Below are positions 1-64,000 of a DNA stretch of 64,000 nt, piece by piece. The notes under the pieces are model-generated. The model did no database searches. It had not been told where the DNA came from and saw nothing but the letters and a program-made list of their open reading frames with translations. Both the position numbers and the translations under genes were made by a program. How positions within the stretch are numbered: position 1 is the stretch's first letter; each line of letters begins with the position of its first letter. Origin of the DNA: Flavobacteriales bacterium (lineage in GTDB: Bacteria; Bacteroidota; Bacteroidia; Flavobacteriales_F; PHOS-HE28); NCBI GenBank assembly GCA_044346705.1, contig JBIIYP010000001.1, positions 148,634 to 212,633 on the forward strand, given 5' to 3'.

Positions 1-7349: not shown

Positions 7350-7790
7350 TCAGAATACCTCATACAGCTCGATCTCCTGGGATCGTGCTGTTGCGTTGAA
7401 CTCGATCAATGCGGACTTGAACTTGGGTTCGCCGAAGGGCTTGTAATTATTGCCGAAACCCACGGGTTCTTTCGGGATGCCCAGGAAGTTCATGTCCGTT
7501 TCGCCATTGCTGTTCATGTCCTGATGGACCGTGACCGCATATGTGCCATAGGGTACTTGAAAGGAAGCGGTCCGAGCGCGCTGATCGGAGGGAAGTTCCA
7601 GCCTTTTGTAGGGAGTTGTCAGCCAGCCCGTCTCACTGTTGTAAAGGTCCACAACAACGTTCCCACCGGGCTGTTGGATGTTCACGACTTGGATCGTCAA
7701 TGTCCCTTGGCCAAAGGATGAGAGGGGGGAGAAGGACGCCATCACCATCGTGAAGGTGAACAGGATGGAAAAGCGCTGTTGAAGGATCAT
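7350..7790 (-). CDS. Secreted DUF2141-family protein
   Basis: Signal peptide MILQQRFSILFTFTMVMASFS; GTLTIQVVNIQQPGGNVVVDLYNSETGWL...YGTYAVTVHQDMNSNGETDMNFLGIPKEPVGFGNN matches DUF2141 signature as I recall it. Confidence 0.6.
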   Translation of the reverse strand: MILQQRFSILFTFTMVMASFSPLSSFGQGTLTIQVVNIQQPGGNVVVDLYNSETGWLTTPYKRLELPSDQRARTASFQVPYGTYAVTVHQDMNSNGETDMNFLGIPKEPVGFGNNYKPFGEPKFKSALIEFNATARSQEIELYEVF

Positions 7791-8068
7791 CGGTTCAGGG
7801 GATGTATGGAGCTTCGGTCAGTGCTATGCGGCGATCGTTGGTTATTCCAGTGCCCGCGTGCAAGGGCTGCCGGTATCGGTCAGAACGTGGATAGAACGCC
7901 TCGCTGCGTTCAACTGTTCCCGGCCGATCCGTGATGTGCGCTTATCCGGAAGAATGATCGGGACCCTTGTTATCGGGGAAGGACTGACGGTCATCAGTGA
8001 CCCGTTGACCCATCTGCTTTCACTCACTACGAAGGAACACTGGCGAAAAGGTCCGGGCAGGTAAGTCG

Positions 8069-8132
8069 ATCACCCCTTCCGCTCCAGCAGCCGATCCAGC
8101 AGCACCGACACCAGACCGCACAGCACGATCAA
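8069..8132. repeat. att copy R3: short duplicate of permease 3' end
   Basis: tcaccccttccgctccagcagccgatccagcagcaccgacaccagaccgcacagcacgatcaac; diverges after about 65 bp. Confidence 0.75.
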
Positions 8133-8279
8133 CTCCGCGATCAGAAGGACGGTGCTTACCTTAGGCACATGGCGAAGCAGCCGAAGGGCATGTAGAAGTA
8201 CAAGGGCGGCGAGGAGGTCCCCGTGGAAAAGGTGAGCGAGCCACAAGCCACTTACGCCCGGAAGTCAGCGCGCACCGGC

Positions 8280-8393
8280 ATGGCCAAACGCGCGAAGCCG
8301 AAGGGCTACGATGCCAAGCGCTATACGGGCATGATACCGGGCATCGCGAAGCGCATGAAGGACTATCTGAAGCAGGTCCGTGATGACCGTTGA
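8280..8393 (+). CDS. Candidate small antitoxin ORF (37 aa, Lys/Arg-rich) overlapping PIN toxin start
   Basis: ATG 8280 ... TGA 8391-8393 (MAKRAKPKGYDAKRYTGMIPGIAKRMKDYLKQVRDDR); stop overlaps PIN start codon in typical TA arrangement; not in ORF track (below 60 aa); alternative GTG start at 8232. Confidence 0.3.
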   Translation: MAKRAKPKGYDAKRYTGMIPGIAKRMKDYLKQVRDDR

Positions 8394-8757
8394 GCGTGTG
8401 CTGGTGGACACCAATGTCCTCGCCCACCACATCAACGGAGACAAGCGTATCGAGCGGCTCCTTCAGGACCGGACCATCCACATCTCGTTCGTTACCGAGG
8501 TGGAGTTGCTGAGCTTTCCCGGATACACACCCGATGAGCGGGAGGCGGTGAAGAAATGGCTGCGTGGCTTCATTGTGAGCGGTGCCGAAGAGGGCATCCG
8601 ATCCATTGCCATCGATCTGCGCGTACGGTTCCGAATGAAGCTGGCCGATGCCTTCGTGGCAGCCACTGCGTCTTACTTGAGCACACCGCTGCTCACGGAG
8701 GATAAGCACTTCAAGAAATTGAAGGCCGATATCGTCTTGCGTTTGGTAGAGGCTTGA
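8380..8757 (+). CDS. PIN-domain ribonuclease toxin (VapC-like)
   Basis: VLVDTNVLAHHI...TEVELLSF...LADAFVAATA...LLTEDKHFKKL acidic quartet pattern of PIN/VapC; start GTG 8380 or ATG 8383. Confidence 0.75.
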   Translation: MMTVERVLVDTNVLAHHINGDKRIERLLQDRTIHISFVTEVELLSFPGYTPDEREAVKKWLRGFIVSGAEEGIRSIAIDLRVRFRMKLADAFVAATASYLSTPLLTEDKHFKKLKADIVLRLVEA

Positions 8758-8805
8758 GCGCGATCAGCAGGGCTCCTTGGCCGCATGGCCGCGGCTCACC
8801 GCTTC

Positions 8806-8946
8806 CGCTCCAACAATCGATCCAGCAGGAGCACCGGCACCAGTCCACAGACCACGATCAACAAGGAAGGCAGCACGGCATCGCTCCATTGTTCGATGCG
8901 GGCCTTCTCGAACGCCTTGGTGCTGAAGGTGTCGGTATCGAAGGGG
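8806..8946. repeat. att copy R4: about 140-bp divergent duplicate of permease 3' end
   Basis: Encodes ...DTDTFSTKAFEKARIEQWSDAVLPSLLIVVCGLVPVLLLDRLLERKR, paralogous to permease C-terminus ...DTDTLSTKVFEMARIEQWSEAALPALLIVACGLVPVVLLDRLLERKG; homology ends at ggtgtcggtatcgaaggg. Confidence 0.8.
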
Positions 8947-10140
8947 CTATGCGAGCACCTTCGATGCCGGGAAGGAAAGGAAGTCCTCCAGGTCCAGGCC
9001 ACCTGGTCCGATCAGCAGCGAGCGTGCCGGCGCGAAGGCATCGTGGAAGGCGTTCATGCCGGAGAAGCGCCCTTTGACCGCACCGCTCTTCACCTCGATG
9101 GCGGTGAGCTTGTTGCCGCGTTTCACCACGAAGTCGACCTCGTGATCGCCATCGCGCCAATAGAACAGCTCATAACCTTCGTTACGGGCGCCGTGCAGGA
9201 GGTGCGCACCAACGGCGCTCTCCACGATGCGGCCCCAACTGCTGGTGTCCTTTCGGGCCTGGGCCATGGTGAGGCCCGAGGGTGCGGTGAGCAGGGCGGT
9301 GTCGTGTACCAGCCATTTGGGGCTGCTGGCGCGCTGTCGCACCTGCTGGCCGGCATATTTCTGGAGCGGCGTGAGCAGTCCGGCGTTGCTGAGGAGGTCC
9401 CCGTACCAACTGAGGGTGGTGGTGTTGCCGGCATTCTGCAACTGGCCGAGCAATTTGGTGAAGCTGAGCTCACGGCCGCTGTAGGAGCAGCCGAGCTCGA
9501 ACAGGCGTCGGAGCAAGGCGGGCTTGTCCACGCGTGTCATCTGCAATACATCGCGTGCAATGCTGGTCTCGATGAGCGATTCGTGCACATAGGCCCGCCA
9601 GCGTGCAGGCTGACCCACCAGGCGGGCGGCACCCGGGTAGCCGCCGTGGAAGAGGTAGCGGTCCAGGTCCCAGCCGAACGCATCGCGCATCTCGCTGAAG
9701 GACCATTGCTGCATGCGCAGAAGCTCGAACCGTCCTGCGAGGCTTTCGGTGAGCCCTTGTTGCATGAGCAGCGGTGAGGAGCCGAGCAGCACGACCTTCA
9801 GTTTCGTGCCGGAGCGCATATCCTCGTCCCAGCGGGCCTTCACGGCATCGCTCCAGCGGGGCACCTTCTGCACCTCATCGATCGCCAGCACCGCGCCGCC
9901 CCGCTTGTTGTCGTGTGCGAGCAGGCGTGCCCGATCCCATTCGCGGGCGATCCAGGCGGTGTGCTGCGCATCGGGGTCGTCGGCACTGACGCTGATGGTG
10001 GGCAGGGACAGGTCCTCGAGCACCTGGGCCACCAGGGTGCTTTTGCCCACCTGCCGTGGGCCGCTCACCACCTGGATGTGGCGGCGGGGCGCACCAAGGC
10101 GCTTCAGCAGGGATGCGTATTGCGGTCGGCGGTAGGGCAT
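8947..10140 (-). CDS. AAA+ ATPase with C-terminal DUF4143 (AAA_14/DUF4143 family)
   Basis: Walker A GPRQVGKST, Walker B LAIDEVQK; DUF4143-like C-terminal half; probable start at ATG 10140 (MPYRRPQY), ORF track uses upstream TTG. Confidence 0.7.
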   Translation of the reverse strand: MPYRRPQYASLLKRLGAPRRHIQVVSGPRQVGKSTLVAQVLEDLSLPTISVSADDPDAQHTAWIAREWDRARLLAHDNKRGGAVLAIDEVQKVPRWSDAVKARWDEDMRSGTKLKVVLLGSSPLLMQQGLTESLAGRFELLRMQQWSFSEMRDAFGWDLDRYLFHGGYPGAARLVGQPARWRAYVHESLIETSIARDVLQMTRVDKPALLRRLFELGCSYSGRELSFTKLLGQLQNAGNTTTLSWYGDLLSNAGLLTPLQKYAGQQVRQRASSPKWLVHDTALLTAPSGLTMAQARKDTSSWGRIVESAVGAHLLHGARNEGYELFYWRDGDHEVDFVVKRGNKLTAIEVKSGAVKGRFSGMNAFHDAFAPARSLLIGPGGLDLEDFLSFPASKVLA

Positions 10141-10165
10141 GGCATCGGTGTTCCGATTGGCAAAA

Positions 10166-10208
10166 CTACTCAATGGGTTGAGTAAAATAACTCAATAAGA
10201 TGAGTAAA
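10166..10208. promoter_or_regulatory. Two adjacent palindromic sites TACTCA-N6-TGAGTA and ACTCA-N6-TGAGT (operator or arm-type recombinase/RDF binding candidates) between native att copy and ATPase gene
   Basis: tactcaatgggttgagta (10167-10184) and actcaataagatgagt (10192-10207), locally AT-rich, immediately upstream of ATPase start and 30 bp from permease stop. Confidence 0.35.
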
Positions 10209-10235
10209 TACCTGGTCGATCCCAACCGATAGGGT

Positions 10236-11783
10236 TCACCCCTTCCGCTCCAGCAGCCGATCCAATAACACCACCGGTACCAGCCCACAGGCCACGATCA
10301 GCAAGGCGGGCAGCGCGGCCTCGCTCCATTGCTCGATGCGGGCCATCTCGAAGACCTTGGTGCTGAGCGTGTCGGTATCGAAGGGCCGGAGAATGAGGGT
10401 GAGCGGGAGTTCCTTCACCACTTCCATGAGCACCAGCAGCGCGGCGGCGAGCAAGGAAGGCTTCAGCAGCGGCAGGTTAACACGGAGGAAGGTGCGCAGG
10501 GGGCTGGCGCCGAGCAGGCGTGCGGCCTCGTCCAAGCTGGCGGGTTGTTGGTCCAGGCCAGCGCGGAGGGGTTGTGTGGCGAGCGCCAGGAAGCGCACGG
10601 AGAAGGCGTAGATCATGAGCACGATGGTGCCGATCAGCACCACTCCCGTAGCATCCGTGAGCCACCCAGCGAGGCTCATGACCCCGATGGCGATCACCGC
10701 GCCGGGCACCACATAGCCGATCCCGGCCAGTTGCCCGAAGCGGCTGCGGCTCTTGCGCTGGCCGTAGCTGAGCACCAGCGCCAGCAGGAGCGTGAAGAGG
10801 GCGGCGAGCACGCCGATGAGGAGCGTGTTCCCCATGGCCGGCAGAAAGTTCGGTGCGGCCTGCATGGTGCGTTCGCGGAAAGCGTCGAAGGCCAGCGCGA
10901 CCACAGGAATCAGGAAGGCGGCGCCCAGTACCAGTGCGCAGAACAGGGAGGCCATCGCCGCCCTGAGACCGGTCAAGGGTACGGGGCGCAGGCGCTTCCC
11001 CGAAACGCTGCGCCGGGCACCGCGGTCCGAGAGGCGGCCGAGCAGCATGAGCATCAGCACCACCAGCAGCAGGATGCCCCCGATGCGCAAGGCACTGCCG
11101 CTATCGTACAGGCCGCCCCAGCTGCGGAAGATGCCGGCGGTGAGGGTGCGCACACCGTAGTGCCTCACCGCGCCGTAGTCGTTCAGCACTTCCATGGCCA
11201 CAAGCAGTCCACCGCCACCGATCGCCGGGAGCGCCAACGGGAAGGCCACGCGGAAGGCGCGGCGCAGCGCGCCACCCCCGAGCATGCGCGCGGCATCGAG
11301 CTGGTCGCTCATGCCCGCACTGAAGGCCGCCCGCGCAGGCAGGTAAACGTAGGGGAAGAGCACCAGCGCCAGCACGTAGGCCAGTCCCGAAGGGGTGAGC
11401 ATGTCGATGTGCATGCCCGTGCGCTCCGCGAACCAGATGCTGCACGCGCCGGTGGGGCCCCACAGGTCGGCGAAGGTGATGGCGCTGATGTAGGTGGGCA
11501 GGGCCAGGGGAAGCACCAAGGCCCAGCGGAAGAGACCACGTCCGGGAAAGTCGTTCGCGGCCACGAGCCACGCGGTGCCGACACCGAGGACGAGCGCGAG
11601 GAGCACGGTGCGGCTCACCAGCACGGCGGTCTCCCAGAGGTAGGTGGGGAGCAACGTGGTGCCCACGTAGGCCCACTCCGGCGCGGGCGTGTGCAGAGGA
11701 GCGGTGGCCACCACGAGCAGCGGTGCCAGCACCAACAGGGCCAAGGCACCGGTCAACCCGTGTTCACGCCAAGCTCGGGTCAT
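10236..11783 (-). CDS. Iron(III)/thiamine-type ABC transporter permease (FbpB-like, two fused TMDs)
   Basis: 515-aa polytopic membrane protein with duplicated binding-protein-dependent transport signature; downstream of substrate-binding protein gene; its 3' end is the att target. Confidence 0.8.
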   Translation of the reverse strand: MTRAWREHGLTGALALLVLAPLLVVATAPLHTPAPEWAYVGTTLLPTYLWETAVLVSRTVLLALVLGVGTAWLVAANDFPGRGLFRWALVLPLALPTYISAITFADLWGPTGACSIWFAERTGMHIDMLTPSGLAYVLALVLFPYVYLPARAAFSAGMSDQLDAARMLGGGALRRAFRVAFPLALPAIGGGGLLVAMEVLNDYGAVRHYGVRTLTAGIFRSWGGLYDSGSALRIGGILLLVVLMLMLLGRLSDRGARRSVSGKRLRPVPLTGLRAAMASLFCALVLGAAFLIPVVALAFDAFRERTMQAAPNFLPAMGNTLLIGVLAALFTLLLALVLSYGQRKSRSRFGQLAGIGYVVPGAVIAIGVMSLAGWLTDATGVVLIGTIVLMIYAFSVRFLALATQPLRAGLDQQPASLDEAARLLGASPLRTFLRVNLPLLKPSLLAAALLVLMEVVKELPLTLILRPFDTDTLSTKVFEMARIEQWSEAALPALLIVACGLVPVVLLDRLLERKG

Positions 11784-11888
11784 CGGGTGGTGAAGGTGCT
11801 GACAGCGCCGAGGAACATGCGAATGGAGCGGAACGCTCTCGCTCGGGCCAGATCCACATTTTCACATTCGATCATCTCCACATTCGCT

Positions 11889-12938
11889 CTACTTCCATCC
11901 AGCCGCTTCCAGCACCTTCACGGCGGCCGCGTTGTTGCGACCCAACGCTGCAAGGTCGAGCGTGTCGGGGGTGAAGGCCCCGAAGCCTTGGAGCACTTGC
12001 GCTGCGGGGATCCCGGCCTTCACCGGGAACTCCATGTTGCCCTCGGCGAACACGCGCTGGGCCTCATCGCTCACCAGGAACTCGAGCAACTTGATCGCTT
12101 CGGCCTCGTGCTTCGCATGTTTCGCCAAGCCACCGCCACTGATGTTGACGTGCGTGCCACGGCCATCGAGGTCGGGGAACACCACGCCGATGGCGTTCTT
12201 CGCCTTCTGCCGCGCGGGGTCGTCGCTGGTGAGCAACTTGCCGATATAGTAGCTGTTGGCGATGGCCACCTCACCCTGTCCTTCGCCGATGGCGAGGAGC
12301 TGGTCGGTGTCGCTGCCCTTGGGGTCGCGGGCCATGTTGGCCACCACACCGGCGCACCAGGCCTGGGCCTTCTCGGGTCCATCATGCGCCACCATCGCCG
12401 CCACGAGGCTCTGGTTGTACACGTTGTCCGCCGGGCGAACGAGCACCTTGCCCTTGAAACGCGGCTTCGTAAGGTCGGCGTAGGTGCGCAGCTCTTCGGG
12501 CTTCACCTTGCTCTTGTCGTAGGCGAACACGCGTGCCCGCATGGTGAAGCCGAACCAATGGCCTTCCGGATCGCGCAGGTGGCCGGGGATCGCGGCTTCC
12601 AGAATGGCGCTCTTCACGGGCTTCAGGTATCCGCGTTGGCGGGCGAGTCCCAGGCGTCCGGCGTCGGCGGTGATGATGATGTCGGCGGGGCTGTTCTGTC
12701 CTTCGGCCTCCAGGCGGCTCAGCAGCTCATCGTCATCGGCCATGATCACCTTCACTTCGATGCCGGTCTCCTTGGTGAACTGCGCGAAGAGCTGCTTGTC
12801 GGTCTCGTAGTGGCGGTGGGTGTAGACGTTCACCACGCGGGCACTGTCGGCAGTGGGTTGGGTGGTCGTGTCCCCACCGCCCTTGTTGGTGCAGGCAGCG
12901 AGCAGGGACAAGGCGAGAACGGGAAGGAGGTTGCGCAT
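11889..12938 (-). CDS. Fe(3+) ABC transporter substrate-binding lipoprotein (FbpA/AfuA-like)
   Basis: Lipoprotein signal LSLLAAC; extracellular solute-binding protein family 1 fold features; operon with permease. Confidence 0.8.
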   Translation of the reverse strand: MRNLLPVLALSLLAACTNKGGGDTTTQPTADSARVVNVYTHRHYETDKQLFAQFTKETGIEVKVIMADDDELLSRLEAEGQNSPADIIITADAGRLGLARQRGYLKPVKSAILEAAIPGHLRDPEGHWFGFTMRARVFAYDKSKVKPEELRTYADLTKPRFKGKVLVRPADNVYNQSLVAAMVAHDGPEKAQAWCAGVVANMARDPKGSDTDQLLAIGEGQGEVAIANSYYIGKLLTSDDPARQKAKNAIGVVFPDLDGRGTHVNISGGGLAKHAKHEAEAIKLLEFLVSDEAQRVFAEGNMEFPVKAGIPAAQVLQGFGAFTPDTLDLAALGRNNAAAVKVLEAAGWK

Positions 12939-13028
12939 GGGTGGGTTGAACGGCTGCGAAAGTACCAGTGGGCATTCGGTCGGCCCATCGCACGATCATG
13001 GTATTCAGGGTGGGGCGATTCGATCGGC

Positions 13029-13949
13029 CTACGCCTTGGCCAAGTCCAATGCGACCTGCACCGCCACCTCCGGCCGCACCCAATGCCAAAGCTCCTCGCG
13101 CCGCAGCCAGGTCATCTGCCGCTTCGCGTAGTTGCGCGTGTGCTGCTTCATCAAGGCGATCGCTTCATCCAGCGACACTCCCTCTCCTTTGGGGAGGGGC
13201 GGGGAGGGGCGATCGAAGTGCAGGAAGAGCTCCTTGTAGCCCACGGTCTGCAGGGCGTTGAGCTGGCGGTGGGGGAACAGGGCGCGCGCCTCTTCCACAA
13301 GGCCACGCACTACCATCTCGTCCACGCGGGTATCGATGTTTCGGTAAAGCGCATGTCGGGCCACATCCAGCGCGAAGAACAGGGGTTCGAAGCCTGGCCG
13401 GGGTCGCTTGCCGCGGTGGAGTTCGCTCACCTTGCCGCCGGTGAGCAGGCACACCTCGATGGCGCGGATCAGGCGGTGCGGGTTCTGGCGGTCGATGCGG
13501 TGCCACATGGCCTCGTCCAGCCGCTTCAGTTCATCCTGGAGAGCTGCGATGTCCATGCGTTGGAGCCTTTCGCGCAGTGCCTTGTCCGCCGGGGGGAGCG
13601 CATCGAACTCGAAGCACACGGCATCCACGTAGAGCCCGGAGCCGCCGGTGAGCACGGCCACACCATGCGCGTCCAGCAGGCGCTCGATCACGGGCAATGC
13701 GGCGTTGGCGTATTCCTGTGCGCTCACGGCCTGTTCCACCTCCAGGTGACCGATGAAGTGATGGGGCACGCCGAGCATCTCGGCTTCGGTGGGCTGGCCG
13801 GTGCCGATGGGCATGGCGCGGTAGAACTGGCGCGCATCGGCGCTGACGACCTCGGTGCCGAGGGCTTTCGCCACTTCAGCGGCCACGCGGGTCTTGCCGC
13901 TGGCGGTAGGGCCGCAGATCACGATCAGGGTACGCCGTGTGCTCACCAT
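13029..13949 (-). CDS. miaA: tRNA dimethylallyltransferase
   Basis: LIVICGPTASGKT P-loop and MiaA-wide conservation. Confidence 0.9.
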   Translation of the reverse strand: MVSTRRTLIVICGPTASGKTRVAAEVAKALGTEVVSADARQFYRAMPIGTGQPTEAEMLGVPHHFIGHLEVEQAVSAQEYANAALPVIERLLDAHGVAVLTGGSGLYVDAVCFEFDALPPADKALRERLQRMDIAALQDELKRLDEAMWHRIDRQNPHRLIRAIEVCLLTGGKVSELHRGKRPRPGFEPLFFALDVARHALYRNIDTRVDEMVVRGLVEEARALFPHRQLNALQTVGYKELFLHFDRPSPPLPKGEGVSLDEAIALMKQHTRNYAKRQMTWLRREELWHWVRPEVAVQVALDLAKA

Positions 13950-14530
13950 TCGCTCGAAGCATCATGGCCCTCGTCATGGCCATGGCCGCCCTCGTCGTGG
14001 TCGCTCTCCTCTTCCTCGAAGCCCATGTCCTCGTCGGCGTCATAGAGCTCTTCGGTCTCCAGCTTGTAGGTGTCGTCGTCCTCGGCCAGGATCCCGGCGC
14101 CGAGATCCAGGTCACGGCTGTGCTCGTGGGGTGGTTCGCCGTGGCTCAACACCACCTGCGGGTAGCGTTTGCCCTTTACAGGATCGTGCGCCTCGATCAG
14201 TTCCACCATGAACATCCACATGTGCAGGAAGTCATAGGCGTACACGAAGTGCTGGTCGGTGTCGCGGATGTGGTCGCCGATCTGCACCTGCTCCATCATC
14301 AGCGGCACAGCGCCGTCCTGTGCGAAGCCCATGTCGGCCAAGGGGATCTCCACGCCCTTGGTCCATTCGGCGTCGCTCACATAGAAGCAGGCCATCTCCT
14401 CACCGATGAAACCGAAGGCCTTCTTGATCGCCTTGTGGAAGTCGAGGAAGTTCTGCGAGCTGCGGATCTCGATGTCGCGGAACGCCTCGCTGGAGTGGTC
14501 GATCAGGACGCGGAAACGGTAGATGGCCAT
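13943..14530 (-). CDS. pRiA4b ORF-3-like family protein (acidic C-terminus)
   Basis: MAIYRFRVLIDHSSEAFRDIEIRSSQNFLDFHKAIKKAFGF... resembles PRiA4_ORF3 family; start at internal ATG 14530. Confidence 0.5.
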   Translation of the reverse strand: MAIYRFRVLIDHSSEAFRDIEIRSSQNFLDFHKAIKKAFGFIGEEMACFYVSDAEWTKGVEIPLADMGFAQDGAVPLMMEQVQIGDHIRDTDQHFVYAYDFLHMWMFMVELIEAHDPVKGKRYPQVVLSHGEPPHEHSRDLDLGAGILAEDDDTYKLETEELYDADEDMGFEEEESDHDEGGHGHDEGHDASSEW

Positions 14531-14613
14531 GATGGGAAATGCGTTCGCGAAGGTATGCCGCAGGCCGTGGTGAGCGCAGGGCACCCCGTTGGTTGAACTA
14601 CTAACTTGGACCC

Positions 14614-16260
14614 ATGATCCGCACCATCCTGTTCATTTCGAGCCTTTCCATCATGGTGTGCTCGTTGCAGGGGCAGCCGTTCGCCATCGGCTCCACGAAC
14701 CTCACGTTCACCGATCCTTCACGAGGCGGGCGCTCGATCCCGTGCGAGGTGTACTACCCTGCGACCACGGCCGGGTCCAATGTTCCGGTCGCGGCCGGTG
14801 CCTTCCCGGTGCTGGCCTTCGGGCATGGCTTCGTGATGACGGTGGGCGCTTATGCGAACGTTCGGCAGGCCTACGTACCCGAAGGGTTCATCCTCGTCCT
14901 TCCCACCACCGAGGGCGGTTTCTCACCGAGCCATGGCAACTTCGGACTGGACCTGGCCTTTGCCATTGCGTCGATGCAGGCCGAGGGTGTGGCACCGGCC
15001 TCGCCCTTCTTCGGCCATGTCCTTTCAACATCGGCGGTGATGGGCCATTCCATGGGGGGCGGTGCCTCGTTCCTGGCCGCAGGTGGGGCTCCGCAGATCA
15101 CCACGGTGGTGAACTACGCCGCGGCGGAGACGAATCCTTCGGCCATTGCGGCCGCAGGCAACGCGACCATGCCAACGCTCGTGTTCTCCGGCAGCCAGGA
15201 TTGTGTGGTGCCGGCGGCGGGCAACCAGCAGGACATGTACACCGCTTCCGCCTCCACGTGCAAGGCGTTCGTGAGCATTACAGGTGCCGGCCATTGCCAG
15301 TTCGCGAACAGCAACTTCAACTGTACGTTCGGTGAAACGACCTGTGGAGGTGCCGGTGGTCTTAGCCGGGCTCAGCAGCAGGACGCTGCACAGGACCTCA
15401 CGCTGCTCTGGCTGAAGCGTTACTTGAAGGATGATCTCACCGCAGGCGTCGCCTTCGCTGATTCACTGGTGCTGTCCGCTCGGATCACGTCGCAGTCGAC
15501 CTTCACGGATTGCCCGCCGATCGTGGTGCGCGTGAATGTGAAGGCGTTGCTCGATGGCCCCTACAACGAACAGACCGACCTGATGGGTGATGCCTTGCGT
15601 TCGCAGAACCTGATCCCGGCCTCCGAACCGAATACCGCTGCGGGTTTCGTGCATGTCGGCGGCGTTGTGGGGGAAGCGTTGGATCCGGCCTTGCTCACGG
15701 TCACAGGTTCCGATGCGGTGGTGGACTGGGTCTTCGTGGAAGTGCGTGATGCGGGAACGGGCGTTCAGGTGCTGACCACGGCGAACGGCCTGGTGCAGCG
15801 CGATGGCGACATCGTGGCGGCGAACGGGGCCGTGCTGACCTTCAGTGCGCCGCCGGGCAACTACCGGATCGCAGTGCGCCACCGGAACCATTTGGGCTTG
15901 ATGAGTAATGCGGCTTTCTCCTTGACCCGCGACCCCATCGCCATCGACCTGTCCGATCCGCTCACGATCGCTTACGGCACGGAGGCGCGCCGCTTGCGCG
16001 ATGGCAAAGCCCTGCTCTGGGCCGGTAACGCGCGTTTCGATGCGGAGCTGAAGTACACCGGTGCGCAGAACGACCGCGATCCCATGTTGCAGGTGATCGG
16101 CGGCATCGTGCCCACGCTCACGGTCACCGGTTATTTCACGGAGGATGTGAACCTGGACGGGGTGGTGAAGTACGCCGGCGCGGTGAACGATCGCGATCGC
16201 CTGCTGCATTCCATCGGCGGTGTGGATCCCGTGGTGGTGCGGCAGGAGCAGCTTCCGTAA
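14614..16260 (+). CDS. Secreted alpha/beta hydrolase (esterase/lipase-like, GHSMGG nucleophile elbow) with about 250-aa C-terminal module ending EQLP
   Basis: Signal peptide; GHSMGG motif; C-terminal module shared with ORF 44158-46755. Confidence 0.7.
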   Translation: MIRTILFISSLSIMVCSLQGQPFAIGSTNLTFTDPSRGGRSIPCEVYYPATTAGSNVPVAAGAFPVLAFGHGFVMTVGAYANVRQAYVPEGFILVLPTTEGGFSPSHGNFGLDLAFAIASMQAEGVAPASPFFGHVLSTSAVMGHSMGGGASFLAAGGAPQITTVVNYAAAETNPSAIAAAGNATMPTLVFSGSQDCVVPAAGNQQDMYTASASTCKAFVSITGAGHCQFANSNFNCTFGETTCGGAGGLSRAQQQDAAQDLTLLWLKRYLKDDLTAGVAFADSLVLSARITSQSTFTDCPPIVVRVNVKALLDGPYNEQTDLMGDALRSQNLIPASEPNTAAGFVHVGGVVGEALDPALLTVTGSDAVVDWVFVEVRDAGTGVQVLTTANGLVQRDGDIVAANGAVLTFSAPPGNYRIAVRHRNHLGLMSNAAFSLTRDPIAIDLSDPLTIAYGTEARRLRDGKALLWAGNARFDAELKYTGAQNDRDPMLQVIGGIVPTLTVTGYFTEDVNLDGVVKYAGAVNDRDRLLHSIGGVDPVVVRQEQLP

Positions 16261-16266
16261 GCAGGT

Positions 16267-17754
16267 TCACATCGGCGACTCCGAACCCGGGACGGGCTCC
16301 CTGCCCAGCGCGCGTCCGGTATCGAGCATCAGCTGCCAGGCCTGTGTGCGGTCGTTCTCGATCTGGCCATCCAGGATCGCGTCCTTGATCACCGTCTTGA
16401 TGTCGCCGATGAGCTTGCAGGGCGGCACGCCGAAGGCGCGCATCACGTCCTCTCCGGTGATCGGTGGCTGGAAGTTGCGCACGCGGTCCTTCTCCTCGAC
16501 CTCGCGCAGCTTCTGCATCACGACTTCGTAGTTCTGCAGGTAGCGCTCCTTCTTCTTCTCGTTCTTGCTGGTGATGTCCGCGCGGCACAGGATCATCAGC
16601 GCGTCAATGTCGTCGCCCGCGTCGAAGAGCAGTCGGCGCACGGCGCTGTCGGTCACGATCTCCTTGGTGAGTGCGATGGGGCGGAGGTGCAGGGCCACGA
16701 GGTTCTGCACGAAGCGCATCTTCTCATCCAGCGGCAGCTTCAGGCGGCGGAAGATGGTGGGCACCATGCGCGCGCCCTTGTCCTCGTGCCCGTGGAAGGT
16801 CCAGCCGTGGCCGGGTTCGAAGCGCTTGGTCTTCGGCTTCGCGATGTCGTGCAGGATGGCGGCCCAGCGCAGCCACAGGTCGTCGCTCTGCTCGCACACG
16901 TTGTCCAGCACCTGCAGCGTGTGGTGGAAGTTGTCCTTGTGGCCGATGCCGAACTTCTCCTCGGCCCCGGAAAGCTCCACGAACTCAGGGAAGAACTCCT
17001 GCAGGAGCCCGGTGTCGCGCAGCAGGTTGAAGCCGATGCTGGGCTTCTTCGTCCCGATGATCTTGTTGAGCTCGGTGTGGATGCGCTCGGCGCTGATGAT
17101 CTCCAGGCGCGTGGCGTTGCGCTTGATGGCCTCGAAGGTGGGCGGATCGATCACGAAGCCGAGCTGGTTCGCGAAGCGCACGGCGCGCAACATGCGCAGC
17201 GGATCGTCGCTGAAGGTGATGTCCGGATCGAGCGGTGTGCGCAGGATGCCGCGGTCCAGGTCGAGGATGCCGCCGAAGGGATCCACCAGCGCCCCGAGGC
17301 TTCCGGCGTTGAGCGAGATGGCCAGCGCATTTATGGTGAAGTCGCGCCGCTCCTGGTCGTCCTTGATGCTGCCGGGCTCCACTTCGGGCTTTCGGCTGTT
17401 GCGGCTGTAGCTCTCCTTGCGGGCACCGACGAATTCAACTTGCCATTGTCCCCCCGAGCCCGTCGAGGGGTCGCCGAACATGAACATCGCCGTGCCGAAG
17501 TTCTTGAAGATGTTCACGTGCCCCGCGCCGAGCCGTGCCGAGACACCTTCCGCGAACGCGATGCCGTCGCCTTCCACCACGAAGTCGATGTCCTTGCAGG
17601 GCCGCCCGATCAGCCGGTCGCGCACGTAGCCGCCGATCGCGAAGGCGGGAATGCCCTGCTTCGCCGCTTCCGCCGCCACCGCCGCGAACAACGGCTCGCC
17701 CACCACGCCCTGAAGGCGGTCGGGGTCGACGGTGTAGCTGGTGGTGCGGGACAT
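16267..17754 (-). CDS. cca: CCA tRNA nucleotidyltransferase / polyA polymerase family with HD domain
   Basis: [30 protein letters not shown] motifs; HD domain HDIAK. Confidence 0.85.
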
Positions 17755-17947
17755 GGCGATCAGACAATAAGATGATCAGATGATCAGATAATGGAATGCC
17801 TCCTTGATGGTAAGTGGGCGGCAAAAGTAGGCCGGGGCTCAGGAAGCCACGCACGCAGCCTCTATTCCGAATATTGGCGCGAGCGTCCACGATCATGTCT
17901 TTCATGACCGAATGTGACCGAGAGCGGCACGAGCGTGGACGCTCGCG

Positions 17948-18850
17948 CTATTGGGGGGCGGACAGCTTTTCGAAGATCTCTATTCGCTGGGACATCTCGA
18001 GGTCGTCAGCGTGAAGCGTTCGGTGCATGGATACGAAGGTCGGTAGGGATCGGTCAGGATCGAAGCACAAGGTCATCTGTTCATTGCCATGTATGGTGCC
18101 CCCCTTGAGGCTGTCCATCTGGTCCCATTCGCCCATTAGATCGCTCAGAAAGGCGTCCATGTCCACCATGCCATATTCACCCCAGCCAACCCATCCGACG
18201 GCATCGTTTCCACAGATCGGTGGATCATCCAAGCGGACGTGGTAGGGCATCATTCCTTGCTCGGAATAAGGCTGGAGAGAGGTCAGTTCGAGCGTATCAC
18301 TGTCGGTCAAGCTCATTCCGAAGGTCCGGTGGAGCAGTTCAGCATCGCGTAGCAACGAGGTGACCATCCACGCGCTATCTCGAATTCCGCTTGAGTTGAT
18401 CTTCGCTCGTTCGGCGGCTGTCAGGTCCACAAGATCCATGTAGTGCTCGATCATTGGGTCGACATGGGCCTTCACCTCGGGGTAGTTGAGCATACGAATG
18501 ATGGAGCCGGTGCTGTCGCATTGATAGACCAGTCGGTACATGGCGAGCCATTCCTGCTCGCCGAGAGGATCGCTCACATCCTCTGCACTACGGTCAACAA
18601 GATGGAGTTCGAACCATTCGATCGTCGCTCCGCCCGCAGTGTCGAGTATGGTGAACCGGATCGTTTTGTCAACGAACTTGGTCTGCTTGTCGCCATCGGC
18701 GTCATGTGCGCTATCAGTCTGTTGAATGCGGTACCAGATCGTATCGCCGGGTGACCAATTTCGCGTATCAAAGCTGATCTCGCGAGGTTGTCGCGAGCAT
18801 CCGATCAGCGAGACAAGGATGAGAAGGAGAAGAGTTCGGATCGCCTTCAT
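17948..18850 (-). CDS. Hypothetical lipoprotein
   Basis: MKAIRTLLLLILVSLIGCS lipoprotein signal; no recognised domain. Confidence 0.5.
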   Translation of the reverse strand: MKAIRTLLLLILVSLIGCSRQPREISFDTRNWSPGDTIWYRIQQTDSAHDADGDKQTKFVDKTIRFTILDTAGGATIEWFELHLVDRSAEDVSDPLGEQEWLAMYRLVYQCDSTGSIIRMLNYPEVKAHVDPMIEHYMDLVDLTAAERAKINSSGIRDSAWMVTSLLRDAELLHRTFGMSLTDSDTLELTSLQPYSEQGMMPYHVRLDDPPICGNDAVGWVGWGEYGMVDMDAFLSDLMGEWDQMDSLKGGTIHGNEQMTLCFDPDRSLPTFVSMHRTLHADDLEMSQRIEIFEKLSAPQ

Positions 18851-18862
18851 GCACATTGCGCG

Positions 18863-19885
18863 TTACAGATCTGGGAACGCTTTTTTTTGAGTCACTTCGA
18901 TCCCCAACGCACACCGGAAATGCCCTTTCGGACAGGCCTTGTGCCCGTGCAAACCACAGGGCCGGCAATCCAGCTTCTCGGTGGTCTCCACGATGCGGCC
19001 GTTCGCGCGCAGCGGACCGAAGCCGAAGGCGGGCACGGTGCTACAGAACACCGCCGTGACCGGTGCGTTCATGGCGCTGGCGATGTGGAGCGGGGCGCTG
19101 TCGTTCACGTAGTTCATGGCGGCGCCTTCCATCAGGGCAGCACTGGCGAGCAGGGAGAGTTCTTCAGAGAGGTCGTGACCTCGGCCAGCCGCCTTGATGA
19201 TCCGTTGGCAAAGCGGTCCGTCGCTCGGTGCACCGATCAGGAACACGTGCAGGTCCTGCGGCAGGGCCTTGATCAGCTCGATCCACTTCGCCTCGGGCCA
19301 TTGCTTGGTGAACCACACCGAGGCGGGCGCGATGCACACGTATCGGCCTTCGCCCTCGGTGAACTGGAAACGCAGCCTTTCCGCATCGGCGCGGGCTTCG
19401 GGTGTCGGGTAGAGGCGGGGCATTGGCTTGGTGCCATCCGTGAGGTGCGCGATCAGCGCGTTCAGCCTATCCATCTCGTGAACGGTGGCCCTGAGCGGAG
19501 TCGAAGGGTCGCCGATCACATGCTTCACACTTCGGGTGAACCCGATGCTCAACGGGTTCTTGTCGTAGCCGATCTTCTCCTTGCCCCGCGCCATCACGGT
19601 CATCAGACCGGTACTGAAAAAGCGCTGGCAGTTGATGATGTGATCGTACTCGGTCTTCCGTAGGTCGCTGATGAGTGCGAAGAGGTTCCTGTTCTTGTTC
19701 TGGCGCTTGTCCCACACGAAGAGCTTCCGCAGGAACGGATGCTGCTGGAAGAGCCCGTCGTTCCCCTTGCGCACCACCAGGTCGATGGCGGCATCCGGAT
19801 ACCAGGCGTGCAGCTTCTCCAGCAGTCCCGTGGCCAGCACGGCATCGCCGAGGAAGGCGGTCTGGATGACGAGGAACCGCTTCAT
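18863..19885 (-). CDS. Glycosyltransferase family 9 (LPS heptosyltransferase-like)
   Basis: MKRFLVIQTAFLGDAVLATGLLEKL N-terminus and GT9 C-terminal features; start at internal ATG 19885, 4-nt overlap with upstream gene. Confidence 0.75.
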   Translation of the reverse strand: MKRFLVIQTAFLGDAVLATGLLEKLHAWYPDAAIDLVVRKGNDGLFQQHPFLRKLFVWDKRQNKNRNLFALISDLRKTEYDHIINCQRFFSTGLMTVMARGKEKIGYDKNPLSIGFTRSVKHVIGDPSTPLRATVHEMDRLNALIAHLTDGTKPMPRLYPTPEARADAERLRFQFTEGEGRYVCIAPASVWFTKQWPEAKWIELIKALPQDLHVFLIGAPSDGPLCQRIIKAAGRGHDLSEELSLLASAALMEGAAMNYVNDSAPLHIASAMNAPVTAVFCSTVPAFGFGPLRANGRIVETTEKLDCRPCGLHGHKACPKGHFRCALGIEVTQKKAFPDL

Positions 19886-21162
19886 TCCTCGAGGAGCGTG
19901 ATGAGCACCTTGTCGATGCGGTTGCCGTCCATGTCCATCACCTCGCCACGGAAGTGCTCGTCCGCGATGCGGTCGCCCACGGCGGGGATTCGGTCGAGCC
20001 TGCTGAGGAAGTAGCCGCCCACGGTTGCGTATCCGGTGGAGTTCTCGTCCAGCACCGCGCGACCCAGGAACTGGTTGAAGTCGCCGATAAGGACCTGTCC
20101 ACCCACGAGCAGGGTGCCGTCCGCGCGCTTCACGATCTCCGGTGTGCTGTCCTCGTCCTCGTCGGGCAGGTCGCCCACGATCACCTCGGTGAGGTCGTGC
20201 AGGGTGAGGACCCCTTTGAACCCGCCGTGCTCGTCCACCACGATGGCGATGTACTGCTTGTTCTTCTTGAAGAGCTTGAGGATGTCGAAGGCCCCGGCGC
20301 TCTCGGGGACGATGATGGCGGGCTTCATCACCTTTTCGATGCGGAACCCTGGCGCGGTATACTGCTCGAGCAGGTCGCGGATGTCGAGGGTGCCCTGGAT
20401 CTCGTCGAGCGCACCCTTGCAGACGGGGTACTTGCTGCGCGTGCTCTCCTTCACCTGCATGATGAGCTGGTCCAGGGGCTTGGTGCTGTCGATCCATTCC
20501 ACCTGGTTGCGGTGGGTCATGAGCGTGCGGGCCACGTGCTCGCTGAAGCGGAAGATGTTCTGGTGGGCCTCCGATTCCTGCTTGTCCAGCACGCCCTGTA
20601 CGTTGGCCGTGCGGATGATGGCGCGCAATTCCTCCTCGCTCAGGCGGTCGCTCTGGTCCTCCTTGATGGGCAGCAGCTTCACGATCATGGCGGTGCTGAA
20701 GGAGAGCAGCTTCACGAAGGGGTACATGGCCATGGTGAAGACGCGGATGATCGGGGCGCTGAACAGGGCGATGCCCTCGGGGTTGCTCATGGCCACGCTC
20801 TTCGGCACCAGTTCACCCACCACGATGGTGAAGTAGGTGATGCCGCCGATGACCACGATGAGCGCGATGTTATGCGCGTACGGTGCGAACGTGGGCGAGC
20901 CCAGCAGCACCGCCTCCATGTCGCCGGTGAGGGCCGTGCCACCGTATGCACCGGCGATGATGCCGATGAGCGTGATGCCCACCTGCACGGCGCTGAGGAA
21001 GCCCTCGGGGTCGGCGAGCAGTTTCAGGATGGTCTTGGCCCGGCCATCGCCCTGGTCCGCCAGCGCCTGGATGCGCGAGGCCTTCACGCTCACCAGCGCG
21101 ATCTCGCTCAGCGAGAAGAAGCCATTGAGCAGGGTGAGGAGGACGATGACGAGGATCTCCAT
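19882..21162 (-). CDS. CNNM/DUF21 transmembrane - CBS pair - CorC_HlyC hemolysin-family transporter protein
   Basis: N-terminal DUF21 TM region, tandem CBS, C-terminal transporter-associated domain. Confidence 0.8.
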   Translation of the reverse strand: MEILVIVLLTLLNGFFSLSEIALVSVKASRIQALADQGDGRAKTILKLLADPEGFLSAVQVGITLIGIIAGAYGGTALTGDMEAVLLGSPTFAPYAHNIALIVVIGGITYFTIVVGELVPKSVAMSNPEGIALFSAPIIRVFTMAMYPFVKLLSFSTAMIVKLLPIKEDQSDRLSEEELRAIIRTANVQGVLDKQESEAHQNIFRFSEHVARTLMTHRNQVEWIDSTKPLDQLIMQVKESTRSKYPVCKGALDEIQGTLDIRDLLEQYTAPGFRIEKVMKPAIIVPESAGAFDILKLFKKNKQYIAIVVDEHGGFKGVLTLHDLTEVIVGDLPDEDEDSTPEIVKRADGTLLVGGQVLIGDFNQFLGRAVLDENSTGYATVGGYFLSRLDRIPAVGDRIADEHFRGEVMDMDGNRIDKVLITLLEE

Positions 21163-21165
21163 GGA

Positions 21166-22290
21166 TCAGGGGACGGTGGAATAGAAGGGTGCCAGGGTGC
21201 GGAAGAACTGCGGCCAGCCGATGTTGCCGTACGCACCGCCCAGGCGGACGATCACCAGTTCACGCGCCGGGTCGACGTAGACGAACTGGCCGAGGATGCC
21301 TTCCGCATGGAAGTCACCGTCGCTGGACGGCAACCACCATTGGTAGCGGTAGCCGCTCGCACCGCCGTTGGTGGTCACGGCCTTGGTGCTGGTCTCCACC
21401 CAGGCCTGCGGCACCAGCTGCTGCCCGCGCCATAGGCCGTTCTTCAGGTAGAGCGAGCCCAGCTTCGCGAAGTCGCGGGCCGGTGCGTTGATGCAGCAGA
21501 AGGCCTTCTCGATACCGTCGCCCTTGTGGTCGATGCTCCAGGACGAGGCGTGCTCCATGCCGAGCGGGGACCAGATGCGGTCGCTGAGGTATTGGGTCAG
21601 CGTGCGCTCATCGCCCTTGGCGCGCAAGGCCCGCTCCAGCAGCAGGCCGAGCAGTTGCGTGTCGCCGCTCACGTATTCCCACTTCGTGCCGGGCGTGTGC
21701 TTGAGCTTCAGGTCCAGCGTGTACTTGGTGAGCTGTCGGCCGTAGTAGAACTTGGCCACCGTGCCGAAGGGGTTCACGTAGCTCTCCTTGAAGTCGATGC
21801 CGCTGGTCATCTGCAGCACGTGTTCGATGGTGACCGCATCGAAGCCGTTGGCCTTCAGCTCGGGGATGAAGTCGGTGATCGGCTGTTGCACGTCGCGGAT
21901 CAAGCCATCGGCGATCGCCGTACCGATCAACATGCTCACCACGGACTTGGCCATGGAGAACGAGGGGTGCACGTGCGCTTCGTCATAGCCCTTGAAGTAG
22001 CGTTCGTACAGGATGGTGTCGCGGCGGATCACCAGGAAGGCCACGGTCTTGTGGTCCGCGAGCCAGTCGTCGAAGGGCACATCCTTGCCGTTCTCGGTCA
22101 CGTTCCGGGGACCGAGCTCCTGCGCCGCCACGGGGTAGTGGAAGGGTTGGGGCGAAGCCACGAGCGGGCGTGTCGGGAACTTCTTATAGTCCCTGCGGTC
22201 CGCGAAATTCCATTTCACGAAGCGGCCCAGTGTGCAGCCGCTGGCGAGCAGCAGCAAGAGTGCGAAGGGGAGGAATCGGGCGAGGCGCAT
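21166..22290 (-). CDS. Serine hydrolase, beta-lactamase/transpeptidase-like family, lipoprotein
   Basis: SMAKS (SxxK) motif, lipoprotein signal LLLASGC. Confidence 0.75.
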   Translation of the reverse strand: MRLARFLPFALLLLLASGCTLGRFVKWNFADRRDYKKFPTRPLVASPQPFHYPVAAQELGPRNVTENGKDVPFDDWLADHKTVAFLVIRRDTILYERYFKGYDEAHVHPSFSMAKSVVSMLIGTAIADGLIRDVQQPITDFIPELKANGFDAVTIEHVLQMTSGIDFKESYVNPFGTVAKFYYGRQLTKYTLDLKLKHTPGTKWEYVSGDTQLLGLLLERALRAKGDERTLTQYLSDRIWSPLGMEHASSWSIDHKGDGIEKAFCCINAPARDFAKLGSLYLKNGLWRGQQLVPQAWVETSTKAVTTNGGASGYRYQWWLPSSDGDFHAEGILGQFVYVDPARELVIVRLGGAYGNIGWPQFFRTLAPFYSTVP

Positions 22291-22295
22291 GGTCG

Positions 22296-23123
22296 TTACA
22301 CCGCCACGCTGTGCTCGCGCAGGGCGTCGTTGAGGCTGGTCTTCTTGTCGGTGCTCTCCTTGCGCTGGCCGATGATGAGGGCGCAGGGCACGCCATACTC
22401 GCCGGCGGGGAAGCGCTTGGGCACGGTGCCGGGGATCACCACGGAGCGCGGTGGCACATAGCCCCTCATCTCCTTCGGCTCCGGACCGGTGATGTCGATG
22501 ATGCGGGTGCTGGCGGTGAGCACCACGTTGGCGCCGAGCACGGCCTCGCGACCCACCCGCACGCCCTCCACCACGATGGCGCGCGAGCCGATGAAGCAGC
22601 CGTCCTCAATGATCACCGGCGCGGCCTGTACGGGCTCCAGCACGCCGCCGATGCCCACGCCGCCGCTCAGGTGCACACCCTTGCCGATCTGCGCGCAACT
22701 GCCCACCGTGGCCCAGGTGTCCACCATGGTGTCGCTGTCCACGTAGGCGCCGATGTTCACGTAGCTGGGCATCAGGATCACGCCGGGGGCCAGGTAGCTG
22801 CCGTGCCGCGCGATGGCATGGGGCACCACCCGCACACCCAGGCTGGCGTAGTGCCGCTTCAAGGGGATCTTGTCGTGGAACTCCAGCGGTCCCACCTCCA
22901 TGGTGTGCATCTGCTTGATGGGGAAGTACATGATCACGGCCTTCTTCACCCATTCGTTCACCTTCCACGTCTCGACTGCGCTCGACGTGACAGATAATAC
23001 CGGTTCTGCGACCCGTAGTTCGCCCTTGTCCAGCCGTGCGATGGTGTTCTCCACCACGTCAACGACCTCCGGGTAGCGGAGCATGGTGCGGTCCGCCCAG
23101 GCTTTCTCGATCAGTTCATGCAT
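22296..23123 (-). CDS. dapD: 2,3,4,5-tetrahydropyridine-2,6-dicarboxylate N-succinyltransferase
   Basis: Hexapeptide-repeat left-handed beta helix with DapD N-terminal domain. Confidence 0.85.
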   Translation of the reverse strand: MHELIEKAWADRTMLRYPEVVDVVENTIARLDKGELRVAEPVLSVTSSAVETWKVNEWVKKAVIMYFPIKQMHTMEVGPLEFHDKIPLKRHYASLGVRVVPHAIARHGSYLAPGVILMPSYVNIGAYVDSDTMVDTWATVGSCAQIGKGVHLSGGVGIGGVLEPVQAAPVIIEDGCFIGSRAIVVEGVRVGREAVLGANVVLTASTRIIDITGPEPKEMRGYVPPRSVVIPGTVPKRFPAGEYGVPCALIIGQRKESTDKKTSLNDALREHSVAV

Positions 23124-23317
23124 GCGTTGTCCCGCCGAAGCAATGAGCGAAGGCGGAAGGCAAAGGTGCTCAATGGATCAACTGGTCTGAACATTGGTTG
23201 CATGAAGAACCGGATCCTTACCGGACCTGAACAATAGGTTTGCGGCGCCGCAAAGGACCTGCAGCGACCTTTGTTCTTCATCATCTGATTTTCTGATCCT
23301 CTGATTATCCGATCGCC

Positions 23318-23740
23318 ATGCCCCGCATCCTCGCCATCGACCACGGCAGCAAGCGCACCGGACTGGCCGTCACGGACACCCTGCAGATCATCGCCAGCGC
23401 GCTGGACACGGTGCCCACGGAGGAGGCCATCGATTATGTGAAACGTTACGTGGCCAAGGAGGACGTGGAAGGCATCGTGGTCGGCATGCCTTTGAACCTG
23501 GACGGTCGGCCCACCGACGCTACGCCGGGCGTGCTCACCTTCCTGGAGCACCTGAAGCGCGCCTGCCCGAAGCAGTGGGTGGAGACACTGGACGAGCGTT
23601 TCACCAGCTCCATGGCGCAGCAGGCACTGAACCAGAGCGGCAAGGGGCGAATGGCCCGACGGGAGAAGGGGCAGCTGGACCGCATCAGCGCCACCATCCT
23701 GCTGCAGGGCTTCATGGAGCGTCGGACCGGTAGGAAATAG
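23318..23740 (+). CDS. ruvX: Holliday junction resolvase-like nuclease RuvX/YqgF
   Basis: MPRILAIDHGSKRTGLAVTD. Confidence 0.85.
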   Translation: MPRILAIDHGSKRTGLAVTDTLQIIASALDTVPTEEAIDYVKRYVAKEDVEGIVVGMPLNLDGRPTDATPGVLTFLEHLKRACPKQWVETLDERFTSSMAQQALNQSGKGRMARREKGQLDRISATILLQGFMERRTGRK

Positions 23741-23830
23741 CGGTGATCTGGCGGGCACGATCGCAGCTGCGCGGCCGGGCTGGTTATTTTTGCGCCCCCC
23801 GATCGTCGTTCCACGGGGCTCCGCTACCGC

Positions 23831-24412
23831 ATGATCCTTCCCATCCGCGCCTTTGGCGATCCCGTGCTGAAGAAAGTGGCCGCCGACATCGAACCGGGCC
23901 ACCCCGGTCTGGAGCAGCTGATCGCCGACATGTTCGAGACCATGTATGCCGCCAGTGGCGTGGGCCTCGCCGCACCGCAGATCGGGCAGAGCATCCGCCT
24001 CTTCATCGTCGACGCATCGCCCTTCGCCGAGGATGAGGAAGGGAAGCCCACCGAGGACGCGCACCTGAAGGACTTCAAGAAGGTCTTCATCAACCCCTAC
24101 ATCGTGGAGGAGGAAGGGGAGGAGTGGCCCTTCGAGGAAGGCTGCCTCAGCATCCCCAACATCCGCGAGGAGGTCTTCCGCCAGCCGAAGATCGTGCTGC
24201 AGTACCAGGACGAGCACTTCAAGGAATACGAGGAGGAGTTCGAGGGCTTCGCGGCCCGCGTGATCCAGCACGAGCACGACCACCTGGACGGCATCCTCTT
24301 CACCGACCACCTGACGCCACTGCGCCGCCGCCTGCTGCAAGGCAAGTTGCGCGACATCTCCGTTGGCAGGACCGAAGCCAAGTACAAGATGCGTTTCCAC
24401 GCCACGAAATAG
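23831..24412 (+). CDS. def: Peptide deformylase
   Basis: GVGLAAPQIG, EGCLS, HEHDHLDG motifs. Confidence 0.9.
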   Translation: MILPIRAFGDPVLKKVAADIEPGHPGLEQLIADMFETMYAASGVGLAAPQIGQSIRLFIVDASPFAEDEEGKPTEDAHLKDFKKVFINPYIVEEEGEEWPFEEGCLSIPNIREEVFRQPKIVLQYQDEHFKEYEEEFEGFAARVIQHEHDHLDGILFTDHLTPLRRRLLQGKLRDISVGRTEAKYKMRFHATK

Positions 24413-24416
24413 ACCG

Positions 24417-25007
24417 ATGATGAACCGAGCGATCCCCTTCTCCCTCTCTTGCTCCCTGTTGCTGCTGGCCGCCTGTGGTGGCGGTGCGAAGGACGGTGCC
24501 GATGCGGTCAAGGCTGCGGATACCAGCGCTGTGACGCCCACGTTCATGGCGGGTCGCATCCATGCCATGGAGGACTCCATCTTCGCGAATCAGCTGTTCG
24601 ACCGGCGCGGAGCAATGGCTCTGCTCGATGTGTACAAGGCCTACGCGAAGGCCTTCCCGCAGGATCCCCTCGCGCCCGAGTACCTGGTGCGTTCCGCTGG
24701 CATCCAGCGCAACCTGAAGGACCCCAAGGCGGCCATCGAACTGTACGATCGCGTGATCCGTGATTATCCGCAATGGAAGGACCTGGTGGTGTGCTACTAC
24801 CAGAAAGGCCTGATCTACCAGGACGACCTGAAGGACCTCGGCATGGCGAAGCAGGCCTATGAGGACGTGGCGAAGCGCTATCCGGACCACACCTTCGGCA
24901 AGGAGGCCAAGGTGATGATCGACAATCTCCAGTATTCCGACGCGGAGTTGATCGAGCGCTTCCGCAAGCAGAACGAAGCTGCGGACGCCCAGGCGGCCGG
25001 CCGGTAG
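24417..25007 (+). CDS. TPR-like lipoprotein
   Basis: MMNRAIPFSLSCSLLLLAACGGG lipobox; helical repeat composition. Confidence 0.55.
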   Translation: MMNRAIPFSLSCSLLLLAACGGGAKDGADAVKAADTSAVTPTFMAGRIHAMEDSIFANQLFDRRGAMALLDVYKAYAKAFPQDPLAPEYLVRSAGIQRNLKDPKAAIELYDRVIRDYPQWKDLVVCYYQKGLIYQDDLKDLGMAKQAYEDVAKRYPDHTFGKEAKVMIDNLQYSDAELIERFRKQNEAADAQAAGR

Positions 25008-25019
25008 TCGCGTTCGCCC

Positions 25020-26318
25020 TCAGACCAGCAGTGGTCCGTCCGCTGCGGTCAGGTTCAGCACCGCACGACCTTGGGCGATGATGCCCACCGGCCTGCCTAC
25101 CAGGTGCTGTCCGAGGAAGGGGGTGTTGTGGGAGCGGCTCACGAGATCTTCCTTGTGCAGCTCACGGTCCACGGAAGGATCGAACAGGGTGATCTCGGCC
25201 ATGGCGCCTTCGGCGATGTGCGGCACGGGCAGCCCGAGCACCGCGCGTGGTCCGGTGCAGAAGCGGTCCACGATGCGGCGCAGGGACATGCGACCCTTGA
25301 GCGCGGTGTTGGCCACGGCGAAGGACGTTTCGAGCCCGATGATGCCGAATGCGGCCTGCGGGAACTCGACCTTCTTGTGCTCCACATCCTCAGGCCGGTG
25401 GTCGCTGATGATGGCGTCGATGGTGCCGTCCTTCACACCTTCGCGCAGCGCCTCGATGTGCTCCGCATCGCGCAGCGGAGGCATCACCTTGTAGTTGGTC
25501 TCGAAGCCGCGCAGGCAGCCATCGTCCAGCAGCAGGTGGTGCGCGGCCACGGCTGCGGTGACCTTCAGTTTGCGGGCCTTGGCCTGCCGGATCAGCTCCA
25601 CACCTTGGGCGGTGCTCACGGTGGCCACATGCATGCGCGAGCCGGTGTATTCAAGCAGCGCAAGGTCGCGTGCCAGTTGGATCTCTTCCGCGATCGCCGG
25701 GATGCCACGCATGCCGAGCCGTGCGCTCATCGGTCCTTCATGCATCTGGCCGTGCGCGCTGAGGTCCGGATCGCTGGGGAAGCTGAACACGGTGCCCCGG
25801 AAGTTGAGGGCGTACTGCAAGGCCAGCAACATCAGGCGGCTGTTGCGGACCGGATGCTGATCGTCCGTGAAGGCCAGTGCCCCGGCGCTATGGAGGTCGT
25901 AGAGGTCGGCGAGCTGTTCGCCTTTGAGTCCGCGGGACAGCGCACCGAGCGGGAGGATACGCACCGCATGTCCTTCCGCTTTGCGCAACTGGTATTCTAC
26001 CGCGGCACGCGTGTCGACCGGTGGCGTGGTGCTGGGCAATGTGGCCACGGCGGTGAAGCCTCCGGCAGCCGCCGCGTCCAGGCCATTGGCGAGGCCTTGC
26101 TTGTACTCCTCCCCGGGATCGCGGAAGTGGGCCTGCAGGTCCACCCAGCCCGGGCTTGCATGAAGGCCTTCCACCTTCACCTCGCGGGCCTCGCCCTTGG
26201 GGATGCGCTGGCCGATCCGCGCAATGCGGCCACGTTCCACCAGGATGTCGACCACCGCCTCGTGGTGAGGCCCTCCCGGGTCCACCACCGTCACGTTCCG
26301 CAGCAACAGGTCCTTCAT
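25020..26318 (-). CDS. pyrC: Dihydroorotase (amidohydrolase superfamily)
   Basis: Multimeric-type DHOase conservation incl. DLQAHFRDPG; start at MKDLLLRN 26318. Confidence 0.8.
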   Translation of the reverse strand: MKDLLLRNVTVVDPGGPHHEAVVDILVERGRIARIGQRIPKGEAREVKVEGLHASPGWVDLQAHFRDPGEEYKQGLANGLDAAAAGGFTAVATLPSTTPPVDTRAAVEYQLRKAEGHAVRILPLGALSRGLKGEQLADLYDLHSAGALAFTDDQHPVRNSRLMLLALQYALNFRGTVFSFPSDPDLSAHGQMHEGPMSARLGMRGIPAIAEEIQLARDLALLEYTGSRMHVATVSTAQGVELIRQAKARKLKVTAAVAAHHLLLDDGCLRGFETNYKVMPPLRDAEHIEALREGVKDGTIDAIISDHRPEDVEHKKVEFPQAAFGIIGLETSFAVANTALKGRMSLRRIVDRFCTGPRAVLGLPVPHIAEGAMAEITLFDPSVDRELHKEDLVSRSHNTPFLGQHLVGRPVGIIAQGRAVLNLTAADGPLLV

Positions 26319-28375
26319 CGTTCCAGTCGGATCAAGAGGATCTCCAAGGTCAGGAAGAGCAGCGCAGCGATCACGAACCACTTCCACAGCTTCACGCCCT
26401 GGTCAAGTTCCTTCAAACTTAGCGAAAGGTCCTCCGCCGAGGTCTCCAGTACGCTGAATCCTTTCAGGCCGCGCTGCGCGATGGCGGTGCGCAAGCCCTC
26501 GATGCTGAACGCGCTCAGGTCGCTCTCGGTGCGGGGCAGATCGAGGGCGAGCAGCTGCAGGGTGTCGGTGCCCAGTACCACGGCGTACGCCCCGGGCACC
26601 AGGTCCTGGTCATGCAGCACGAGTGACGTGCCGGCCATTGAGCGGCGGAGCTCCGGCACCATATCCACGCCTTCTGGGCCCTTCAGGTGCGCGGCACCTT
26701 CGCCGGTCACCTCCACGCCGTCCAAGGGGATCACGGCCTCCTCGCCGATGATGTGGTAGAGCGTGCCCATGGGCCGGCTCAGCTCGGCCATGCGGAGCAG
26801 TGAGGTGGGCAGCAGGGCATGCCGGGTGAAGGTGCCGCCTTCCTCGGAGAGCGGTGATGCACAGATGTACACGCGCCCCCGACCACTGCGCACGGCGCTC
26901 AGGAAGGGAGAGCCGTCCTGCAGGCGCAGCAGTACATCCGCTCCTGGCTTGGGTATGAAGGCATGCCGGAGCCGAACGGTGGGCAGTTCCACGTTCCGTG
27001 GCATGGTGGTGAACACCTCGCGGTAAAAGGGCTCCTGCAGATCGATGCGGTCCACGTTCATGGCCGCGGTATCGGTGCGTCCGGGGCCGGTGATCCCGAA
27101 GGGGCCGAGCAGCGCTTGGAGCGCAGCGGCGTCAGGTGTTTCCGGGGGGAACACGGCAAGGCTGCCACCGGCATCCACGAATTCCTTCAAGGCCCGGGCC
27201 ATGCCACTGGGCACGTCCGGCAGCGCGTTCAGCACCACCAGGTCCGTGCGTTGCAGCGAGGCCAGATCGAAGGCTCGATAGGGCTGCACCGTGAAGCTGT
27301 GGCTGCTGTCGGTCCTGTCCGTCGGCCGGTCGCCGGTGAAGACCGCACCGATGCTGCGATCGCTCCGGGCATCGCCGCCGCTGATCAGCGACACGCGCAG
27401 GCGCTCGGCCGTGTGGTAGGCGATGGTCAGGTCGTCGTCGAAGGTCACGGGCCGGTCCGTGAGGCTGATGTGGCCCCAGTGGTCGCCGGAGGCATCGTTG
27501 GTGAAGCGCAGCACGGTATCCACCAGCGCACCGCCTTCCACACTGAAGGTGGACAAGGCCCGCTGTCGGCCGTCGATCGTGAGGCGCAGGGGCACGTTCT
27601 CCAGGGCCTGTACGCCGTGGTTCCGGATGCGCACGTGCAGCTCTTCGTTATGGCCCAGGCGCCGCACCGGAGAAGCGAACCACGCGGAGTCGATGGCCAG
27701 GTTGTCTGTGTTCGTGCTGGCGATGGGCACGATGACGGTGCTGATGGTGCTGTCCTCGGACCAGCGTTCCACATCCACGGTGGCGCGCTGCAGATCGGTG
27801 AACAGGAAGCGGCGGCGCACCGGAGCCTCGGTACGGGCCAGGGCCTCGGCCTGTCGGGCCAGTACCTGGGAGAGCGGGCGGCTGAAGGGGCCCACTTCGG
27901 CCTGCGCGGCGGTGGCGAGCGCCTCATCACGTCCGGTAAGGATCTGCTGCCTACCCTCGAAGCGCCCGGTGAGCACCTGGAAGCGGTCGGAGGCGGAGTG
28001 GCCCATGATCACGTCCTGTGCGCCTTTGCGGGCCTGGTCCAGCAGGCGGCCCCCGGCGTTCTGTCCGTCCATGCTCCAGCTGTCGTCCACGTAGATGGAA
28101 ACGGCGCGTTGCCCGCTGCTGACGGTGGCGTCGGCGCGAGGGATGTAGGGTTGGGCGAAGGCGAGCACCAGGCAGGCCAGGGCCAACAGGCGCGCCAGCA
28201 AGGTGAGCCAATGGCGCACTTTCTTTCGGGCACGGGTCTGTATGGCCACGTCCTTCAGGAAGCGGACGTTGGGGAAGTCGATCCGCTTGAAGCGCCGGAG
28301 CTGGAAGAGGTGGATGAGGATGGGGATGACCAGCGCGGCGAGCGCCCACAGGAAGCCGGGGAAGAGGAAGGTCAT
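26315..28375 (-). CDS. BatA-like protein: N-terminal double-TM domain plus VWA domain, C-terminal TM anchor
   Basis: N-terminus FLFPGFLWALAALVIPILIHLF typical of TIGR02226 double-TM domain; vWA fold motifs. Confidence 0.65.
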   Translation of the reverse strand: MTFLFPGFLWALAALVIPILIHLFQLRRFKRIDFPNVRFLKDVAIQTRARKKVRHWLTLLARLLALACLVLAFAQPYIPRADATVSSGQRAVSIYVDDSWSMDGQNAGGRLLDQARKGAQDVIMGHSASDRFQVLTGRFEGRQQILTGRDEALATAAQAEVGPFSRPLSQVLARQAEALARTEAPVRRRFLFTDLQRATVDVERWSEDSTISTVIVPIASTNTDNLAIDSAWFASPVRRLGHNEELHVRIRNHGVQALENVPLRLTIDGRQRALSTFSVEGGALVDTVLRFTNDASGDHWGHISLTDRPVTFDDDLTIAYHTAERLRVSLISGGDARSDRSIGAVFTGDRPTDRTDSSHSFTVQPYRAFDLASLQRTDLVVLNALPDVPSGMARALKEFVDAGGSLAVFPPETPDAAALQALLGPFGITGPGRTDTAAMNVDRIDLQEPFYREVFTTMPRNVELPTVRLRHAFIPKPGADVLLRLQDGSPFLSAVRSGRGRVYICASPLSEEGGTFTRHALLPTSLLRMAELSRPMGTLYHIIGEEAVIPLDGVEVTGEGAAHLKGPEGVDMVPELRRSMAGTSLVLHDQDLVPGAYAVVLGTDTLQLLALDLPRTESDLSAFSIEGLRTAIAQRGLKGFSVLETSAEDLSLSLKELDQGVKLWKWFVIAALLFLTLEILLIRLER

Positions 28376-28615
28376 CGGGGCGCGAAGATCGGGCCTATTG
28401 GTGAACGCCCGTTGCGCGGTTCAGCCATTGGGGTAGTTCGAAGTACCTCATTCCGGCGTCATCGGTGCGCTGCACCGCCCCTTCGGGCGAGCGGCTCTCG
28501 TCCAGCCATGCTTCGTTGCTCCTCAGTTGGATACTTCGTTCCAGTATCCGCTCTTCGTCGCGCCTCGCCTGACAGAACGATAGCCGCCCGTGCCATCCGT
28601 TCGAGGTTCTTCGAA

Positions 28616-30262
28616 CTACCCCTTGGGCGCCAACTTGCTATGGCGCCAGCCATACGCGAAGTAGCACACCAGCCCCACCAGCAGCCAGATCCCGAACCAT
28701 TGCCAGTTGTTCACGGCCATGCCGGTGAGCAGGTAGCAGCAGCTCACCAGCCCCAGCAGCGGGATCAGCGACCAGTTCTTCCGGAAGCTGAAGTAGGCCA
28801 GCACCAGGCAGAGCAGGTAGAACACCAGCAGCGGGATGTTGGCGTCCTTGCCGGTGCGGCCCAGCAGGCGGTGGAAGTGGTTCGGGTCGAAGGTGACGAG
28901 CAAAGCCAAGGCGGCCAGGCCCAGGAGCGGGGCGATGTACTTCGCGTTGTAGTAGGGCAGGTGGAAGCGGCCTTGGGTCTTTTCGCGGAAGGGCAGCATG
29001 AGCACGCCGCCGCATACCAGCACGAACGCGAAGAGGGTGCCGATGCTGGTGAAGTCCAGGATGAAGGTCTCGTCGGTGAAGAAGATGGGGATGCCCACCA
29101 CGGCACCGGTCACCAGGGTGCTGAAACCGGGGGTCTTGTACTTGGGGTGGATGCTGGCGAAGCGGGGGGGCAGCAGCCCGTCGCGGCTCATGCTCATCCA
29201 GATGCGGGGCTGGCCCAGCTGGAACACGAGCATCACGCTGGTCATGGCCACCACGGCCGCGATGCTCACCAGGAAGAGCATCCATTTCACACCGCGCAAG
29301 GCGAAGACCTCGGCCAGCGGGTCGCTCACGTTGAGCTTGTCGAAGGGCACCATGCCGGTGAGCACCAGCGCCAGCACGATGTAGACCCCGGTGCAGATGA
29401 TCAGGCTCCACATCATGCCCTTGGGCAGGTCGCGTTGCGGATCCTTGCTCTCCTCGGCCAACGTGCTTACCGCGTCGAAGCCGATGTAGGCGAAGAACAC
29501 GGCGCTCACGCCCGCCATCACCCCGGTGAACTTGTTGGGCAGGAAGGGCGTCCAGTTGTCGATGTCGATGTAGGCGGCGCCCACCACGATCACCAGCAGG
29601 ATGATGGCCAGCTTCACCATCACCATGATGTTGCTGGCGTTGCGGCTCTCCTTCACCCCGGTGTACACCAGCCAGGTGATGAGGATGTTGATGGCGAAGG
29701 CCGGCAGATCGAAGATGATGCGCAGGCCGCCAAGCACGGGAGCGTTGCTCCAAGCGGTAAGACCCTCTCCAGCGGAACCGGCCAGGGCGGCAGCATGCGC
29801 GCTGCGGTAATTAATGGTCAGCCATTCCGGCATGTGCAGGCCGATCCCATCCAGTAGGTTGGTGAAGTAGCCGCTCCAGCTGAAGGCCACGTAGATGTTG
29901 CCGATGCTGTACTCCATCAGCAGCGCCCAGCCGATGATCCAGGCGAAAAGCTCCCCGAAGCTCACGTAAGCATAGGTGTAGGCGCTGCCACCGCTGGGCA
30001 CGCGGGCGGCGAACTCGGCGTAGCACAGGGCGGTGAAGCCGCAGGCCACGGCGCAGAGGATGAAGAGCAGGATCACCCCGGGTCCGCCGCTGGCACAGGC
30101 CTGCCCCATGCTGCTGAAGCTGCCCGCCCCGATGATGGCCGCGATGCCGAAGAAGGTGAGGTCCCGCGCGGTGAGCGTGCGGTGAAGGACATGGCCGTCC
30201 GGTCGGTCCTCGGTGTGCGTAGGGTTCTGAAGGGACCTGCGGCGGAACAGCGATCGGCTCAT
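28616..30262 (-). CDS. APC-family amino acid permease
   Basis: 12-TM amino acid/polyamine/organocation transporter signature. Confidence 0.8.
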   Translation of the reverse strand: MSRSLFRRRSLQNPTHTEDRPDGHVLHRTLTARDLTFFGIAAIIGAGSFSSMGQACASGGPGVILLFILCAVACGFTALCYAEFAARVPSGGSAYTYAYVSFGELFAWIIGWALLMEYSIGNIYVAFSWSGYFTNLLDGIGLHMPEWLTINYRSAHAAALAGSAGEGLTAWSNAPVLGGLRIIFDLPAFAINILITWLVYTGVKESRNASNIMVMVKLAIILLVIVVGAAYIDIDNWTPFLPNKFTGVMAGVSAVFFAYIGFDAVSTLAEESKDPQRDLPKGMMWSLIICTGVYIVLALVLTGMVPFDKLNVSDPLAEVFALRGVKWMLFLVSIAAVVAMTSVMLVFQLGQPRIWMSMSRDGLLPPRFASIHPKYKTPGFSTLVTGAVVGIPIFFTDETFILDFTSIGTLFAFVLVCGGVLMLPFREKTQGRFHLPYYNAKYIAPLLGLAALALLVTFDPNHFHRLLGRTGKDANIPLLVFYLLCLVLAYFSFRKNWSLIPLLGLVSCCYLLTGMAVNNWQWFGIWLLVGLVCYFAYGWRHSKLAPKG

Positions 30263-30408
30263 GCGGTGGAAGGCCCGGGCAAAGTAGCATTTCGGGCCCG
30301 GAGGGCGTTGGATCTTTTTAACGACGCGGGGTTCAGGGCCGAAATGCCCCCCCCGGAACGATCGGTTACATTTGACGCCCTTTCAGCAACGTTAACGGAC
30401 GAGAAGTC

Positions 30409-32556
30409 ATGCAGATGAAGATGATCCTGGCCCTGTGCCTTGGAGCCCTTGTGGGCACCACGGCCCTGGCCCAAGTCGAGGACCCGGTATTGCTCACGGT
30501 GGACGGCAAGCCGGTGACCCGCGGTGAGTTCGAGGCCATTTACAAGAAGAACAACAAGGATGCGCCGGTCACCCCGGAGGCCTTGAACGAGTACCTCGAC
30601 CTGTTCATCAACTACAAGCTGAAGGTGCGCGAGGCCGAAGTGGAGGGCCTGGACACCGTGGCCAAGTTCAAGACGGAGCTTGATGGTTACCGCAAACAGC
30701 TGGCCCGGCCCTACCTCATCGACCGAGAGCTCAACGACCAGCTCATGAAGGAGGCTTACGACCGCATGAGCGTTGAGGTGCGTGCGAGCCATATCCTGGT
30801 GCAGGTGGCGCCCGAGGCTTCGCCCGAGGACACCTTGGCGGCCTACAAGCGACTGGCGGCGCTCCGTGCCCGCGTTGTGGCCGGGGAGGACTTCGCCACC
30901 GTGGCCCAGAGCAAGGGCGGAAGCGACGACCCCAGCGCCACCAAGAACGGCGGCGACCTGGGTTGGTTCAGCGCCCTGCAGATGGTGTATCCCTTCGAGA
31001 CCGCGGCTTACAATACCAGGGTCGGGGAGGTGAGCGCTCCGGTGCGCACCCGGTTCGGATACCACATCATCAAGGTGGTGGGCAAGCGACCCGCCCGTGG
31101 CCAGATCCAGGCTGCGCACATCATGATGCGCACCGCCGAGACCGACAGCCCCGAGCGCACGGCGGAGGTGGAGAAGCGGATCCGCGAGGTGCACGCGCAG
31201 GTCATCAGTGGGCAGTTGGCCTTCGGCGATGCAGCGCTGCGCTTCAGCGAGGACGAGAGCTCCAGTGGCAAGGGCGGCGAGTTGCCCATGTTCGGCACCG
31301 GCAAGATGATCGAGGAGTTCGAGGACGCCGCGTTCGCCTTGAAGAAGGACGGGGACGTGAGCGAGCCGGTGAAGACCCGCTTCGGCTGGCACATCATCAA
31401 GCGGCTCGAATACAAGGCCCCCCCAACGTACGAGGAGGCCCGTGGCGAGCTCAAGGCGAAGATCAGCCGTGACAGCCGTGCGGACATCACCAAGAAGGCC
31501 TTCCTGGAGAAGCTGAAGAAGGACTACCACTTCACGCCGTATCCTGCCAACGTGAAAGCGCTCTATAAAATGGTGGACAGCACCGTCTTCATGAAGGGCA
31601 ACGTGGTCACCGATACCTTGATCCGCAAGGACGTGACCGAAGGCATCGTGATGCACAAGGGAATGCGCTACAAGCGCGAGATCAATGGCACCCTGCAGGC
31701 CGGCAAGCTGGTCAACATCCGCAGCCGCAAGCACGACGACCTGGTGAAGAACCCCACCGACACCGTGGTGGTGCGCGATGTACATGAGGGCTGGAGCTAC
31801 GACAGGGCCAAGGCCGCCAAGATGACCAAGCCGGTGTTCACCATGGACGGTGCGAGCGCCACCCAGATCGACCTGCTGAACGACATCGAGTCCAAGCAGC
31901 GCCGTGAAGGCGTGAAGCCCCTTCCCTCCTTCGTGGAAGATCGGTTCGCCATGTTCTCGGACGACAAGGTGCTCGAGTTCGAGGATTCGAACCTGGAGAC
32001 GAAATACCCGGAGTTCCGCATGCTCATGAAGGAGTACCGCGATGGCATCCTGCTGTTCGAACTCACCGATCAAAAGGTGTGGAGCAAGGCGGTGAAGGAC
32101 ACCGTTGGGCTGGAGCGGTATTACGAAGCGAACAAGAGCGTGTACATGTTCCCGACCCGGTACGATGCCGACCTTTACAGCTGCGCCAATGCGGATGTGG
32201 CCAAGCAGGTCCGATCGCTTTACAAGAAGGGCAAGCGCGGCACGGACATGACCACCGTGGTGAACGACATCTCCGCCTTGAACCTCACCATCGAGAACGG
32301 TCTTTGGAGCGAGCAGGACAAGCCCTTCCTGAAAGGCAATATGCTGCCTGGTCTCAGCCCCAATTATGAGGTGGACGGCCGTGTGGTGATCGCGGACCTG
32401 CGTGCCGTCGTGCCGCCGAGCCCGAAGCCCCTGAACGACACCCGTGGCCTGGTGACCGCCGCTTACCAGGACCAGTTGGAAAAGGACTGGATCAAGGCGC
32501 TTCGCGCCAAGTATCCCGTGGTGGTGAACAAGGACGTGCTCAATACGATCCGCTGA
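30409..32556 (+). CDS. Periplasmic chaperone/peptidyl-prolyl isomerase, SurA/PpiD-like with two parvulin domains
   Basis: Signal peptide; two rotamase motifs (FGYHIIKV, FGWHIIK). Confidence 0.8.
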   Translation: MQMKMILALCLGALVGTTALAQVEDPVLLTVDGKPVTRGEFEAIYKKNNKDAPVTPEALNEYLDLFINYKLKVREAEVEGLDTVAKFKTELDGYRKQLARPYLIDRELNDQLMKEAYDRMSVEVRASHILVQVAPEASPEDTLAAYKRLAALRARVVAGEDFATVAQSKGGSDDPSATKNGGDLGWFSALQMVYPFETAAYNTRVGEVSAPVRTRFGYHIIKVVGKRPARGQIQAAHIMMRTAETDSPERTAEVEKRIREVHAQVISGQLAFGDAALRFSEDESSSGKGGELPMFGTGKMIEEFEDAAFALKKDGDVSEPVKTRFGWHIIKRLEYKAPPTYEEARGELKAKISRDSRADITKKAFLEKLKKDYHFTPYPANVKALYKMVDSTVFMKGNVVTDTLIRKDVTEGIVMHKGMRYKREINGTLQAGKLVNIRSRKHDDLVKNPTDTVVVRDVHEGWSYDRAKAAKMTKPVFTMDGASATQIDLLNDIESKQRREGVKPLPSFVEDRFAMFSDDKVLEFEDSNLETKYPEFRMLMKEYRDGILLFELTDQKVWSKAVKDTVGLERYYEANKSVYMFPTRYDADLYSCANADVAKQVRSLYKKGKRGTDMTTVVNDISALNLTIENGLWSEQDKPFLKGNMLPGLSPNYEVDGRVVIADLRAVVPPSPKPLNDTRGLVTAAYQDQLEKDWIKALRAKYPVVVNKDVLNTIR

Positions 32557-32560
32557 TCGC

Positions 32561-33421
32561 GTGAACACCCGGCGCAACGGCATTGGAGGGGCGGCGACGA
32601 TCGCCGCCCTTCTGCTATGCGCCTGCAACGCCGATGGCGACGCGGGTGATCCGCCTGTGGCCAGGGCCTTCGATCGGGAGCTTTACTGGAGCGACCTGCG
32701 GCAGATGATCCCCATGGAGGCCACTGCAGCGGACAGCACATTGATGGCGGACCAGTACATCGACAACTGGCTTCGCGAGCAGGTGGTGCTGCACCAGGCG
32801 GAGGCCAACCTGGGCGATGATCAGCGCTCCGTGGAGTCCCGCATCGAGGATTACCGCCGCTCCCTGCTCACCTACACCTACGAAGAGGCCTTGGTGGCCC
32901 AGAAGCTGGACACCGCAGTGGGCAATGCCGAAGTGGAGGCCTATTTCAACGAGAACCGCAAGGAGTTCGTGCTGAAGGATAACATCGTGCGCGTGCGCTG
33001 GTTCAAGGTGCGCGAGGACGACCGCCGCACCTTGCGCAAGGTGGAGGAGCTGTGGCGCAGCAGCAAGGAGGCCGACCGGCACGAGTTGGAACTATGGCTG
33101 GCGGCCCATGGCAGTCCCATCACCGACAGCCATGACCAGTGGGTGCCCTTCACGGACCTGCTGGCCCAGGTGCCCCTGAAGGTGGAGAATCCCACGGACT
33201 GGCTGCCCCGGCAGACCAAGGTGATGGCCAAGGACAGCCTCCATGCGTATTTCGTGGAATTGCTCGAGCACAGACTGAGCGACGGTATTTCGCCGTTCCC
33301 GCTGGTGCGTGAACGCATCCGGGCCATCCTGCTCAATCAACGGAAGCTCCAGCTCATTGAACGCATGCGCAACGACCTTTACCAGGATGCATTGGACCGC
33401 AAGGACATCGAGGTGCTTTAG
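32561..33421 (+). CDS. SurA N-terminal-domain-like periplasmic chaperone lipoprotein
   Basis: Lipobox LLLCAC; SurA_N-like helical domain, no PPIase domain. Confidence 0.55.
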   Translation: MNTRRNGIGGAATIAALLLCACNADGDAGDPPVARAFDRELYWSDLRQMIPMEATAADSTLMADQYIDNWLREQVVLHQAEANLGDDQRSVESRIEDYRRSLLTYTYEEALVAQKLDTAVGNAEVEAYFNENRKEFVLKDNIVRVRWFKVREDDRRTLRKVEELWRSSKEADRHELELWLAAHGSPITDSHDQWVPFTDLLAQVPLKVENPTDWLPRQTKVMAKDSLHAYFVELLEHRLSDGISPFPLVRERIRAILLNQRKLQLIERMRNDLYQDALDRKDIEVL

Positions 33422-34805
33422 CACGCTCATTCTGTTGCTCGGTGCGGCACGGGCGTGGGCCCAGCCGCCACCAGCGCCGCCCCCGGCGACCACCTCATCG
33501 GTCGCTCCGCTTCCCGCGGGCCAGCTCATCGATCGCGTCATCGCGAACGTGGGTGGTCGTGTGGTGCTTTACAGTGACCTGGCCACGCGCTTGGAACAGG
33601 CGCGGAACGCAGGGGAGAAAGTGGATGATGAACTGGCCTGCAGCGAGCTCGAAGGATTGATGTACGAGAAGCTGCTCCTGGAACAGGCGCGCATCGATAG
33701 CCTTTATCCCGACGAAGCGCGCGTTCAGGGAGAGCTCGACCGTCGCATCCGGCTCTTCGAGCAGCAGCTTGGCGGACCGGAGGCTTTGGAGAAGTTCTAT
33801 GGCAAGACCATCAAGGAGATCAAGGCGGACTTCCACGACGCCATCGCTGACCAGCTCCAGGTGGGCATGATGCAGGACCAGCTCACCAGCGGCCTGCGCA
33901 GCACGCCCAAGGAGGTGGAACGGTTCTACAAGGACATTCCCCAGGACAGCCTGCCTTTCATCAATGCCGAGGTGGAGTATGCAGTGATCATGCGCAAGGC
34001 CAGGCCCAGCGAGGACGAAGAGCGCAGGTCACAACGCAAGGCGGAGGAGCTGCGCGAGCGGGCGGTGAAAGGGGATGACTTCTGTGTGCTTACCGCCTTG
34101 TACTCCTGTGACCCCGGTTCCAAGGAGAAATGTGGAGAGCTCGGCATGGTGCCCACCGGTGTCATGGTGCCCGAATTCGATGCGGTGGCCATGAGCCTCA
34201 AGGACGGGGAGATCTCCCAGGTGTTCAAGACCCAGTTCGGATACCACTTCATGCAGATGGTGGAGCGGCGAGGCGAGAACTACAGCGCCAGGCACCTGCT
34301 GATCTGTCCGGTGGTCGGCTCTTCCGACCTGCGGAGCACCAAGGCCTTCGTGGACAGTGTGGCCTCCCTGGTCCGCGACGGGATCATGGATTTCGGCAAG
34401 GCGGCCCAGGACCTCAGTGATGATGAAGAGAGCCGCTCCATGAACGGGGTGATGATCGAACCGGGGTCGGGCGCCACCAAATGGGCCATCGGCGACCTCG
34501 ATCAGCAGACCTTTTTCGTGGTGGACAAGCTCCGGGTGGCGCAGGTGAGCGAAGCCCAGTCCATCACGCTGGAGGACGGAGCGCAGGCTTATCGGGTGAT
34601 CCGCCTGAACTCGCGCAGCGAGCCGCACCGCATGAACCTGAAGGAGGATTACCAGCTGATCCAACAGGCCGCCGAGAACCGCAAGCGGCAGGACGTGGTA
34701 CAGACCTGGATGAAGGACCACATCATCAACACGTATATCCGTGTTCTGGACGATTATTCGGGGTGCACCTTTCAACATCCGTGGATCCCGCAGGCCGGTC
34801 AGTGA
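33387..34805 (+). CDS. SurA-like peptidyl-prolyl isomerase (parvulin)
   Basis: Signal peptide MHWTARTSRCFSTLILLLGAARAWAQ; parvulin motif FGYHFMQMV; start codon overlaps previous gene by 35 nt (alternative start possible). Confidence 0.7.
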   Translation: MHWTARTSRCFSTLILLLGAARAWAQPPPAPPPATTSSVAPLPAGQLIDRVIANVGGRVVLYSDLATRLEQARNAGEKVDDELACSELEGLMYEKLLLEQARIDSLYPDEARVQGELDRRIRLFEQQLGGPEALEKFYGKTIKEIKADFHDAIADQLQVGMMQDQLTSGLRSTPKEVERFYKDIPQDSLPFINAEVEYAVIMRKARPSEDEERRSQRKAEELRERAVKGDDFCVLTALYSCDPGSKEKCGELGMVPTGVMVPEFDAVAMSLKDGEISQVFKTQFGYHFMQMVERRGENYSARHLLICPVVGSSDLRSTKAFVDSVASLVRDGIMDFGKAAQDLSDDEESRSMNGVMIEPGSGATKWAIGDLDQQTFFVVDKLRVAQVSEAQSITLEDGAQAYRVIRLNSRSEPHRMNLKEDYQLIQQAAENRKRQDVVQTWMKDHIINTYIRVLDDYSGCTFQHPWIPQAGQ

Positions 34806-34834
34806 CCAACCCACTAATTTCGACGCCCCATCCC

Positions 34835-35806
34835 ATGACCATGATCAAGCCGGCCAGTGACGTACAAGCCGTGGAGCAGTTCGGCCAGAAATTCAAGCAA
34901 TTGAAGGCGGAGGTCAACAAGGTGATCATCGGCCAGGATGCCGTGGTGGACGATGTGCTCATCGCCATCTTCAGCCGGGGCCACTGCCTGCTGGTGGGGG
35001 TTCCGGGCCTGGCCAAGACCTTGCTGGTGAACACCGTGGCCCGTTCCTTGGGCCTGTCCTTCAACCGGATCCAGTTCACCCCTGACCTGATGCCGAGCGA
35101 TATCATCGGCAGCGAGATCCTCGACCAGGACCGGCAGTTCAAGTTCATCCAGGGCCCCCTGTTCGCCAACATCATCCTCGCGGACGAGATCAACCGCACG
35201 CCACCCAAGACCCAGTCGGCACTGTTGGAGGCCATGCAGGAAAAAGCCGTCACGGCCGCTGGTCACACCAGGCGCTTGCCCGAGCCCTTCTTCGTGCTTG
35301 CCACGCAGAACCCCATCGAGCAGGAGGGGACCTACCCGCTACCCGAGGCGCAGCTGGACCGGTTCATGTTCAACATCTGGGTGGATTACCCCACCTATGC
35401 GGAGGAATTGGCCGTAGTGAAAGCGACGACCAGTGATGTTCAGCGGGAGGTGGAACCGGTGCTCACCGCCGAGGAGATCGCCTTCTACCAGGGCCTGGTC
35501 CGACGGATACCAGTGCCGGACAACGTATTGGAGTACGCCGTGAAGCTGGCCACCCGCACGCGACCTGGACAACCGGGCACACCGGCCATGATCAATGACC
35601 ACATCAGTTGGGGCGCTGGCCCACGGGCCAGCCAGTACCTGGTGATCGGTGCCAAGTGCCACGCCTTGGTGCGTGGTCGCTTCAGCCCCGATATCGAGGA
35701 TGTGCAGGCCGTGGCCAAGCCCATCCTGCGCCATCGCCTGGTGCGCAACTACAAGGCCGAGGCGGAAGGGATCACGGTGGACCGCATCGTGGAGTCGATC
35801 CTGTAA
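34835..35806 (+). CDS. moxR: MoxR-family AAA+ ATPase
   Basis: GVPGLAKT Walker A, ILADEINR Walker B, MoxR C-terminal domain. Confidence 0.85.
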   Translation: MTMIKPASDVQAVEQFGQKFKQLKAEVNKVIIGQDAVVDDVLIAIFSRGHCLLVGVPGLAKTLLVNTVARSLGLSFNRIQFTPDLMPSDIIGSEILDQDRQFKFIQGPLFANIILADEINRTPPKTQSALLEAMQEKAVTAAGHTRRLPEPFFVLATQNPIEQEGTYPLPEAQLDRFMFNIWVDYPTYAEELAVVKATTSDVQREVEPVLTAEEIAFYQGLVRRIPVPDNVLEYAVKLATRTRPGQPGTPAMINDHISWGAGPRASQYLVIGAKCHALVRGRFSPDIEDVQAVAKPILRHRLVRNYKAEAEGITVDRIVESIL

Positions 35807-35949
35807 CGCCAACGGGGAGGTCCTGAGCGCGACCCCCTGGCATGAAGTTGCCTCCGAGCGGACGCAGCGAATGTGGAGTTAAGCGATCGTTGCGCTGGGT
35901 TGGCGGCTGCGGCGGCTACCTTTGCACCAACCAAGTTCAAGGCACATCC

Positions 35950-36735
35950 ATGGCAGCTTCCTTCCGCTTCGGCGCCGTAGCGCTTCTCGCCCTTTTCACC
36001 GGTTCGGCCTTCGCCCAGCTGCCGTTGGTGGACGCCACCTTGGTGGACAATGGGAACAACGAGTTGGAGGTGCGTGTGCGCCCCGACGGTTTTTTCGATG
36101 GACTGTTCTCCAGCATCGTGTTCACGATCAAGTGGGATGCCGCGGACGGTGCCAACCTCGGTTCCATCACCCAGCCCCTGCCTGCCGATGAATATATCAG
36201 CATCAACAAGTCCGGCGCTGAACAGAACGACATGGGCGATCGCTACCAGGTGTTCGCCGGTTTCGGATTCACCCCCCTGAGCAACGTACCCTTCAGTTGG
36301 ACAGCTGGCAACGAGTATGTGCTGATGACCATTCCCGTGATCAATGGCTCCAGCACCTTCGAACTGCTGAACAACAGCTGGACCGCCGTGAACAATGCGG
36401 ACTACTACGTTTCCCTGAATGGCCTGGACCGCACCGGTGTGCTTTACCAGATCAGCACCGGAGTGACCATGGGTGATGCAGCCTTGAAAGGGTTTGACGT
36501 TCAGCCCAATCCGAGTGAAGGACAGGTGTCCCTGAACTTCCAGGTGGCTGCGCCTCAGGATGTGCGGATCGAGGTGCTCAACAGTGTGGGCCAGGCCGTT
36601 CTTACCGAGCGTCTGCCCTCCTTTTCCGGTCCCTACCAGGGTACACTGGACCTGTCGCCCTTCGGTAGCGGTGTGTACATGCTGAACCTGCGCACGGCCA
36701 CCGGAGTGACCACTCAGCGGTTGGTGGTGCGCTGA
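35950..36735 (+). CDS. Secreted protein with T9SS type-A C-terminal sorting domain
   Basis: Signal peptide MAASFRFGAVALLALFTGSAFAQ; C-terminal ...VLNSVGQAVLTERL...GVYMLNLRTATGVTTQRLVVR. Confidence 0.65.
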   Translation: MAASFRFGAVALLALFTGSAFAQLPLVDATLVDNGNNELEVRVRPDGFFDGLFSSIVFTIKWDAADGANLGSITQPLPADEYISINKSGAEQNDMGDRYQVFAGFGFTPLSNVPFSWTAGNEYVLMTIPVINGSSTFELLNNSWTAVNNADYYVSLNGLDRTGVLYQISTGVTMGDAALKGFDVQPNPSEGQVSLNFQVAAPQDVRIEVLNSVGQAVLTERLPSFSGPYQGTLDLSPFGSGVYMLNLRTATGVTTQRLVVR

Positions 36736-36866
36736 AGGCCCAAGTGAGCGAACCTCGATGATCGGCCGTTGTGCCGCTCCTGATGCCGCTCTGCCCGGGC
36801 GTGCTGCGTGAACTTGCGCAGCGGCACCTCGTTGCCTGCCTTTTGGGTGGTTCGATCCACTCCACA

Positions 36867-37658
36867 GTGCTCCGTGACCTGTTCGCGATCGCCGCCGTGG
36901 CCATTGCCGTTGCGCTTCACGCGCAGTGCATCAGCACTTTCCCTGCCACCGAGAATTTCACCGGTGGCACCGTGGGAACCCCCGGCACCTTGATCACCGG
37001 CTGGTCGAACCTCTCCGGAGATGACCTGAACTGGTTCGTGGACAACAACGGAACACCGACCGCGAACACCGGGCCCATCGGTGATCACACGAGCAACAAC
37101 ACCTTGGGCAAGTGCATGTATGCGGTGTGCACGGGTGCCACCGCGACACCCACTAACGTCGCCATCCTGAAAAGCAATTGCTACACCGTCCACCCAGACC
37201 AACCCTGACTCACCTTCTGGTACAGCATGCGCGGAACGCAAATGGGCTCGCTGTTCCGCGATGTGAACGTGGGTGGTGTGGTGATCCTTGGTGTGTGGTC
37301 CGTGTGCGTCGACCAGGGCTTGAAGTGGAAACAGGGCTGGCTGGACCTCGCGCCGTACTTCGGACAGGCCGATGTGCGCTTCCGCTTCCGCGCGGTGACC
37401 GGCTCGGGAGAGCACAGTAACATGGCCTTCGATGATGTGGTGGTGAAGAGCATGGTGGCCGTTCTGGGCTGCCCGGACGTGAACGCGAGCAACTACAACA
37501 GCGCGGTGAACATCAATGATGGATGCTGCTCATACGCTTGTTCTGTGGGATTCGAACGGGTCACCCTCAACATCATACGCAACAATATGGTCAGCCGGGT
37601 CTTCGCAGCGATCAACCGCAAGGAGCCATGCCTGGACCTCCACAAATACGCAGCCTGA
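36867..37658 (+). pseudogene. MAM-domain secreted protein interrupted by in-frame TGA (37206-37208) at the conserved Cys position
   Basis: ORFs 36771-37208 and 37227-37658 are in the same frame; ...CYTVHPDQP-TGA-LTFWYSMRGTQMGSL matches the MAM C.L.FWY.M.G core with stop replacing Cys; GTG start 36867 gives good signal peptide. Confidence 0.55.
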
Positions 37659-38176
37659 CTTGCACAGGTCTTAGAATACAGGCAGGCGAATGGCACGTAT
37701 GACCATCGTTCGGCCGGACGAGGCACGGACGAAGAGCGGATACTGGAACGAAGTATCCAAAGGGAGGAGCAACGAAGTATGGCCGAAGTAGAGACTTGTG
37801 CCCGAAGGGTCGGTCCGCCGTGCGGCGCAGCGATGACGCCGGAGTGAGGTACTTTGAGGTACGCGTAAGGCTCACCCGCCAAGGCCTGAGGCCTTGGTAT
37901 CGAAGTGGAGGGTCGTCCCTCTTCGTTCGTACCGATCGAACCTTCGCGAATGGGGTCGAGCACACGCAAGAAGGCTGTCTTTGAAGGAGCCATGCGGCTA
38001 GACATGTCCCGATATCCGGACCGGATGGTTTCGATCCCCGATCAAGCGTAACCACGTGGAAGATCTCACCGAGAACAAGGCGCATCTCGGCGAGCAGATG
38101 CATGAGCCCAGCAGTGCACTAACTCCGTTGTTCCATAACGAAATAGGTTGACAGCAGCACGGGTATCGCACTATCC

Positions 38177-40495
38177 TTGCGGACAATTACACCCAACCTA
38201 GCTGACATGAGAATCACGACCAACCTGTGCAAGAGCTTTATCCTCATGGGGATCATGCTCGTGTTGTTCCCCTCGCAGCGCATGCGCGCTGCATGTTTTA
38301 CCAGCGTGGTCGATCCCTCCTGGCACATGATCAACGGCGCCACGGCCGCTGACCTGCACGCTGCCGCGCCAAGCGGTATGGCCCCGTCCTCCATGATGGT
38401 GGTTTGCTCGGCCGGCCCGGCGTCCACAACGCCGACGTTGTGCGTGAACACGGCACTTACGCCCATCACGCACACCACGTCCGGTGCCACGGGTATCGGC
38501 TCGCCCACGGGACTTCCTGCCGGTGTAACGGCGAGTTGGGTGGCGGACGTGATCACGATCACCGGGACACCCACGGCTGACGGCACTTTCAGCTACAGCA
38601 TCCCCCTTGATGGCGGCTGCGGCTTCGTGAGCGCTGTGGGAACCATCACCGTGGTTGCGACCGGCACGGTGGGTGCGGCTTCTTCGAGCCCCTCCCTGTG
38701 CATCAACACGCCGTTGACGGACATTACGCACAGCACCTCAAGCGTAACTGGTATCGATACTCCTTCAGGATTGCCTCCCGGTGTTACCGCCACGTGGTCG
38801 AACCAAACCATTACGATCAGTGGTACACCCACCACTGCCGGTACATTCAACTACACGATCCCGGTCATCGGTTGCAGTGGTCCAACGGCTACCGGAACCA
38901 TTACGGTGATCATGCTTCCCAATGTCATTTACGCTGTTACCAATGCCAGCTGCGTTGGATTTGGGAATGGCGCCATCGATCTGTCGGTCGATGGGTCCGG
39001 TCCATTCTCCTTCCTGTGGTCGCCCGGTGCCCAAACCACCGAAGATCTGGGCGGCATTGTTGACGGTAGTTATGCGGTTACCGTGACCGGTGCAGGTGGT
39101 TGTTCCACCGATGTTCCGGGTATGGTGGTAGGCAGCTCCGGTACGCTGCTCGGTGCTTTCCAGGATGATGACGGCGATGCGTATGGAGATCCATTGGTGA
39201 ACACTACCTATTGCTCGGCGGCCAGTGAACTGGATTCCACGAATTTGATCGTCGATGGTAGCTTCGAGGATCAGGCCTCCCTGCAGAACCTTCCCGGATA
39301 TGTGCCGGCAAGTGCACCGAATGAAGTATGGGGTGCAGGCTGGAACAACTGGGGCTGGACCTCTTGGCAGGATATTACCGGAAGCGGTGCATGGACCGGT
39401 GGTGCCATCGCCCGTACCGAGGAGTTCGCTGCCGGCTGGAAACGAGCCCATACGGGGAATGTTTTCGGTATCATCAAGGACAATTTCAGCATGAGCCAGA
39501 CGTTCACGGTCGCTAGCGGAGGTGACGGTATCGGGAAATTGAATTGGTATGATGCCAATCGTGCCAGCTGGAGGGAACACGACTGGTTTGGACGCGATAA
39601 CACCTATGACGTTACGCTTACGGACGACCTGGGTAATGTTCAACAACTAGGTACCTACACCAGTAAGGTGGCAGGTGGCACGAATTATAGCACGCCTCCC
39701 GGTGGATACGGCTGGTGGACAACGCAGGGCAAGGATTTCTGGTTCGCCCGCGCCAGCAATGACTTCACCCTCGTGGCCGGCAGAACCTACACCCTGTCGT
39801 TCAACAGTCTGACGACGAACGATGACCGCACCACCTTCCTGGATGACATCATGATCGTCAGGCGCGCACTGAATACGGTGCCTGCCGGCTATGTGACCGA
39901 TTCCTCCGACTGCAATGATGCCAGCGCGGCCGTGAATCCCGGAGCGACAGAGGTGTGCAACGGTGATGACGACGACTGCGACGGCTATATCGATGATGCG
40001 GATCCTTCGGTAACTGGTCAGGATACCTGGTACGCGGATGTGGACGGTGATGGGTTAGGCTTCGGTACCAGCACAGGCCTCGCTTGCACCGCTCCGAACC
40101 CAGGCGATGTGACCAACAGCACGGACAACTGCCCCACCGTTCCCGGTGTGATCGGTTCTAGCTGCGATGACAATGATCCGGCCACCGAGAACGATGTTCT
40201 GAACCCCAACTGCGTCTGCGCCGGTGAGCCGATCGACGTGAACACGGGTTTGACCAGCCTCAGCATTCCCGGCGTTCGTGTGTATCCGAACCCGGCGAAC
40301 GACCAAGTGACCATCGAAGGATCAATTTCCGGCCGTATCGCCGTGATCGATCTGCAAGGCCGCACAGTGATCATCAGCACGACCAATGGTGCTGCGTTGG
40401 TGCGCATCGATGTTTCAGCGATCGCTGCGGGCAGCTACATGCTGCGCGCGTTGGACGGTACCGGCGGCATGCTGGGCCGGTTCACGAAGGAGTGA
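38177..40495 (+). CDS. Large secreted adhesin-like protein: He_PIG Ig-like repeats, SprB repeat, MopE-like Cys-rich metal-binding motif, T9SS CTD
   Basis: Three LP.GVTA.W....ITI.GTPT..GTF.Y.IP repeats; C.G.GNGAIDLSV...WSPG...DL..G.Y.VTVT...GC SprB repeat; DCND....VNPGA.EVCNGDDDDCDG; C-terminal VRVYPNPANDQVTIE... Confidence 0.75.
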   Translation: MRTITPNLADMRITTNLCKSFILMGIMLVLFPSQRMRAACFTSVVDPSWHMINGATAADLHAAAPSGMAPSSMMVVCSAGPASTTPTLCVNTALTPITHTTSGATGIGSPTGLPAGVTASWVADVITITGTPTADGTFSYSIPLDGGCGFVSAVGTITVVATGTVGAASSSPSLCINTPLTDITHSTSSVTGIDTPSGLPPGVTATWSNQTITISGTPTTAGTFNYTIPVIGCSGPTATGTITVIMLPNVIYAVTNASCVGFGNGAIDLSVDGSGPFSFLWSPGAQTTEDLGGIVDGSYAVTVTGAGGCSTDVPGMVVGSSGTLLGAFQDDDGDAYGDPLVNTTYCSAASELDSTNLIVDGSFEDQASLQNLPGYVPASAPNEVWGAGWNNWGWTSWQDITGSGAWTGGAIARTEEFAAGWKRAHTGNVFGIIKDNFSMSQTFTVASGGDGIGKLNWYDANRASWREHDWFGRDNTYDVTLTDDLGNVQQLGTYTSKVAGGTNYSTPPGGYGWWTTQGKDFWFARASNDFTLVAGRTYTLSFNSLTTNDDRTTFLDDIMIVRRALNTVPAGYVTDSSDCNDASAAVNPGATEVCNGDDDDCDGYIDDADPSVTGQDTWYADVDGDGLGFGTSTGLACTAPNPGDVTNSTDNCPTVPGVIGSSCDDNDPATENDVLNPNCVCAGEPIDVNTGLTSLSIPGVRVYPNPANDQVTIEGSISGRIAVIDLQGRTVIISTTNGAALVRIDVSAIAAGSYMLRALDGTGGMLGRFTKE

Positions 40496-40509
40496 TCAAC
40501 GGCAATTGA

Positions 40510-40548
40510 AAAAGCCCCTGGCCGTCGAACGGTCAGGGGCTTTTTGTT
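40510..40548 (+). terminator. Rho-independent terminator
   Basis: aaaaagcccctggccgtcgaacggtcaggggctttttgttg. Confidence 0.7.
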
Positions 40549-40753
40549 GTGCGCTACCGACACCGATCGCTTCAGCACACCGGTGCCTTCAACGATCGGG
40601 ACCCGATACTGGTCATTATCGGTGGCGCTGTTCCGAACAGCACCCATCAGGAGCAGGTGCCTTGACAAGACCGGATCGCATTTTTACGGACAGGCCCGGC
40701 GCTTTGGTCCGGGCCTGTCGCATCTTTGGGCACCAACAGCAACTTCCACGGCC

Positions 40754-42805
40754 ATGCGTACATCACTTCTCCTCTCCTTACTGACCATCTGGGGCTCGGC
40801 CTTCGCACAATGCGGTGCGGGCGAGGTCGAGGTCGAGATCGCGGTTTCCACTGATGGGTACGGCTATGAGACCTATTGGGAACTTCTGCCGAACGGGTCT
40901 GCATGCGGCAGCGGCACCCTCTTCGCTGGAGGCAATCCTGCCGTAGGCTGCAACGGCGCGGGACTTCAGGCACAGCTTCCGGGTGGCTACGGCAACAACC
41001 TGGTGATCACCGAAGGGCCTTGGTGTCTCACCGCCGGTGGGTCCTACGCCATCTTCTGGGCCGATGATTGGGGCGATGGCGGGGTCTCCTTCGACGTCAT
41101 CGTCGATGGGGTGAGTTCGGCCCAGTTCGTGGGTGTCGGCGGTAGCCCGGCCGAGACGTTCACCTTCCTCGCCCAGCAGCCCGTGGACCATGATCTGGAG
41201 TTGACCCTGTTGAACACCCCGCTCTATGTGTTCGAAGGCGGGGACCTGTTCATCACTGGCGATATGAAGAACGCCGGGATGCTTACCGTGAACAGTTGCG
41301 AACTGAGCTATACGGTGGATGGTGGGGCTCCTGTTGTTGCCGCTCTGAACGGTCTCAACCTTGCCCCGGGTCTCACCTTGGCTTTTGAGCATCCGGTCCC
41401 TTGGGCCTCGGTCGGTGTTGGAATGCACGTCATCAGCGTTCAGTCGCTTACGGTGAACGGGAACCCGGATGGCAATACCATCAATGACGTGGCGACCATG
41501 GATACCAAGGTCCAGGCACCGGTGCCGAACATCATTGACCAGTACCTGCAGGCCGCACCAACGGTGAACGTGATCGCCGATTCGGACCAGGATCTTCTGG
41601 TGCCGCGAGACCTGGATTTCCACCCTGACATGGACCGCAATGAGCTGTGGGTCATCAACAAGGACGTGGAAAGCTCCGGCGGGAGCACGGTCACCTTTTT
41701 CGGTCCTGGCGCCGCGGATATGGAATGGATGTGGAAGCGCGATCCGAACGCCTGGCACTTCATGAGCCTGCCCAGCGGCATCGCCATGGGCGATAACAGG
41801 TTCTTCTCCACGAGTCCCGGCATCTTCGATGCCAACCAGAACGGGGGGGATCCTTTCACGGGCCCGACCTTGTGGAGCGCGGACACATCGATCTATGCGG
41901 CCACCATCTATGGTCCGTTGGGAAGCCACTTCGACATGCTGCATGTCACGCCGAACAGCCAGGGCATCGCGCATGAGCGCTGGAACAAGTATTGGGTCGT
42001 GGACGGGTTCAATGGCGATGTTGTCATGCACGATTTCGCTGGCGATCATGGTCCGGGCAACAGCTACCATGGGAACGCCATCATCAGGCGCTACGCTGAT
42101 TTCACCATCACCAAGGACCCCAATGACCACATCGTGAGCCACACCGTGCTGGACAAGGCAACGGGCTGGTTGTACGTGGTGGATCATGGCGGACAGCGGG
42201 TGCTGCGGTTGGATACCCGCACGGGCTCGGTGAGCGGTCCGGGAACCTATGGCCCTTGGGAGAGCTATGTGGAGTACAGCATGGTCTCCGGTTACGATTG
42301 GGACGTGGTGGCGAGCACCGGACTGGTGGAGCCTGCCGGAATTGAGGTGATGGGGGATCGCCTGCTGGTGAGCGACCATGCCAACGGCCACATCGTGATG
42401 TATGATATCTCGGTCGACCCGGTGGTGGAGCTCGGACGGATCCTGACCGGTTCGGCGGGTATCATGGGCATCCGTGTGGGGCCTGATGGGCGGATCTGGG
42501 CGGTCAATGCCACCACGCACCAGTTGCTCCGCGTGGACCCCGCCGCGATCACAGGTGTGCCTGAGCTTCAAGTCCTCACTCCACGCGCTTATCCGAATCC
42601 TGCCCAGGATCAGCTTCAGTTCGACGGCATGGAGCTCGCGAATGGTTCCGTATTGGAGGTCGTGGACATGGCGGGCAGGGTTGTGGCCAGGCCCACGTAC
42701 CGGGGTGCCGGGCGTTCCATTGATGTGTCCATGCTGCATCCCGGGCCGTACCTCCTTCGTGCATCCGGTGGTTCGCAGCACCTCAGGTTCGTCATTCAGC
42801 GCTGA
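40754..42805 (+). CDS. Secreted protein with T9SS CTD (unknown function)
   Basis: Signal peptide MRTSLLLSLLTIWGSAFAQ; C-terminal AYPNPAQDQLQFDG...GPYLLRASGGSQHLRFVIQR. Confidence 0.65.
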   Translation: MRTSLLLSLLTIWGSAFAQCGAGEVEVEIAVSTDGYGYETYWELLPNGSACGSGTLFAGGNPAVGCNGAGLQAQLPGGYGNNLVITEGPWCLTAGGSYAIFWADDWGDGGVSFDVIVDGVSSAQFVGVGGSPAETFTFLAQQPVDHDLELTLLNTPLYVFEGGDLFITGDMKNAGMLTVNSCELSYTVDGGAPVVAALNGLNLAPGLTLAFEHPVPWASVGVGMHVISVQSLTVNGNPDGNTINDVATMDTKVQAPVPNIIDQYLQAAPTVNVIADSDQDLLVPRDLDFHPDMDRNELWVINKDVESSGGSTVTFFGPGAADMEWMWKRDPNAWHFMSLPSGIAMGDNRFFSTSPGIFDANQNGGDPFTGPTLWSADTSIYAATIYGPLGSHFDMLHVTPNSQGIAHERWNKYWVVDGFNGDVVMHDFAGDHGPGNSYHGNAIIRRYADFTITKDPNDHIVSHTVLDKATGWLYVVDHGGQRVLRLDTRTGSVSGPGTYGPWESYVEYSMVSGYDWDVVASTGLVEPAGIEVMGDRLLVSDHANGHIVMYDISVDPVVELGRILTGSAGIMGIRVGPDGRIWAVNATTHQLLRVDPAAITGVPELQVLTPRAYPNPAQDQLQFDGMELANGSVLEVVDMAGRVVARPTYRGAGRSIDVSMLHPGPYLLRASGGSQHLRFVIQR

Positions 42806-42815
42806 GCCAGCATCG

Positions 42816-44090
42816 ATGATCTTACCGTCCATGCGCACGAACGTGAAGGTGCTTGTGGTGCTGTGTGCCGCGCTCGCTGCTGGAACGGCCATGGCGCAGA
42901 CATGGGAGGTCTTCGACATGAATTCGGCAGGACTGCCCAGCAACACGGTGCGTGCCTTGGCGGTGGCTCCGAACGACGATGTCTGGGTGGGTACCGAGTT
43001 CGGCCTGTGCCTGTTAGACGGATCCAACTGGCAGGTCTTCCAGACGGGTTCATCCGGCCTGCCTGACAACGATGTACGTTCCCTTGCGGTGGATGACACC
43101 GGTGCGGTCTGGATCGGTACGCTCGGGGGGCTGGCCTGCTACGACCAAGGCGCGTGGGAGGTTTACACCACAGGGAATTCAACACTGCCCGAGGATTACA
43201 TCCGCAGCCTCGAGATCGCCCCTCAGGGTGGGGTCTGGGTGGGCACCGTGGGCGGCTTGTCGTGGTTCGATGGCGATACCACCTGGCATCATTACAACGA
43301 CACGCCGGGGAGTTACGCTGGTCTTCAGTTGCCCGGGAACAACATCGCAGCGCTTTGCGCACGGTCTGATGGGGCGCTGTGCATCGGCACGGTGAACGCG
43401 GGCTTCACCTACCTCACGGATTCCACGGTCACCGTCTACACGACCTTCTCCAACGGCCTTCCGGACAACACCGCCTTGGGCGTGGCCTTGGATGGGCAGG
43501 GTTCGCGGTGGCTGGCCTGCCCCGCCGGAGCCCTGCTCAACCATGCCGGTGACCTTGTCGGGGGTGCTTGGGTACAGTTCAGCACCGTGAACTCGTTGTT
43601 GCCGTCCAATTCCCTGACCTGCATCGAAGTGGATGGGTGGGACCGGAAGCTGATCGGCAACCAGATCTCCGGGTTCACCATCTTCCAAGGCTTCAGCAGC
43701 TTCACCACCTACACCATGCAGAACTCCGACCTTCCGGGTGATGAGGTCCTGAGCCTCGCCTTGGACGGGGCCGGAAATGTATGGATCGGCACCTCCAGCG
43801 GGGGGGCGGCGCGCTTCGGCTACGCCGTCGGCCTCGAGGAGCAAAAGGCCAATGACGGAATGGTGGTGTTCCCGAACCCGGTGACGGACGATCTGCGATT
43901 CGTGCACCCGGCCGCAGATGGCGGCCGGTATCGGCTTCTGGACCTTTCCGGGCGTGTTCTGTCGATGGGGCCTTCTTCCTCCGGGACCACCGTAGTGGAC
44001 CTGCGTGATGTGGCCACCGGCACCTATGTGTTGGAGGCCTTCGATGCTGGCGCACAGCGCCTTGCATGCCGTAGGATCCAGCGTCTTTGA
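42816..44090 (+). CDS. Two-component-regulator-propeller (Reg_prop) repeat protein with T9SS CTD
   Basis: Repeated LP.N.V..LA.D..G..WIGT..GL....G..W blades; signal peptide; C-terminal VVFPNPVTDDLRF... Confidence 0.7.
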   Translation: MILPSMRTNVKVLVVLCAALAAGTAMAQTWEVFDMNSAGLPSNTVRALAVAPNDDVWVGTEFGLCLLDGSNWQVFQTGSSGLPDNDVRSLAVDDTGAVWIGTLGGLACYDQGAWEVYTTGNSTLPEDYIRSLEIAPQGGVWVGTVGGLSWFDGDTTWHHYNDTPGSYAGLQLPGNNIAALCARSDGALCIGTVNAGFTYLTDSTVTVYTTFSNGLPDNTALGVALDGQGSRWLACPAGALLNHAGDLVGGAWVQFSTVNSLLPSNSLTCIEVDGWDRKLIGNQISGFTIFQGFSSFTTYTMQNSDLPGDEVLSLALDGAGNVWIGTSSGGAARFGYAVGLEEQKANDGMVVFPNPVTDDLRFVHPAADGGRYRLLDLSGRVLSMGPSSSGTTVVDLRDVATGTYVLEAFDAGAQRLACRRIQRL

Positions 44091-44157
44091 ACCTCTCTGG
44101 TTTGACGCTGGGGAAGTGCCGGGTTAACTTGGCGTTCCTTTAATCCCCCCCCGCTCC

Positions 44158-46755
44158 TTGCTTGTACGTTCCACCTTGTTGGCCGTGATGGTCACTGTCA
44201 GCCTTTCCGATGCATTGGGTCAGTGCACCGTTTCCGGCATCACTACGCCGAACGGAACCAACACCAGCGCGACCAGCTGCCTCTGCGACACGGCCGGGCA
44301 GACCGACTGTGATCTTCGGCCTGATGTAATGATCGCATGGAGCGCTCTCCAGACCTACGCATCCGGCCCCAGTGAGTACCCGCAGGTCTGCAGCGGAGGC
44401 TGCTCAGGGAACGATGGCCGGTTGAGGGTGACCGGGGCAACGCCGAACATCGGCAATGGGCCCTTGAATTTCCGTGGCGTGGACAAGGATGGTAAACGCT
44501 GGTTCATCTGCGGAACGGACACCTTCAGTATCGTGGACCCCAATTCGACACAGACCTTCAGTTGCCCGAACAGCGGCCTGACCAAGCAATTGGTGGTGCA
44601 GCGGGTGTACAGGAAGGTGGGAACCAGCATGCGCTTCACGGAGCGGTTCGCCGGCACCATGACCTATCACCCTTCACACGGCCACAATCACGTGGATGAT
44701 TGGGTGACGTTCAGCCTGCGACTCGCGATCGCCAATGAGCCCAACCCGTTGAATTGGCCCATTGTAGGTACGGGTGCCAAGGTCGGCTTCTGCCTGATGG
44801 ACTATTTCTCATGCACCAGCGCCAGCGGCAATGGACATTGCCGTAATGATCACATCTACAACCAGGGCACCGTGCTCAACCAGCAGTCCCAGTTCCAGAA
44901 TTTCGGCCTGGGTGGACAGGCCTATAACTGCAGCCCGGTCAGCCAGGGCATCAGCGCCGGATGGGAGGATGTGTACAGCGAAAGCCTCGATGGCATGTGG
45001 ATCAACATCCCACCGGGTACCTGCAATGGCAGCTATTATATCGTGGCGCAGGTGGATCCGTTGAACAACTTCCTGGAAAGCAACGAGAACAACAACTGGA
45101 CGGCGATACCGTTCACGCTGACCCAGCAGGCCCCTGCGAACAGTGGTGGAACATGCGGCATCATCTCGGACCGTGAGCCGGTGCTCTGCAGCGGGGAGCA
45201 GGTGGTGCTCACTTGCCAGAACGCAGGTTACACCTACCTGTGGAGCACCGGAGCAACGACGCGCAGCATCACCGTGGATCAGGGTGGGAACTACACCGTG
45301 ACCGTGACCAATCCGTGCGGTACCATGACCTCCGCGCCATACACGGTAACGGTGTTGAGCGCAACGGCCCCGGTGACGACAGGTGCGGTGCTTTCCGCGC
45401 CGGGGACGGCCACGTTGACGGCCACAGGCACGGATCTTCATTGGTTCGCACAGCAGGCCGGGGGAACCGAGATAGGTGTAGGCACCTCGTTCGTGACCCC
45501 AACGCTATACCAGACCACCACCTACTGGTGCGAAGCACGGGCCATGCAACAAGGGGTTTCCGCCTATGTGGGAAAGCCAACGAACACTGGTTCGGGCGGG
45601 TACAGCAGCAATGATGAATACCTCGTTTTCGATGCCTACAAGGACCTGGAGATCAACTCCGTTCGCGTGTACACCACGACGGCCGGCAACCGTACGTTCC
45701 AGGTGCTGGCGGAGGATGGCTCCTTCATTGCCCAGGCCACGGCCTTTGTGAGCACGGGGAATACGCGCGTGACCTTGAACCTGCAGGTGCCTCAAGGGAA
45801 CAACCTGCGGCTGTATGTCACCAATTCCTTGCGCAGCCTGTATCGGAACAGCAGTTCTTCAGGTGTGAACTATCCCTATACCGTTCCCAACATCCTCACG
45901 ATCAGAACGAGCAGCGTGGGTGTGGCGGCTTATCCCTATTGCTACGATTGGGAGATCAGCACACGGGACAAGGTGTGCGCCAGCGCTCGTGTTGCCGCGA
46001 CGGCAACGGTGAACGGCACCCTCGCGCTGGGCCTCTCCGTCTGGCTCGAAGGAGCCTATGTTCAAGGCAGCGGACAGATGCGTGACGACCTGCGCGGTCA
46101 AGGCCTGATGCCTTCACAGGAGCCCTACACGGCGATGGGCTTCACCCAGACCGGCGGTGGGGGGGGCGAGACGATAGCGCCTGCACTGCTCAGCACGACC
46201 GGCGCATTGGCACCTGTGGATTGGGTGCTTGTTGAGCTGCGCAATGCTGTCGATCCCTCGGTCATCGTGGCCACACGCTCTTGCGTGGTTTTGCGGAACG
46301 GCCAGGTGGTATCCCCAGCAGGTGGTGCCGTCCAATTCGTTGGCTCGGTGGGCCCCTACCATGTGGCCATCAGGCACCGCAACCATTTGGGATGCATGAC
46401 CGCTGCAGCGGTCTCCTTGAGCCCCATCGTCACCACCATCGACCTCAGGCAGGCGTCCACGGCCACTTGGGGAACGGACGCCCGCCGCACCTCCGGTTCC
46501 GCGATGGTGCTTTGGACCGGCAACGTGGTGATGAACAATGCGCTCCGGTACACAGGTGCGAGCAACGATCGCGATCCGATCCTTCAGGCCATTGGCGGCT
46601 CGGTTCCGACCGGCATCCTGTCCGGATATGTCACCACCGACGTGAACCTGGACGGACTAACGAAGTACACAGGTGCTTCCAATGACCGTGACCCGATCCT
46701 GTTGAACATCGGAGGGTCGGCTCCCACGAGCATCCGGTTGGAGCAATTGCCTTGA
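44158..46755 (+). CDS. Secreted multidomain protein with lysyl-oxidase-like (LOX) copper amine oxidase domain, Ig-like domains and C-terminal EQLP module
   Basis: YHPSHGHNHVDDW (His-rich Cu site like WHSCHQHYH), KVGFCLMDYFSC (like K.SFCLED.C), ISAGWEDVYSESLDGMWINIPPGTCNGSYYIVAQVDPLNNFLESNENNN (like GCYDTY...CQWIDITDV.PGNY.L.V.VNP...ESD..NN). Confidence 0.65.
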   Translation: MLVRSTLLAVMVTVSLSDALGQCTVSGITTPNGTNTSATSCLCDTAGQTDCDLRPDVMIAWSALQTYASGPSEYPQVCSGGCSGNDGRLRVTGATPNIGNGPLNFRGVDKDGKRWFICGTDTFSIVDPNSTQTFSCPNSGLTKQLVVQRVYRKVGTSMRFTERFAGTMTYHPSHGHNHVDDWVTFSLRLAIANEPNPLNWPIVGTGAKVGFCLMDYFSCTSASGNGHCRNDHIYNQGTVLNQQSQFQNFGLGGQAYNCSPVSQGISAGWEDVYSESLDGMWINIPPGTCNGSYYIVAQVDPLNNFLESNENNNWTAIPFTLTQQAPANSGGTCGIISDREPVLCSGEQVVLTCQNAGYTYLWSTGATTRSITVDQGGNYTVTVTNPCGTMTSAPYTVTVLSATAPVTTGAVLSAPGTATLTATGTDLHWFAQQAGGTEIGVGTSFVTPTLYQTTTYWCEARAMQQGVSAYVGKPTNTGSGGYSSNDEYLVFDAYKDLEINSVRVYTTTAGNRTFQVLAEDGSFIAQATAFVSTGNTRVTLNLQVPQGNNLRLYVTNSLRSLYRNSSSSGVNYPYTVPNILTIRTSSVGVAAYPYCYDWEISTRDKVCASARVAATATVNGTLALGLSVWLEGAYVQGSGQMRDDLRGQGLMPSQEPYTAMGFTQTGGGGGETIAPALLSTTGALAPVDWVLVELRNAVDPSVIVATRSCVVLRNGQVVSPAGGAVQFVGSVGPYHVAIRHRNHLGCMTAAAVSLSPIVTTIDLRQASTATWGTDARRTSGSAMVLWTGNVVMNNALRYTGASNDRDPILQAIGGSVPTGILSGYVTTDVNLDGLTKYTGASNDRDPILLNIGGSAPTSIRLEQLP

Positions 46756-46944
46756 TGGGGTCCATGGTGCCGGGACGATCTGTTCCCCGTCGTTGGTATA
46801 GCGCTGAGGCCGGTAGACCAAGCGGCGCACTCGGGCTGAACGGTGATGCTCTGCTGAGGGCCCGCGGATGGAACCACGTGAGCCGGTGATCAGGCTACAT
46901 GTCTTATCATTGTCCGTAGCCTATCCAACGCCCCAACTGGAGTC

Positions 46945-48516
46945 ATGTCAAAGAATGTTGCGTGGAATGGCCTCGCCAAGGACCTCTCCGCGTCCGTGGT
47001 GGTGTTGCTGGTGGCCTTGCCGCTGTGCTTGGGCATCGCTTTGGGAAGCGGCGCACCGCTGATCTCCGGATTGATCGCGGGCGTTGTCGGTGGGGTGGTC
47101 GTAGGTTTTCTCAGCGGGTCCCCTTTAAGCGTCAGCGGGCCTGCGGCGGGTCTCACGACGATCGTGGCCGCGGCCATCACGAAGCTTCCTTCGTACGAGG
47201 CGTTCGCTTTGGCGGTGATGCTGGCAGGCGCATTCCAAGTGCTGCTGGGGGTGGTCAGGGCCGGGGTGGTAGGGGACTTCATTCCGAATTCGGTGATCAA
47301 GGGCATGCTCGCCGCCATCGGGCTCATCCTCATCCTGAAGCAGTTCCCCCACCTGGTCGGCTATGACGCGGACTTCGAAGGGGATGAGAGTTTTCTCCAA
47401 TCCGACAGCGAGAACACGCTGACCGAGTTGTAACATGCCATGGGTTTCTTCTCACTGCCGGCCGCGCTGATCGGCGTGGTGTCGATCCTTTTGCTGTTGC
47501 TGTGGGAACGCCCCTTCATCCGTTCGCACCGGTTCTTCGCCCTGGTTCCAGGTCCCTTGGTGGTGGTCGCCGTCGGCATCCTGATGCAGGTAGTGATGGC
47601 GCGCGTGCCGGAGCTGGCTCTATCCGCACAGCATATGGTGGATATTCCGAACATCGTGGGTGTCACCGGGCTGGTCTCGGTGTTGCGTCCACCGGATCTT
47701 TCCATGCTATGGCTGCCTGCTGTCTGGGTCTCTGCGGCGACCCTCGCCATAGTCGCAAGCCTGGAGAGTCTCTTGGGCGTTGAAGCCGTGGACAAACTCG
47801 ACCCGTTGAAACGTGTAACGCCTTCGAACCGGGAACTGATGGCCCAAGGCGCGGGGAACATGGTCAGCGGTATGTTGGGAGGGTTGCCTGTGACCTCCGT
47901 TGTGGTGCGCAGTTCGGCGAATGTCCAGGCCGGAGCGGTCTCGAAGCGTTCCACCATCCTGCACGGTGTGCTCATGCTGTTCGGTGTGCTTCTCGTGCCC
48001 ACGGTGATCGACATGATCCCCTATGCCGCACTGGCCGCCATCCTTATGGTCACCGGATACAAGCTGGTGAAGGTGAACACCTTCAAGGAATTCCATGCGA
48101 AGGGGTGGGAGCAGTTCATCCCGTTCGTGGTCACGATCCTGGCGATCCTCTTTTCGGACCTGTTGACCGGGATCGTGATCGGCATCTTCGTCGGTTTGTT
48201 CTTCATGATGCGGAGCAATTTCCGCACTACGGTGCTGTTGGTGAAGGACGGGGAGAATCATCTTCTGAGGTTGCGGAAGGATGTATCGTTCCTGAACAAG
48301 CCGATCGTGAAGCAGCGATTGGCGTCATTGCCGAACGGGTCCTACATCCTGATCGATACCAACCCCGCGGATTTCATCGACCAGGATGTGCTTGAGGTGA
48401 TCAGGGAGTTCATCGTCAGCGCACCGGCGCGGAACATCCGCGTGGAGGTGAAGCGCTCGATGCAGGGAAGCATACATCCCATGCTGGTGATGAGCGAACA
48501 ACCACACGTTTCATGA
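46945..48516 (+). pseudogene. SulP-family anion (sulfate/bicarbonate) transporter with STAS domain, interrupted by in-frame TAA at 47431-47433
   Basis: ORFs 46945-47433 and 47440-48516 share a frame; combined about 520 aa matches SulP length and TM order; ...NTLTEL-TAA-HAMGFFSLPAALIG continuous. Confidence 0.55.
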
Positions 48517-49145
48517 AGACGCACGAACGCCTCTTGTTGGAGAACAAGGCCTGGGCCCAGGGGCGTGTCCAGGACGACCCGCTGTTCTTCAAGCGCCTGG
48601 AGAGCCTGCAGACCCCGGAGTTCCTGTGGGTGGGGTGCAGTGATAGCCGTGTGCCGGCCAATGAGATCACAGGCACGCAGCCCGGTGAGATCTTCGTTCA
48701 CCGCAACATCGCGAACATGGTCGTGCATACCGACCTCAACCTGCTTGCGGTGCTGGAGTATGCCGTGCATCACTTGAAGGTGAAGCACATCATCGTGTGC
48801 GGGCACTACGGTTGCGGTGGCGTGAAGGCGGCGATGACGCACACGTCCCTCGGCATCATCAACAAGTGGCTGCGCAACATCAAGGATGTTCAACGGTTCC
48901 ATGCGGCCGAGCTCGAAGCCATCACCAATGAGGAGCAGCATATCGACCGGCTGGTGGAGCTTAACGTCGTGGAACAGGTCACGAACCTTGCCAAGACGTC
49001 CATTGTACAGCGTGCCTGGCACCAGGAGCAACGACCGCACCTGCATGGCTGGGTCTATGGGCTGAAGGTTGGGCTGATCAGATCCGTGTTCGACATGCCT
49101 CCGAACAGCCCATTGGACCCGCTCTATGTGTTCGACAATGTGTGA
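48513..49145 (+). CDS. Beta-class carbonic anhydrase
   Basis: CSDSR, HYGCGG zinc-ligand motifs; classic SulP-CA pairing. Confidence 0.85.
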   Translation: MKTHERLLLENKAWAQGRVQDDPLFFKRLESLQTPEFLWVGCSDSRVPANEITGTQPGEIFVHRNIANMVVHTDLNLLAVLEYAVHHLKVKHIIVCGHYGCGGVKAAMTHTSLGIINKWLRNIKDVQRFHAAELEAITNEEQHIDRLVELNVVEQVTNLAKTSIVQRAWHQEQRPHLHGWVYGLKVGLIRSVFDMPPNSPLDPLYVFDNV

Positions 49146-49162
49146 TAATGGTCATGACAAGC

Positions 49163-49198
49163 AAGAAAAAGCCCCGCCGGAGCGGGGCTTTTTCTTGC
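49163..49198. terminator. Bidirectional rho-independent terminator between convergent genes
   Basis: gaaaaagccccgccggagcggggctttttc. Confidence 0.75.
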
Positions 49199-49211
49199 CT
49201 GTTGGCCAAAT

Positions 49212-50669
49212 TCAGTAGTAGATGAGGCGGCGCACCTTGGCCACGTGCTTGGCCAGGCGGATCACCTGCTTGGTGTAGCCGAACTCATTGTCGTACCAGG
49301 TGTAGAGCACCACGCTCTTGCCATCCGGGGCCACGATCGTTGCGTTGCTGTCGAACACGCTGCAGCAGGTATCCCCGATGATATCGCTGCTCACCAGTTC
49401 AGGATCGAGCTGGTAGTGGATCTGGTTGACGAGCTCGCCTTCTAGGGCCGCCTTGCGGATCAAGGCGTTCATGGCCACCACGTCCGCGATGGGCTTCTTC
49501 AGGGTGAGGTTCATGATCGCCAGGGAACCGTTCGGGGTGGGCACCCGCACGGCATTGGCGGTCAGCTTGTCCTTCAGGCTGGGGATGGCCTTGGCCACCG
49601 CCGTGCCTGCTCCCGTGCTCGTGATCACCATGTTGATGGCCGCGCTTCGGCCGCGACGCGGACCCTTGTGGTAGTTGTCCAGCAAGTTCTGGTCGTTCGT
49701 GTAGGCGTGCACCGTTTCGATGTGCCCCTTTTCCACCCCAAGGTTGTCCTCAACCACCTTGAGGATGGGGCAGATGGCGTTGGTCGTGCAACTGGCGGCG
49801 CTGAAGATCTTCTCGTTCTCAATGTCCAGCTCCTTGTGGTTGATGCCGTATACCACGTTCGGGATCTCCTTGCCGGGAGCCGTAAGGAGCACCTTGGCCA
49901 CGCCTTTGGCGCGCAAGTGGCGCTCCAGGTCGGCACGTTTCGTGAAGGCCCCGGTATTGTCGATCACCAGTGCGTTGTTGATGCCGTAAGCGGTGTAATC
50001 CACATCCTCCGGGTTGGCGGCGGCGATCAATTGGATCAGCTGTCCATTGACCCAGATGGCCTTGTTGGCCACGTCCTCGATCACCGTACCCTTGAAGGTC
50101 CCGTGCACGCTGTCGTTGCGCAACAAGGCGGCACGCTTCACGATCTCGGCATCGGTGAGGGTGCGCGTGACGATGGCGCGCAGCCGCAACTGCTGTCCTT
50201 TACCGGCCTGCTTTACCAGTTCCCGGGCGGCGATGCGACCGATCCGGCCGAAGCCGTAGAGGACCACATCGCGGGGTTCGAACTGGTGCTTGTCCGCCCC
50301 GATGAAGTTGGCCAGGGTGGTGGAAAGGAATCCCTTGAGGTCCTTCTTGCCACCCTGGATGTAATCCCAGGTCAGCTTTCCGATATCGATCTTGCTCGGC
50401 GCCAGGTCCAGGTCGAGCAGGCCGCGGGCCACATCGGCCGTGGTGAACACGTCGATGGGCTTCATCACCACCTTGTCGGCGTAGTTGAAGAGGTTGATCA
50501 CCTCACTGATGCTGGTGTCCAGCAGGTGGTTGCGGAAGAACACGAGCTCCACGCCGTGGCCGTACATCAACTGTCCTACGGAATTCACCAGGTCAACGGC
50601 CGCCTTTTCGCGGTCCACGTATTCCTTCAGGCCGGACTCGTAGCCGGACTTGGCTTCTGCGATCTGCAT
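49212..50669 (-). CDS. gap: Glyceraldehyde-3-phosphate dehydrogenase family, long (about 485 aa) form
   Basis: Rossmann GFGRIGR, catalytic SCTTN, C-terminal WYDNEFGY; start at MQIAEAK 50669. Confidence 0.8.
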   Translation of the reverse strand: MQIAEAKSGYESGLKEYVDREKAAVDLVNSVGQLMYGHGVELVFFRNHLLDTSISEVINLFNYADKVVMKPIDVFTTADVARGLLDLDLAPSKIDIGKLTWDYIQGGKKDLKGFLSTTLANFIGADKHQFEPRDVVLYGFGRIGRIAARELVKQAGKGQQLRLRAIVTRTLTDAEIVKRAALLRNDSVHGTFKGTVIEDVANKAIWVNGQLIQLIAAANPEDVDYTAYGINNALVIDNTGAFTKRADLERHLRAKGVAKVLLTAPGKEIPNVVYGINHKELDIENEKIFSAASCTTNAICPILKVVEDNLGVEKGHIETVHAYTNDQNLLDNYHKGPRRGRSAAINMVITSTGAGTAVAKAIPSLKDKLTANAVRVPTPNGSLAIMNLTLKKPIADVVAMNALIRKAALEGELVNQIHYQLDPELVSSDIIGDTCCSVFDSNATIVAPDGKSVVLYTWYDNEFGYTKQVIRLAKHVAKVRRLIYY

Positions 50670-50741
50670 GGATGGGATGAGGGGGAATGGTTCAGGCAGG
50701 GGGAAAGGACGTGCCCCGCTGTTGAGGCGGGGCACGAAGGG

Positions 50742-51617
50742 TCAACCGAGGTAAGCTTTGAGCAGCTTGCTTCGGCTGGTATGCCGCAGTCGCCGGATCG
50801 CCTTTTCCTTGATCTGGCGCACGCGCTCCCGGGTGAGGTCGAACTTAGCGCCGATCTCCTCAAGGGTGAGTCCGTGGTTGATGCCGATGCCGAAGAAGAG
50901 CTTGACGACATCACGCTCGCGTTCGGTGAGGGTGCTCAACGCGCGTTCGATCTCCTTGGCGAGGGATTCGTTCAGGAGCAGGCGGTCCGCGGGTGCGCTG
51001 TCGTTGTTCGGCAGCACGTCCAGCAGGCTGTTGCTCTCGCCCTCAACGAAGGGGGCGTCCATGCTGATGTGGCGACCACTGACCTTCATGGTGTCCGCCA
51101 CCTTCTCGGGTGGGAGGTCCAGCAGGGTGGCCAGTTCGTCGGCGCTGGGCGGACGCTCGAACTCCTGCTCGAGCTTGGCGAAGGCCTTGTTGATCTTGTT
51201 CAGGGAGCCCACCTGGTTCAAGGGTAGGCGCACGATGCGGCTTTGCTCGGCCAAGGCCTGAAGGATGCTCTGGCGGATCCACCACACCGCGTAGGAGATG
51301 AACTTGAAGCCGCGGGTCTCATCAAAGCGTTGGGCCGCCTTGATCAGGCCGAGGTTGCCCTCGTTGATCAGGTCGGGCAGGCTGAGGCCCTGGTTCTGGT
51401 ACTGCTTGGCCACCGAAACCACGAAGCGCAGGTTGGCCTTCACCAATTTCTCCAGCGCGCGCGTGTCGCCCTCCTTGATCTTCCGGGCGAGCTCCACCTC
51501 CATGTCGGCCGTGATGAGCCCTTCCTTGCCGATCTCCTGCAGGTACTTGTCCAGCGACTGGCTTTCGCGGTTGGTGATCGACTTGGTGATCTTCAGTTGG
51601 CGCATCCTGCTGGTCAC
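50742..51617 (-). CDS. rpoD: RNA polymerase primary sigma-70 factor (short Bacteroidetes form)
   Basis: Regions 2-4 incl. [18 protein letters not shown] and [20 protein letters not shown]. Confidence 0.9.
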
Positions 51618-51784
51618 GGGCGGGGGGGGAATTAGTGGGTTAGGTCAGAGGCGTCCGGGCATCAACACAAGCTCCGCCGGTCCTCCATGGGATCCGCTGC
51701 GAATGTACGGTCCCTTACACACACGGGACAAGATGCCATGCCCCAGGGGTTTTCAACAGTGCAAGCGGCTGGTCATCAAGAGCT

Positions 51785-53248
51785 TCAGATGCCTAGACCG
51801 TAGTATGCCTTCATTCCGTTCGGATACACCCCTTCGATCAGCACACCGCCTTGCTTCGACTCCAAGGCGTTCGTGATGTCCTCCGGTTCACGGATGAGCT
51901 GCTGATCGATGTGCGTGATGATGAACCCTTCCCGGATGCCGCTGCTGCGCAATTTTCCACCGCTCAGGCTCTTGACTTTCACGCCGTTCTGGATCTTCAG
52001 CGCCTTCAATTCTTCCGGTGCGGCCTTCACCAATTGAGCACCAAGCAGTGCGGAAGAGGCCGACTTCTCCGGCGCTGCGGCCATTTGGGTGTTGCCTTCC
52101 CGGCCGCGCAGGGTCATGTTCAGCACATTTTCCTGGCCCTTGCGGAGCACCGTTACCGCCACCTTGTCGCCAGGGCGGAAGCGACCCACTTGCTCCTGCA
52201 GTTGGGGCACGTTGTTCACATCGATGTTGCCGACCTTGAGGATCACATCGCCGGCCTTCATGCCGCTCGCTTGGGCAGCACCGTCAGCGGTGAGGTCCTT
52301 AACATACACCCCGCGGATCCGGTCCATGTCCAGTTGCTTGGCCAATTCCTGGTCCACGTCGCCGATGCTCACACCGATGTAGGCGCGCTGCACACTGCCG
52401 AACTCCATCAGGTCGCCGGTGACCTTGCGCACGATGTTGGAGGGGATGGCGAAGGAATAGCCGGAATAGGCGCCCGTGGTGCTGGCGATGGCACTGTTGA
52501 TGCCCACCAGTTGGCCGGCGGCGTTCACCAATGCCCCGCCGCTGTTCCCCGGATTAACGGCCGCATCGGTCTGGATGAACGACTCGATCGGGAACGCGTC
52601 CTGCCCTGGGTCGTACTGGAGCAGGTTGATGTTGCGGGCCTTTGCGCTCACGATCCCGGCGGTCACTGTGCTGGTGAGGTTCATGGGGTTGCCCACGGCG
52701 AGCACCCATTCGCCCACCCTGGCATCGTCGCTGTTGGCGTAAGTGATCGGGGGCAGGTCCGTGGCTTCGATCTTCAGCAAGGCCAGGTCGGTGCTCGGGT
52801 CACGGCCGATCACCTTCGCTTCGAACTGGCGCTTGTCGTTGAGGTGCACCAGGATCTTGTCCGCGCCCTCCACCACGTGGTTGTTGGTCACGATGTAGCC
52901 ATCGTCGCTGATGATGACCCCGCTGCCGGCACCCCGGACAGGGGTCGAGGGCGCCTGACGATAACCCCAGAAGAATTGGGCCAAGGGGTCGTTCTGCACC
53001 ACCATGGCCTCGGTGGTGACGTGCACCACGGCGTTCACGGTGCGCTCCGCAGCATCGACGAAATCGGGTGCGGCCATTACGGAGCCGCCGGGACCGGGCA
53101 GGTTCACGTACTTGACCAGCCCAGGACCGGATGTCCCGCTCACATCCCCTGAGGGGCCACGCTGCGGGTTCAGGAACAGTTCATGCGCACCGAGCGCGAA
53201 CAGCCCGCCCATAAGTGCGATGGCGAAATAGGTGAAGGTCCGTTTCAT
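51785..53248 (-). CDS. DegP/HtrA-family periplasmic serine protease (trypsin domain + 2 PDZ)
   Basis: GNSGGALVN catalytic Ser motif, two PDZ domains; start at MKRTFTYF. Confidence 0.85.
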   Translation of the reverse strand: MKRTFTYFAIALMGGLFALGAHELFLNPQRGPSGDVSGTSGPGLVKYVNLPGPGGSVMAAPDFVDAAERTVNAVVHVTTEAMVVQNDPLAQFFWGYRQAPSTPVRGAGSGVIISDDGYIVTNNHVVEGADKILVHLNDKRQFEAKVIGRDPSTDLALLKIEATDLPPITYANSDDARVGEWVLAVGNPMNLTSTVTAGIVSAKARNINLLQYDPGQDAFPIESFIQTDAAVNPGNSGGALVNAAGQLVGINSAIASTTGAYSGYSFAIPSNIVRKVTGDLMEFGSVQRAYIGVSIGDVDQELAKQLDMDRIRGVYVKDLTADGAAQASGMKAGDVILKVGNIDVNNVPQLQEQVGRFRPGDKVAVTVLRKGQENVLNMTLRGREGNTQMAAAPEKSASSALLGAQLVKAAPEELKALKIQNGVKVKSLSGGKLRSSGIREGFIITHIDQQLIREPEDITNALESKQGGVLIEGVYPNGMKAYYGLGI

Positions 53249-53418
53249 GGTCATGTTCAGTGTTCCGTCCTGGGCTCCGCGAAGCGCGTGCCGTTCACGC
53301 AAAACAACGGGGCCGCTGACGGGATGTTCCGTTCAGTGCCGTTAAAATGTGTTGATCGGCAGGTCTGCTGCCAAGCTGGCCATGCCTGCACCAAAGGGCC
53401 ACGTAGCATCTTTGTACC

Positions 53419-54207
53419 ATGCTTCGGTTCGCAAAGCTGGAAGGCACCGGCAACGATTTCATCCTGGTGAATGATCGGGATGGCTCCTTTCCGGCTCAGG
53501 ACCTGGCCTTGGTCCGCCGCCTGTGCGACCGGCATTACGGTATCGGGAGCGACGGATTGATCCTGGTCCAGGCGCCGCGTGAGGACGGAACGGATTTCCA
53601 CATGGAGTTCTTCAATCCGGACGGGTCGAAGAGCTTCTGCGGGAACGGCAGCCGCTGCGCCTACGCGTTCTGGTGCCGGATCAGTGGTCGATCGGATCCT
53701 GCACGCTTCACCGCCATCGACGGGGTCCATTCGGCCACATGGGATCGGGGGTTCGTTCGCGTGGCCATGTGCGATGTGGCCCGTATCGAACGCATCGATG
53801 ACCACACCGACAAGGCCCACACAGGGTCGCCGCACCTGTTGGTCTGGGTGAAGGATCCGGAGGCGGTCGATGTGGTGGTGGAGGCCCGCGCCATCCGGTT
53901 CAATGTGGCGTATGCCAAGGAGGGCATCAATGTGAATTTCCTGCGCTGGCACAACGGCCGGTTGGAAATGCGTACCTACGAGCGTGGCGTGGAGGCGGAG
54001 ACGCTCAGTTGTGGCACAGGGGTCACGGCAGCGGCACTTTCCGCCATGTCGCGTGGCCATGTGGAAGCTGCATGCGAGGTCGTGACCCGTGGCGGTCGAC
54101 TGCGTGTGGAGGCGGAACCCAACGGGAACGGAGGGTTTGCCAAGGTGCATCTGAGCGGGCCGATCGGAGAGGTCTTCACAGGAACGGTGGATCACCCCGG
54201 GTCATGA
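53419..54207 (+). CDS. dapF: Diaminopimelate epimerase
   Basis: KLEGTGNDFILV, catalytic Cys motifs FFNPDGSKSFCGNG and ETLSCGTG. Confidence 0.9.
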   Translation: MLRFAKLEGTGNDFILVNDRDGSFPAQDLALVRRLCDRHYGIGSDGLILVQAPREDGTDFHMEFFNPDGSKSFCGNGSRCAYAFWCRISGRSDPARFTAIDGVHSATWDRGFVRVAMCDVARIERIDDHTDKAHTGSPHLLVWVKDPEAVDVVVEARAIRFNVAYAKEGINVNFLRWHNGRLEMRTYERGVEAETLSCGTGVTAAALSAMSRGHVEAACEVVTRGGRLRVEAEPNGNGGFAKVHLSGPIGEVFTGTVDHPGS

Positions 54208-55238
54208 AGCGCTGGAAGATCCTCCTGATGGTGCTTGCCGTGCTGGCCGCACTGGCGGTCGGTCTGGGCTACCGCACCTGGCGGCATGTCTTCGGCCCTG
54301 GACCTGCGCTTCCGACACCCGAACGGGTCCTGCTGATCCCCACGGGGTCCACGTTCGACCAAGTGGTGGACAGTCTGAGGTCGGCGGGCATGGTGAAGGA
54401 GGAAGCCACCCTGCGTTGGCTGGCCAAGCGGAAGAATTACGTTTCCAAGGTGAAGCCCGGTCGGTACGTGATCGCCAGTGGGACCAGCCTCAATGCGCTG
54501 CTGAACCGGCTCCGGAGCGGCGAACAGGACCCTGTGCGGGTCACCTTCACGAACATCAGAACACTTCCACAGCTGGCAGGCCAGGTGGCGAAATACCTTG
54601 AGACGGATTCCCTGGCCATGATCCGTGCGTTGCAGGACCCGGTGCTGATCGAGCGCCACGGCCTGCGTCCGGAAACGTTATTGAGCTTGTTCATCCCCAA
54701 CACCTATGAAGTGTGGTGGACGGAGAGACCGGCGGCGTTCATTGCGCGGATGGAGCGCGAGCACGAGCGGTTCTGGACAGCTGAGCGAAAGGCCCGTGCG
54801 AAGGCCATGGGGATGTCGGAGATGGAGGTGAGCACCCTTGCCAGCATCGTGCAGGCCGAGACCACCAAGCGCGATGAAGCGCCCGTGATCGCCGGCGTTT
54901 ACCTCAATCGGCTGCGCATCGGCATGCCCTTGCAGGCCGACCCGACGTTGAAGTTCGCGCTGGGCATGGACAGCTTGAACCGGATCCTGGAGGCCGACAA
55001 ACGGGTCGCATCCCCCTACAACACCTACACGCACACGGGGCTTCCTCCGGGTCCGATCAACATGCCCGAGCCCGGGTTCATCGATGCCGTGCTCGAAGCG
55101 CGGAAGCACGACCACCTGTATTTCTGTGCCCGCGAATCGCTGGACGGCTACAGCAACTTCGCCAAGAGCTATGAGCAGCACATGGTGAACGCTCGGCGCT
55201 ACCAGAAAGCCCTGAACGAGCGTGGCATTTACCGGTGA
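54204..55238 (+). CDS. mltG: Endolytic murein transglycosylase MltG (YceG-like)
   Basis: N-terminal TM, YceG-like domain; ATGA overlap with dapF stop. Confidence 0.8.
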   Translation: MKRWKILLMVLAVLAALAVGLGYRTWRHVFGPGPALPTPERVLLIPTGSTFDQVVDSLRSAGMVKEEATLRWLAKRKNYVSKVKPGRYVIASGTSLNALLNRLRSGEQDPVRVTFTNIRTLPQLAGQVAKYLETDSLAMIRALQDPVLIERHGLRPETLLSLFIPNTYEVWWTERPAAFIARMEREHERFWTAERKARAKAMGMSEMEVSTLASIVQAETTKRDEAPVIAGVYLNRLRIGMPLQADPTLKFALGMDSLNRILEADKRVASPYNTYTHTGLPPGPINMPEPGFIDAVLEARKHDHLYFCARESLDGYSNFAKSYEQHMVNARRYQKALNERGIYR

Positions 55239-55316
55239 GCTGTGGAAACCTCGCCGCCAGGACCGACAAGCCCCTGCCGGAGGCCTCTATTTTCGCGCCC
55301 TCAACAGCGCTGCATC

Positions 55317-56723
55317 ATGAGCAAGATCAAGTTCGGTACCGACGGATGGCGTGCCATCATCGCCGATGAGTTCACCGTGGATAACGTGGCCCGGGTGAGC
55401 GTGGCCACGGGCAATTGGGTGAAGCAACGCTTCCCCACGGAGGCCTCCATCGTGGTGGGCCACGACTGCCGCTTTGCCGGTGAGCTCTTCGCCGAGACGG
55501 TGGCCAGGGTGTTCATCGCGCAAGGCATCCGTGTCCACCTGGCCAAGGGTTTCGTGAGCACACCGATGATCAGCCTCGGCGCGTTCCGGTTGAAGGCCAG
55601 CATGGGGGTGATCATCACCGCGAGCCACAACCCCCCGGCCTACAACGGATTCAAGCTCAAGGGCTCCTACGGCGGCCCGCTGATCCCAGAACACGTTCAG
55701 GAGATCGAGGACATCATTCCCGCTGTGCATGGCCTGGACCTCGCGGAGGTGGACCTGAAGAAGGCCGAAGCGGAGGGCATGCTGAAGTACGTTGATCTGG
55801 AGTCGATGTACGTGGAGCATGTAGAGCGGAACTTCGACCTGGAGAGCATCCGCAAGAGCGGGCTGCGCCTGGCCTATGATGCGATGTACGGTGCCGGCCA
55901 GAACGTGATCCCCAGGATCCTGCCGGACGCCGCGCTCCTGCATTGCACCAACGACCCCTCGTTCCGTGGTCAGGCCCCCGAGCCCATCCACAAGAACCTC
56001 ATCGAGTTCAGTGAACTGATCAAGAAAGGGGGCATTGACTGTGGCCTGGCCACCGATGGCGATGCGGACCGCATCGGTCTGTACAACGGCAAGGGCGAGT
56101 TCGTGGATTCGCATCACCTCATCCTGCTGCTGATCCACTATCTGGTGAAGTACAAGAAGTTCAGTGGCAAGGTGGTGGTGGCCGTCAGCACCACGCCGAA
56201 AGTGGAGAAGATGTGCCGCCACTACGGGCTGGAGTACCAGGTGGTGAAGATCGGCTTCAAGTGGATCTGCGGCATCATGATCAATGAGGATGTGTTGCTG
56301 GGTGGAGAGGAGAGCGGCGGCATCGCCATCAAAGGCCACATCCCTGAACGGGACGGTATCTGGATGGGGCTCACCATCTGGGAATACATGGCCAAGAGCG
56401 GCAAGGACCTCGACGCGCTCGTTCAAGAGGTCTACGCCATCGTAGGACCCTTCAGCTATGACCGCAGCGACCTGCACATCAGCGAAGCGTTGAAGCAGGA
56501 CGTGCTGGCCAAGTGCACCAGCGGTGCCTTCACCAGGTTCGGGGACCTTGAAGTGCGCCGGTTGGAGACCATCGACGGCTGGAAGTACCATTTCGACAAC
56601 GACCAGTGGCTCATGATCCGCGCAAGCGGCACCGAGCCGGTGCTGCGCACCTACGCCGAGAGCAACAGCCTGGAGAACGCCCGAAGGATCCTGGCGGCGT
56701 GCAAGGAGGCCATCGGGGCCTAG
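55317..56723 (+). CDS. Alpha-D-phosphohexomutase family (phosphoglucomutase/phosphomannomutase)
   Basis: MSKIKFGTDGWRA, active site TASHNP, GLATDGDADR metal loop. Confidence 0.85.
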   Translation: MSKIKFGTDGWRAIIADEFTVDNVARVSVATGNWVKQRFPTEASIVVGHDCRFAGELFAETVARVFIAQGIRVHLAKGFVSTPMISLGAFRLKASMGVIITASHNPPAYNGFKLKGSYGGPLIPEHVQEIEDIIPAVHGLDLAEVDLKKAEAEGMLKYVDLESMYVEHVERNFDLESIRKSGLRLAYDAMYGAGQNVIPRILPDAALLHCTNDPSFRGQAPEPIHKNLIEFSELIKKGGIDCGLATDGDADRIGLYNGKGEFVDSHHLILLLIHYLVKYKKFSGKVVVAVSTTPKVEKMCRHYGLEYQVVKIGFKWICGIMINEDVLLGGEESGGIAIKGHIPERDGIWMGLTIWEYMAKSGKDLDALVQEVYAIVGPFSYDRSDLHISEALKQDVLAKCTSGAFTRFGDLEVRRLETIDGWKYHFDNDQWLMIRASGTEPVLRTYAESNSLENARRILAACKEAIGA

Positions 56724-59700
56724 TCCTTCACGAAGGGCATGCGCTCCAGTACAGCGCCCTCACTACCGAGCACCTGCAGCGTGTAATGGCCTGCTGCCAT
56801 GTTGTGGAGGTGCAGGGTCACCACGCCCGGGTGCTGGATAGGGGTGGGGCGTGACAGCAGGATGCGACCAAGATCGTCGGTCACCAAGACCTGTTGTGCA
56901 CCCTGTGTCCGGGTAAGGTCGACCATCAGGTCCTCTTGCACCGGGTTCGGATACAGCACGATGGTCGTGTAGCGTTGGATGGCCACGATGGGCGAATGTT
57001 CGCTCGTTCCATCGAGGTCCACCAGGTTCAACCGGTAATAGGCGAGGCCCGGAAGTGGACCTTGGTCCCTGTAGCGATAGTTGATCGTTGCGGTGCTCAG
57101 GCCGGCTGCCGGAAGACTGCCGATGGGCACAAAGAGCCGTGCGTCGGTGGAGCGTTGAACCTCGAAGACGGCACTGTTCGATTCCGATGCCGTGACCCAC
57201 TCCAGCAGGTTGTCCTCCCCTTCCGGTCGGCCATCGAGCGAGACCAGTTCGACGGGCAGCACACCGATGTCCCCCACACCATTGGCGTAGCTGTAGAACC
57301 ACCTGCTGTAGCGTTGTCCATCGATCAGTTTGGCCAGGTCATATTCCTCCCTGACACGCCACTTGTAGCGCAGCTGACCGGGCAGCTTGTAGACCAGTTC
57401 CTTGATCTCGGCGCCGTTCAAGGGCAGGGTCGTCCAAGAGGCGCCGAACCCGTTTGATGCCACACTGGTGGTGATCGGGTTGCCCAGGAAGGGCTGGCCT
57501 TGGAAGATGATCTCGTAACGTAGCCGCGACCTGCAGCGATGAACAGGATTGCGCGCCCGGTGACCGATGCCGAAATGGTCCGGATCGCTGAAATCCATGC
57601 CGTTGGTGCTCATCGGTGTCACGAGATCGGAATCGTACTGGCGCGTGAGGCGCCCGAGGCCGAGCGCATTGTTGCCGCGGTGCCAGAAGGTGGCGCCTTC
57701 TGCAATGAACGCGGGGGCCGCGAGCGGAGCACCGAGGAGCACATCGCTGTAACCGTCGCCGTCCAGGTCACCCCCACCGCTGACGGCTGCGCCGGATCGG
57801 GCTCCCGCCAGGTTGTTCTCAAGAACATCATGGCCTGCGGCGGTGAGCCCTGTGGGAGAGCCACGGTACACATACACCAAACCTTCCGCCGGTTGCCCGT
57901 TGGCGCCAAGCGGTGATCCAATGATCACATCGGCGTACCCATCGCCATTAACGTCACCGGCCTCCGCAACGGACCGGCCCATGGCGCTGCCCGGCAGGTT
58001 CCGCTGAAGGATGATCGTGATCGCGGCCTGGGTGCCCGAGGCAGAGCCGTTGAAGATGAAGGCGGCCCCCTCATCGGCTTCGCCCACGGTCGATTCCCAT
58101 TGATCGGCACCTACGACCACATCGAAGTATCCATCGCCATTGATGTCGCCCGCACCGGATACGCTTGCACCGAAGCCTGCACCGGCCTGGTCGGCTTCGA
58201 GGCGGCGGGCATAAGGCACTACGATACCGGTGGTCGAGCCCAGGTAAACGAACGCAAGCCCTTCATTGAGCTGGCCGTTCGAACCCAGCCGCGCTCCGAC
58301 GATCACATCGCTGAATCCATCCCCGTTCACATCGCCCGCGGTGTTCACTGAACCACCGAACAGGCATGACGCAGGAGCTTCCGATAGGATGAGCGAAGGG
58401 ATGTTGGAAGGTCCGCTCGGGGATCCATGGAAGAGGAAGGCCTGACCGCTGCCGGGAGCACCGATGAGCAGATCACCGAAGCCATCGGTGTTCACGTCAC
58501 CGGCCGGAGCCACGGAGCTGCCGAAAAGCGAGCCTCCCGTTAGCGTTTGGAGGGGCACCGCTGAGAGCCCACCGGGACCGCCCATGTATACGTAAGCGGT
58601 GCCCGTGCCGTCAAGTGGAGCGCCCACGACCACGTCAGCATACCCATCACCGTTCAGATCCCCTGCGCTGGCCACACTGCTGCCGAAGGCCGATCCCGCA
58701 ACGCCGTTCTGGAGGGTGACGGACGGCAGGAAAGAGAGCCCGGTGGCGGAGCCGCAGTGGAGATAGGCCTGCCCGCTGCTTGCAGCTCCCCCGAACGCAC
58801 CGGGCGCACCGAACAACGCATCGGCATACCCATCGCCGTTCACGTCGCCTGCATTCGCCACCGCGGTGCCGAGAACAGCGTTGGTCGCAGCACCGAACCG
58901 CGCAAGTGAACTGGTGGTGGAGGTGCCCACTGCACCACCATGGAACACGGCGGCCGCACCTCCCGAGCCATAGATGCGGGCACCCAGGATAACATCGCTG
59001 TATCCGTCGCCGTTCACGTCGCCGGCAGGGTTGATGCTCTCGCCCAGGTTCGCGCCTGCCGAATTGAGCTCCCATTGCACGGCTGCGGTGGTCGGGATGC
59101 CGGTGGGTGCGCCCAGGTAAAGGCGGACCACCCCTTCCTGAGCCTGGCCGGCGTTGAACAGCGTGGCGCCGACCATCACGTCCGCATACCCATCGCCGTT
59201 CACATCACCGGCCGTGGCCACGCTGCGCCCGAACCATACACCGGCCACGCTGCCGTCCAGCAAGGCGGCGGCCACCGGGTTGATGCCTGCCGGGCAGCCG
59301 TGGAACACACGGGCCGTTCCTTCGGCGAGCTGTCCACCTTGGTTGTCCAAGTACGCGCCCACGATCACGTCGCTGTAACCATCGCCGTTCACATCCCCGG
59401 CCGTGGATACCGACCACCCGAAGGAGCCGTTGTTCACCGTGCTTCCGTAAAGTGTGAGCGAAGGTGAAGGGTTGGGACCTGCGCCCAGCCCCGTGGGGGA
59501 GCCGTGCCAAACGAAGGCTGCTCCGGCATCCGGATTCACGTTCGGGGCATCCGGCGCGCCCACGATCACATCGCTGTATCCGTCGCCGTTCACGTCACCG
59601 GCGCAGGCGAGGCTGCGACCGAAATGCCCGCCCGAGATGTTCCGTTCCAAACGGTGCAGGGGAGCGGGGGCAAGACCGGTGGCGGATCCCAGGTGGAGCC

Positions 59701-60838
59701 ATACCGCACCCTCCTGATAGGTGGGATACTCGGCGAGGTAGGCGCCGATGAGCACATCGCTGTACCCGTCGTTGTTGATGTCGCCGGCGCAGGCCACATT
59801 ACTGCCGAAGTTGTCGCCCGCGTGGTTGGATTCGATCCGCTGGTCGAAGGTGCTCGATATCCCGGTGGCCGATCCATGGTAGATGAACACGGCACCTTCT
59901 GACAGTTCAGTGGACGTGTTGCTCTCCCAGGTGCGTGCTCCAATGATCAAGTCGCTGTAACCGTCTCCGTTGAGGTCACCTGCCGTGCTCACCGAACACC
60001 CGAACTGGGCGCCCACTTGATCCACCTGCAGCACCAGTGCCGGGGTCGTGGGGATGCCGTTGGCACTTCCGTAGTACACGTACGCCAGCCCTTCGTTGTT
60101 CTGGCCCTGAGAACCGCGCCAGGCCCCCACCACCACGTCGCTGCGCCCATCGCCGTTCAGGTCGCCGGCCGTGCACACCGAAATGCCGAACTCCGATGCA
60201 GCAAGCGGCGCGAGCAGAAGTGCGTTCGCGGTGGTGGACACGGGGTCGATCACAATGGGATACACGGCCTCGTGGTCGTCCACCACGATCGAAAGTCCGT
60301 TTCCGATAAGGACCAAGTGTGCGCTCAGCGGACGTTCCAACGCATCCCAGCAACGGAGCCCGGCATAGCTGAACTGCCTGACCGTGTTGGCATGGAATCC
60401 GAGTTCGTCGGAGGCGATCAGTTCAGGCCGAAGGTCACCCTTCAACCGTAAGCGGATGGCCAGTTCCCCCGGACCCTGAGGTCGTTCATGGAGGATGAAG
60501 TTCTGTCGCACACCTTGAGGAGCGGAGGTATAGTAGGCCATCATTCCTGCACCGGGGAACGCCACATCGCTGCCGATGACCTGTGCCACATCCGGATGCC
60601 AGGGGGTCAATGCAGTGCCGCGTGCATAGCCTTCGATCAGGATCTCCTGGGACCAGCGCGCCTCACCGTCACGGCTCAATCGTATCCCTTGCCCATCGAT
60701 GTGCGCGATCAGGCCATCGGCCGGAGGCACCGTGAACCGGTCCGGTCCAAGTGCACGGAACCCGCCCGGTGGTCCTGCGGCCAAGGCAAGAGCAGGCATC
60801 AAGGCGAGCCAGGACAGGGTCATCCGGGATCGTCTCAT
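56720..60838 (-). CDS. Giant secreted FG-GAP/integrin-alpha-like repeat protein with T9SS CTD
   Basis: More than 15 GD.NGDGY.D...GA repeats; signal peptide; C-terminal LYPNPVQEDLMVDL...GHYTLQVLG. Confidence 0.8.
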   Translation of the reverse strand: MRRSRMTLSWLALMPALALAAGPPGGFRALGPDRFTVPPADGLIAHIDGQGIRLSRDGEARWSQEILIEGYARGTALTPWHPDVAQVIGSDVAFPGAGMMAYYTSAPQGVRQNFILHERPQGPGELAIRLRLKGDLRPELIASDELGFHANTVRQFSYAGLRCWDALERPLSAHLVLIGNGLSIVVDDHEAVYPIVIDPVSTTANALLLAPLAASEFGISVCTAGDLNGDGRSDVVVGAWRGSQGQNNEGLAYVYYGSANGIPTTPALVLQVDQVGAQFGCSVSTAGDLNGDGYSDLIIGARTWESNTSTELSEGAVFIYHGSATGISSTFDQRIESNHAGDNFGSNVACAGDINNDGYSDVLIGAYLAEYPTYQEGAVWLHLGSATGLAPAPLHRLERNISGGHFGRSLACAGDVNGDGYSDVIVGAPDAPNVNPDAGAAFVWHGSPTGLGAGPNPSPSLTLYGSTVNNGSFGWSVSTAGDVNGDGYSDVIVGAYLDNQGGQLAEGTARVFHGCPAGINPVAAALLDGSVAGVWFGRSVATAGDVNGDGYADVMVGATLFNAGQAQEGVVRLYLGAPTGIPTTAAVQWELNSAGANLGESINPAGDVNGDGYSDVILGARIYGSGGAAAVFHGGAVGTSTTSSLARFGAATNAVLGTAVANAGDVNGDGYADALFGAPGAFGGAASSGQAYLHCGSATGLSFLPSVTLQNGVAGSAFGSSVASAGDLNGDGYADVVVGAPLDGTGTAYVYMGGPGGLSAVPLQTLTGGSLFGSSVAPAGDVNTDGFGDLLIGAPGSGQAFLFHGSPSGPSNIPSLILSEAPASCLFGGSVNTAGDVNGDGFSDVIVGARLGSNGQLNEGLAFVYLGSTTGIVVPYARRLEADQAGAGFGASVSGAGDINGDGYFDVVVGADQWESTVGEADEGAAFIFNGSASGTQAAITIILQRNLPGSAMGRSVAEAGDVNGDGYADVIIGSPLGANGQPAEGLVYVYRGSPTGLTAAGHDVLENNLAGARSGAAVSGGGDLDGDGYSDVLLGAPLAAPAFIAEGATFWHRGNNALGLGRLTRQYDSDLVTPMSTNGMDFSDPDHFGIGHRARNPVHRCRSRLRYEIIFQGQPFLGNPITTSVASNGFGASWTTLPLNGAEIKELVYKLPGQLRYKWRVREEYDLAKLIDGQRYSRWFYSYANGVGDIGVLPVELVSLDGRPEGEDNLLEWVTASESNSAVFEVQRSTDARLFVPIGSLPAAGLSTATINYRYRDQGPLPGLAYYRLNLVDLDGTSEHSPIVAIQRYTTIVLYPNPVQEDLMVDLTRTQGAQQVLVTDDLGRILLSRPTPIQHPGVVTLHLHNMAAGHYTLQVLGSEGAVLERMPFVKD

Positions 60839-61004
60839 CGCAGGGGAGGACGATGGAGGTGGGTACATATCGAACAGGACCATATCAAAGCTCGATCGCT
60901 GGCCTTCGGAGGTCAATTTTTTTTGCGGTGCGTGGCCGGGTACCTTTAGGCCTCCGACGCGATCGGGCGGCGATCAGCAAGGGCCGGCCTGCCGTGTTCA
61001 TCTT

Positions 61005-61901
61005 ATGCGCAGCCTGCTGTATACGAGCGTTTTATGTCTTTGTTCAGGAGGCACTGCCACGGCCCAGGTCGTGGACAGTACAGCCCGCGTGCTTCACCGG
61101 GACCGGTTGGCGGGCGTGGCGATCGGCGGGAGCGTGGTGATCGCCGGGTCGCTGATGGCCTTGGACCAGGCTTGGTACAGCCAGTACGAGCGCTCTTCGT
61201 TCCACACCTTCAACGATGGGGACGAATGGCTGCAGATGGACAAGGTGGGCCATGCCTACAGCGCCTATACCATGGGTCGCTGGGGAAAAGGGCTGTTGGA
61301 CTGGACAGGGGTGGATGAGCGCACGGCCACCTGGGTGGGAGGCAGCGTGGGCCTCGTCTACCTCACGGGGGTGGAATACCTGGACGGTCGTTCCTCAGGA
61401 TGGGGCTGGAGCTGGTGGGACATGGCGGCGAACGCGGCGGGCACGGGACTGTTCATCGGCCAGGAGCTGGGTTGGGGAGAACAGCGGATGCGGATGAAGT
61501 TCTCGGCACATCTCACGGACTACGCGGCGCAGAACCCGGACCTGCTCGGAGAGACCACTCCCGAGCGGCTTCTGAAGGATTACAACGGGGCCACCTATTG
61601 GCTGAGCGTGAACCCCTCATCGTTCAGCAGGAAGGAAAGGCCTTTGCGCTGGCTGAGCGTTTCGTTCGGATATGGTGCGGAGGGCATGGTCAATGCCACG
61701 CAGCAGCCGGTGGAGGGTGCGTCCACGCCGCCGCCTTACAGGCAGTACTACCTCTCCCTGGATGTGGACCTCGAGCGCATCCCCACACGGTCCAAGGTGT
61801 TGCGCACCACGCTCTTCCTGCTCAATTGCATCAAGATCCCTGCTCCCACGCTGGAATACCGCAGCACGGGGCAATGGGTTGGCCACTGGCTCTACTTCTA
61901 G
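61005..61901 (+). CDS. DUF2279-like periplasmic protein
   Basis: Signal peptide; FHTFNDGDEWLQMDKVGHAYSAY pattern recalled for DUF2279. Confidence 0.5.
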   Translation: MRSLLYTSVLCLCSGGTATAQVVDSTARVLHRDRLAGVAIGGSVVIAGSLMALDQAWYSQYERSSFHTFNDGDEWLQMDKVGHAYSAYTMGRWGKGLLDWTGVDERTATWVGGSVGLVYLTGVEYLDGRSSGWGWSWWDMAANAAGTGLFIGQELGWGEQRMRMKFSAHLTDYAAQNPDLLGETTPERLLKDYNGATYWLSVNPSSFSRKERPLRWLSVSFGYGAEGMVNATQQPVEGASTPPPYRQYYLSLDVDLERIPTRSKVLRTTLFLLNCIKIPAPTLEYRSTGQWVGHWLYF

Positions 61902-62455
61902 GCCAGGGTACCCTCCAACAGCATCAGTTTCACACGGAGCACAGCGGCCACGGTCAGGCTGTCGATGACCTCGCCGCGGACCACCATGCCATAGAGTTCC
62001 TCGAAGGGTAGCTTGCGCAGCGCCAGTTCCTCGTTGTGGTCCGGTTCGGGTTCGAAGAAGGTGAGGTCCTGGGCCACATAGAGGATCGCGTGTTCATCAC
62101 TGGCCGAATTGCTCAGGTCCATGCGCAGGATCTCCGTCCACTTTCCGGCCACGATGCCGGCCTCTTCCCGCAATTCACGTTCGGCGCTTTCCTGTGGTGG
62201 TATCGACCGGTCTCCACCGCCCTCGGGGATCTCCCAGCTGTAGGCTTGGACCGGGTATCGGTACTGGCCCACGATCCACGTGTTGAGGTCGTTGTCCAGG
62301 ACCACCACGCCGATCGCAAGGTTCTTGAAGTGGACCACGCCATAGATGCCCTGCCGCCCGCTGGGGTCCAGAATGTCGTGGTGGCTCACCGAGATCCAGG
62401 GGGTCTCGTAGCGAAGCTCCTCGTTCAGGGTGGTCCAGGGTCCTCGCTTGGTCAT
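61898..62455 (-). CDS. NUDIX hydrolase
   Basis: Nudix box GGGDRSIPPQESAERELREEAGI; start at internal ATG 62455. Confidence 0.8.
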   Translation of the reverse strand: MTKRGPWTTLNEELRYETPWISVSHHDILDPSGRQGIYGVVHFKNLAIGVVVLDNDLNTWIVGQYRYPVQAYSWEIPEGGGDRSIPPQESAERELREEAGIVAGKWTEILRMDLSNSASDEHAILYVAQDLTFFEPEPDHNEELALRKLPFEELYGMVVRGEVIDSLTVAAVLRVKLMLLEGTLA

Positions 62456-62489
62456 GTGCGTGCAGGTAGTGCGGTTCACGGAGGAATGA

Positions 62490-63269
62490 TCAGCGGTCCC
62501 GAGGCACCAACTTGAACTGGATCTCGACATGCTGGGTGCAGCGGACCCGTTGACCGTTCTTTTCGGCGGGGCGCCAACACATGGTGCGCACCAATCTCAT
62601 GGCCTCCTCAGTGCAGCCACCACCGAGCTCTTCCGTCGCACGCATGTTGGAAATGTTGCCACTGGTCTCCACGACGAAATCCAGTTTCACCGTGCCTTGC
62701 AGATCGCGCTTGTAGGCGGATTCCGGATAGCGCAGGTTGGCGCCCATGTAGGTTGGAAGCCCTTTCATGCCGCCCGGTACGTCCGGTGTGGGTTGCACCT
62801 CCACGTGGAGGTGATCGGCGATGTTCAGGCTGGTGTCCGCGGTCGTTCGGGTGTCAACCAGGCAACGCCGTGCTTCCATGGCGCGCATGTAGCGTTTGGG
62901 GTCGAACGGCACTTCGAGGTAGTGTTCGGCGTCGTTGGGCGTATCCGCCACGGTGGCCGGGTGCCAGCGGACGAGACGCCCCAAGCGCAGGGCCTCCACG
63001 TCGCAAGCCGGGGTGAGCGAGCGCCAGATGCGCAGGTCGCGCAGATCTCCGGTGGACATGACACTGAAGATGAGGAACACGGAACCCTTGGTGCCTTTCT
63101 CCAATTCCGCCTCCGGGAACCGCATCTCCTGCTCCAGGAAGGTCTTCACGGCCGGTTCGCCGCCAAAGGGGCTGCACGGCTTGAACGACTGTGCGCGCAG
63201 GAGCATCATGGATGCCGAGGCGAAGAGAAAGGCGAGGGTGCGGTGCTTCACAGTGTAAATTTGCGACAT
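62490..63269 (-). CDS. Tandem TonB C-terminal-domain protein
   Basis: Two TonB_C-like modules; signal peptide. Confidence 0.55.
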   Translation of the reverse strand: MSQIYTVKHRTLAFLFASASMMLLRAQSFKPCSPFGGEPAVKTFLEQEMRFPEAELEKGTKGSVFLIFSVMSTGDLRDLRIWRSLTPACDVEALRLGRLVRWHPATVADTPNDAEHYLEVPFDPKRYMRAMEARRCLVDTRTTADTSLNIADHLHVEVQPTPDVPGGMKGLPTYMGANLRYPESAYKRDLQGTVKLDFVVETSGNISNMRATEELGGGCTEEAMRLVRTMCWRPAEKNGQRVRCTQHVEIQFKLVPRDR

Positions 63270-63861
63270 GGCGGCGAAGATCTACTCAGCGGGCGACCGT
63301 GTTTCCTTCCTCAATGAGGTGGGGGGTGGGGTGGTGCTTCGGCCATTGAGCCACAACCGCGCGCTGGTGCGCACCGATGATGGGTTCGAGCTGGAGTATG
63401 CCATGTCCGCGCTCGTGCCGCGCATTTCCGGATCCGAACACGTGGTCTACGGTGTCAGCGACCATCAAGCGGATATGGTGGCGGCCAACGACCGGATGGA
63501 GGAGCGACGCAAGCGTGCCCGCCAGGGGAGCGCACCGGTCTCCAAGGCCGGAAAACGTGCTGAACGGGCGGAGGAAGGGGTGATGGAGGTCGACCTTCAC
63601 CTGCACGAGCTGGTGGACAACGAGCGGGGGATGAGCGACGGGGAGAAGCTCCAGTACCAATTGAGCTATTTCGAGCGCATGCTCACCACGGCCATCCGCG
63701 AACGCAAGCGGCGGTTGATCGTGATCCACGGTGTCGGTGAGGGGGTGCTGCGCGAAGAGGTGAGGAAGGTTCTACAGTACTATGACCACCTGCGGTTCGA
63801 CGACGCAGATCCCCAGCGATACGGCTATGGGGCAACGGCGGTGGACCTGTTCCACCATTAG
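63268..63861 (+). CDS. Smr-domain protein (DUF2027 + Smr)
   Basis: C-terminal VDLHLHELV...LIVIHGVGEGVLREEV Smr motif. Confidence 0.75.
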   Translation: MAAKIYSAGDRVSFLNEVGGGVVLRPLSHNRALVRTDDGFELEYAMSALVPRISGSEHVVYGVSDHQADMVAANDRMEERRKRARQGSAPVSKAGKRAERAEEGVMEVDLHLHELVDNERGMSDGEKLQYQLSYFERMLTTAIRERKRRLIVIHGVGEGVLREEVRKVLQYYDHLRFDDADPQRYGYGATAVDLFHH

Positions 63862-63871
63862 GTCCTGCCTC

Positions 63872-64000
63872 CTGGCAGGGAAGCGTTCCTTGATATCCTG
63901 TGCATCGCTCCACCGCTGTCCCGATCTGTCGGGATAGAGGAAAGTCCGGGCAGCGTAGGGCACCGTGCTTCCTAACGGGAAGGGGCTTCACTGGGAACGG
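63872..64000 (+). ncRNA. rnpB: RNase P RNA, bacterial type A, 5' part (truncated by window end)
   Basis: gtcccgatctgtcgggat P3 hairpin followed by universally conserved AGGAAAGTCCGGGC and TAGGGCACCGTGC...TAACGGGAAGG. Confidence 0.8.

Follow-up and report, generated by a model that had tools for sequence, protein, structure and literature searches.

A large uncatalogued C-terminal module of secreted Flavobacteriales proteins, found in the slot of the T9SS type A sorting domain and predicted to resemble a dockerin

Two secreted proteins encoded about 30 kb apart in one Flavobacteriales contig have unrelated N-terminal parts and the same C-terminal tail, which raises the question of what this tail is and what it does for such different proteins. 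We analyzed the window, a stretch of 64,000 nucleotides with a G+C content of 60.5%, together with relatives of its genes from genomes and metagenomes. Gene A (14614..16260, plus strand) encodes a 548-aa protein with a Sec-type signal peptide recognized by eye (MIRTILFISSLSIMVCSLQG|Q), an α/β-hydrolase passenger and the C-terminal module. Its residues 57-236 match the Pfam families PETase (E 2.3e-10), Chlorophyllase, DLH and Hydrolase_4, and the passenger is a PETase/chlorophyllase/dienelactone-hydrolase-type enzyme; the exact protein occurs on 22 metagenome contigs with identical neighbours. Gene B (44158..46755, plus strand) encodes an 865-aa protein with a typical Sec signal peptide (by eye) and a lysyl-oxidase-like passenger with Pfam matches to Lysyl_oxidase, CARDB and Ig_7, and its orthologues of equal length have 75-98% identity.

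The sequence-only reading of this DNA had described a colinear tail of about 200-250 aa on two otherwise unrelated proteins. BLASTP bears this out: residues 279-548 of A align with residues 600-865 of B in one colinear alignment (120/270 identical, 44%, 4 gaps, E=1e-66), with no other significant segment, and the passengers (PETase/dienelactone-hydrolase-like in A; Lysyl_oxidase, CARDB and Ig_7 in B) belong to different families. All the motifs that had been quoted are there (VDWV.VE.R, RHRNHLG, LW.GN, KYTG..NDRDP.L..IGG..PT twice, and EQLP followed by the stop), and they are the most conserved positions of the family. The tail had been located at 15600-16260; its end stands, but its start lies somewhat upstream of 15600, at ~15514. 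Copy A of the module, delimited by the alignment to copy B (BLASTP E=1e-66), tblastn and a family alignment, spans 15514..16257 on the plus strand (248 aa, ending in RQEQLP and a stop), with a β-sandwich at ~15514-16002 and a dockerin-like duplicated part at ~16003-16257. Copy B spans ~46003-46752, also on the plus strand, and consists of a 165-aa Ig/transthyretin-like β-sandwich with a 70-aa N-terminal elaboration (46003..46497) and an 85-aa dockerin-like pair that ends in EQLP (46498..46752).

No domain database entry covers the module. Pfam and NCBIfam, run on the whole proteins, place no model on it at E≤1; run on sub-pieces of the module, they give nothing at E≤10, PF00404 included; and a whole-module profile has 0 matches among PDB sequences at E≤10. 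Candidates are the C-terminal domains (CTDs) of type IX secretion systems (T9SS). Type A CTDs (TIGR04183/PF18962) are present on five window proteins, including the three genes just upstream of gene B, whereas TIGR04183 and PF18962 are absent from both module proteins at E≤1, in agreement with the earlier claim that the module is distinct from the type A CTDs of its neighbours. Comparison of the module with an alignment of 55 type A CTDs by hhalign gave a non-significant probability of 0.3%, and a type A HMM of our own has no match among 342 module proteins. The type B models TIGR04131 and PF13585 (CHU_C) have no match on the module at E≤1, and the linkage to a porP/sprF-like gene that is frequent for type B is not seen, there being no conserved neighbour gene in 79 loci. 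For type C (ChiA-like, cl41395), which is defined by similarity to the last ~100 aa of F. johnsoniae ChiA, there was no NCBIfam match on the module, in a library that perhaps holds no type C model. The profile search proposed in the sequence-only reading thus matched no known CTD of type A or B and no other Pfam or NCBIfam domain. Like CTDs of types A, B and C, the module sits at the extreme C-terminus of Sec-exported multidomain surface or secreted proteins of Bacteroidota, but it has no sequence or profile similarity to them, is about three times longer, and ends in a helical, loop-rich part where a T9SS CTD is a 7-stranded sandwich.

The module is the mark of a very large family. A word-indexed search returned 547 relatives, of which the named ones are all hypothetical proteins from 'Flavobacteriales bacterium' metagenome-assembled genomes (MAGs). 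When the profile was run exhaustively against 1.84 billion cluster representatives, 13,253 clusters (50% identity) matched with E≤1e-3, 10,184 with E≤1e-10 and 4,198 with E≤1e-30. When one genome was taken per GTDB species, there were at least 592 confirmed module loci; 80 among the matches listed all come from uncultured Flavobacteriales/Bacteroidota MAGs, with several loci per genome and no cultured member of the clade among the matches listed, and the named sources of the module are so far all uncultured Flavobacteriales/Bacteroidota MAGs as well. In 895 kb of sequence (the window and the fetched loci) we counted 110 module ORFs and 50 ORFs with type-A-like CTDs, a ratio biased by the fetching of most loci for their module content and of few for relatives of the neighbour genes; the window alone has two modules and a relic against five type A CTDs. 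Even allowing for this sampling bias, these genomes clearly have the module as one of their major C-terminal classes.

Among 342 proteins with a complete module, the module forms the extreme C-terminus in 339, and the tail reads QLP in 288 and Q-[LVIM]-P in 324. Signal peptides are visible on most full-length relatives. The passengers identified in 58 full-length representatives include DUF5122 propellers, reprolysin, M36 and S8 peptidases, GEVED, MAM, PKD, FN3, SprB repeats and Ig_7, the range of domains that is common in surface and T9SS cargo of Bacteroidota. More than 45 module positions are conserved at ≥95% across these unrelated passengers. Two proteins (P0181 and P0097) are exceptions to the C-terminal rule, having the module right behind the signal peptide and other sequence after it; the downstream part of P0181 resembles the 'major paralogous' domain of Fibrobacter. 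A third unusual protein, P0126 (1083 aa, JGI metagenome), is subtilase-like and carries three tandem divergent copies of the module that end in QVP, RVP and NVP(T), with loop regions that by appearance are nearer to ordinary dockerin loops. We also considered EQLP as a sortase- or exosortase-like motif of the free C-terminus and rejected it: no transmembrane segment or basic tail follows EQLP, the motif aligns with the end of the second repeat of the module (xGYx in the first), and in P0126 the diverged tandem copies close with QVP and RVP inside the protein.

The most telling result concerns orthologous passengers, on which the module and the type A CTD occupy the same slot and are mutually exclusive. 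The gene B passenger (614 aa) was searched alone, and its best 120 homologues (46-98% identity, nearly full coverage) fall into 63 that end in the module, always C-terminally (median 852 aa), 55 with a terminal type A CTD of PF18962 (median 696 aa) and 2 that are truncated; none carries both. With the gene A passenger (300 aa) we fetched 80 metagenomic loci containing 76 complete ORFs. A type-A-like CTD closes 59 of these ORFs, while the module is found on the three nearest relatives (71-76% identity). Weak type A or FlgD_ig-like domains are the ending of several others, and in a few no C-terminal domain could be recognized. The set also includes a relative of the gene A hydrolase (46% identity; ORF from 1750 of a soda-lake sediment metagenome contig, L147) whose tail is neither a T9SS CTD nor the module but a canonical Dockerin_1 (27.6 bits).

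A third passenger shows all three endings. The window gene at 38207..40495 (plus strand) encodes an SprB/MopE-repeat surface protein that ends in a type A CTD (TIGR04183 E 5.4e-9). One allele (P0401, on L084; 98.7% nucleotide identity over 1.8 kb) closes with additional MopE repeats followed by a canonical dockerin (Dockerin_1 at 29.5 bits, which exceeds the cut-off), and another (P0413, on L083; 87.9% nucleotide identity) ends in the module (E 1.6e-90, QQLP). The 3' ends of the alleles diverge, and the downstream genes differ among all three contigs, which implies that the 3' ends of these genes recombine freely. Behind the window gene, in the intergenic region at 40561..40665 (plus strand), lies a non-coding module relic, detected by tblastn (E=4e-7 and 3e-5) and by translation, that comprises the final ~34 codons of a module copy (HRSLQHTGAFNDRDPILVIIGGAVPNSTHQEQVP and a stop) and translates as ...HTGAFNDRDPILVIIGGAVPNSTHQEQVP followed by a stop. 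It is placed between two hairpins, one at 40509-40545 (-29.9 kcal/mol, z -7.4), which by folding is a strong terminator of gene 38207-40495 missed by a consensus terminator scan, and one at ~40689-40719 (-26 kcal/mol, z -3.7). The relic (...NDRDPILVIIGGAVPNSTHQEQVP, stop) looks like what is left of a former version of the gene that ended in the module, a fossil of C-terminal cassette exchange. A simple in-place cassette swap is ruled out by the diverging 3' ends and the differing downstream genes of the three alleles. The data show that the module is a modular C-terminal tag, exchangeable with T9SS type A CTDs as well as canonical dockerins.

The structure prediction suggested in the sequence-only reading was carried out with AlphaFold2 on a 39-sequence alignment and gave a single confident body (pLDDT 94.5, pTM 0.91). 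Residues 1-165 form a β-sandwich with an N-terminal elaboration, and residues 166-250 hold a pair of short strands and a pair of helices. In sequence, this C-terminal part consists of a 39-residue unit present twice (residues 174-212 and 213-250), with the repeat consensus [D/N]-x-N-x-[D/N]-G-x-V-K-Y-T-G-x-x-N-D-R-D-P-I-L-x-x-I-G-G-x-V-P-T. Each repeat is a loop that runs through NDRD, followed by a helix (PIL..IGG..PT; predicted helices at 191-196 and 229-236). The first six positions follow the loop pattern of EF-hands and dockerins (D213 100%, N215 83%, D217 83% and G218 97% in repeat 2; [N/D]174 and [D/N]178 in repeat 1), which supports the suspicion that the NDRD repeats are dockerin/EF-hand-like. 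Beyond these positions the loop departs from the canonical form: it extends six residues further, position 12 is a glycine (98-99%) rather than an acidic residue, and the helix starts six residues after position 12, behind the invariant NDRD.

In structure, the module matches a protein-protein docking module far better than anything else, namely the X-module-dockerin (XDoc) unit of clostridial cellulosome scaffoldins, which bear a type II dockerin (Clostridium thermocellum CipA, PDB 2B59, 3KCP and 5G5D; A. cellulolyticus ScaA, 4U3S). An Ig-like β-sandwich packed on a duplicated EF-hand-like loop-helix pair is the XDoc architecture, and the module has two tandem duplicated loop and α-helix segments, whose loops would probably bind calcium, and, in the predicted structure, an Ig-like X-module directly N-terminal to the dockerin-like part and packed on it. 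It lacks the canonical 12-residue loop with an acidic position 12 and recognition by Pfam Dockerin_1. Identity to XDoc is ~16%, with no HMM or profile match. The module has 250 residues, including the 70-aa N-terminal elaboration, against ~160 for XDoc, and its loops have 18 residues with a KYTG insertion and the invariant NDRD, against 12. The hosts differ too, a diderm T9SS bacterium in one case and a Firmicute in the other, and the module is carried by enzymes and adhesins of every kind, whereas XDoc is carried by a scaffoldin. A profile of the dockerin-like part, searched against PDB sequences, has dockerins as three of its five best matches at non-significant E values (0.32-2.2), and hhalign against three canonical dockerins gave 0.7%, also not significant. 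Membership among the dockerins is supported by the predicted structure and the residue pattern rather than by profile statistics. An invariant polar cluster on the sandwich (D28, R31, D73-W74, R80 and H125-R-N-H128; further invariants are P37, P41, VDW72-74 and G100) is accounted for by no model proposed here.

Type I dockerins (PF00404) reportedly occur on non-cellulosomal proteins, including those of FCB-group bacteria (Peer et al. 2009). They too are C-terminal docking tags on signal-peptide-bearing enzymes, and they occupy the module slot on the same passengers (P0401, L147), but the module is unrecognized by PF00404, has an obligatory β-sandwich and extended loops, and is far commoner, with 110 ORFs against 1 in the sampled 895 kb. 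Ca. Stygibacter is an FCB-group case of canonical dockerins on non-cellulosomal proteins (PMC8542988).

A docking tag calls for a partner. No conserved partner gene lies beside the module genes in 79 genome loci. A 41-member cluster of conserved neighbours was discarded as the antisense shadow ORF of the module itself; shadow ORFs occur in the window at 10329-14045 (plus strand) and 15463-16209 (minus strand) and opposite the module in 31 other loci. Long shadow ORFs antisense to real genes are expected at 60% G+C, and the one opposite the module is conserved because the module is. XDoc has a cognate cohesin that it binds with high affinity in a calcium-dependent manner. No cohesin-like ORF was detected in the 895 kb, in which the P0401 gene is the only one with a canonical dockerin. 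A Bacteroidota-like repeat protein from a JGI metagenome (P0471, 829 aa) combines a Dockerin_1 match below the cut-off (19.7 bits against 22.9), a Cohesin domain just over its cut-off (25.8 bits) and, at its C-terminus, a type A CTD match that is faint (14.3 bits, E 0.051) and well short of the 27 bits of the cut-off; from these matches, it is a possible example of cohesin-bearing T9SS cargo.

Tag exchange with CTDs and dockerins, together with the XDoc-like predicted structure, leads us to favour a docking function. On balance, we think it somewhat probable that the shared tail is a self-contained docking module, which would bind one conserved envelope receptor in a calcium-dependent manner and thereby fix the fate of its cargo. 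In a large, uncultured, T9SS-bearing clade of Flavobacteriales, the module is fused C-terminally to varied Sec-exported enzymes and adhesins, holding the position that a T9SS type A sorting domain has in their orthologues. After export, it would bind non-covalently to its cell-envelope receptor, for which the candidates are a protein resembling cohesin and a shuttle or anchor protein of the T9SS, and this binding would decide between surface display and assembly on a scaffold. The two-unit EF-hand-like loop-helix pair probably binds calcium. The analysis shows that the module is shared, how large its family is, where it sits in the protein, what fold is predicted for it and that it excludes the type A CTD; calcium binding, the existence and identity of a receptor and the outer-membrane route are what we infer. 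There is a precedent in the same superphylum, where a MAG-based proposal has dockerin-tagged enzymes assembling on a scaffoldin with cohesins and a T9SS CTD of its own (PMC8542988). In the literature searched, no paper links dockerins with T9SS cargo of Flavobacteriales. Our best reading, drawn from computation, sees in the module a divergent XDoc-like docking tag that stands in for a T9SS CTD.

In a rather doubtful but serious alternative, the main one, the module would itself be a T9SS secretion signal of a new class, a 'type D' CTD, read by the translocon or by a shuttle like PorV or PorP/SprF and needed by the cargo to pass the outer membrane, with the dockerin-like shape being incidental or serving as the shuttle-binding surface. 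Much of the evidence fits this: the strict C-terminal position on Sec-signal proteins of T9SS-encoding Bacteroidota, to which the module is confined as far as sampled; the mutual exclusion with the type A CTD on orthologous cargo; the T9SS-typical kinds of cargo; the presence of type A cargo and a PorZ-like protein in the window; and the very high conservation, as expected for one conserved machine as partner. Accepted CTD types already extend beyond A and B to type C (ChiA), and some type B signals need >200 residues (PMC10202324); shuttle proteins recognize CTD classes, type A being read by PorV and type B by PorP/SprF (PMC12618676, PMC10202324). The rare N-terminal and tandem internal copies (P0181, P0097 and P0126) speak against a strict need for a free C-terminus. 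The docking and the secretion-signal explanations overlap, because a shuttle could itself be the 'cohesin'. Where they meet, we tentatively entertain, as possible, a fourth T9SS sorting and anchoring class built on an X-module/dockerin scaffold, by which about a third of the surface and secreted cargo of this widespread clade might be selected and/or anchored through calcium-dependent binding of the cohesin-dockerin type to a dedicated T9SS shuttle or a surface scaffold. Computationally, the module would be classified as a divergent dockerin of the XDoc type or else as a new type of CTD, and every functional statement made here is of that computational kind.

The sequence-only reading had offered an alternative sorting or anchoring domain or a carbohydrate- or calcium-binding attachment module. 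Exclusivity with type A and the docking-like predicted fold favour the first part of this, while the carbohydrate part is weakened by the lack of a sequence match to any CBM or lectin family. Calcium-dependent, lectin-like attachment to a glycan, be it LPS or capsule of the same cell or a polysaccharide from the environment, instead of to a protein receptor is improbable to us on this ground, as the top structural match is by a wide margin a protein-protein docking module and carbohydrate-binding modules do not normally occur at the very C-terminal end alone, nor do they normally exclude a sorting domain. We give as little credit to an accessory domain that stabilizes, oligomerizes or binds substrate, has no part in sorting or anchoring, and came to be C-terminal through domain shuffling in the clade. 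Such a role would agree with the failure to find a receptor or partner gene in the 79 loci and the 895 kb and with the clearly recombination-prone 3' ends of module-type genes. Cargo with a mere accessory domain would still need a CTD, however, and T9SS CTDs co-occur with the module in none of the 342 module proteins and none of the 118 informative LOX-type orthologues; moreover, the more than 45 positions conserved at ≥95% across unrelated passengers point to a common external partner.

It is an open question what directs T9SS cargo to one fate or another, and to our knowledge sorting has so far been studied for type A (PorV, LPS attachment) and type B (PorP/SprF shuttles) alone. Here, one very large, highly conserved and uncatalogued module stands on orthologous cargo in the slot of the type A CTD, and it is predicted to fold like a device for protein docking. 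Were it a docking or sorting tag, it would define a new cargo class of many thousands of proteins now annotated as hypothetical and would predict one conserved receptor; were it indeed a fourth T9SS class, it would represent the docking logic of cellulosomes grafted onto the T9SS. The module merits a domain-family entry, its carriers now being annotated by their N-terminal parts alone.

Several other window genes touch on secretion or on genome mobility. The protein encoded directly upstream of gene B (42474-44090, plus strand) has two-component-regulator-propeller repeats and a type A CTD, and it partially matches the PorZ model NF052228 (99.7 bits, well below the 260-bit cut-off). A 1398-aa protein at 56720-60916 (minus strand) has an XAC2610-related domain and, by our own HMM, a type-A-like CTD. 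Near the window start, a tyrosine recombinase is encoded at 3333-4715 (minus strand; Phage_integrase E 1.7e-39), and the Pfam matches of window proteins include AbiEii toxin, DUF4143 and AAA_14; judging from these domain matches, the recombinase and these ORFs may belong to an integrated element.

What the first reader, a model, noticed from the sequence alone, without database searches (positions are those of the whole stretch)
37150..37270. In-frame TGA at the conserved Cys position of a MAM domain, followed by a hairpin
The MAM-domain gene is split only by TGA at 37206-37208, exactly where the MAM core expects Cys (C.L.FWY.M.G; here P-TGA-L-T-F-W-Y-S-M-R-G). Twenty-one nt downstream is a perfect 8-bp stem CGCGGAAC-N15-GTTCCGCG (37230-37260). 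The possibilities are a TGC to TGA nonsense pseudogene, a sequencing error, or UGA-encoded selenocysteine replacing Cys with a SECIS-like hairpin. The spacing is longer than canonical bacterial SECIS, so pseudogene is more likely.
Basis: seen in the sequence. Interest (0 to 1): 0.5.

Follow-up and report, generated by a model that had tools for sequence, protein, structure and literature searches.

The report
Nonsense codon in a dead gene stub
The in-frame TGA is a real nonsense mutation in the leftover first fifth of a large secreted enzyme gene that an insertion-sequence-associated deletion had already cut off, so it is an ordinary decaying pseudogene and not a selenocysteine codon.

Summary
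The TGA (37206-37208), the MAM domain and the 8-bp hairpin (37230-37260) are all present as described. The selenocysteine reading fails, and so does the sequencing-error reading.

- **Residue at the site.** 68 of the 69 orthologues from other Flavobacteriales species that could be read carry Tyr there and one carries Phe. None has Cys or TGA. Cys is the rule only in eukaryotic MAM domains.
- **Hairpin.** The only close relative allele reads TGT and has the identical hairpin, so the hairpin predates the TGA. It is not unusually stable (z = -0.97).
- **Gene already destroyed.** Full-length orthologues are about 1,160-1,190 aa: signal peptide, MAM, lysyl-oxidase domain and a C-terminal module. 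Here the native sequence stops after about 233 codons, at a CACC microhomology. It then reads into the last 31 codons and 29 bp of an IS110-family transposase gene.
- **Independent lesions.** Both alleles share this truncation. The TGT allele has its own +2-bp frameshift after the signal peptide, and no intact copy was found.
- **Not an error.** The TGA recurs in 11 independently assembled contigs, and TGA ends 17 of 24 genes checked in the window.

Verdict: a gene remnant with a secondary nonsense mutation. It is ordinary and of low interest.

The parts
36867..37205 (+). 5' part of the gene remnant: probable GTG start, signal peptide (MLRDLFAIAAVAIAVALHA|QC) and the first half of the MAM domain
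   Evidence: Orthologue N-termini (MLR...AQC) align with it. The Pfam MAM match covers residues 76-226 of the joined product. L066 aa 20-241 match 36924-37586 at 70% identity.
37206..37208 (+). TGA nonsense codon, derived from TGT (Cys), which itself replaced the family's Tyr (TAY)
   Evidence: Sequence read. The sister allele has TGT. Orthologues have TAC 52, TAT 16 and TTC 1. The TGA is present in 11 independent contigs.
37209..37565 (+). Remaining native coding sequence: second half of the MAM domain and the GCPDVNASNYNSAVNINDGCCSYACSVGFERVT linker, up to the deletion junction
37230..37260 (+). Perfect 8-bp hairpin formed by the codons R-G-T ... L-F-R-D; a coincidental structure, not a SECIS
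   Evidence: Fold z-score -0.97. The hairpin is identical in TGT-allele contigs. Its arms are absent from orthologues. A stem this good occurs at 1.26% of positions.
37562..37687 (+). Right-end remnant of an IS110-family element: the last 31 codons of the transposase (stop at 37656-37658) plus 29 bp. It joins the native gene at the shared CACC at 37562-37565.
   Evidence: P0013/P0014 (PF01548 + PF02371) are 87% identical over the last 31 aa. The DNA alignment to L002 ends 29 bp after the stop. The junction was read codon by codon. There is no other match to this transposase in the window.
37688..37865 (+). Copy of a ~170-nt intergenic repeat that starts exactly at the IS end. It is probably the sequence the IS had inserted into.
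   Evidence: 78% identical to 28438-28596 on the minus strand. No Rfam match at E <= 1.

Best explanation
This is a pseudogene remnant. The ancestral gene encoded a secreted protein of about 1,160-1,190 aa: signal peptide, MAM domain, lysyl-oxidase-like domain and a C-terminal module.

1. In the common ancestor of the two alleles seen in metagenomes, an IS110-family element lay in or next to the gene.
2. A deletion then joined codon ~233 of the gene to the last 31 codons of the transposase, at a CACC microhomology. It removed about 920 codons, including the catalytic domain and the C-terminal module. The deletion mechanism is inferred.
3. The stub then decayed independently in each allele. The window's allele acquired TGT to TGA in the middle of the MAM domain. 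The sister allele acquired a +2-bp frameshift right after the signal peptide.

The TGA simply terminates translation. The downstream hairpin is a chance by-product of the local codons.
For: **Shown**
- MAM match.
- Orthologues of 1193 and 1163 aa, with MAM plus Lysyl_oxidase. The Por_Secre_tail gene immediately upstream is conserved.
- Only aa 20-241 of the orthologue are found at the locus, and the rest is not found there or elsewhere in the window as one piece.
- The 3' tail is 87% identical to the C-terminus of an IS110 transposase. The DNA homology runs to 29 bp past the stop. The junction lies at the shared CACC.
- The sister allele has TGT, the identical hairpin, and a 2-bp insertion after the signal peptide.
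- Linkage is perfect in the 16 contigs examined: 11 have TGA without the insertion, and 5 have TGT with the insertion. All 15 that reach the junction carry the IS fusion.
- The 90%-identity cluster, from a 15-billion-protein collection, holds no full-length or undamaged version.
- Orthologues have Tyr 68 and Phe 1 at the site.
- The window deviates at 5 of 67 columns that are at least 95% conserved, against a mean of 0.63 per orthologue.
- TGA is the stop codon of 17 of 24 Pfam-supported genes in the window.

**Inferred**
- The order of events, by parsimony: TAY to TGT to TGA.
- The microhomology-mediated deletion.
Against: - dN/dS between the two alleles over the native part is 0.41 (17.5 nonsynonymous and 12.5 synonymous changes). 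Long neutral decay would give about 1. The counts are small and the differences cluster in two short tracts (36964-37123 and 37285-37325), which suggests imported recombination tracts rather than clock-like drift.
- No expression or read-level data could be checked.
- The IS110 insertion itself is only inferred from a 126-bp end fragment.
Confidence: 0.95

Rival explanations
1. UGA encodes selenocysteine in place of a structural Cys of the MAM domain, directed by the 37230-37260 hairpin acting as a bacterial SECIS.
For: - The sister allele has Cys (TGT) at the site, so formally there is a Cys/UGA pair.
- A perfect 8-bp hairpin lies downstream, with its apical loop 29 nt from the UGA and a G as the first loop base.
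- The TGA allele is reproducible and is the commoner one in assemblies.
Against: - The hairpin is identical in the TGT allele and absent from all orthologues, so it did not co-evolve with the UGA.
- It is no more stable than shuffled sequence, and a comparable stem follows 14 of 898 TGA triplets in the window.
- The family residue is Tyr (68 of 69), not a functional Cys.
- The gene has lost about 80% of its length, including the catalytic domain, and ends in transposase-derived codons.
- The window holds no tRNA-Sec or any other tRNA. No match to a Sec-machinery protein family (SelA/SelB/SelD) was found among 34 ORFs scanned.
- Bacterial Sec sits almost always in redox active sites, with the SECIS immediately downstream. 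The Sec trait had not been detected in Bacteroidetes in the survey of Zhang et al. 2006 (PMC1794560).
Confidence: 0.01
2. The TGA is a sequencing or assembly error in an intact TGT/TGC codon.
For: A single-base difference from the sister allele (TGA against TGT).
Against: The same TGA, in the same haplotype background, is present in 11 independently assembled contigs from different ENA, Logan and JGI samples. The post-TGA 143-aa ORF is recorded on 25 contigs from five sources.
Confidence: 0.01
3. The truncated MAM-only protein was still functional after the IS-associated deletion, and the TGA is a recent loss-of-function or strain-variable switch rather than late decay of a long-dead stub.
For: - dN/dS of 0.41 is below 1.
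- The signal peptide and a complete MAM domain would be retained in an allele lacking both lesions.
Against: - No allele free of both lesions was found.
- The stub lacks the lysyl-oxidase domain and the C-terminal module present in all full-length orthologues.
- Radical changes occur at positions that are nearly invariant in the family: Y to C twice, G to V, D to N.
- The two alleles were inactivated independently.
Confidence: 0.03

Closest known systems
Bacterial pseudogenes created by IS-associated deletion followed by secondary nonsense or frameshift mutations
   Same: The gene is truncated relative to its orthologues. It is fused to the terminal fragment of an IS110-family element at a 4-bp microhomology. 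Sister alleles carry independent disabling lesions.
   Different: Nothing unusual. Only a 126-bp end of the IS survives, so the insertion and deletion steps are reconstructed rather than observed.
Bacterial selenoprotein genes (UGA plus bSECIS, e.g. fdhF, selD and thiol-oxidoreductase families)
   Same: An in-frame UGA whose closest allele has a Cys codon, with a hairpin downstream.
   Different: The hairpin is not specific to the UGA allele and is not conserved. The site is Tyr in the family. The protein is an extracellular adhesion-type domain with no redox motif. The gene is truncated. No Sec machinery was seen in the window.
MAM domain (PF00629), as in meprin, neuropilin, MDGA1 and RPTPmu
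   Same: A clear sequence match (E = 7e-19), including the (C/Y)-L-T-F-W-Y-x-M-x-G core.
   Different: In this Flavobacteriales family the domain is the N-terminal module of a lysyl-oxidase-like secreted protein. It has Tyr where eukaryotic MAM domains have the conserved Cys.

Membership tests
Bacterial selenoprotein gene | The in-frame UGA aligns with Cys (or Sec) in homologues | tested here: not met
   Only the sister allele has Cys (TGT). 68 of 69 species-level orthologues have Tyr and one has Phe, with no Cys or TGA.
Bacterial selenoprotein gene | A SECIS stem-loop immediately downstream that is specific to, and conserved with, the UGA | tested here: not met
   A hairpin exists, but it is identical in the TGT allele and absent from orthologues. 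Its z-score is -0.97 and its chance frequency is 1.26% per site. No Rfam match at E <= 1.
Bacterial selenoprotein gene | The genome encodes selA, selB, selD and tRNA-Sec (selC) | not testable with these tools
   Only 64 kb is available. It holds no tRNA and no sel-type domains among 34 ORFs. The rest of the genome could not be read.
Bacterial selenoprotein gene | The reading frame is otherwise intact and encodes a functional, usually redox, protein | tested here: not met
   About 920 of about 1,160 codons are missing and the tail is IS110-derived. MAM is not a redox domain (established knowledge; PMC1794560).
MAM domain PF00629 | Profile match above Pfam's gathering score | tested here: met
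   68.6 bits against a cut-off of 26.4, E = 7.2e-19, profile positions 9-153 of 158.
Pseudogene / gene remnant | Truncated relative to syntenic orthologues | tested here: met
   Orthologues are 1163 and 1193 aa with the same upstream neighbour. The window retains aa 1 to about 241.
Pseudogene / gene remnant | Disabling mutations, independent in sister lineages | tested here: met
   TGA in one allele and a +2-bp frameshift in the other, in perfect linkage across 16 contigs.
Pseudogene / gene remnant | Relaxed selective constraint (dN/dS near 1) | tested here: inconclusive
   dN/dS is 0.41 from 30 clustered changes. The window deviates at 5 of 67 highly conserved columns, against 0.63 for an average orthologue.
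IS110-family insertion sequence (remnant) | Homology to a DEDD/Transposase_20 transposase and to the element end | tested here: met
   The last 31 aa are 87% identical to P0013/P0014 (PF01548 + PF02371), and the 29 bp after the stop are identical to L002. The catalytic part of the transposase is absent, so this is a fragment and not a functional IS.

The most novel reading that the evidence does not exclude
In the TGA allele the UGA is read as selenocysteine by a Flavobacteriales Sec system, using an atypically spaced SECIS. The product would be a secreted Sec-containing MAM-only protein, and this would be the first selenoprotein in an extracellular adhesion-type domain.
Probability: 0.01. Interest if true: 0.7.

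Novelty: already known. Interest (0 to 1): 0.06.

Why it matters
It matters little biologically: this is one more decaying gene stub in an uncultured, high-GC Flavobacteriales lineage. It is useful as a worked negative in three ways.
- A UGA/Cys pair with a downstream hairpin is not evidence for selenocysteine unless the hairpin tracks the UGA and the gene is intact.
- A 'conserved Cys' taken from the eukaryotic MAM consensus does not carry over to this bacterial family.
- The 143-aa and 141-145-aa ORFs that gene callers report here, in dozens of metagenome assemblies, should be annotated as pseudogene fragments.

Tried and rejected
- **Rfam** found nothing, on the whole window at gathering scores and on 37150-38200 at E <= 1.
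- **tRNA scan** of the window found nothing, so no tRNA-Sec.
- **Pfam scan** of 34 window ORFs found no SelA/SelB/SelD-type domains. This says little about a genome of several Mb.
- **Reassigned TGA (Trp/Gly)** was considered and rejected. TGA ends 17 of 24 Pfam-supported genes, and long ORFs are intact under the standard code.
- **Relocated 3' part.** I tested whether the missing 3' part of the gene had simply moved within the window. Only paralogous C-terminal modules at 15541-16257 and 46039-46752 match, at 50-57% identity.
- **Bridge or seek RNA.** I considered whether 37660-38180 might hold an IS110 bridge/seek RNA. The IS homology ends 29 bp after the transposase stop, and what follows is a separate intergenic repeat.
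- **Source genome.** The best orthologue identity was 66-67%, so the source genome could not be named or searched for sel genes.
- **Peng et al. 2016** (PMC5029168) gave no usable statement on Flavobacteriales.

Full report
**Observation.** TGA occupies 37206-37208, in frame between ORF 36771..37208 and ORF 37227..37658. The joined product matches Pfam MAM (PF00629) at 68.6 bits, E = 7e-19. CGCGGAAC (37230-37237) pairs perfectly with GTTCCGCG (37253-37260) across a 15-nt loop, starting 21 nt after the TGA. By alignment with orthologues, the likely true start is GTG at 36867, which gives a signal peptide MLRDLFAIAAVAIAVALHA|QC. In solved eukaryotic MAM domains the aligned residue is indeed Cys: MDGA1 YYCVSFYYHMYG and neuropilin-1 AHCMTFWYHMSG.

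**How special is the hairpin?** The 91-nt stretch around it folds at -30.2 kcal/mol against -27.3 +/- 3.0 for dinucleotide shuffles, a z-score of -0.97, and 36 of 200 shuffles fold at least as well. In the ~62% G+C part of the window, a perfect 8-bp stem with a 3-20-nt loop starts 5-40 nt downstream of 1.26% of all positions, and of 14 of 898 TGA triplets. The hairpin is therefore a roughly 1-in-80 coincidence and is not statistically compelling. No Rfam family matches the region even at E <= 1.

**What homologues have at the site.** A search of the 5.8-billion-cluster protein collection returned 12 MAM relatives.
- The nearest, P0001 (93% identity), has Cys at the site. The other eleven (50-59% identity) all read P-Y-L-T-F-W-Y-H-M-R-G.
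- A scan of one genome per GTDB species returned 70 orthologous loci, all from Flavobacteriales or Bacteroidota MAGs.
- 69 of them could be read at the site: TAC 52, TAT 16, TTC 1. None has Cys or TGA.
- In this family the position is therefore a conserved Tyr. The Cys is a peculiarity of the window's own lineage (TAT to TGT), and the TGA is one further step (TGT to TGA).
- The second hairpin arm comes from the codons L-F-R-D, where orthologues have L-x-V-D. The hairpin is accordingly absent from the orthologues.

**The sister allele.** The contig encoding P0001 (L001, 10.6 kb) is syntenic with the window and about 97% identical. It reads TGT at the site and is identical to the window across 37124-37284 apart from that one base, hairpin included. 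The hairpin therefore predates the TGA. L001 carries its own lesion: a 2-bp insertion (TA) at window position 36934/36935, directly after the signal peptide. This is why its called protein starts at an internal GTG and lacks the signal peptide.

**The gene was already a stub.**
- The last 31 residues of the window's ORF (TLNIIRNNMVSRVFAAINRKEPCLDLHKYAA) are 87% identical to the C-terminus of IS110-family transposases P0013 and P0014, which carry PF01548 and PF02371.
- At the DNA level, homology to such an element (L002) runs from 37562 to 37687, which is 29 bp beyond the stop codon, and then ends.
- Exactly at 37688, homology begins to another intergenic sequence in the window, 28438-28596 on the minus strand. 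These two coinciding boundaries mark the right end of the IS.
- Read codon by codon, the native sequence (...CGG GTC ACC, as in orthologues) meets the transposase sequence (...C ACC CTC AAC ATC AT...) at a shared CACC at 37562-37565.
- Full-length orthologues with the same upstream neighbour (a Por_Secre_tail gene) are 1193 aa (L005) and 1163 aa (L066). They consist of signal peptide, MAM (residues 45-194), Lysyl_oxidase PF01186 (483-665) and a ~240-aa C-terminal module.
- The window retains only residues 20-241 of that architecture, at 70% identity. The remainder is not at the locus. Only paralogous C-terminal modules of two other genes match elsewhere in the window.
- No other trace of the transposase is in the window.

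**Is the TGA real?** The exact 143-aa post-TGA ORF is recorded on 25 contigs from NCBI, JGI, Logan, ENA and MetaClust. A 138-aa version, not checked at the DNA level, is recorded on 65 contigs.
- I read 16 contigs at the DNA level. Eleven, from different ENA, Logan and JGI samples, have TGA and no 5' insertion. Five have TGT together with the +2-bp insertion.
- All 15 contigs that reach the junction carry the IS fusion, and the hairpin region is identical in all 16.
- The TGA is therefore a fixed allele and not a sequencing error. There are two alleles, each broken in its own way on top of a shared truncation.
- The 90%-identity cluster contains only 244-, 143-, 138- and 131-aa products. It holds no undamaged version.

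**Other tests.**
- TGA is the stop codon of 17 of 24 Pfam-supported genes in the window, so the genetic code is standard.
- The window contains no tRNA gene, and no match to a Sec-machinery protein family (SelA/SelB/SelD) was found among 34 ORFs scanned. This covers only 64 kb and cannot settle the question for the whole genome.
- Published surveys state that bacterial Sec lies mostly in redox active sites with the SECIS immediately downstream of the UGA. They also report that the Sec-decoding trait had not been detected in Bacteroidetes at that time (Zhang et al. 2006, PMC1794560).
- The window deviates from the family at 5 of 67 columns that are at least 95% conserved: Y to C, Y to stop, H to S, G to V and D to N. 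An average orthologue deviates at 0.63.
- dN/dS between the two alleles is 0.41 (17.5 nonsynonymous and 12.5 synonymous changes), which is below the neutral value. The 31 substitutions are strongly clustered, with 19 in 36964-37123 and 9 in 37285-37325. The ratio is therefore weak evidence either way.

**Conclusion.** The best explanation (confidence about 0.95) is an ordinary pseudogene. An IS110-associated deletion at a 4-bp microhomology removed about 80% of a MAM-lysyl-oxidase gene in the ancestor of both alleles. The stub then picked up a TGT-to-TGA nonsense mutation in the window's allele and a frameshift in the other. The truncation, the IS-derived tail, the two lesions and their linkage are shown directly. 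The order of events and the deletion mechanism are inferred.

The selenocysteine reading (about 0.01) fails three of the four defining tests that could be run, and the fourth, genomic Sec machinery, could not be tested. The sequencing-error reading is refuted. Two of its premises are not: that the gene is 'split only by TGA', and that the site is a 'conserved Cys position'.

Noticed in passing
window 1-4715 (also 6001-8000): A low-G+C island: 32% at 1-2000 and 45% at 2001-4000, against about 62% elsewhere, with 49% at 6001-8000. It carries a tyrosine integrase (3333-4715, minus strand; PF00589 + PF13495), a NADAR-domain ORF (2426-3190, minus strand) and two ORFs with no Pfam match (397-1248 and 1421-2206, minus strand). 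It is probably an integrated mobile element cut off by the window start.
   Followed up: partly
window 37688-37865 (+) and 28438-28596 (-): A ~170-nt intergenic repeat at 78% identity, with strongly conserved blocks such as GACGAAGAGCGGATACTGGAACGAAGTATCC and CGATGACGCCGGARTGAGGTACTT. One copy begins exactly at the IS110 right end. There is no Rfam match at E <= 1, and the repeat is absent from orthologous loci of other species. It could be the IS target sequence, a small mobile repeat or an undescribed RNA.
   Followed up: partly
window 15541-16257 (+), 46039-46752 (+); L066 residues 921-1163: A ~240-aa C-terminal module with no Pfam family. It is shared at 50-57% identity by a hydrolase-like protein (14614-16260), a lysyl-oxidase/Ig_7 protein (44158-46755) and the full-length MAM-lysyl-oxidase orthologues. 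It may be an uncharacterised sorting or anchoring domain of secreted Flavobacteriales proteins.
   Followed up: no
window 36964-37123 and 37285-37325: Differences between the TGA and TGT alleles are concentrated in two short tracts (19 and 9 substitutions), while the flanks are 98-100% identical. This suggests recombination tracts from a more divergent allele.
   Followed up: no
L005 and L066 (full-length orthologues), residues ~483-665: A widespread Flavobacteriales family, found in 70 GTDB species, joins an N-terminal MAM domain to a lysyl-oxidase-like domain (PF01186, E = 7e-24). This pairs two domains best known from animals.
   Followed up: partly
window 10329-14045 (+): A 1238-aa ORF with no Pfam match and an odd codon-position G+C pattern (GC1 0.83, GC3 0.69). 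It is either a low-complexity protein or not a real gene.
   Followed up: no
window 37612-38103 (-): A 163-aa ORF that gene callers report in several assemblies. It overlaps the IS remnant and the intergenic repeat and has no Pfam match, so it is most likely spurious.
   Followed up: partly

Follow-up and report, generated by a model that had tools for sequence, protein, structure and literature searches.

The locus examined here lies in a window of 64,000 nucleotides (the whole stretch of DNA that was analysed) from an uncultured freshwater Flavobacteriales bacterium, and it raises the question of what a protein resembling the lysyl oxidases (LOX) of animals might be, and might do, in a host that, unlike animals, has neither collagen nor elastin. 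From its N- to its C-terminus the protein reads as a signal peptide, a LOX-like catalytic domain, two Ig-like domains, a beta-sandwich and a C-terminal module that we call 'EQLP' after its last four residues. In public gene calls (public metagenomes) the same gene is given 855 aa, with the start at the ATG of codon 11, and the nearest orthologue (locus L001) has, as here, 865 aa. The features of the gene are the following:

44158-46755, + strand: complete, uninterrupted ORF, 865 aa from a TTG start (ORF list)
44158-44220, + strand: predicted Sec signal peptide, residues 1-21, MLVRSTLLAVMVTVSLSDALG followed by QC, read from the sequence
44221-45135, + strand: lysyl-oxidase-like catalytic domain, residues 22-326 (AF2 model, Foldseek, hhalign, Pfam)
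44668-44691, + strand: copper-site motif H171-P-S-H174-G-H176-N-H178 (LOX and LOXL2 alignments)
44779-44781, + strand: K208, predicted lysine of the LTQ cofactor, aligned with K320 in LOX and K653 in LOXL2
44974-44976, + strand: Y273, predicted tyrosine of LTQ and, in the precursor, fourth ligand of the metal; aligned with Y355 in LOX and Y689 in LOXL2
45076-45096, + strand: E307-S-N-E-N-N312-N313, putative counterpart of the structural Ca2+ site of LOXL2 and also a CARDB-like signature
45145-45543, + strand: two Ig-like domains, residues ~330-400 and 404-462
45619-45981, + strand: middle beta-sandwich, residues ~488-608, PHR/CBM-like, ending in a conserved Y-x-Y-D-W-E-(V/I)-S
46021-46755, + strand: 'EQLP' C-terminal module, residues ~622-865

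The initial annotation had proposed a LOX-like domain with a histidine cluster at the copper site and the Lys and Tyr of LTQ, and Pfam, profile-profile alignment and structure comparison agree on this. The Pfam LOX model (PF01186) matched the protein with 31.8 bits (gathering cutoff 20.4, E 1.4e-7) and was found in all 53 homologues (best E 1.7e-12), which bears out the significant profile match that had been set as the check; the match covers only residues 254-321 and profile positions 127-194 of 204, however, and is not decisive by itself because it is partial and because the matched stretch also resembles CARDB. When the profile of the Bacteroidota domain was aligned with hhalign to 14 authentic vertebrate LOX, LOXL1 and LOXL5 sequences, a probability of 97.5% (E 8.6e-12) was obtained over 137 columns (residues ~148-323), in a single run that passes through the His motif, the lysine and the tyrosine. 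The family profile also reached LOXL2 (5ZE3) with an E of 2.9e-5, and single-sequence phmmer searches of PDB sequences, with the whole protein or with the domain, returned nothing relevant. The AF2 model of the domain has a pLDDT of 90.8, and the only significant Foldseek matches in the PDB were the two chains of human LOXL2 5ZE3 (chain A: E 4.4e-6, probability 1.00, 288 aligned columns; chain B: E 1e-5). Judged by sequence profiles and the structural model, residues ~22-326 thus belong to the lysyl oxidase family as a genuine, if strongly divergent, member.

The strings on which the initial annotation had relied, placed by it at residues 160-330, are all present, far beyond chance: HPSHGHNHVDDW at residues 171-182, KVGFCLMDYFSC at 208-219, WEDVY at 269-273 and WINIPPG...ESNENNN at 281-313, with EQLP at 862-865. 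H171, H174, H176 and H178 align with WH289SCH292QH294YH296 of LOX within one continuous profile-profile alignment, in which the copper-binding triad HxHxH is formed by H292, H294 and H296 (PMC5899467, PMC4448552). The LOXL2 counterpart is WHDCHRHYH, with H174, H176 and H178 aligned to H626, H628 and H630. All four histidines of the motif are invariant in each of three alignments (36, 53 and 70 sequences). The conservation of the Lys and Tyr that form LTQ had been named as a check, and both K208 and Y273 proved invariant in the 70 homologues; the roles of the LOXL2 residues, including Y689 as the fourth metal ligand of the precursor, follow PMC5899467. D271, E307, N312, N313 and 11 cysteines are likewise invariant (36 to 70 sequences, 36-87% identity).

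At the structural Ca2+ site the picture is mixed. Its ligands in LOXL2 are E722, D724, N727, N728, D549 and L550 (PMC5899467), and here E307, N312, N313 and L53 are aligned and invariant, D724 is replaced by N309, and D52 varies. Positional mapping onto the disulfides listed in PMC5899467 gave counterparts for two of the five pairs of the LOXL2 catalytic domain, C657-C673 and C663-C685, which would correspond to C212-C228 and C219-C258. In the same mapping the cysteine beside the His motif and that of 'DCQW' are missing (C625 is S173 and C695 is G279), and since the disulfide pattern is only partly kept, the surroundings of the active site may differ. The set of five disulfides is a trait of animal LOX and is not demanded of prokaryotic members. 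Overall, the protein shares with animal LOX and LOXL1-5 (PF01186; LOXL2 5ZE3) a homologous core, the HxHxH motif, the LTQ Lys and Tyr and the E..NN of the Ca2+ site in register, and predicted secretion; it differs in its low identity (about 16-32%), in a longer N-terminal Cys-rich segment, in an insertion of ~30 residues between the Lys and the Tyr, and in having Ig-like, CBM-like and dockerin-like modules instead of a propeptide or SRCR domains.

The resemblance to CARDB (PF07705; residues 233-315, 23.9 bits against a cutoff of 22.7) is real and is limited to the last third (~90 residues) of the domain. As the best account of the region CARDB was rejected, being outscored by LOX over the same stretch and reached in only 8 of the 53 homologues. 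In giant proteins, CARDB-type repeats also give 13-25 matches to the C-terminal third of the domain profile, and because such proteins contaminate the census, its counts (5,560 at E ≤ 1e-3, 1,931 at 1e-10 and 266 at 1e-30) do not give the number of LOX proteins. The subfamily itself is represented by 547 confirmed loci in species-representative genomes, close homologues carry the NCBI name 'lysyl oxidase family protein', and LOX has been reported from five bacterial phyla, Bacteroidetes included (Grau-Bove et al. 2015, PMC4448552); the earlier statement that bacterial LOX homologues are rare was therefore overstated. The conserved His core and the LTQ residues are shared with these prokaryotic LOX (PMC4448552) and with HTU-LOX of Haloterrigena turkmenica (PMC6452851). 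In contrast to the proteins of Grau-Bove et al. 2015, almost all of which are single-domain (PMC4448552), the members of this clade are always multidomain (Ig_7 in 53/53), have a T9SS or an EQLP tail and are paired with a propeller. Bacteria are already known to possess this enzyme family; the partner gene and the C-terminal docking-like module are undescribed.

At the N-terminus a helix is predicted at residues 2-19 in the structure model, and in the family consensus the hydrophobic leader ends in A-x-A followed by an invariant Q-C, which points to cleavage before Q-C. The proposed fusion to Ig-like domains and the EQLP module was borne out, as Ig_7 (PF19081) was recognized by Pfam at residues 404-462 (E 7.8e-8) and in 53/53 homologues, the family profile matches the Ig repeats of GhpA (9FLP), and the EQLP module is also carried by the ORF at 14614-16260 of the window (44% identity over 270 aa). 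This module consists of a beta-sandwich and two 'DxNxDG..KYTGxxNDRDPIL..GG.VPT' repeats and ends in R-x-E-Q-L-P-stop; its family comprises at least 988 clusters at 90% identity and has no Pfam or NCBIfam model. Enzymes bearing it include LOX, M36 and M12B proteases, a PETase-like hydrolase and a multicopper oxidase, and in many EQLP-type loci the neighbouring gene encodes a metalloprotease (M36 or M12B) that carries it too.

In its general layout (signal peptide, catalytic domain, Ig/PKD-like spacers, C-terminal targeting module) the protein resembles T9SS type-A cargo (TIGR04183 / PF18962), from which it differs in having the EQLP module in place of a detectable type-A or type-B sorting domain. 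Searches with Pfam and NCBIfam gave no match to TIGR04183 or PF18962 in it at E ≤ 1, whereas the T9SS sorting domain is present in 30 of the 53 homologues, the two kinds of C-terminus alternating across the family. As no recognized outer-membrane export signal (no T9SS C-terminal domain) is present in the protein itself, surface exposure is argued by analogy, and from the signal peptide and the tails of these 30 homologues an extracellular location appears likely. The EQLP module has the arrangement of the dockerin-type fold, an Ig-like X-module followed by a duplicated Ca-binding loop-helix segment, as in the cellulosomal XDoc of C. thermocellum CipA (3KCP, 5G5D). Unlike these, it had no match to the Pfam Dockerin model at E ≤ 1, its loop (DxNxDG…YTGxxNDRDxIL) is longer than that of type-II dockerins, its strictly conserved terminal R-x-[EQ]-Q-L-P is absent from dockerins, and its host is Gram-negative.

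The genes upstream provide further context:

40570-40665, + strand: remnant of an EQLP module, the last ~31 residues (ending in HTGAFNDRDPILVIIGGAVPNSTHQEQVP and a stop codon), found by tblastn, translation and synteny
40754-42805, + strand: secreted protein with a T9SS type-A tail (TIGR04183, 33.5 bits), 25 nt from the propeller gene
42831-44090, + strand: partner gene, a secreted Reg_prop beta-propeller of 419 aa that carries a T9SS type-A sorting domain

The propeller gene (Pfam Reg_prop 79.7 bits; TIGR04183 24.2 bits, cutoff 23) ends 67 nt upstream of the LOX gene, and in 64 of 80 loci such a gene adjoins the LOX gene on the same strand, in either order, with overlapping stop and start codons in some of them. 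Like PorZ, a T9SS protein of anionic-LPS delivery, the partner combines a Reg_prop-type beta-propeller with a T9SS type-A C-terminal domain; it has one propeller in ~420 aa, compared with two in ~757 aa, and an identification as PorZ was rejected on its score against that model (101.6 bits, cutoff 260). The partner was also searched for an invariant lysine as a candidate substrate site and none was found, thus nothing marks the propeller as a specific substrate. Three neighbours upstream of the LOX gene carry a T9SS type-A domain. The gene at 40754-42805 is conserved among the closest relatives, with homologues in 14 loci and the same position in L001, L002, L017, L012, L006 and L011, and the EQLP remnant lies where relatives (L001, L002, L017, L011 and L006) carry a canonical-type LOX-EQLP gene, a type from which the present clade is very divergent. 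SulP and carbonic anhydrase, encoded downstream, were rejected as functional partners, as their genes were conserved in none of the 80 loci. A promoter and terminator scan of positions 37500-47500, of a kind ill-suited to Bacteroidota promoters, gave the same result as shuffled sequences, and no tRNA genes were found within the window.

Taken together, we consider it probable that the gene encodes a LOX-type Cu/LTQ amine oxidase of the cell surface, equipped with anchoring modules and acting with the co-encoded propeller. The protein would be exported via Sec; Cu(II) would then most likely be bound by H174, H176 and H178, and self-processing of K208 and Y273 would most likely yield the LTQ cofactor. 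In its mature form the enzyme would convert primary amines to aldehydes by oxidative deamination, releasing H2O2 and NH3, with lysine side chains of extracellular proteins or peptides, or other amines, as candidate substrates. The Ig-like domains, the CBM/PHR-like beta-sandwich and the dockerin-like EQLP module would serve as a spacer, targeting and anchoring apparatus of the kind that surface enzymes of Bacteroidota typically have, EQLP standing where sister proteins have the T9SS type-A sorting domain, and the propeller would work with the enzyme, probably by binding or recruiting something. Activity as a BAPN-sensitive amine oxidase is documented for an archaeal LOX that has these residues (PMC6452851). 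The cross-linking or amine-oxidising role suggested by the initial annotation is a plausible proposal. A more specific scheme, which we put forward tentatively and regard as rather unlikely, is that LOX and propeller form a dedicated two-component surface system of uncultured Flavobacteriales, with the propeller as binder of a surface glycan or protein and the oxidase as source of aldehydes for covalent cross-linking or attachment. EQLP, dockerin-like and with its fixed R-x-E-Q-L-P end, would in this scheme be a hitherto unrecognized class of C-terminal anchoring or export signal, replacing the T9SS type-A domain on the whole set of enzymes that bear it.

Cross-linking may not be the main role at all. 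The lysine oxidases LodA and AlpP of marine bacteria produce H2O2 and act in antagonism, and the present protein could similarly be an active extracellular amine oxidase of broad specificity, used beside the EQLP-sharing metalloproteases for nitrogen scavenging (from amines or peptides) or for H2O2-based antagonism. The sole characterized prokaryotic LOX has a relaxed specificity, with taurine, histamine, cadaverine, polymyxin and aminoglycosides among its substrates, and its authors suggested roles in nitrogen availability or competition (PMC6452851). The substrate, however, is not readable from the sequence, and, given the strictly conserved propeller pairing and the extensive Ig, CBM-like and docking parts, free small amines look less likely as targets than a positioned macromolecule; we hold this account to be possible, with the balance somewhat against it.

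It is improbable that the LOX-like scaffold supports another chemistry, be it that of a mononuclear copper oxidase or oxygenase with a non-amine substrate (e.g., a polysaccharide, for an LPMO-like enzyme) or one based on a different Lys/Tyr-derived cofactor. The partly kept disulfides and the CBM-like domain would fit such an enzyme, as would the distance of the clade from the canonical-type LOX in the same locus of relatives, which is as large as that from animal LOX (pairwise E 0.006), but the AA11 LPMOs among the Foldseek matches are below significance (E 0.19-0.27), and the LOX-specific catalytic residues are all invariant, including an LTQ lysine for which a simple copper oxygenase would have no use. 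Least credible, and very improbable indeed, is a non-catalytic CARDB-like beta-sandwich for adhesion or metal binding with LOX motifs as relics, for which the Pfam overlap, the repeats in giant proteins and a weak Foldseek match to the solved CARDB domain 3IDU can be cited, but against which stand the higher LOX score, the whole-domain fold match to LOXL2 only, the position of the His cluster, K208 and Y273 partly outside the CARDB-like residues, and the invariance of these catalytic residues in 70 sequences down to 36% identity, given which relics are not expected.

For the enzyme family as such, the locus leaves present knowledge unchanged. The native function of prokaryotic lysyl oxidases has been termed "enigmatic" and "cryptic" (PMC6452851), and the locus offers leads that single-domain prokaryotic LOX do not: a recurrent partner gene, a secretion context and the co-location with metalloproteases. 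If the EQLP module is an anchoring or export signal, it would bear on how enzymes are displayed on the surface of Flavobacteriales that are abundant in freshwater and wastewater.

Genes of four secreted proteins run on the same strand up to the stop codon of the lysyl-oxidase-like (LOX) gene, which is the fourth of them, with gaps of 25 and 67 nt among the last three:

38177..40495, + strand: secreted protein with SprB repeat, MopE motif and T9SS tail
40754..42805, + strand: secreted protein with T9SS tail
42831..44090, + strand: Reg_prop beta-propeller with T9SS tail and sub-threshold similarity to PorZ
44158..46755, + strand: uninterrupted LOX-like ORF, 865 aa from a TTG start

All strings quoted in the initial annotation were found in the LOX-like product, i.e., HPSHGHNHVDDW at residues 171–182, KVGFCLMDYFSC at 208–219, WEDVY at 269–273, WINIPPG…ESNENNN at 281–313, and EQLP at the C-terminal end. 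Public metagenomes contain the same locus on at least 23 contigs (63 index blocks), where precomputed Pfam tags on the copies read "Lysyl_oxidase (weak), Ig_7" and the gene call starts at an ATG at codon 11 (855 aa). We infer from the sequence that TTG is the preferable start, as the ATG leaves just 11 residues ahead of a conserved Q-C; from the TTG, the signal peptide has its usual layout (n-region, hydrophobic core, ALG|QC).

The Pfam search proposed initially did return PF01186 (31.8 bits against a gathering cutoff of 20.4, E = 1.4e−7), a match that is not decisive when taken alone. It was confined to residues 254–321 (profile positions 127–194 of 204), a stretch on which Pfam CARDB likewise scored above its cutoff. 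An exhaustive search with A2, a profile of the Bacteroidota LOX-like domain alone, matched 5,560 representative clusters at E ≤ 1e−3 and 266 at E ≤ 1e−30. Several of the strong matches were proteins of 2,000–3,300 aa, each matched 13–25 times and at profile positions ~190–279 only, which marks the C-terminal third of the domain as CARDB-like in sequence; hence neither the A2 counts nor the PF01186 match is as specific as it seems.

The remainder of the domain was next tested for LOX family membership by PDB profile search, profile-profile comparison, structure modelling, and residue conservation. A profile built on 36 homologues matched the solved structure of human LOXL2 (PDB 5ZE3; chain positions + 317 give UniProt numbering) with E = 2.9e−5, placing Y273 opposite Y689 and, in a weaker stretch of the alignment, H174/H176/H178 opposite H626/H628/H630 and K208 opposite K653. 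The LOXL2 metal ligands are His626, His628, His630, and Tyr689, its lysine tyrosylquinone (LTQ) is made from Lys653 and Tyr689, and its Ca2+ site consists of Glu722, Asp724, Asn727, and Asn728 (PMC5899467); the LOX "copper talon" and K320/Y355 are described in PMC4448552. For the profile-profile comparison, 14 authentic vertebrate LOX, LOXL1, and LOXL5 sequences were retrieved and aligned (A3; a human LOX sequence was 96–97% identical to mammalian LOX). A2 and A3 matched with 97.5% probability (E = 8.6e−12), in one unbroken alignment that starts at "QRVYRK", takes in the His motif, Lys, and Tyr, and reaches the domain end. The AlphaFold2 model of residues 1–331 was confident (pLDDT 90.8, pTM 0.86), and its only significant PDB matches were two LOXL2 chains (E = 4.4e−6 and 1.1e−5, probability 1.00, ≤ 288 aligned columns). 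K208 and Y273, the candidate LTQ residues, were invariant in sets of 36, 53, and 70 homologues spanning 36–87% identity, as were H171, H174, H176, H178, D271, E307, N312, N313, and eleven cysteines. With LOXL2 as the sole significant fold match, a continuous A2–A3 alignment, and invariant catalytic residues, the claim of a LOX-like domain stands, and sequence and model together describe a genuine yet divergent LOX: just 2 of the 5 disulfides of the LOXL2 catalytic domain have counterparts by positional mapping onto the published list, and a ~30-residue insertion relative to animal LOX lies between the Lys and the Tyr.

Bacterial LOX homologues had been called rare, which is overstated. Scanning 185,579 species, each represented by one genome, gave 547 tblastn-confirmed loci for this subfamily alone. 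NCBI already uses the name "lysyl oxidase family protein" for close homologues (many more distant ones are named after other domains only, e.g., P-domain, GEVED, T9SS), and LOX was reported from five bacterial phyla, Bacteroidetes among them, with the catalytic residues conserved and prokaryotic LOX proteins being nearly all single-domain (Grau-Bové et al. 2015, PMC4448552). One LOX from an archaeon is active as an amine oxidase of broad specificity and is sensitive to BAPN; its native role is described as "cryptic" (PMC6452851). The window LOX thus joins an enzyme family that is known, and whose occurrence in Bacteroidota is also known and annotated; our literature search found no paper that links LOX of bacteria with T9SS or with the biology of Flavobacteriales. 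Of the 547 loci, the best 80 came from Bacteroidota MAGs (for the most part "Flavobacteriales bacterium"), save two (L020, L022) in MAGs labelled 'Candidatus Competibacteraceae' (Gammaproteobacteria); these two lack a propeller neighbour and have atypical C-termini, and their placement could reflect mis-binning or horizontal transfer. Two census matches from JGI metagenomes (P0280, P0285) combine divergent LOX-like domains with three CUB domains and with P-domains of the proprotein-convertase type. To our knowledge, CUB domains are unusual in bacteria.

The fusion to Ig-like domains and the EQLP module was borne out, the order being signal peptide, LOX, Ig-like region, Ig_7 (Pfam, residues 404–462), and the C-terminal ~245-residue EQLP module. 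Full-length ORFs from the 80 related loci fell into two classes, proteins of ~850–930 aa ending in EQLP and proteins of ~690–800 aa with a T9SS tail. LOX and Ig_7 were detected in 53/53 complete members and Por_Secre_tail in 30, the other 23 being exactly those that end in EQLP; no complete member has both C-termini, and none lacks both. At one locus (L014:5872-8471) the LOX-like ORF ends at 589 aa and the EQLP module follows ~80 nt on in another frame, a probable frameshift that would mean either a pseudogene or a sequencing error.

The EQLP module matched nothing in Pfam or NCBIfam. Its homologues form at least 988 clusters, mostly from Flavobacteriales MAGs (one named "hemagglutinin protein"), and it stands C-terminal to varied domains, among them multicopper oxidase, PKD, choice-of-anchor J, MopE, and GEVED, and, in related loci, to M36 and M12B metalloproteases. 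It has two NDRD repeats and a terminal x-Q-L-P that is almost invariant, and the predicted fold is X-module/dockerin-like. Loci L001–L013, among others, also carry the module, and the window holds two copies:

46021-46755: EQLP module of the LOX gene
15481-16260: second EQLP copy, 44% identity over 270 aa
14614..16260: PETase-like alpha/beta hydrolase with EQLP (Pfam PETase-like, chlorophyllase, and dienelactone-hydrolase-type matches)

The match of this hydrolase to BHET hydrolase was weak (33.7 bits, far under the cutoff of 520).

A propeller homologue was adjacent to the LOX-like gene on the same strand in 64/80 loci, directly upstream in all 30 EQLP-type loci, upstream in 5 truncated ones, and directly downstream in 28 of the 41 T9SS-type loci (upstream in one). 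Identity among propeller homologues was as low as ~28%, and in several loci the propeller gene begins right at the LOX stop codon or overlaps it. Reg_prop repeats were present in 60/60 aligned partners and a T9SS tail was detectable in 36; no invariant lysine was found among these 60. That the adjacency survives both the swap in gene order and deep divergence speaks for a functional pairing. The downstream SulP permease and carbonic anhydrase were rejected as partners (conserved in 0/80 loci). The SulP-family sulfate permease is split (46945-47433, 162 aa; 47440-48516, 358 aa), genuinely rather than through assembly error, since independent metagenome assemblies reproduce the split; the last 4 nt of the permease sequence also belong to the beta-carbonic anhydrase gene (48513-49145).

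The closest relatives (loci L001, L002, L017, L011, and L006) carry a second, canonical-type LOX in the same locus, in the order canonical-type LOX-EQLP, 40754..42805 homologue, propeller, divergent LOX-like-EQLP. Its motifs are CHGHAHY, GFKNGFC, and CYDQY, and its similarity to the window domain is marginal (pairwise E = 0.006), so the two types are old paralogues. The window has no canonical-type gene at the matching position, where an intergenic remnant is left:

L001:2-2512: canonical-type LOX-EQLP gene (PF01186 84.5 bits, profile positions 4–196 of 204)
40570..40665: 31-residue EQLP-end remnant in the window ("…HTGAFNDRDPILVIIGGAVPNSTHQEQVP", then stop)

Given this remnant where relatives carry the gene, the paralogue was apparently deleted or replaced in the window.

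Elsewhere in the window, positions 1-4715 (GC 32–45% vs. ~62% elsewhere) are probably an integrated mobile element, with a tyrosine integrase (3333-4715), a NADAR-domain gene (2426-3190), and two further ORFs without a Pfam match. No tRNA genes were found in the 64,000 nt. A 1,398-aa protein with at least 13 FG-GAP repeats (56720-60916, − strand; 326.7 bits) is probably another large extracellular repeat protein.

The best-supported reading is that the window protein would be a Cu/LTQ amine oxidase that is secreted and probably displayed on the surface. Copper would be bound by H174, H176, and H178, LTQ would arise autocatalytically from K208 and Y273, as has been demonstrated in LOXL2 (PMC5899467), and primary amines would be converted to aldehydes, H2O2, and NH3. 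The initial observation is confirmed and its interpretation supported, except that rarity was overstated and the Pfam test is weak by itself. The enzyme may cross-link surface or matrix proteins; the size of the targeting apparatus and the conservation of the propeller partner tilt the balance towards such a positioned macromolecular target, whereas the precedent from archaea and the neighbouring proteases tilt it the other way. It may instead scavenge nitrogen from peptides or amines freed by these proteases, or act in antagonism through H2O2. Both the conserved LOX-propeller cassette and the EQLP module, unmodelled and replacing the T9SS tail, are worth following up.
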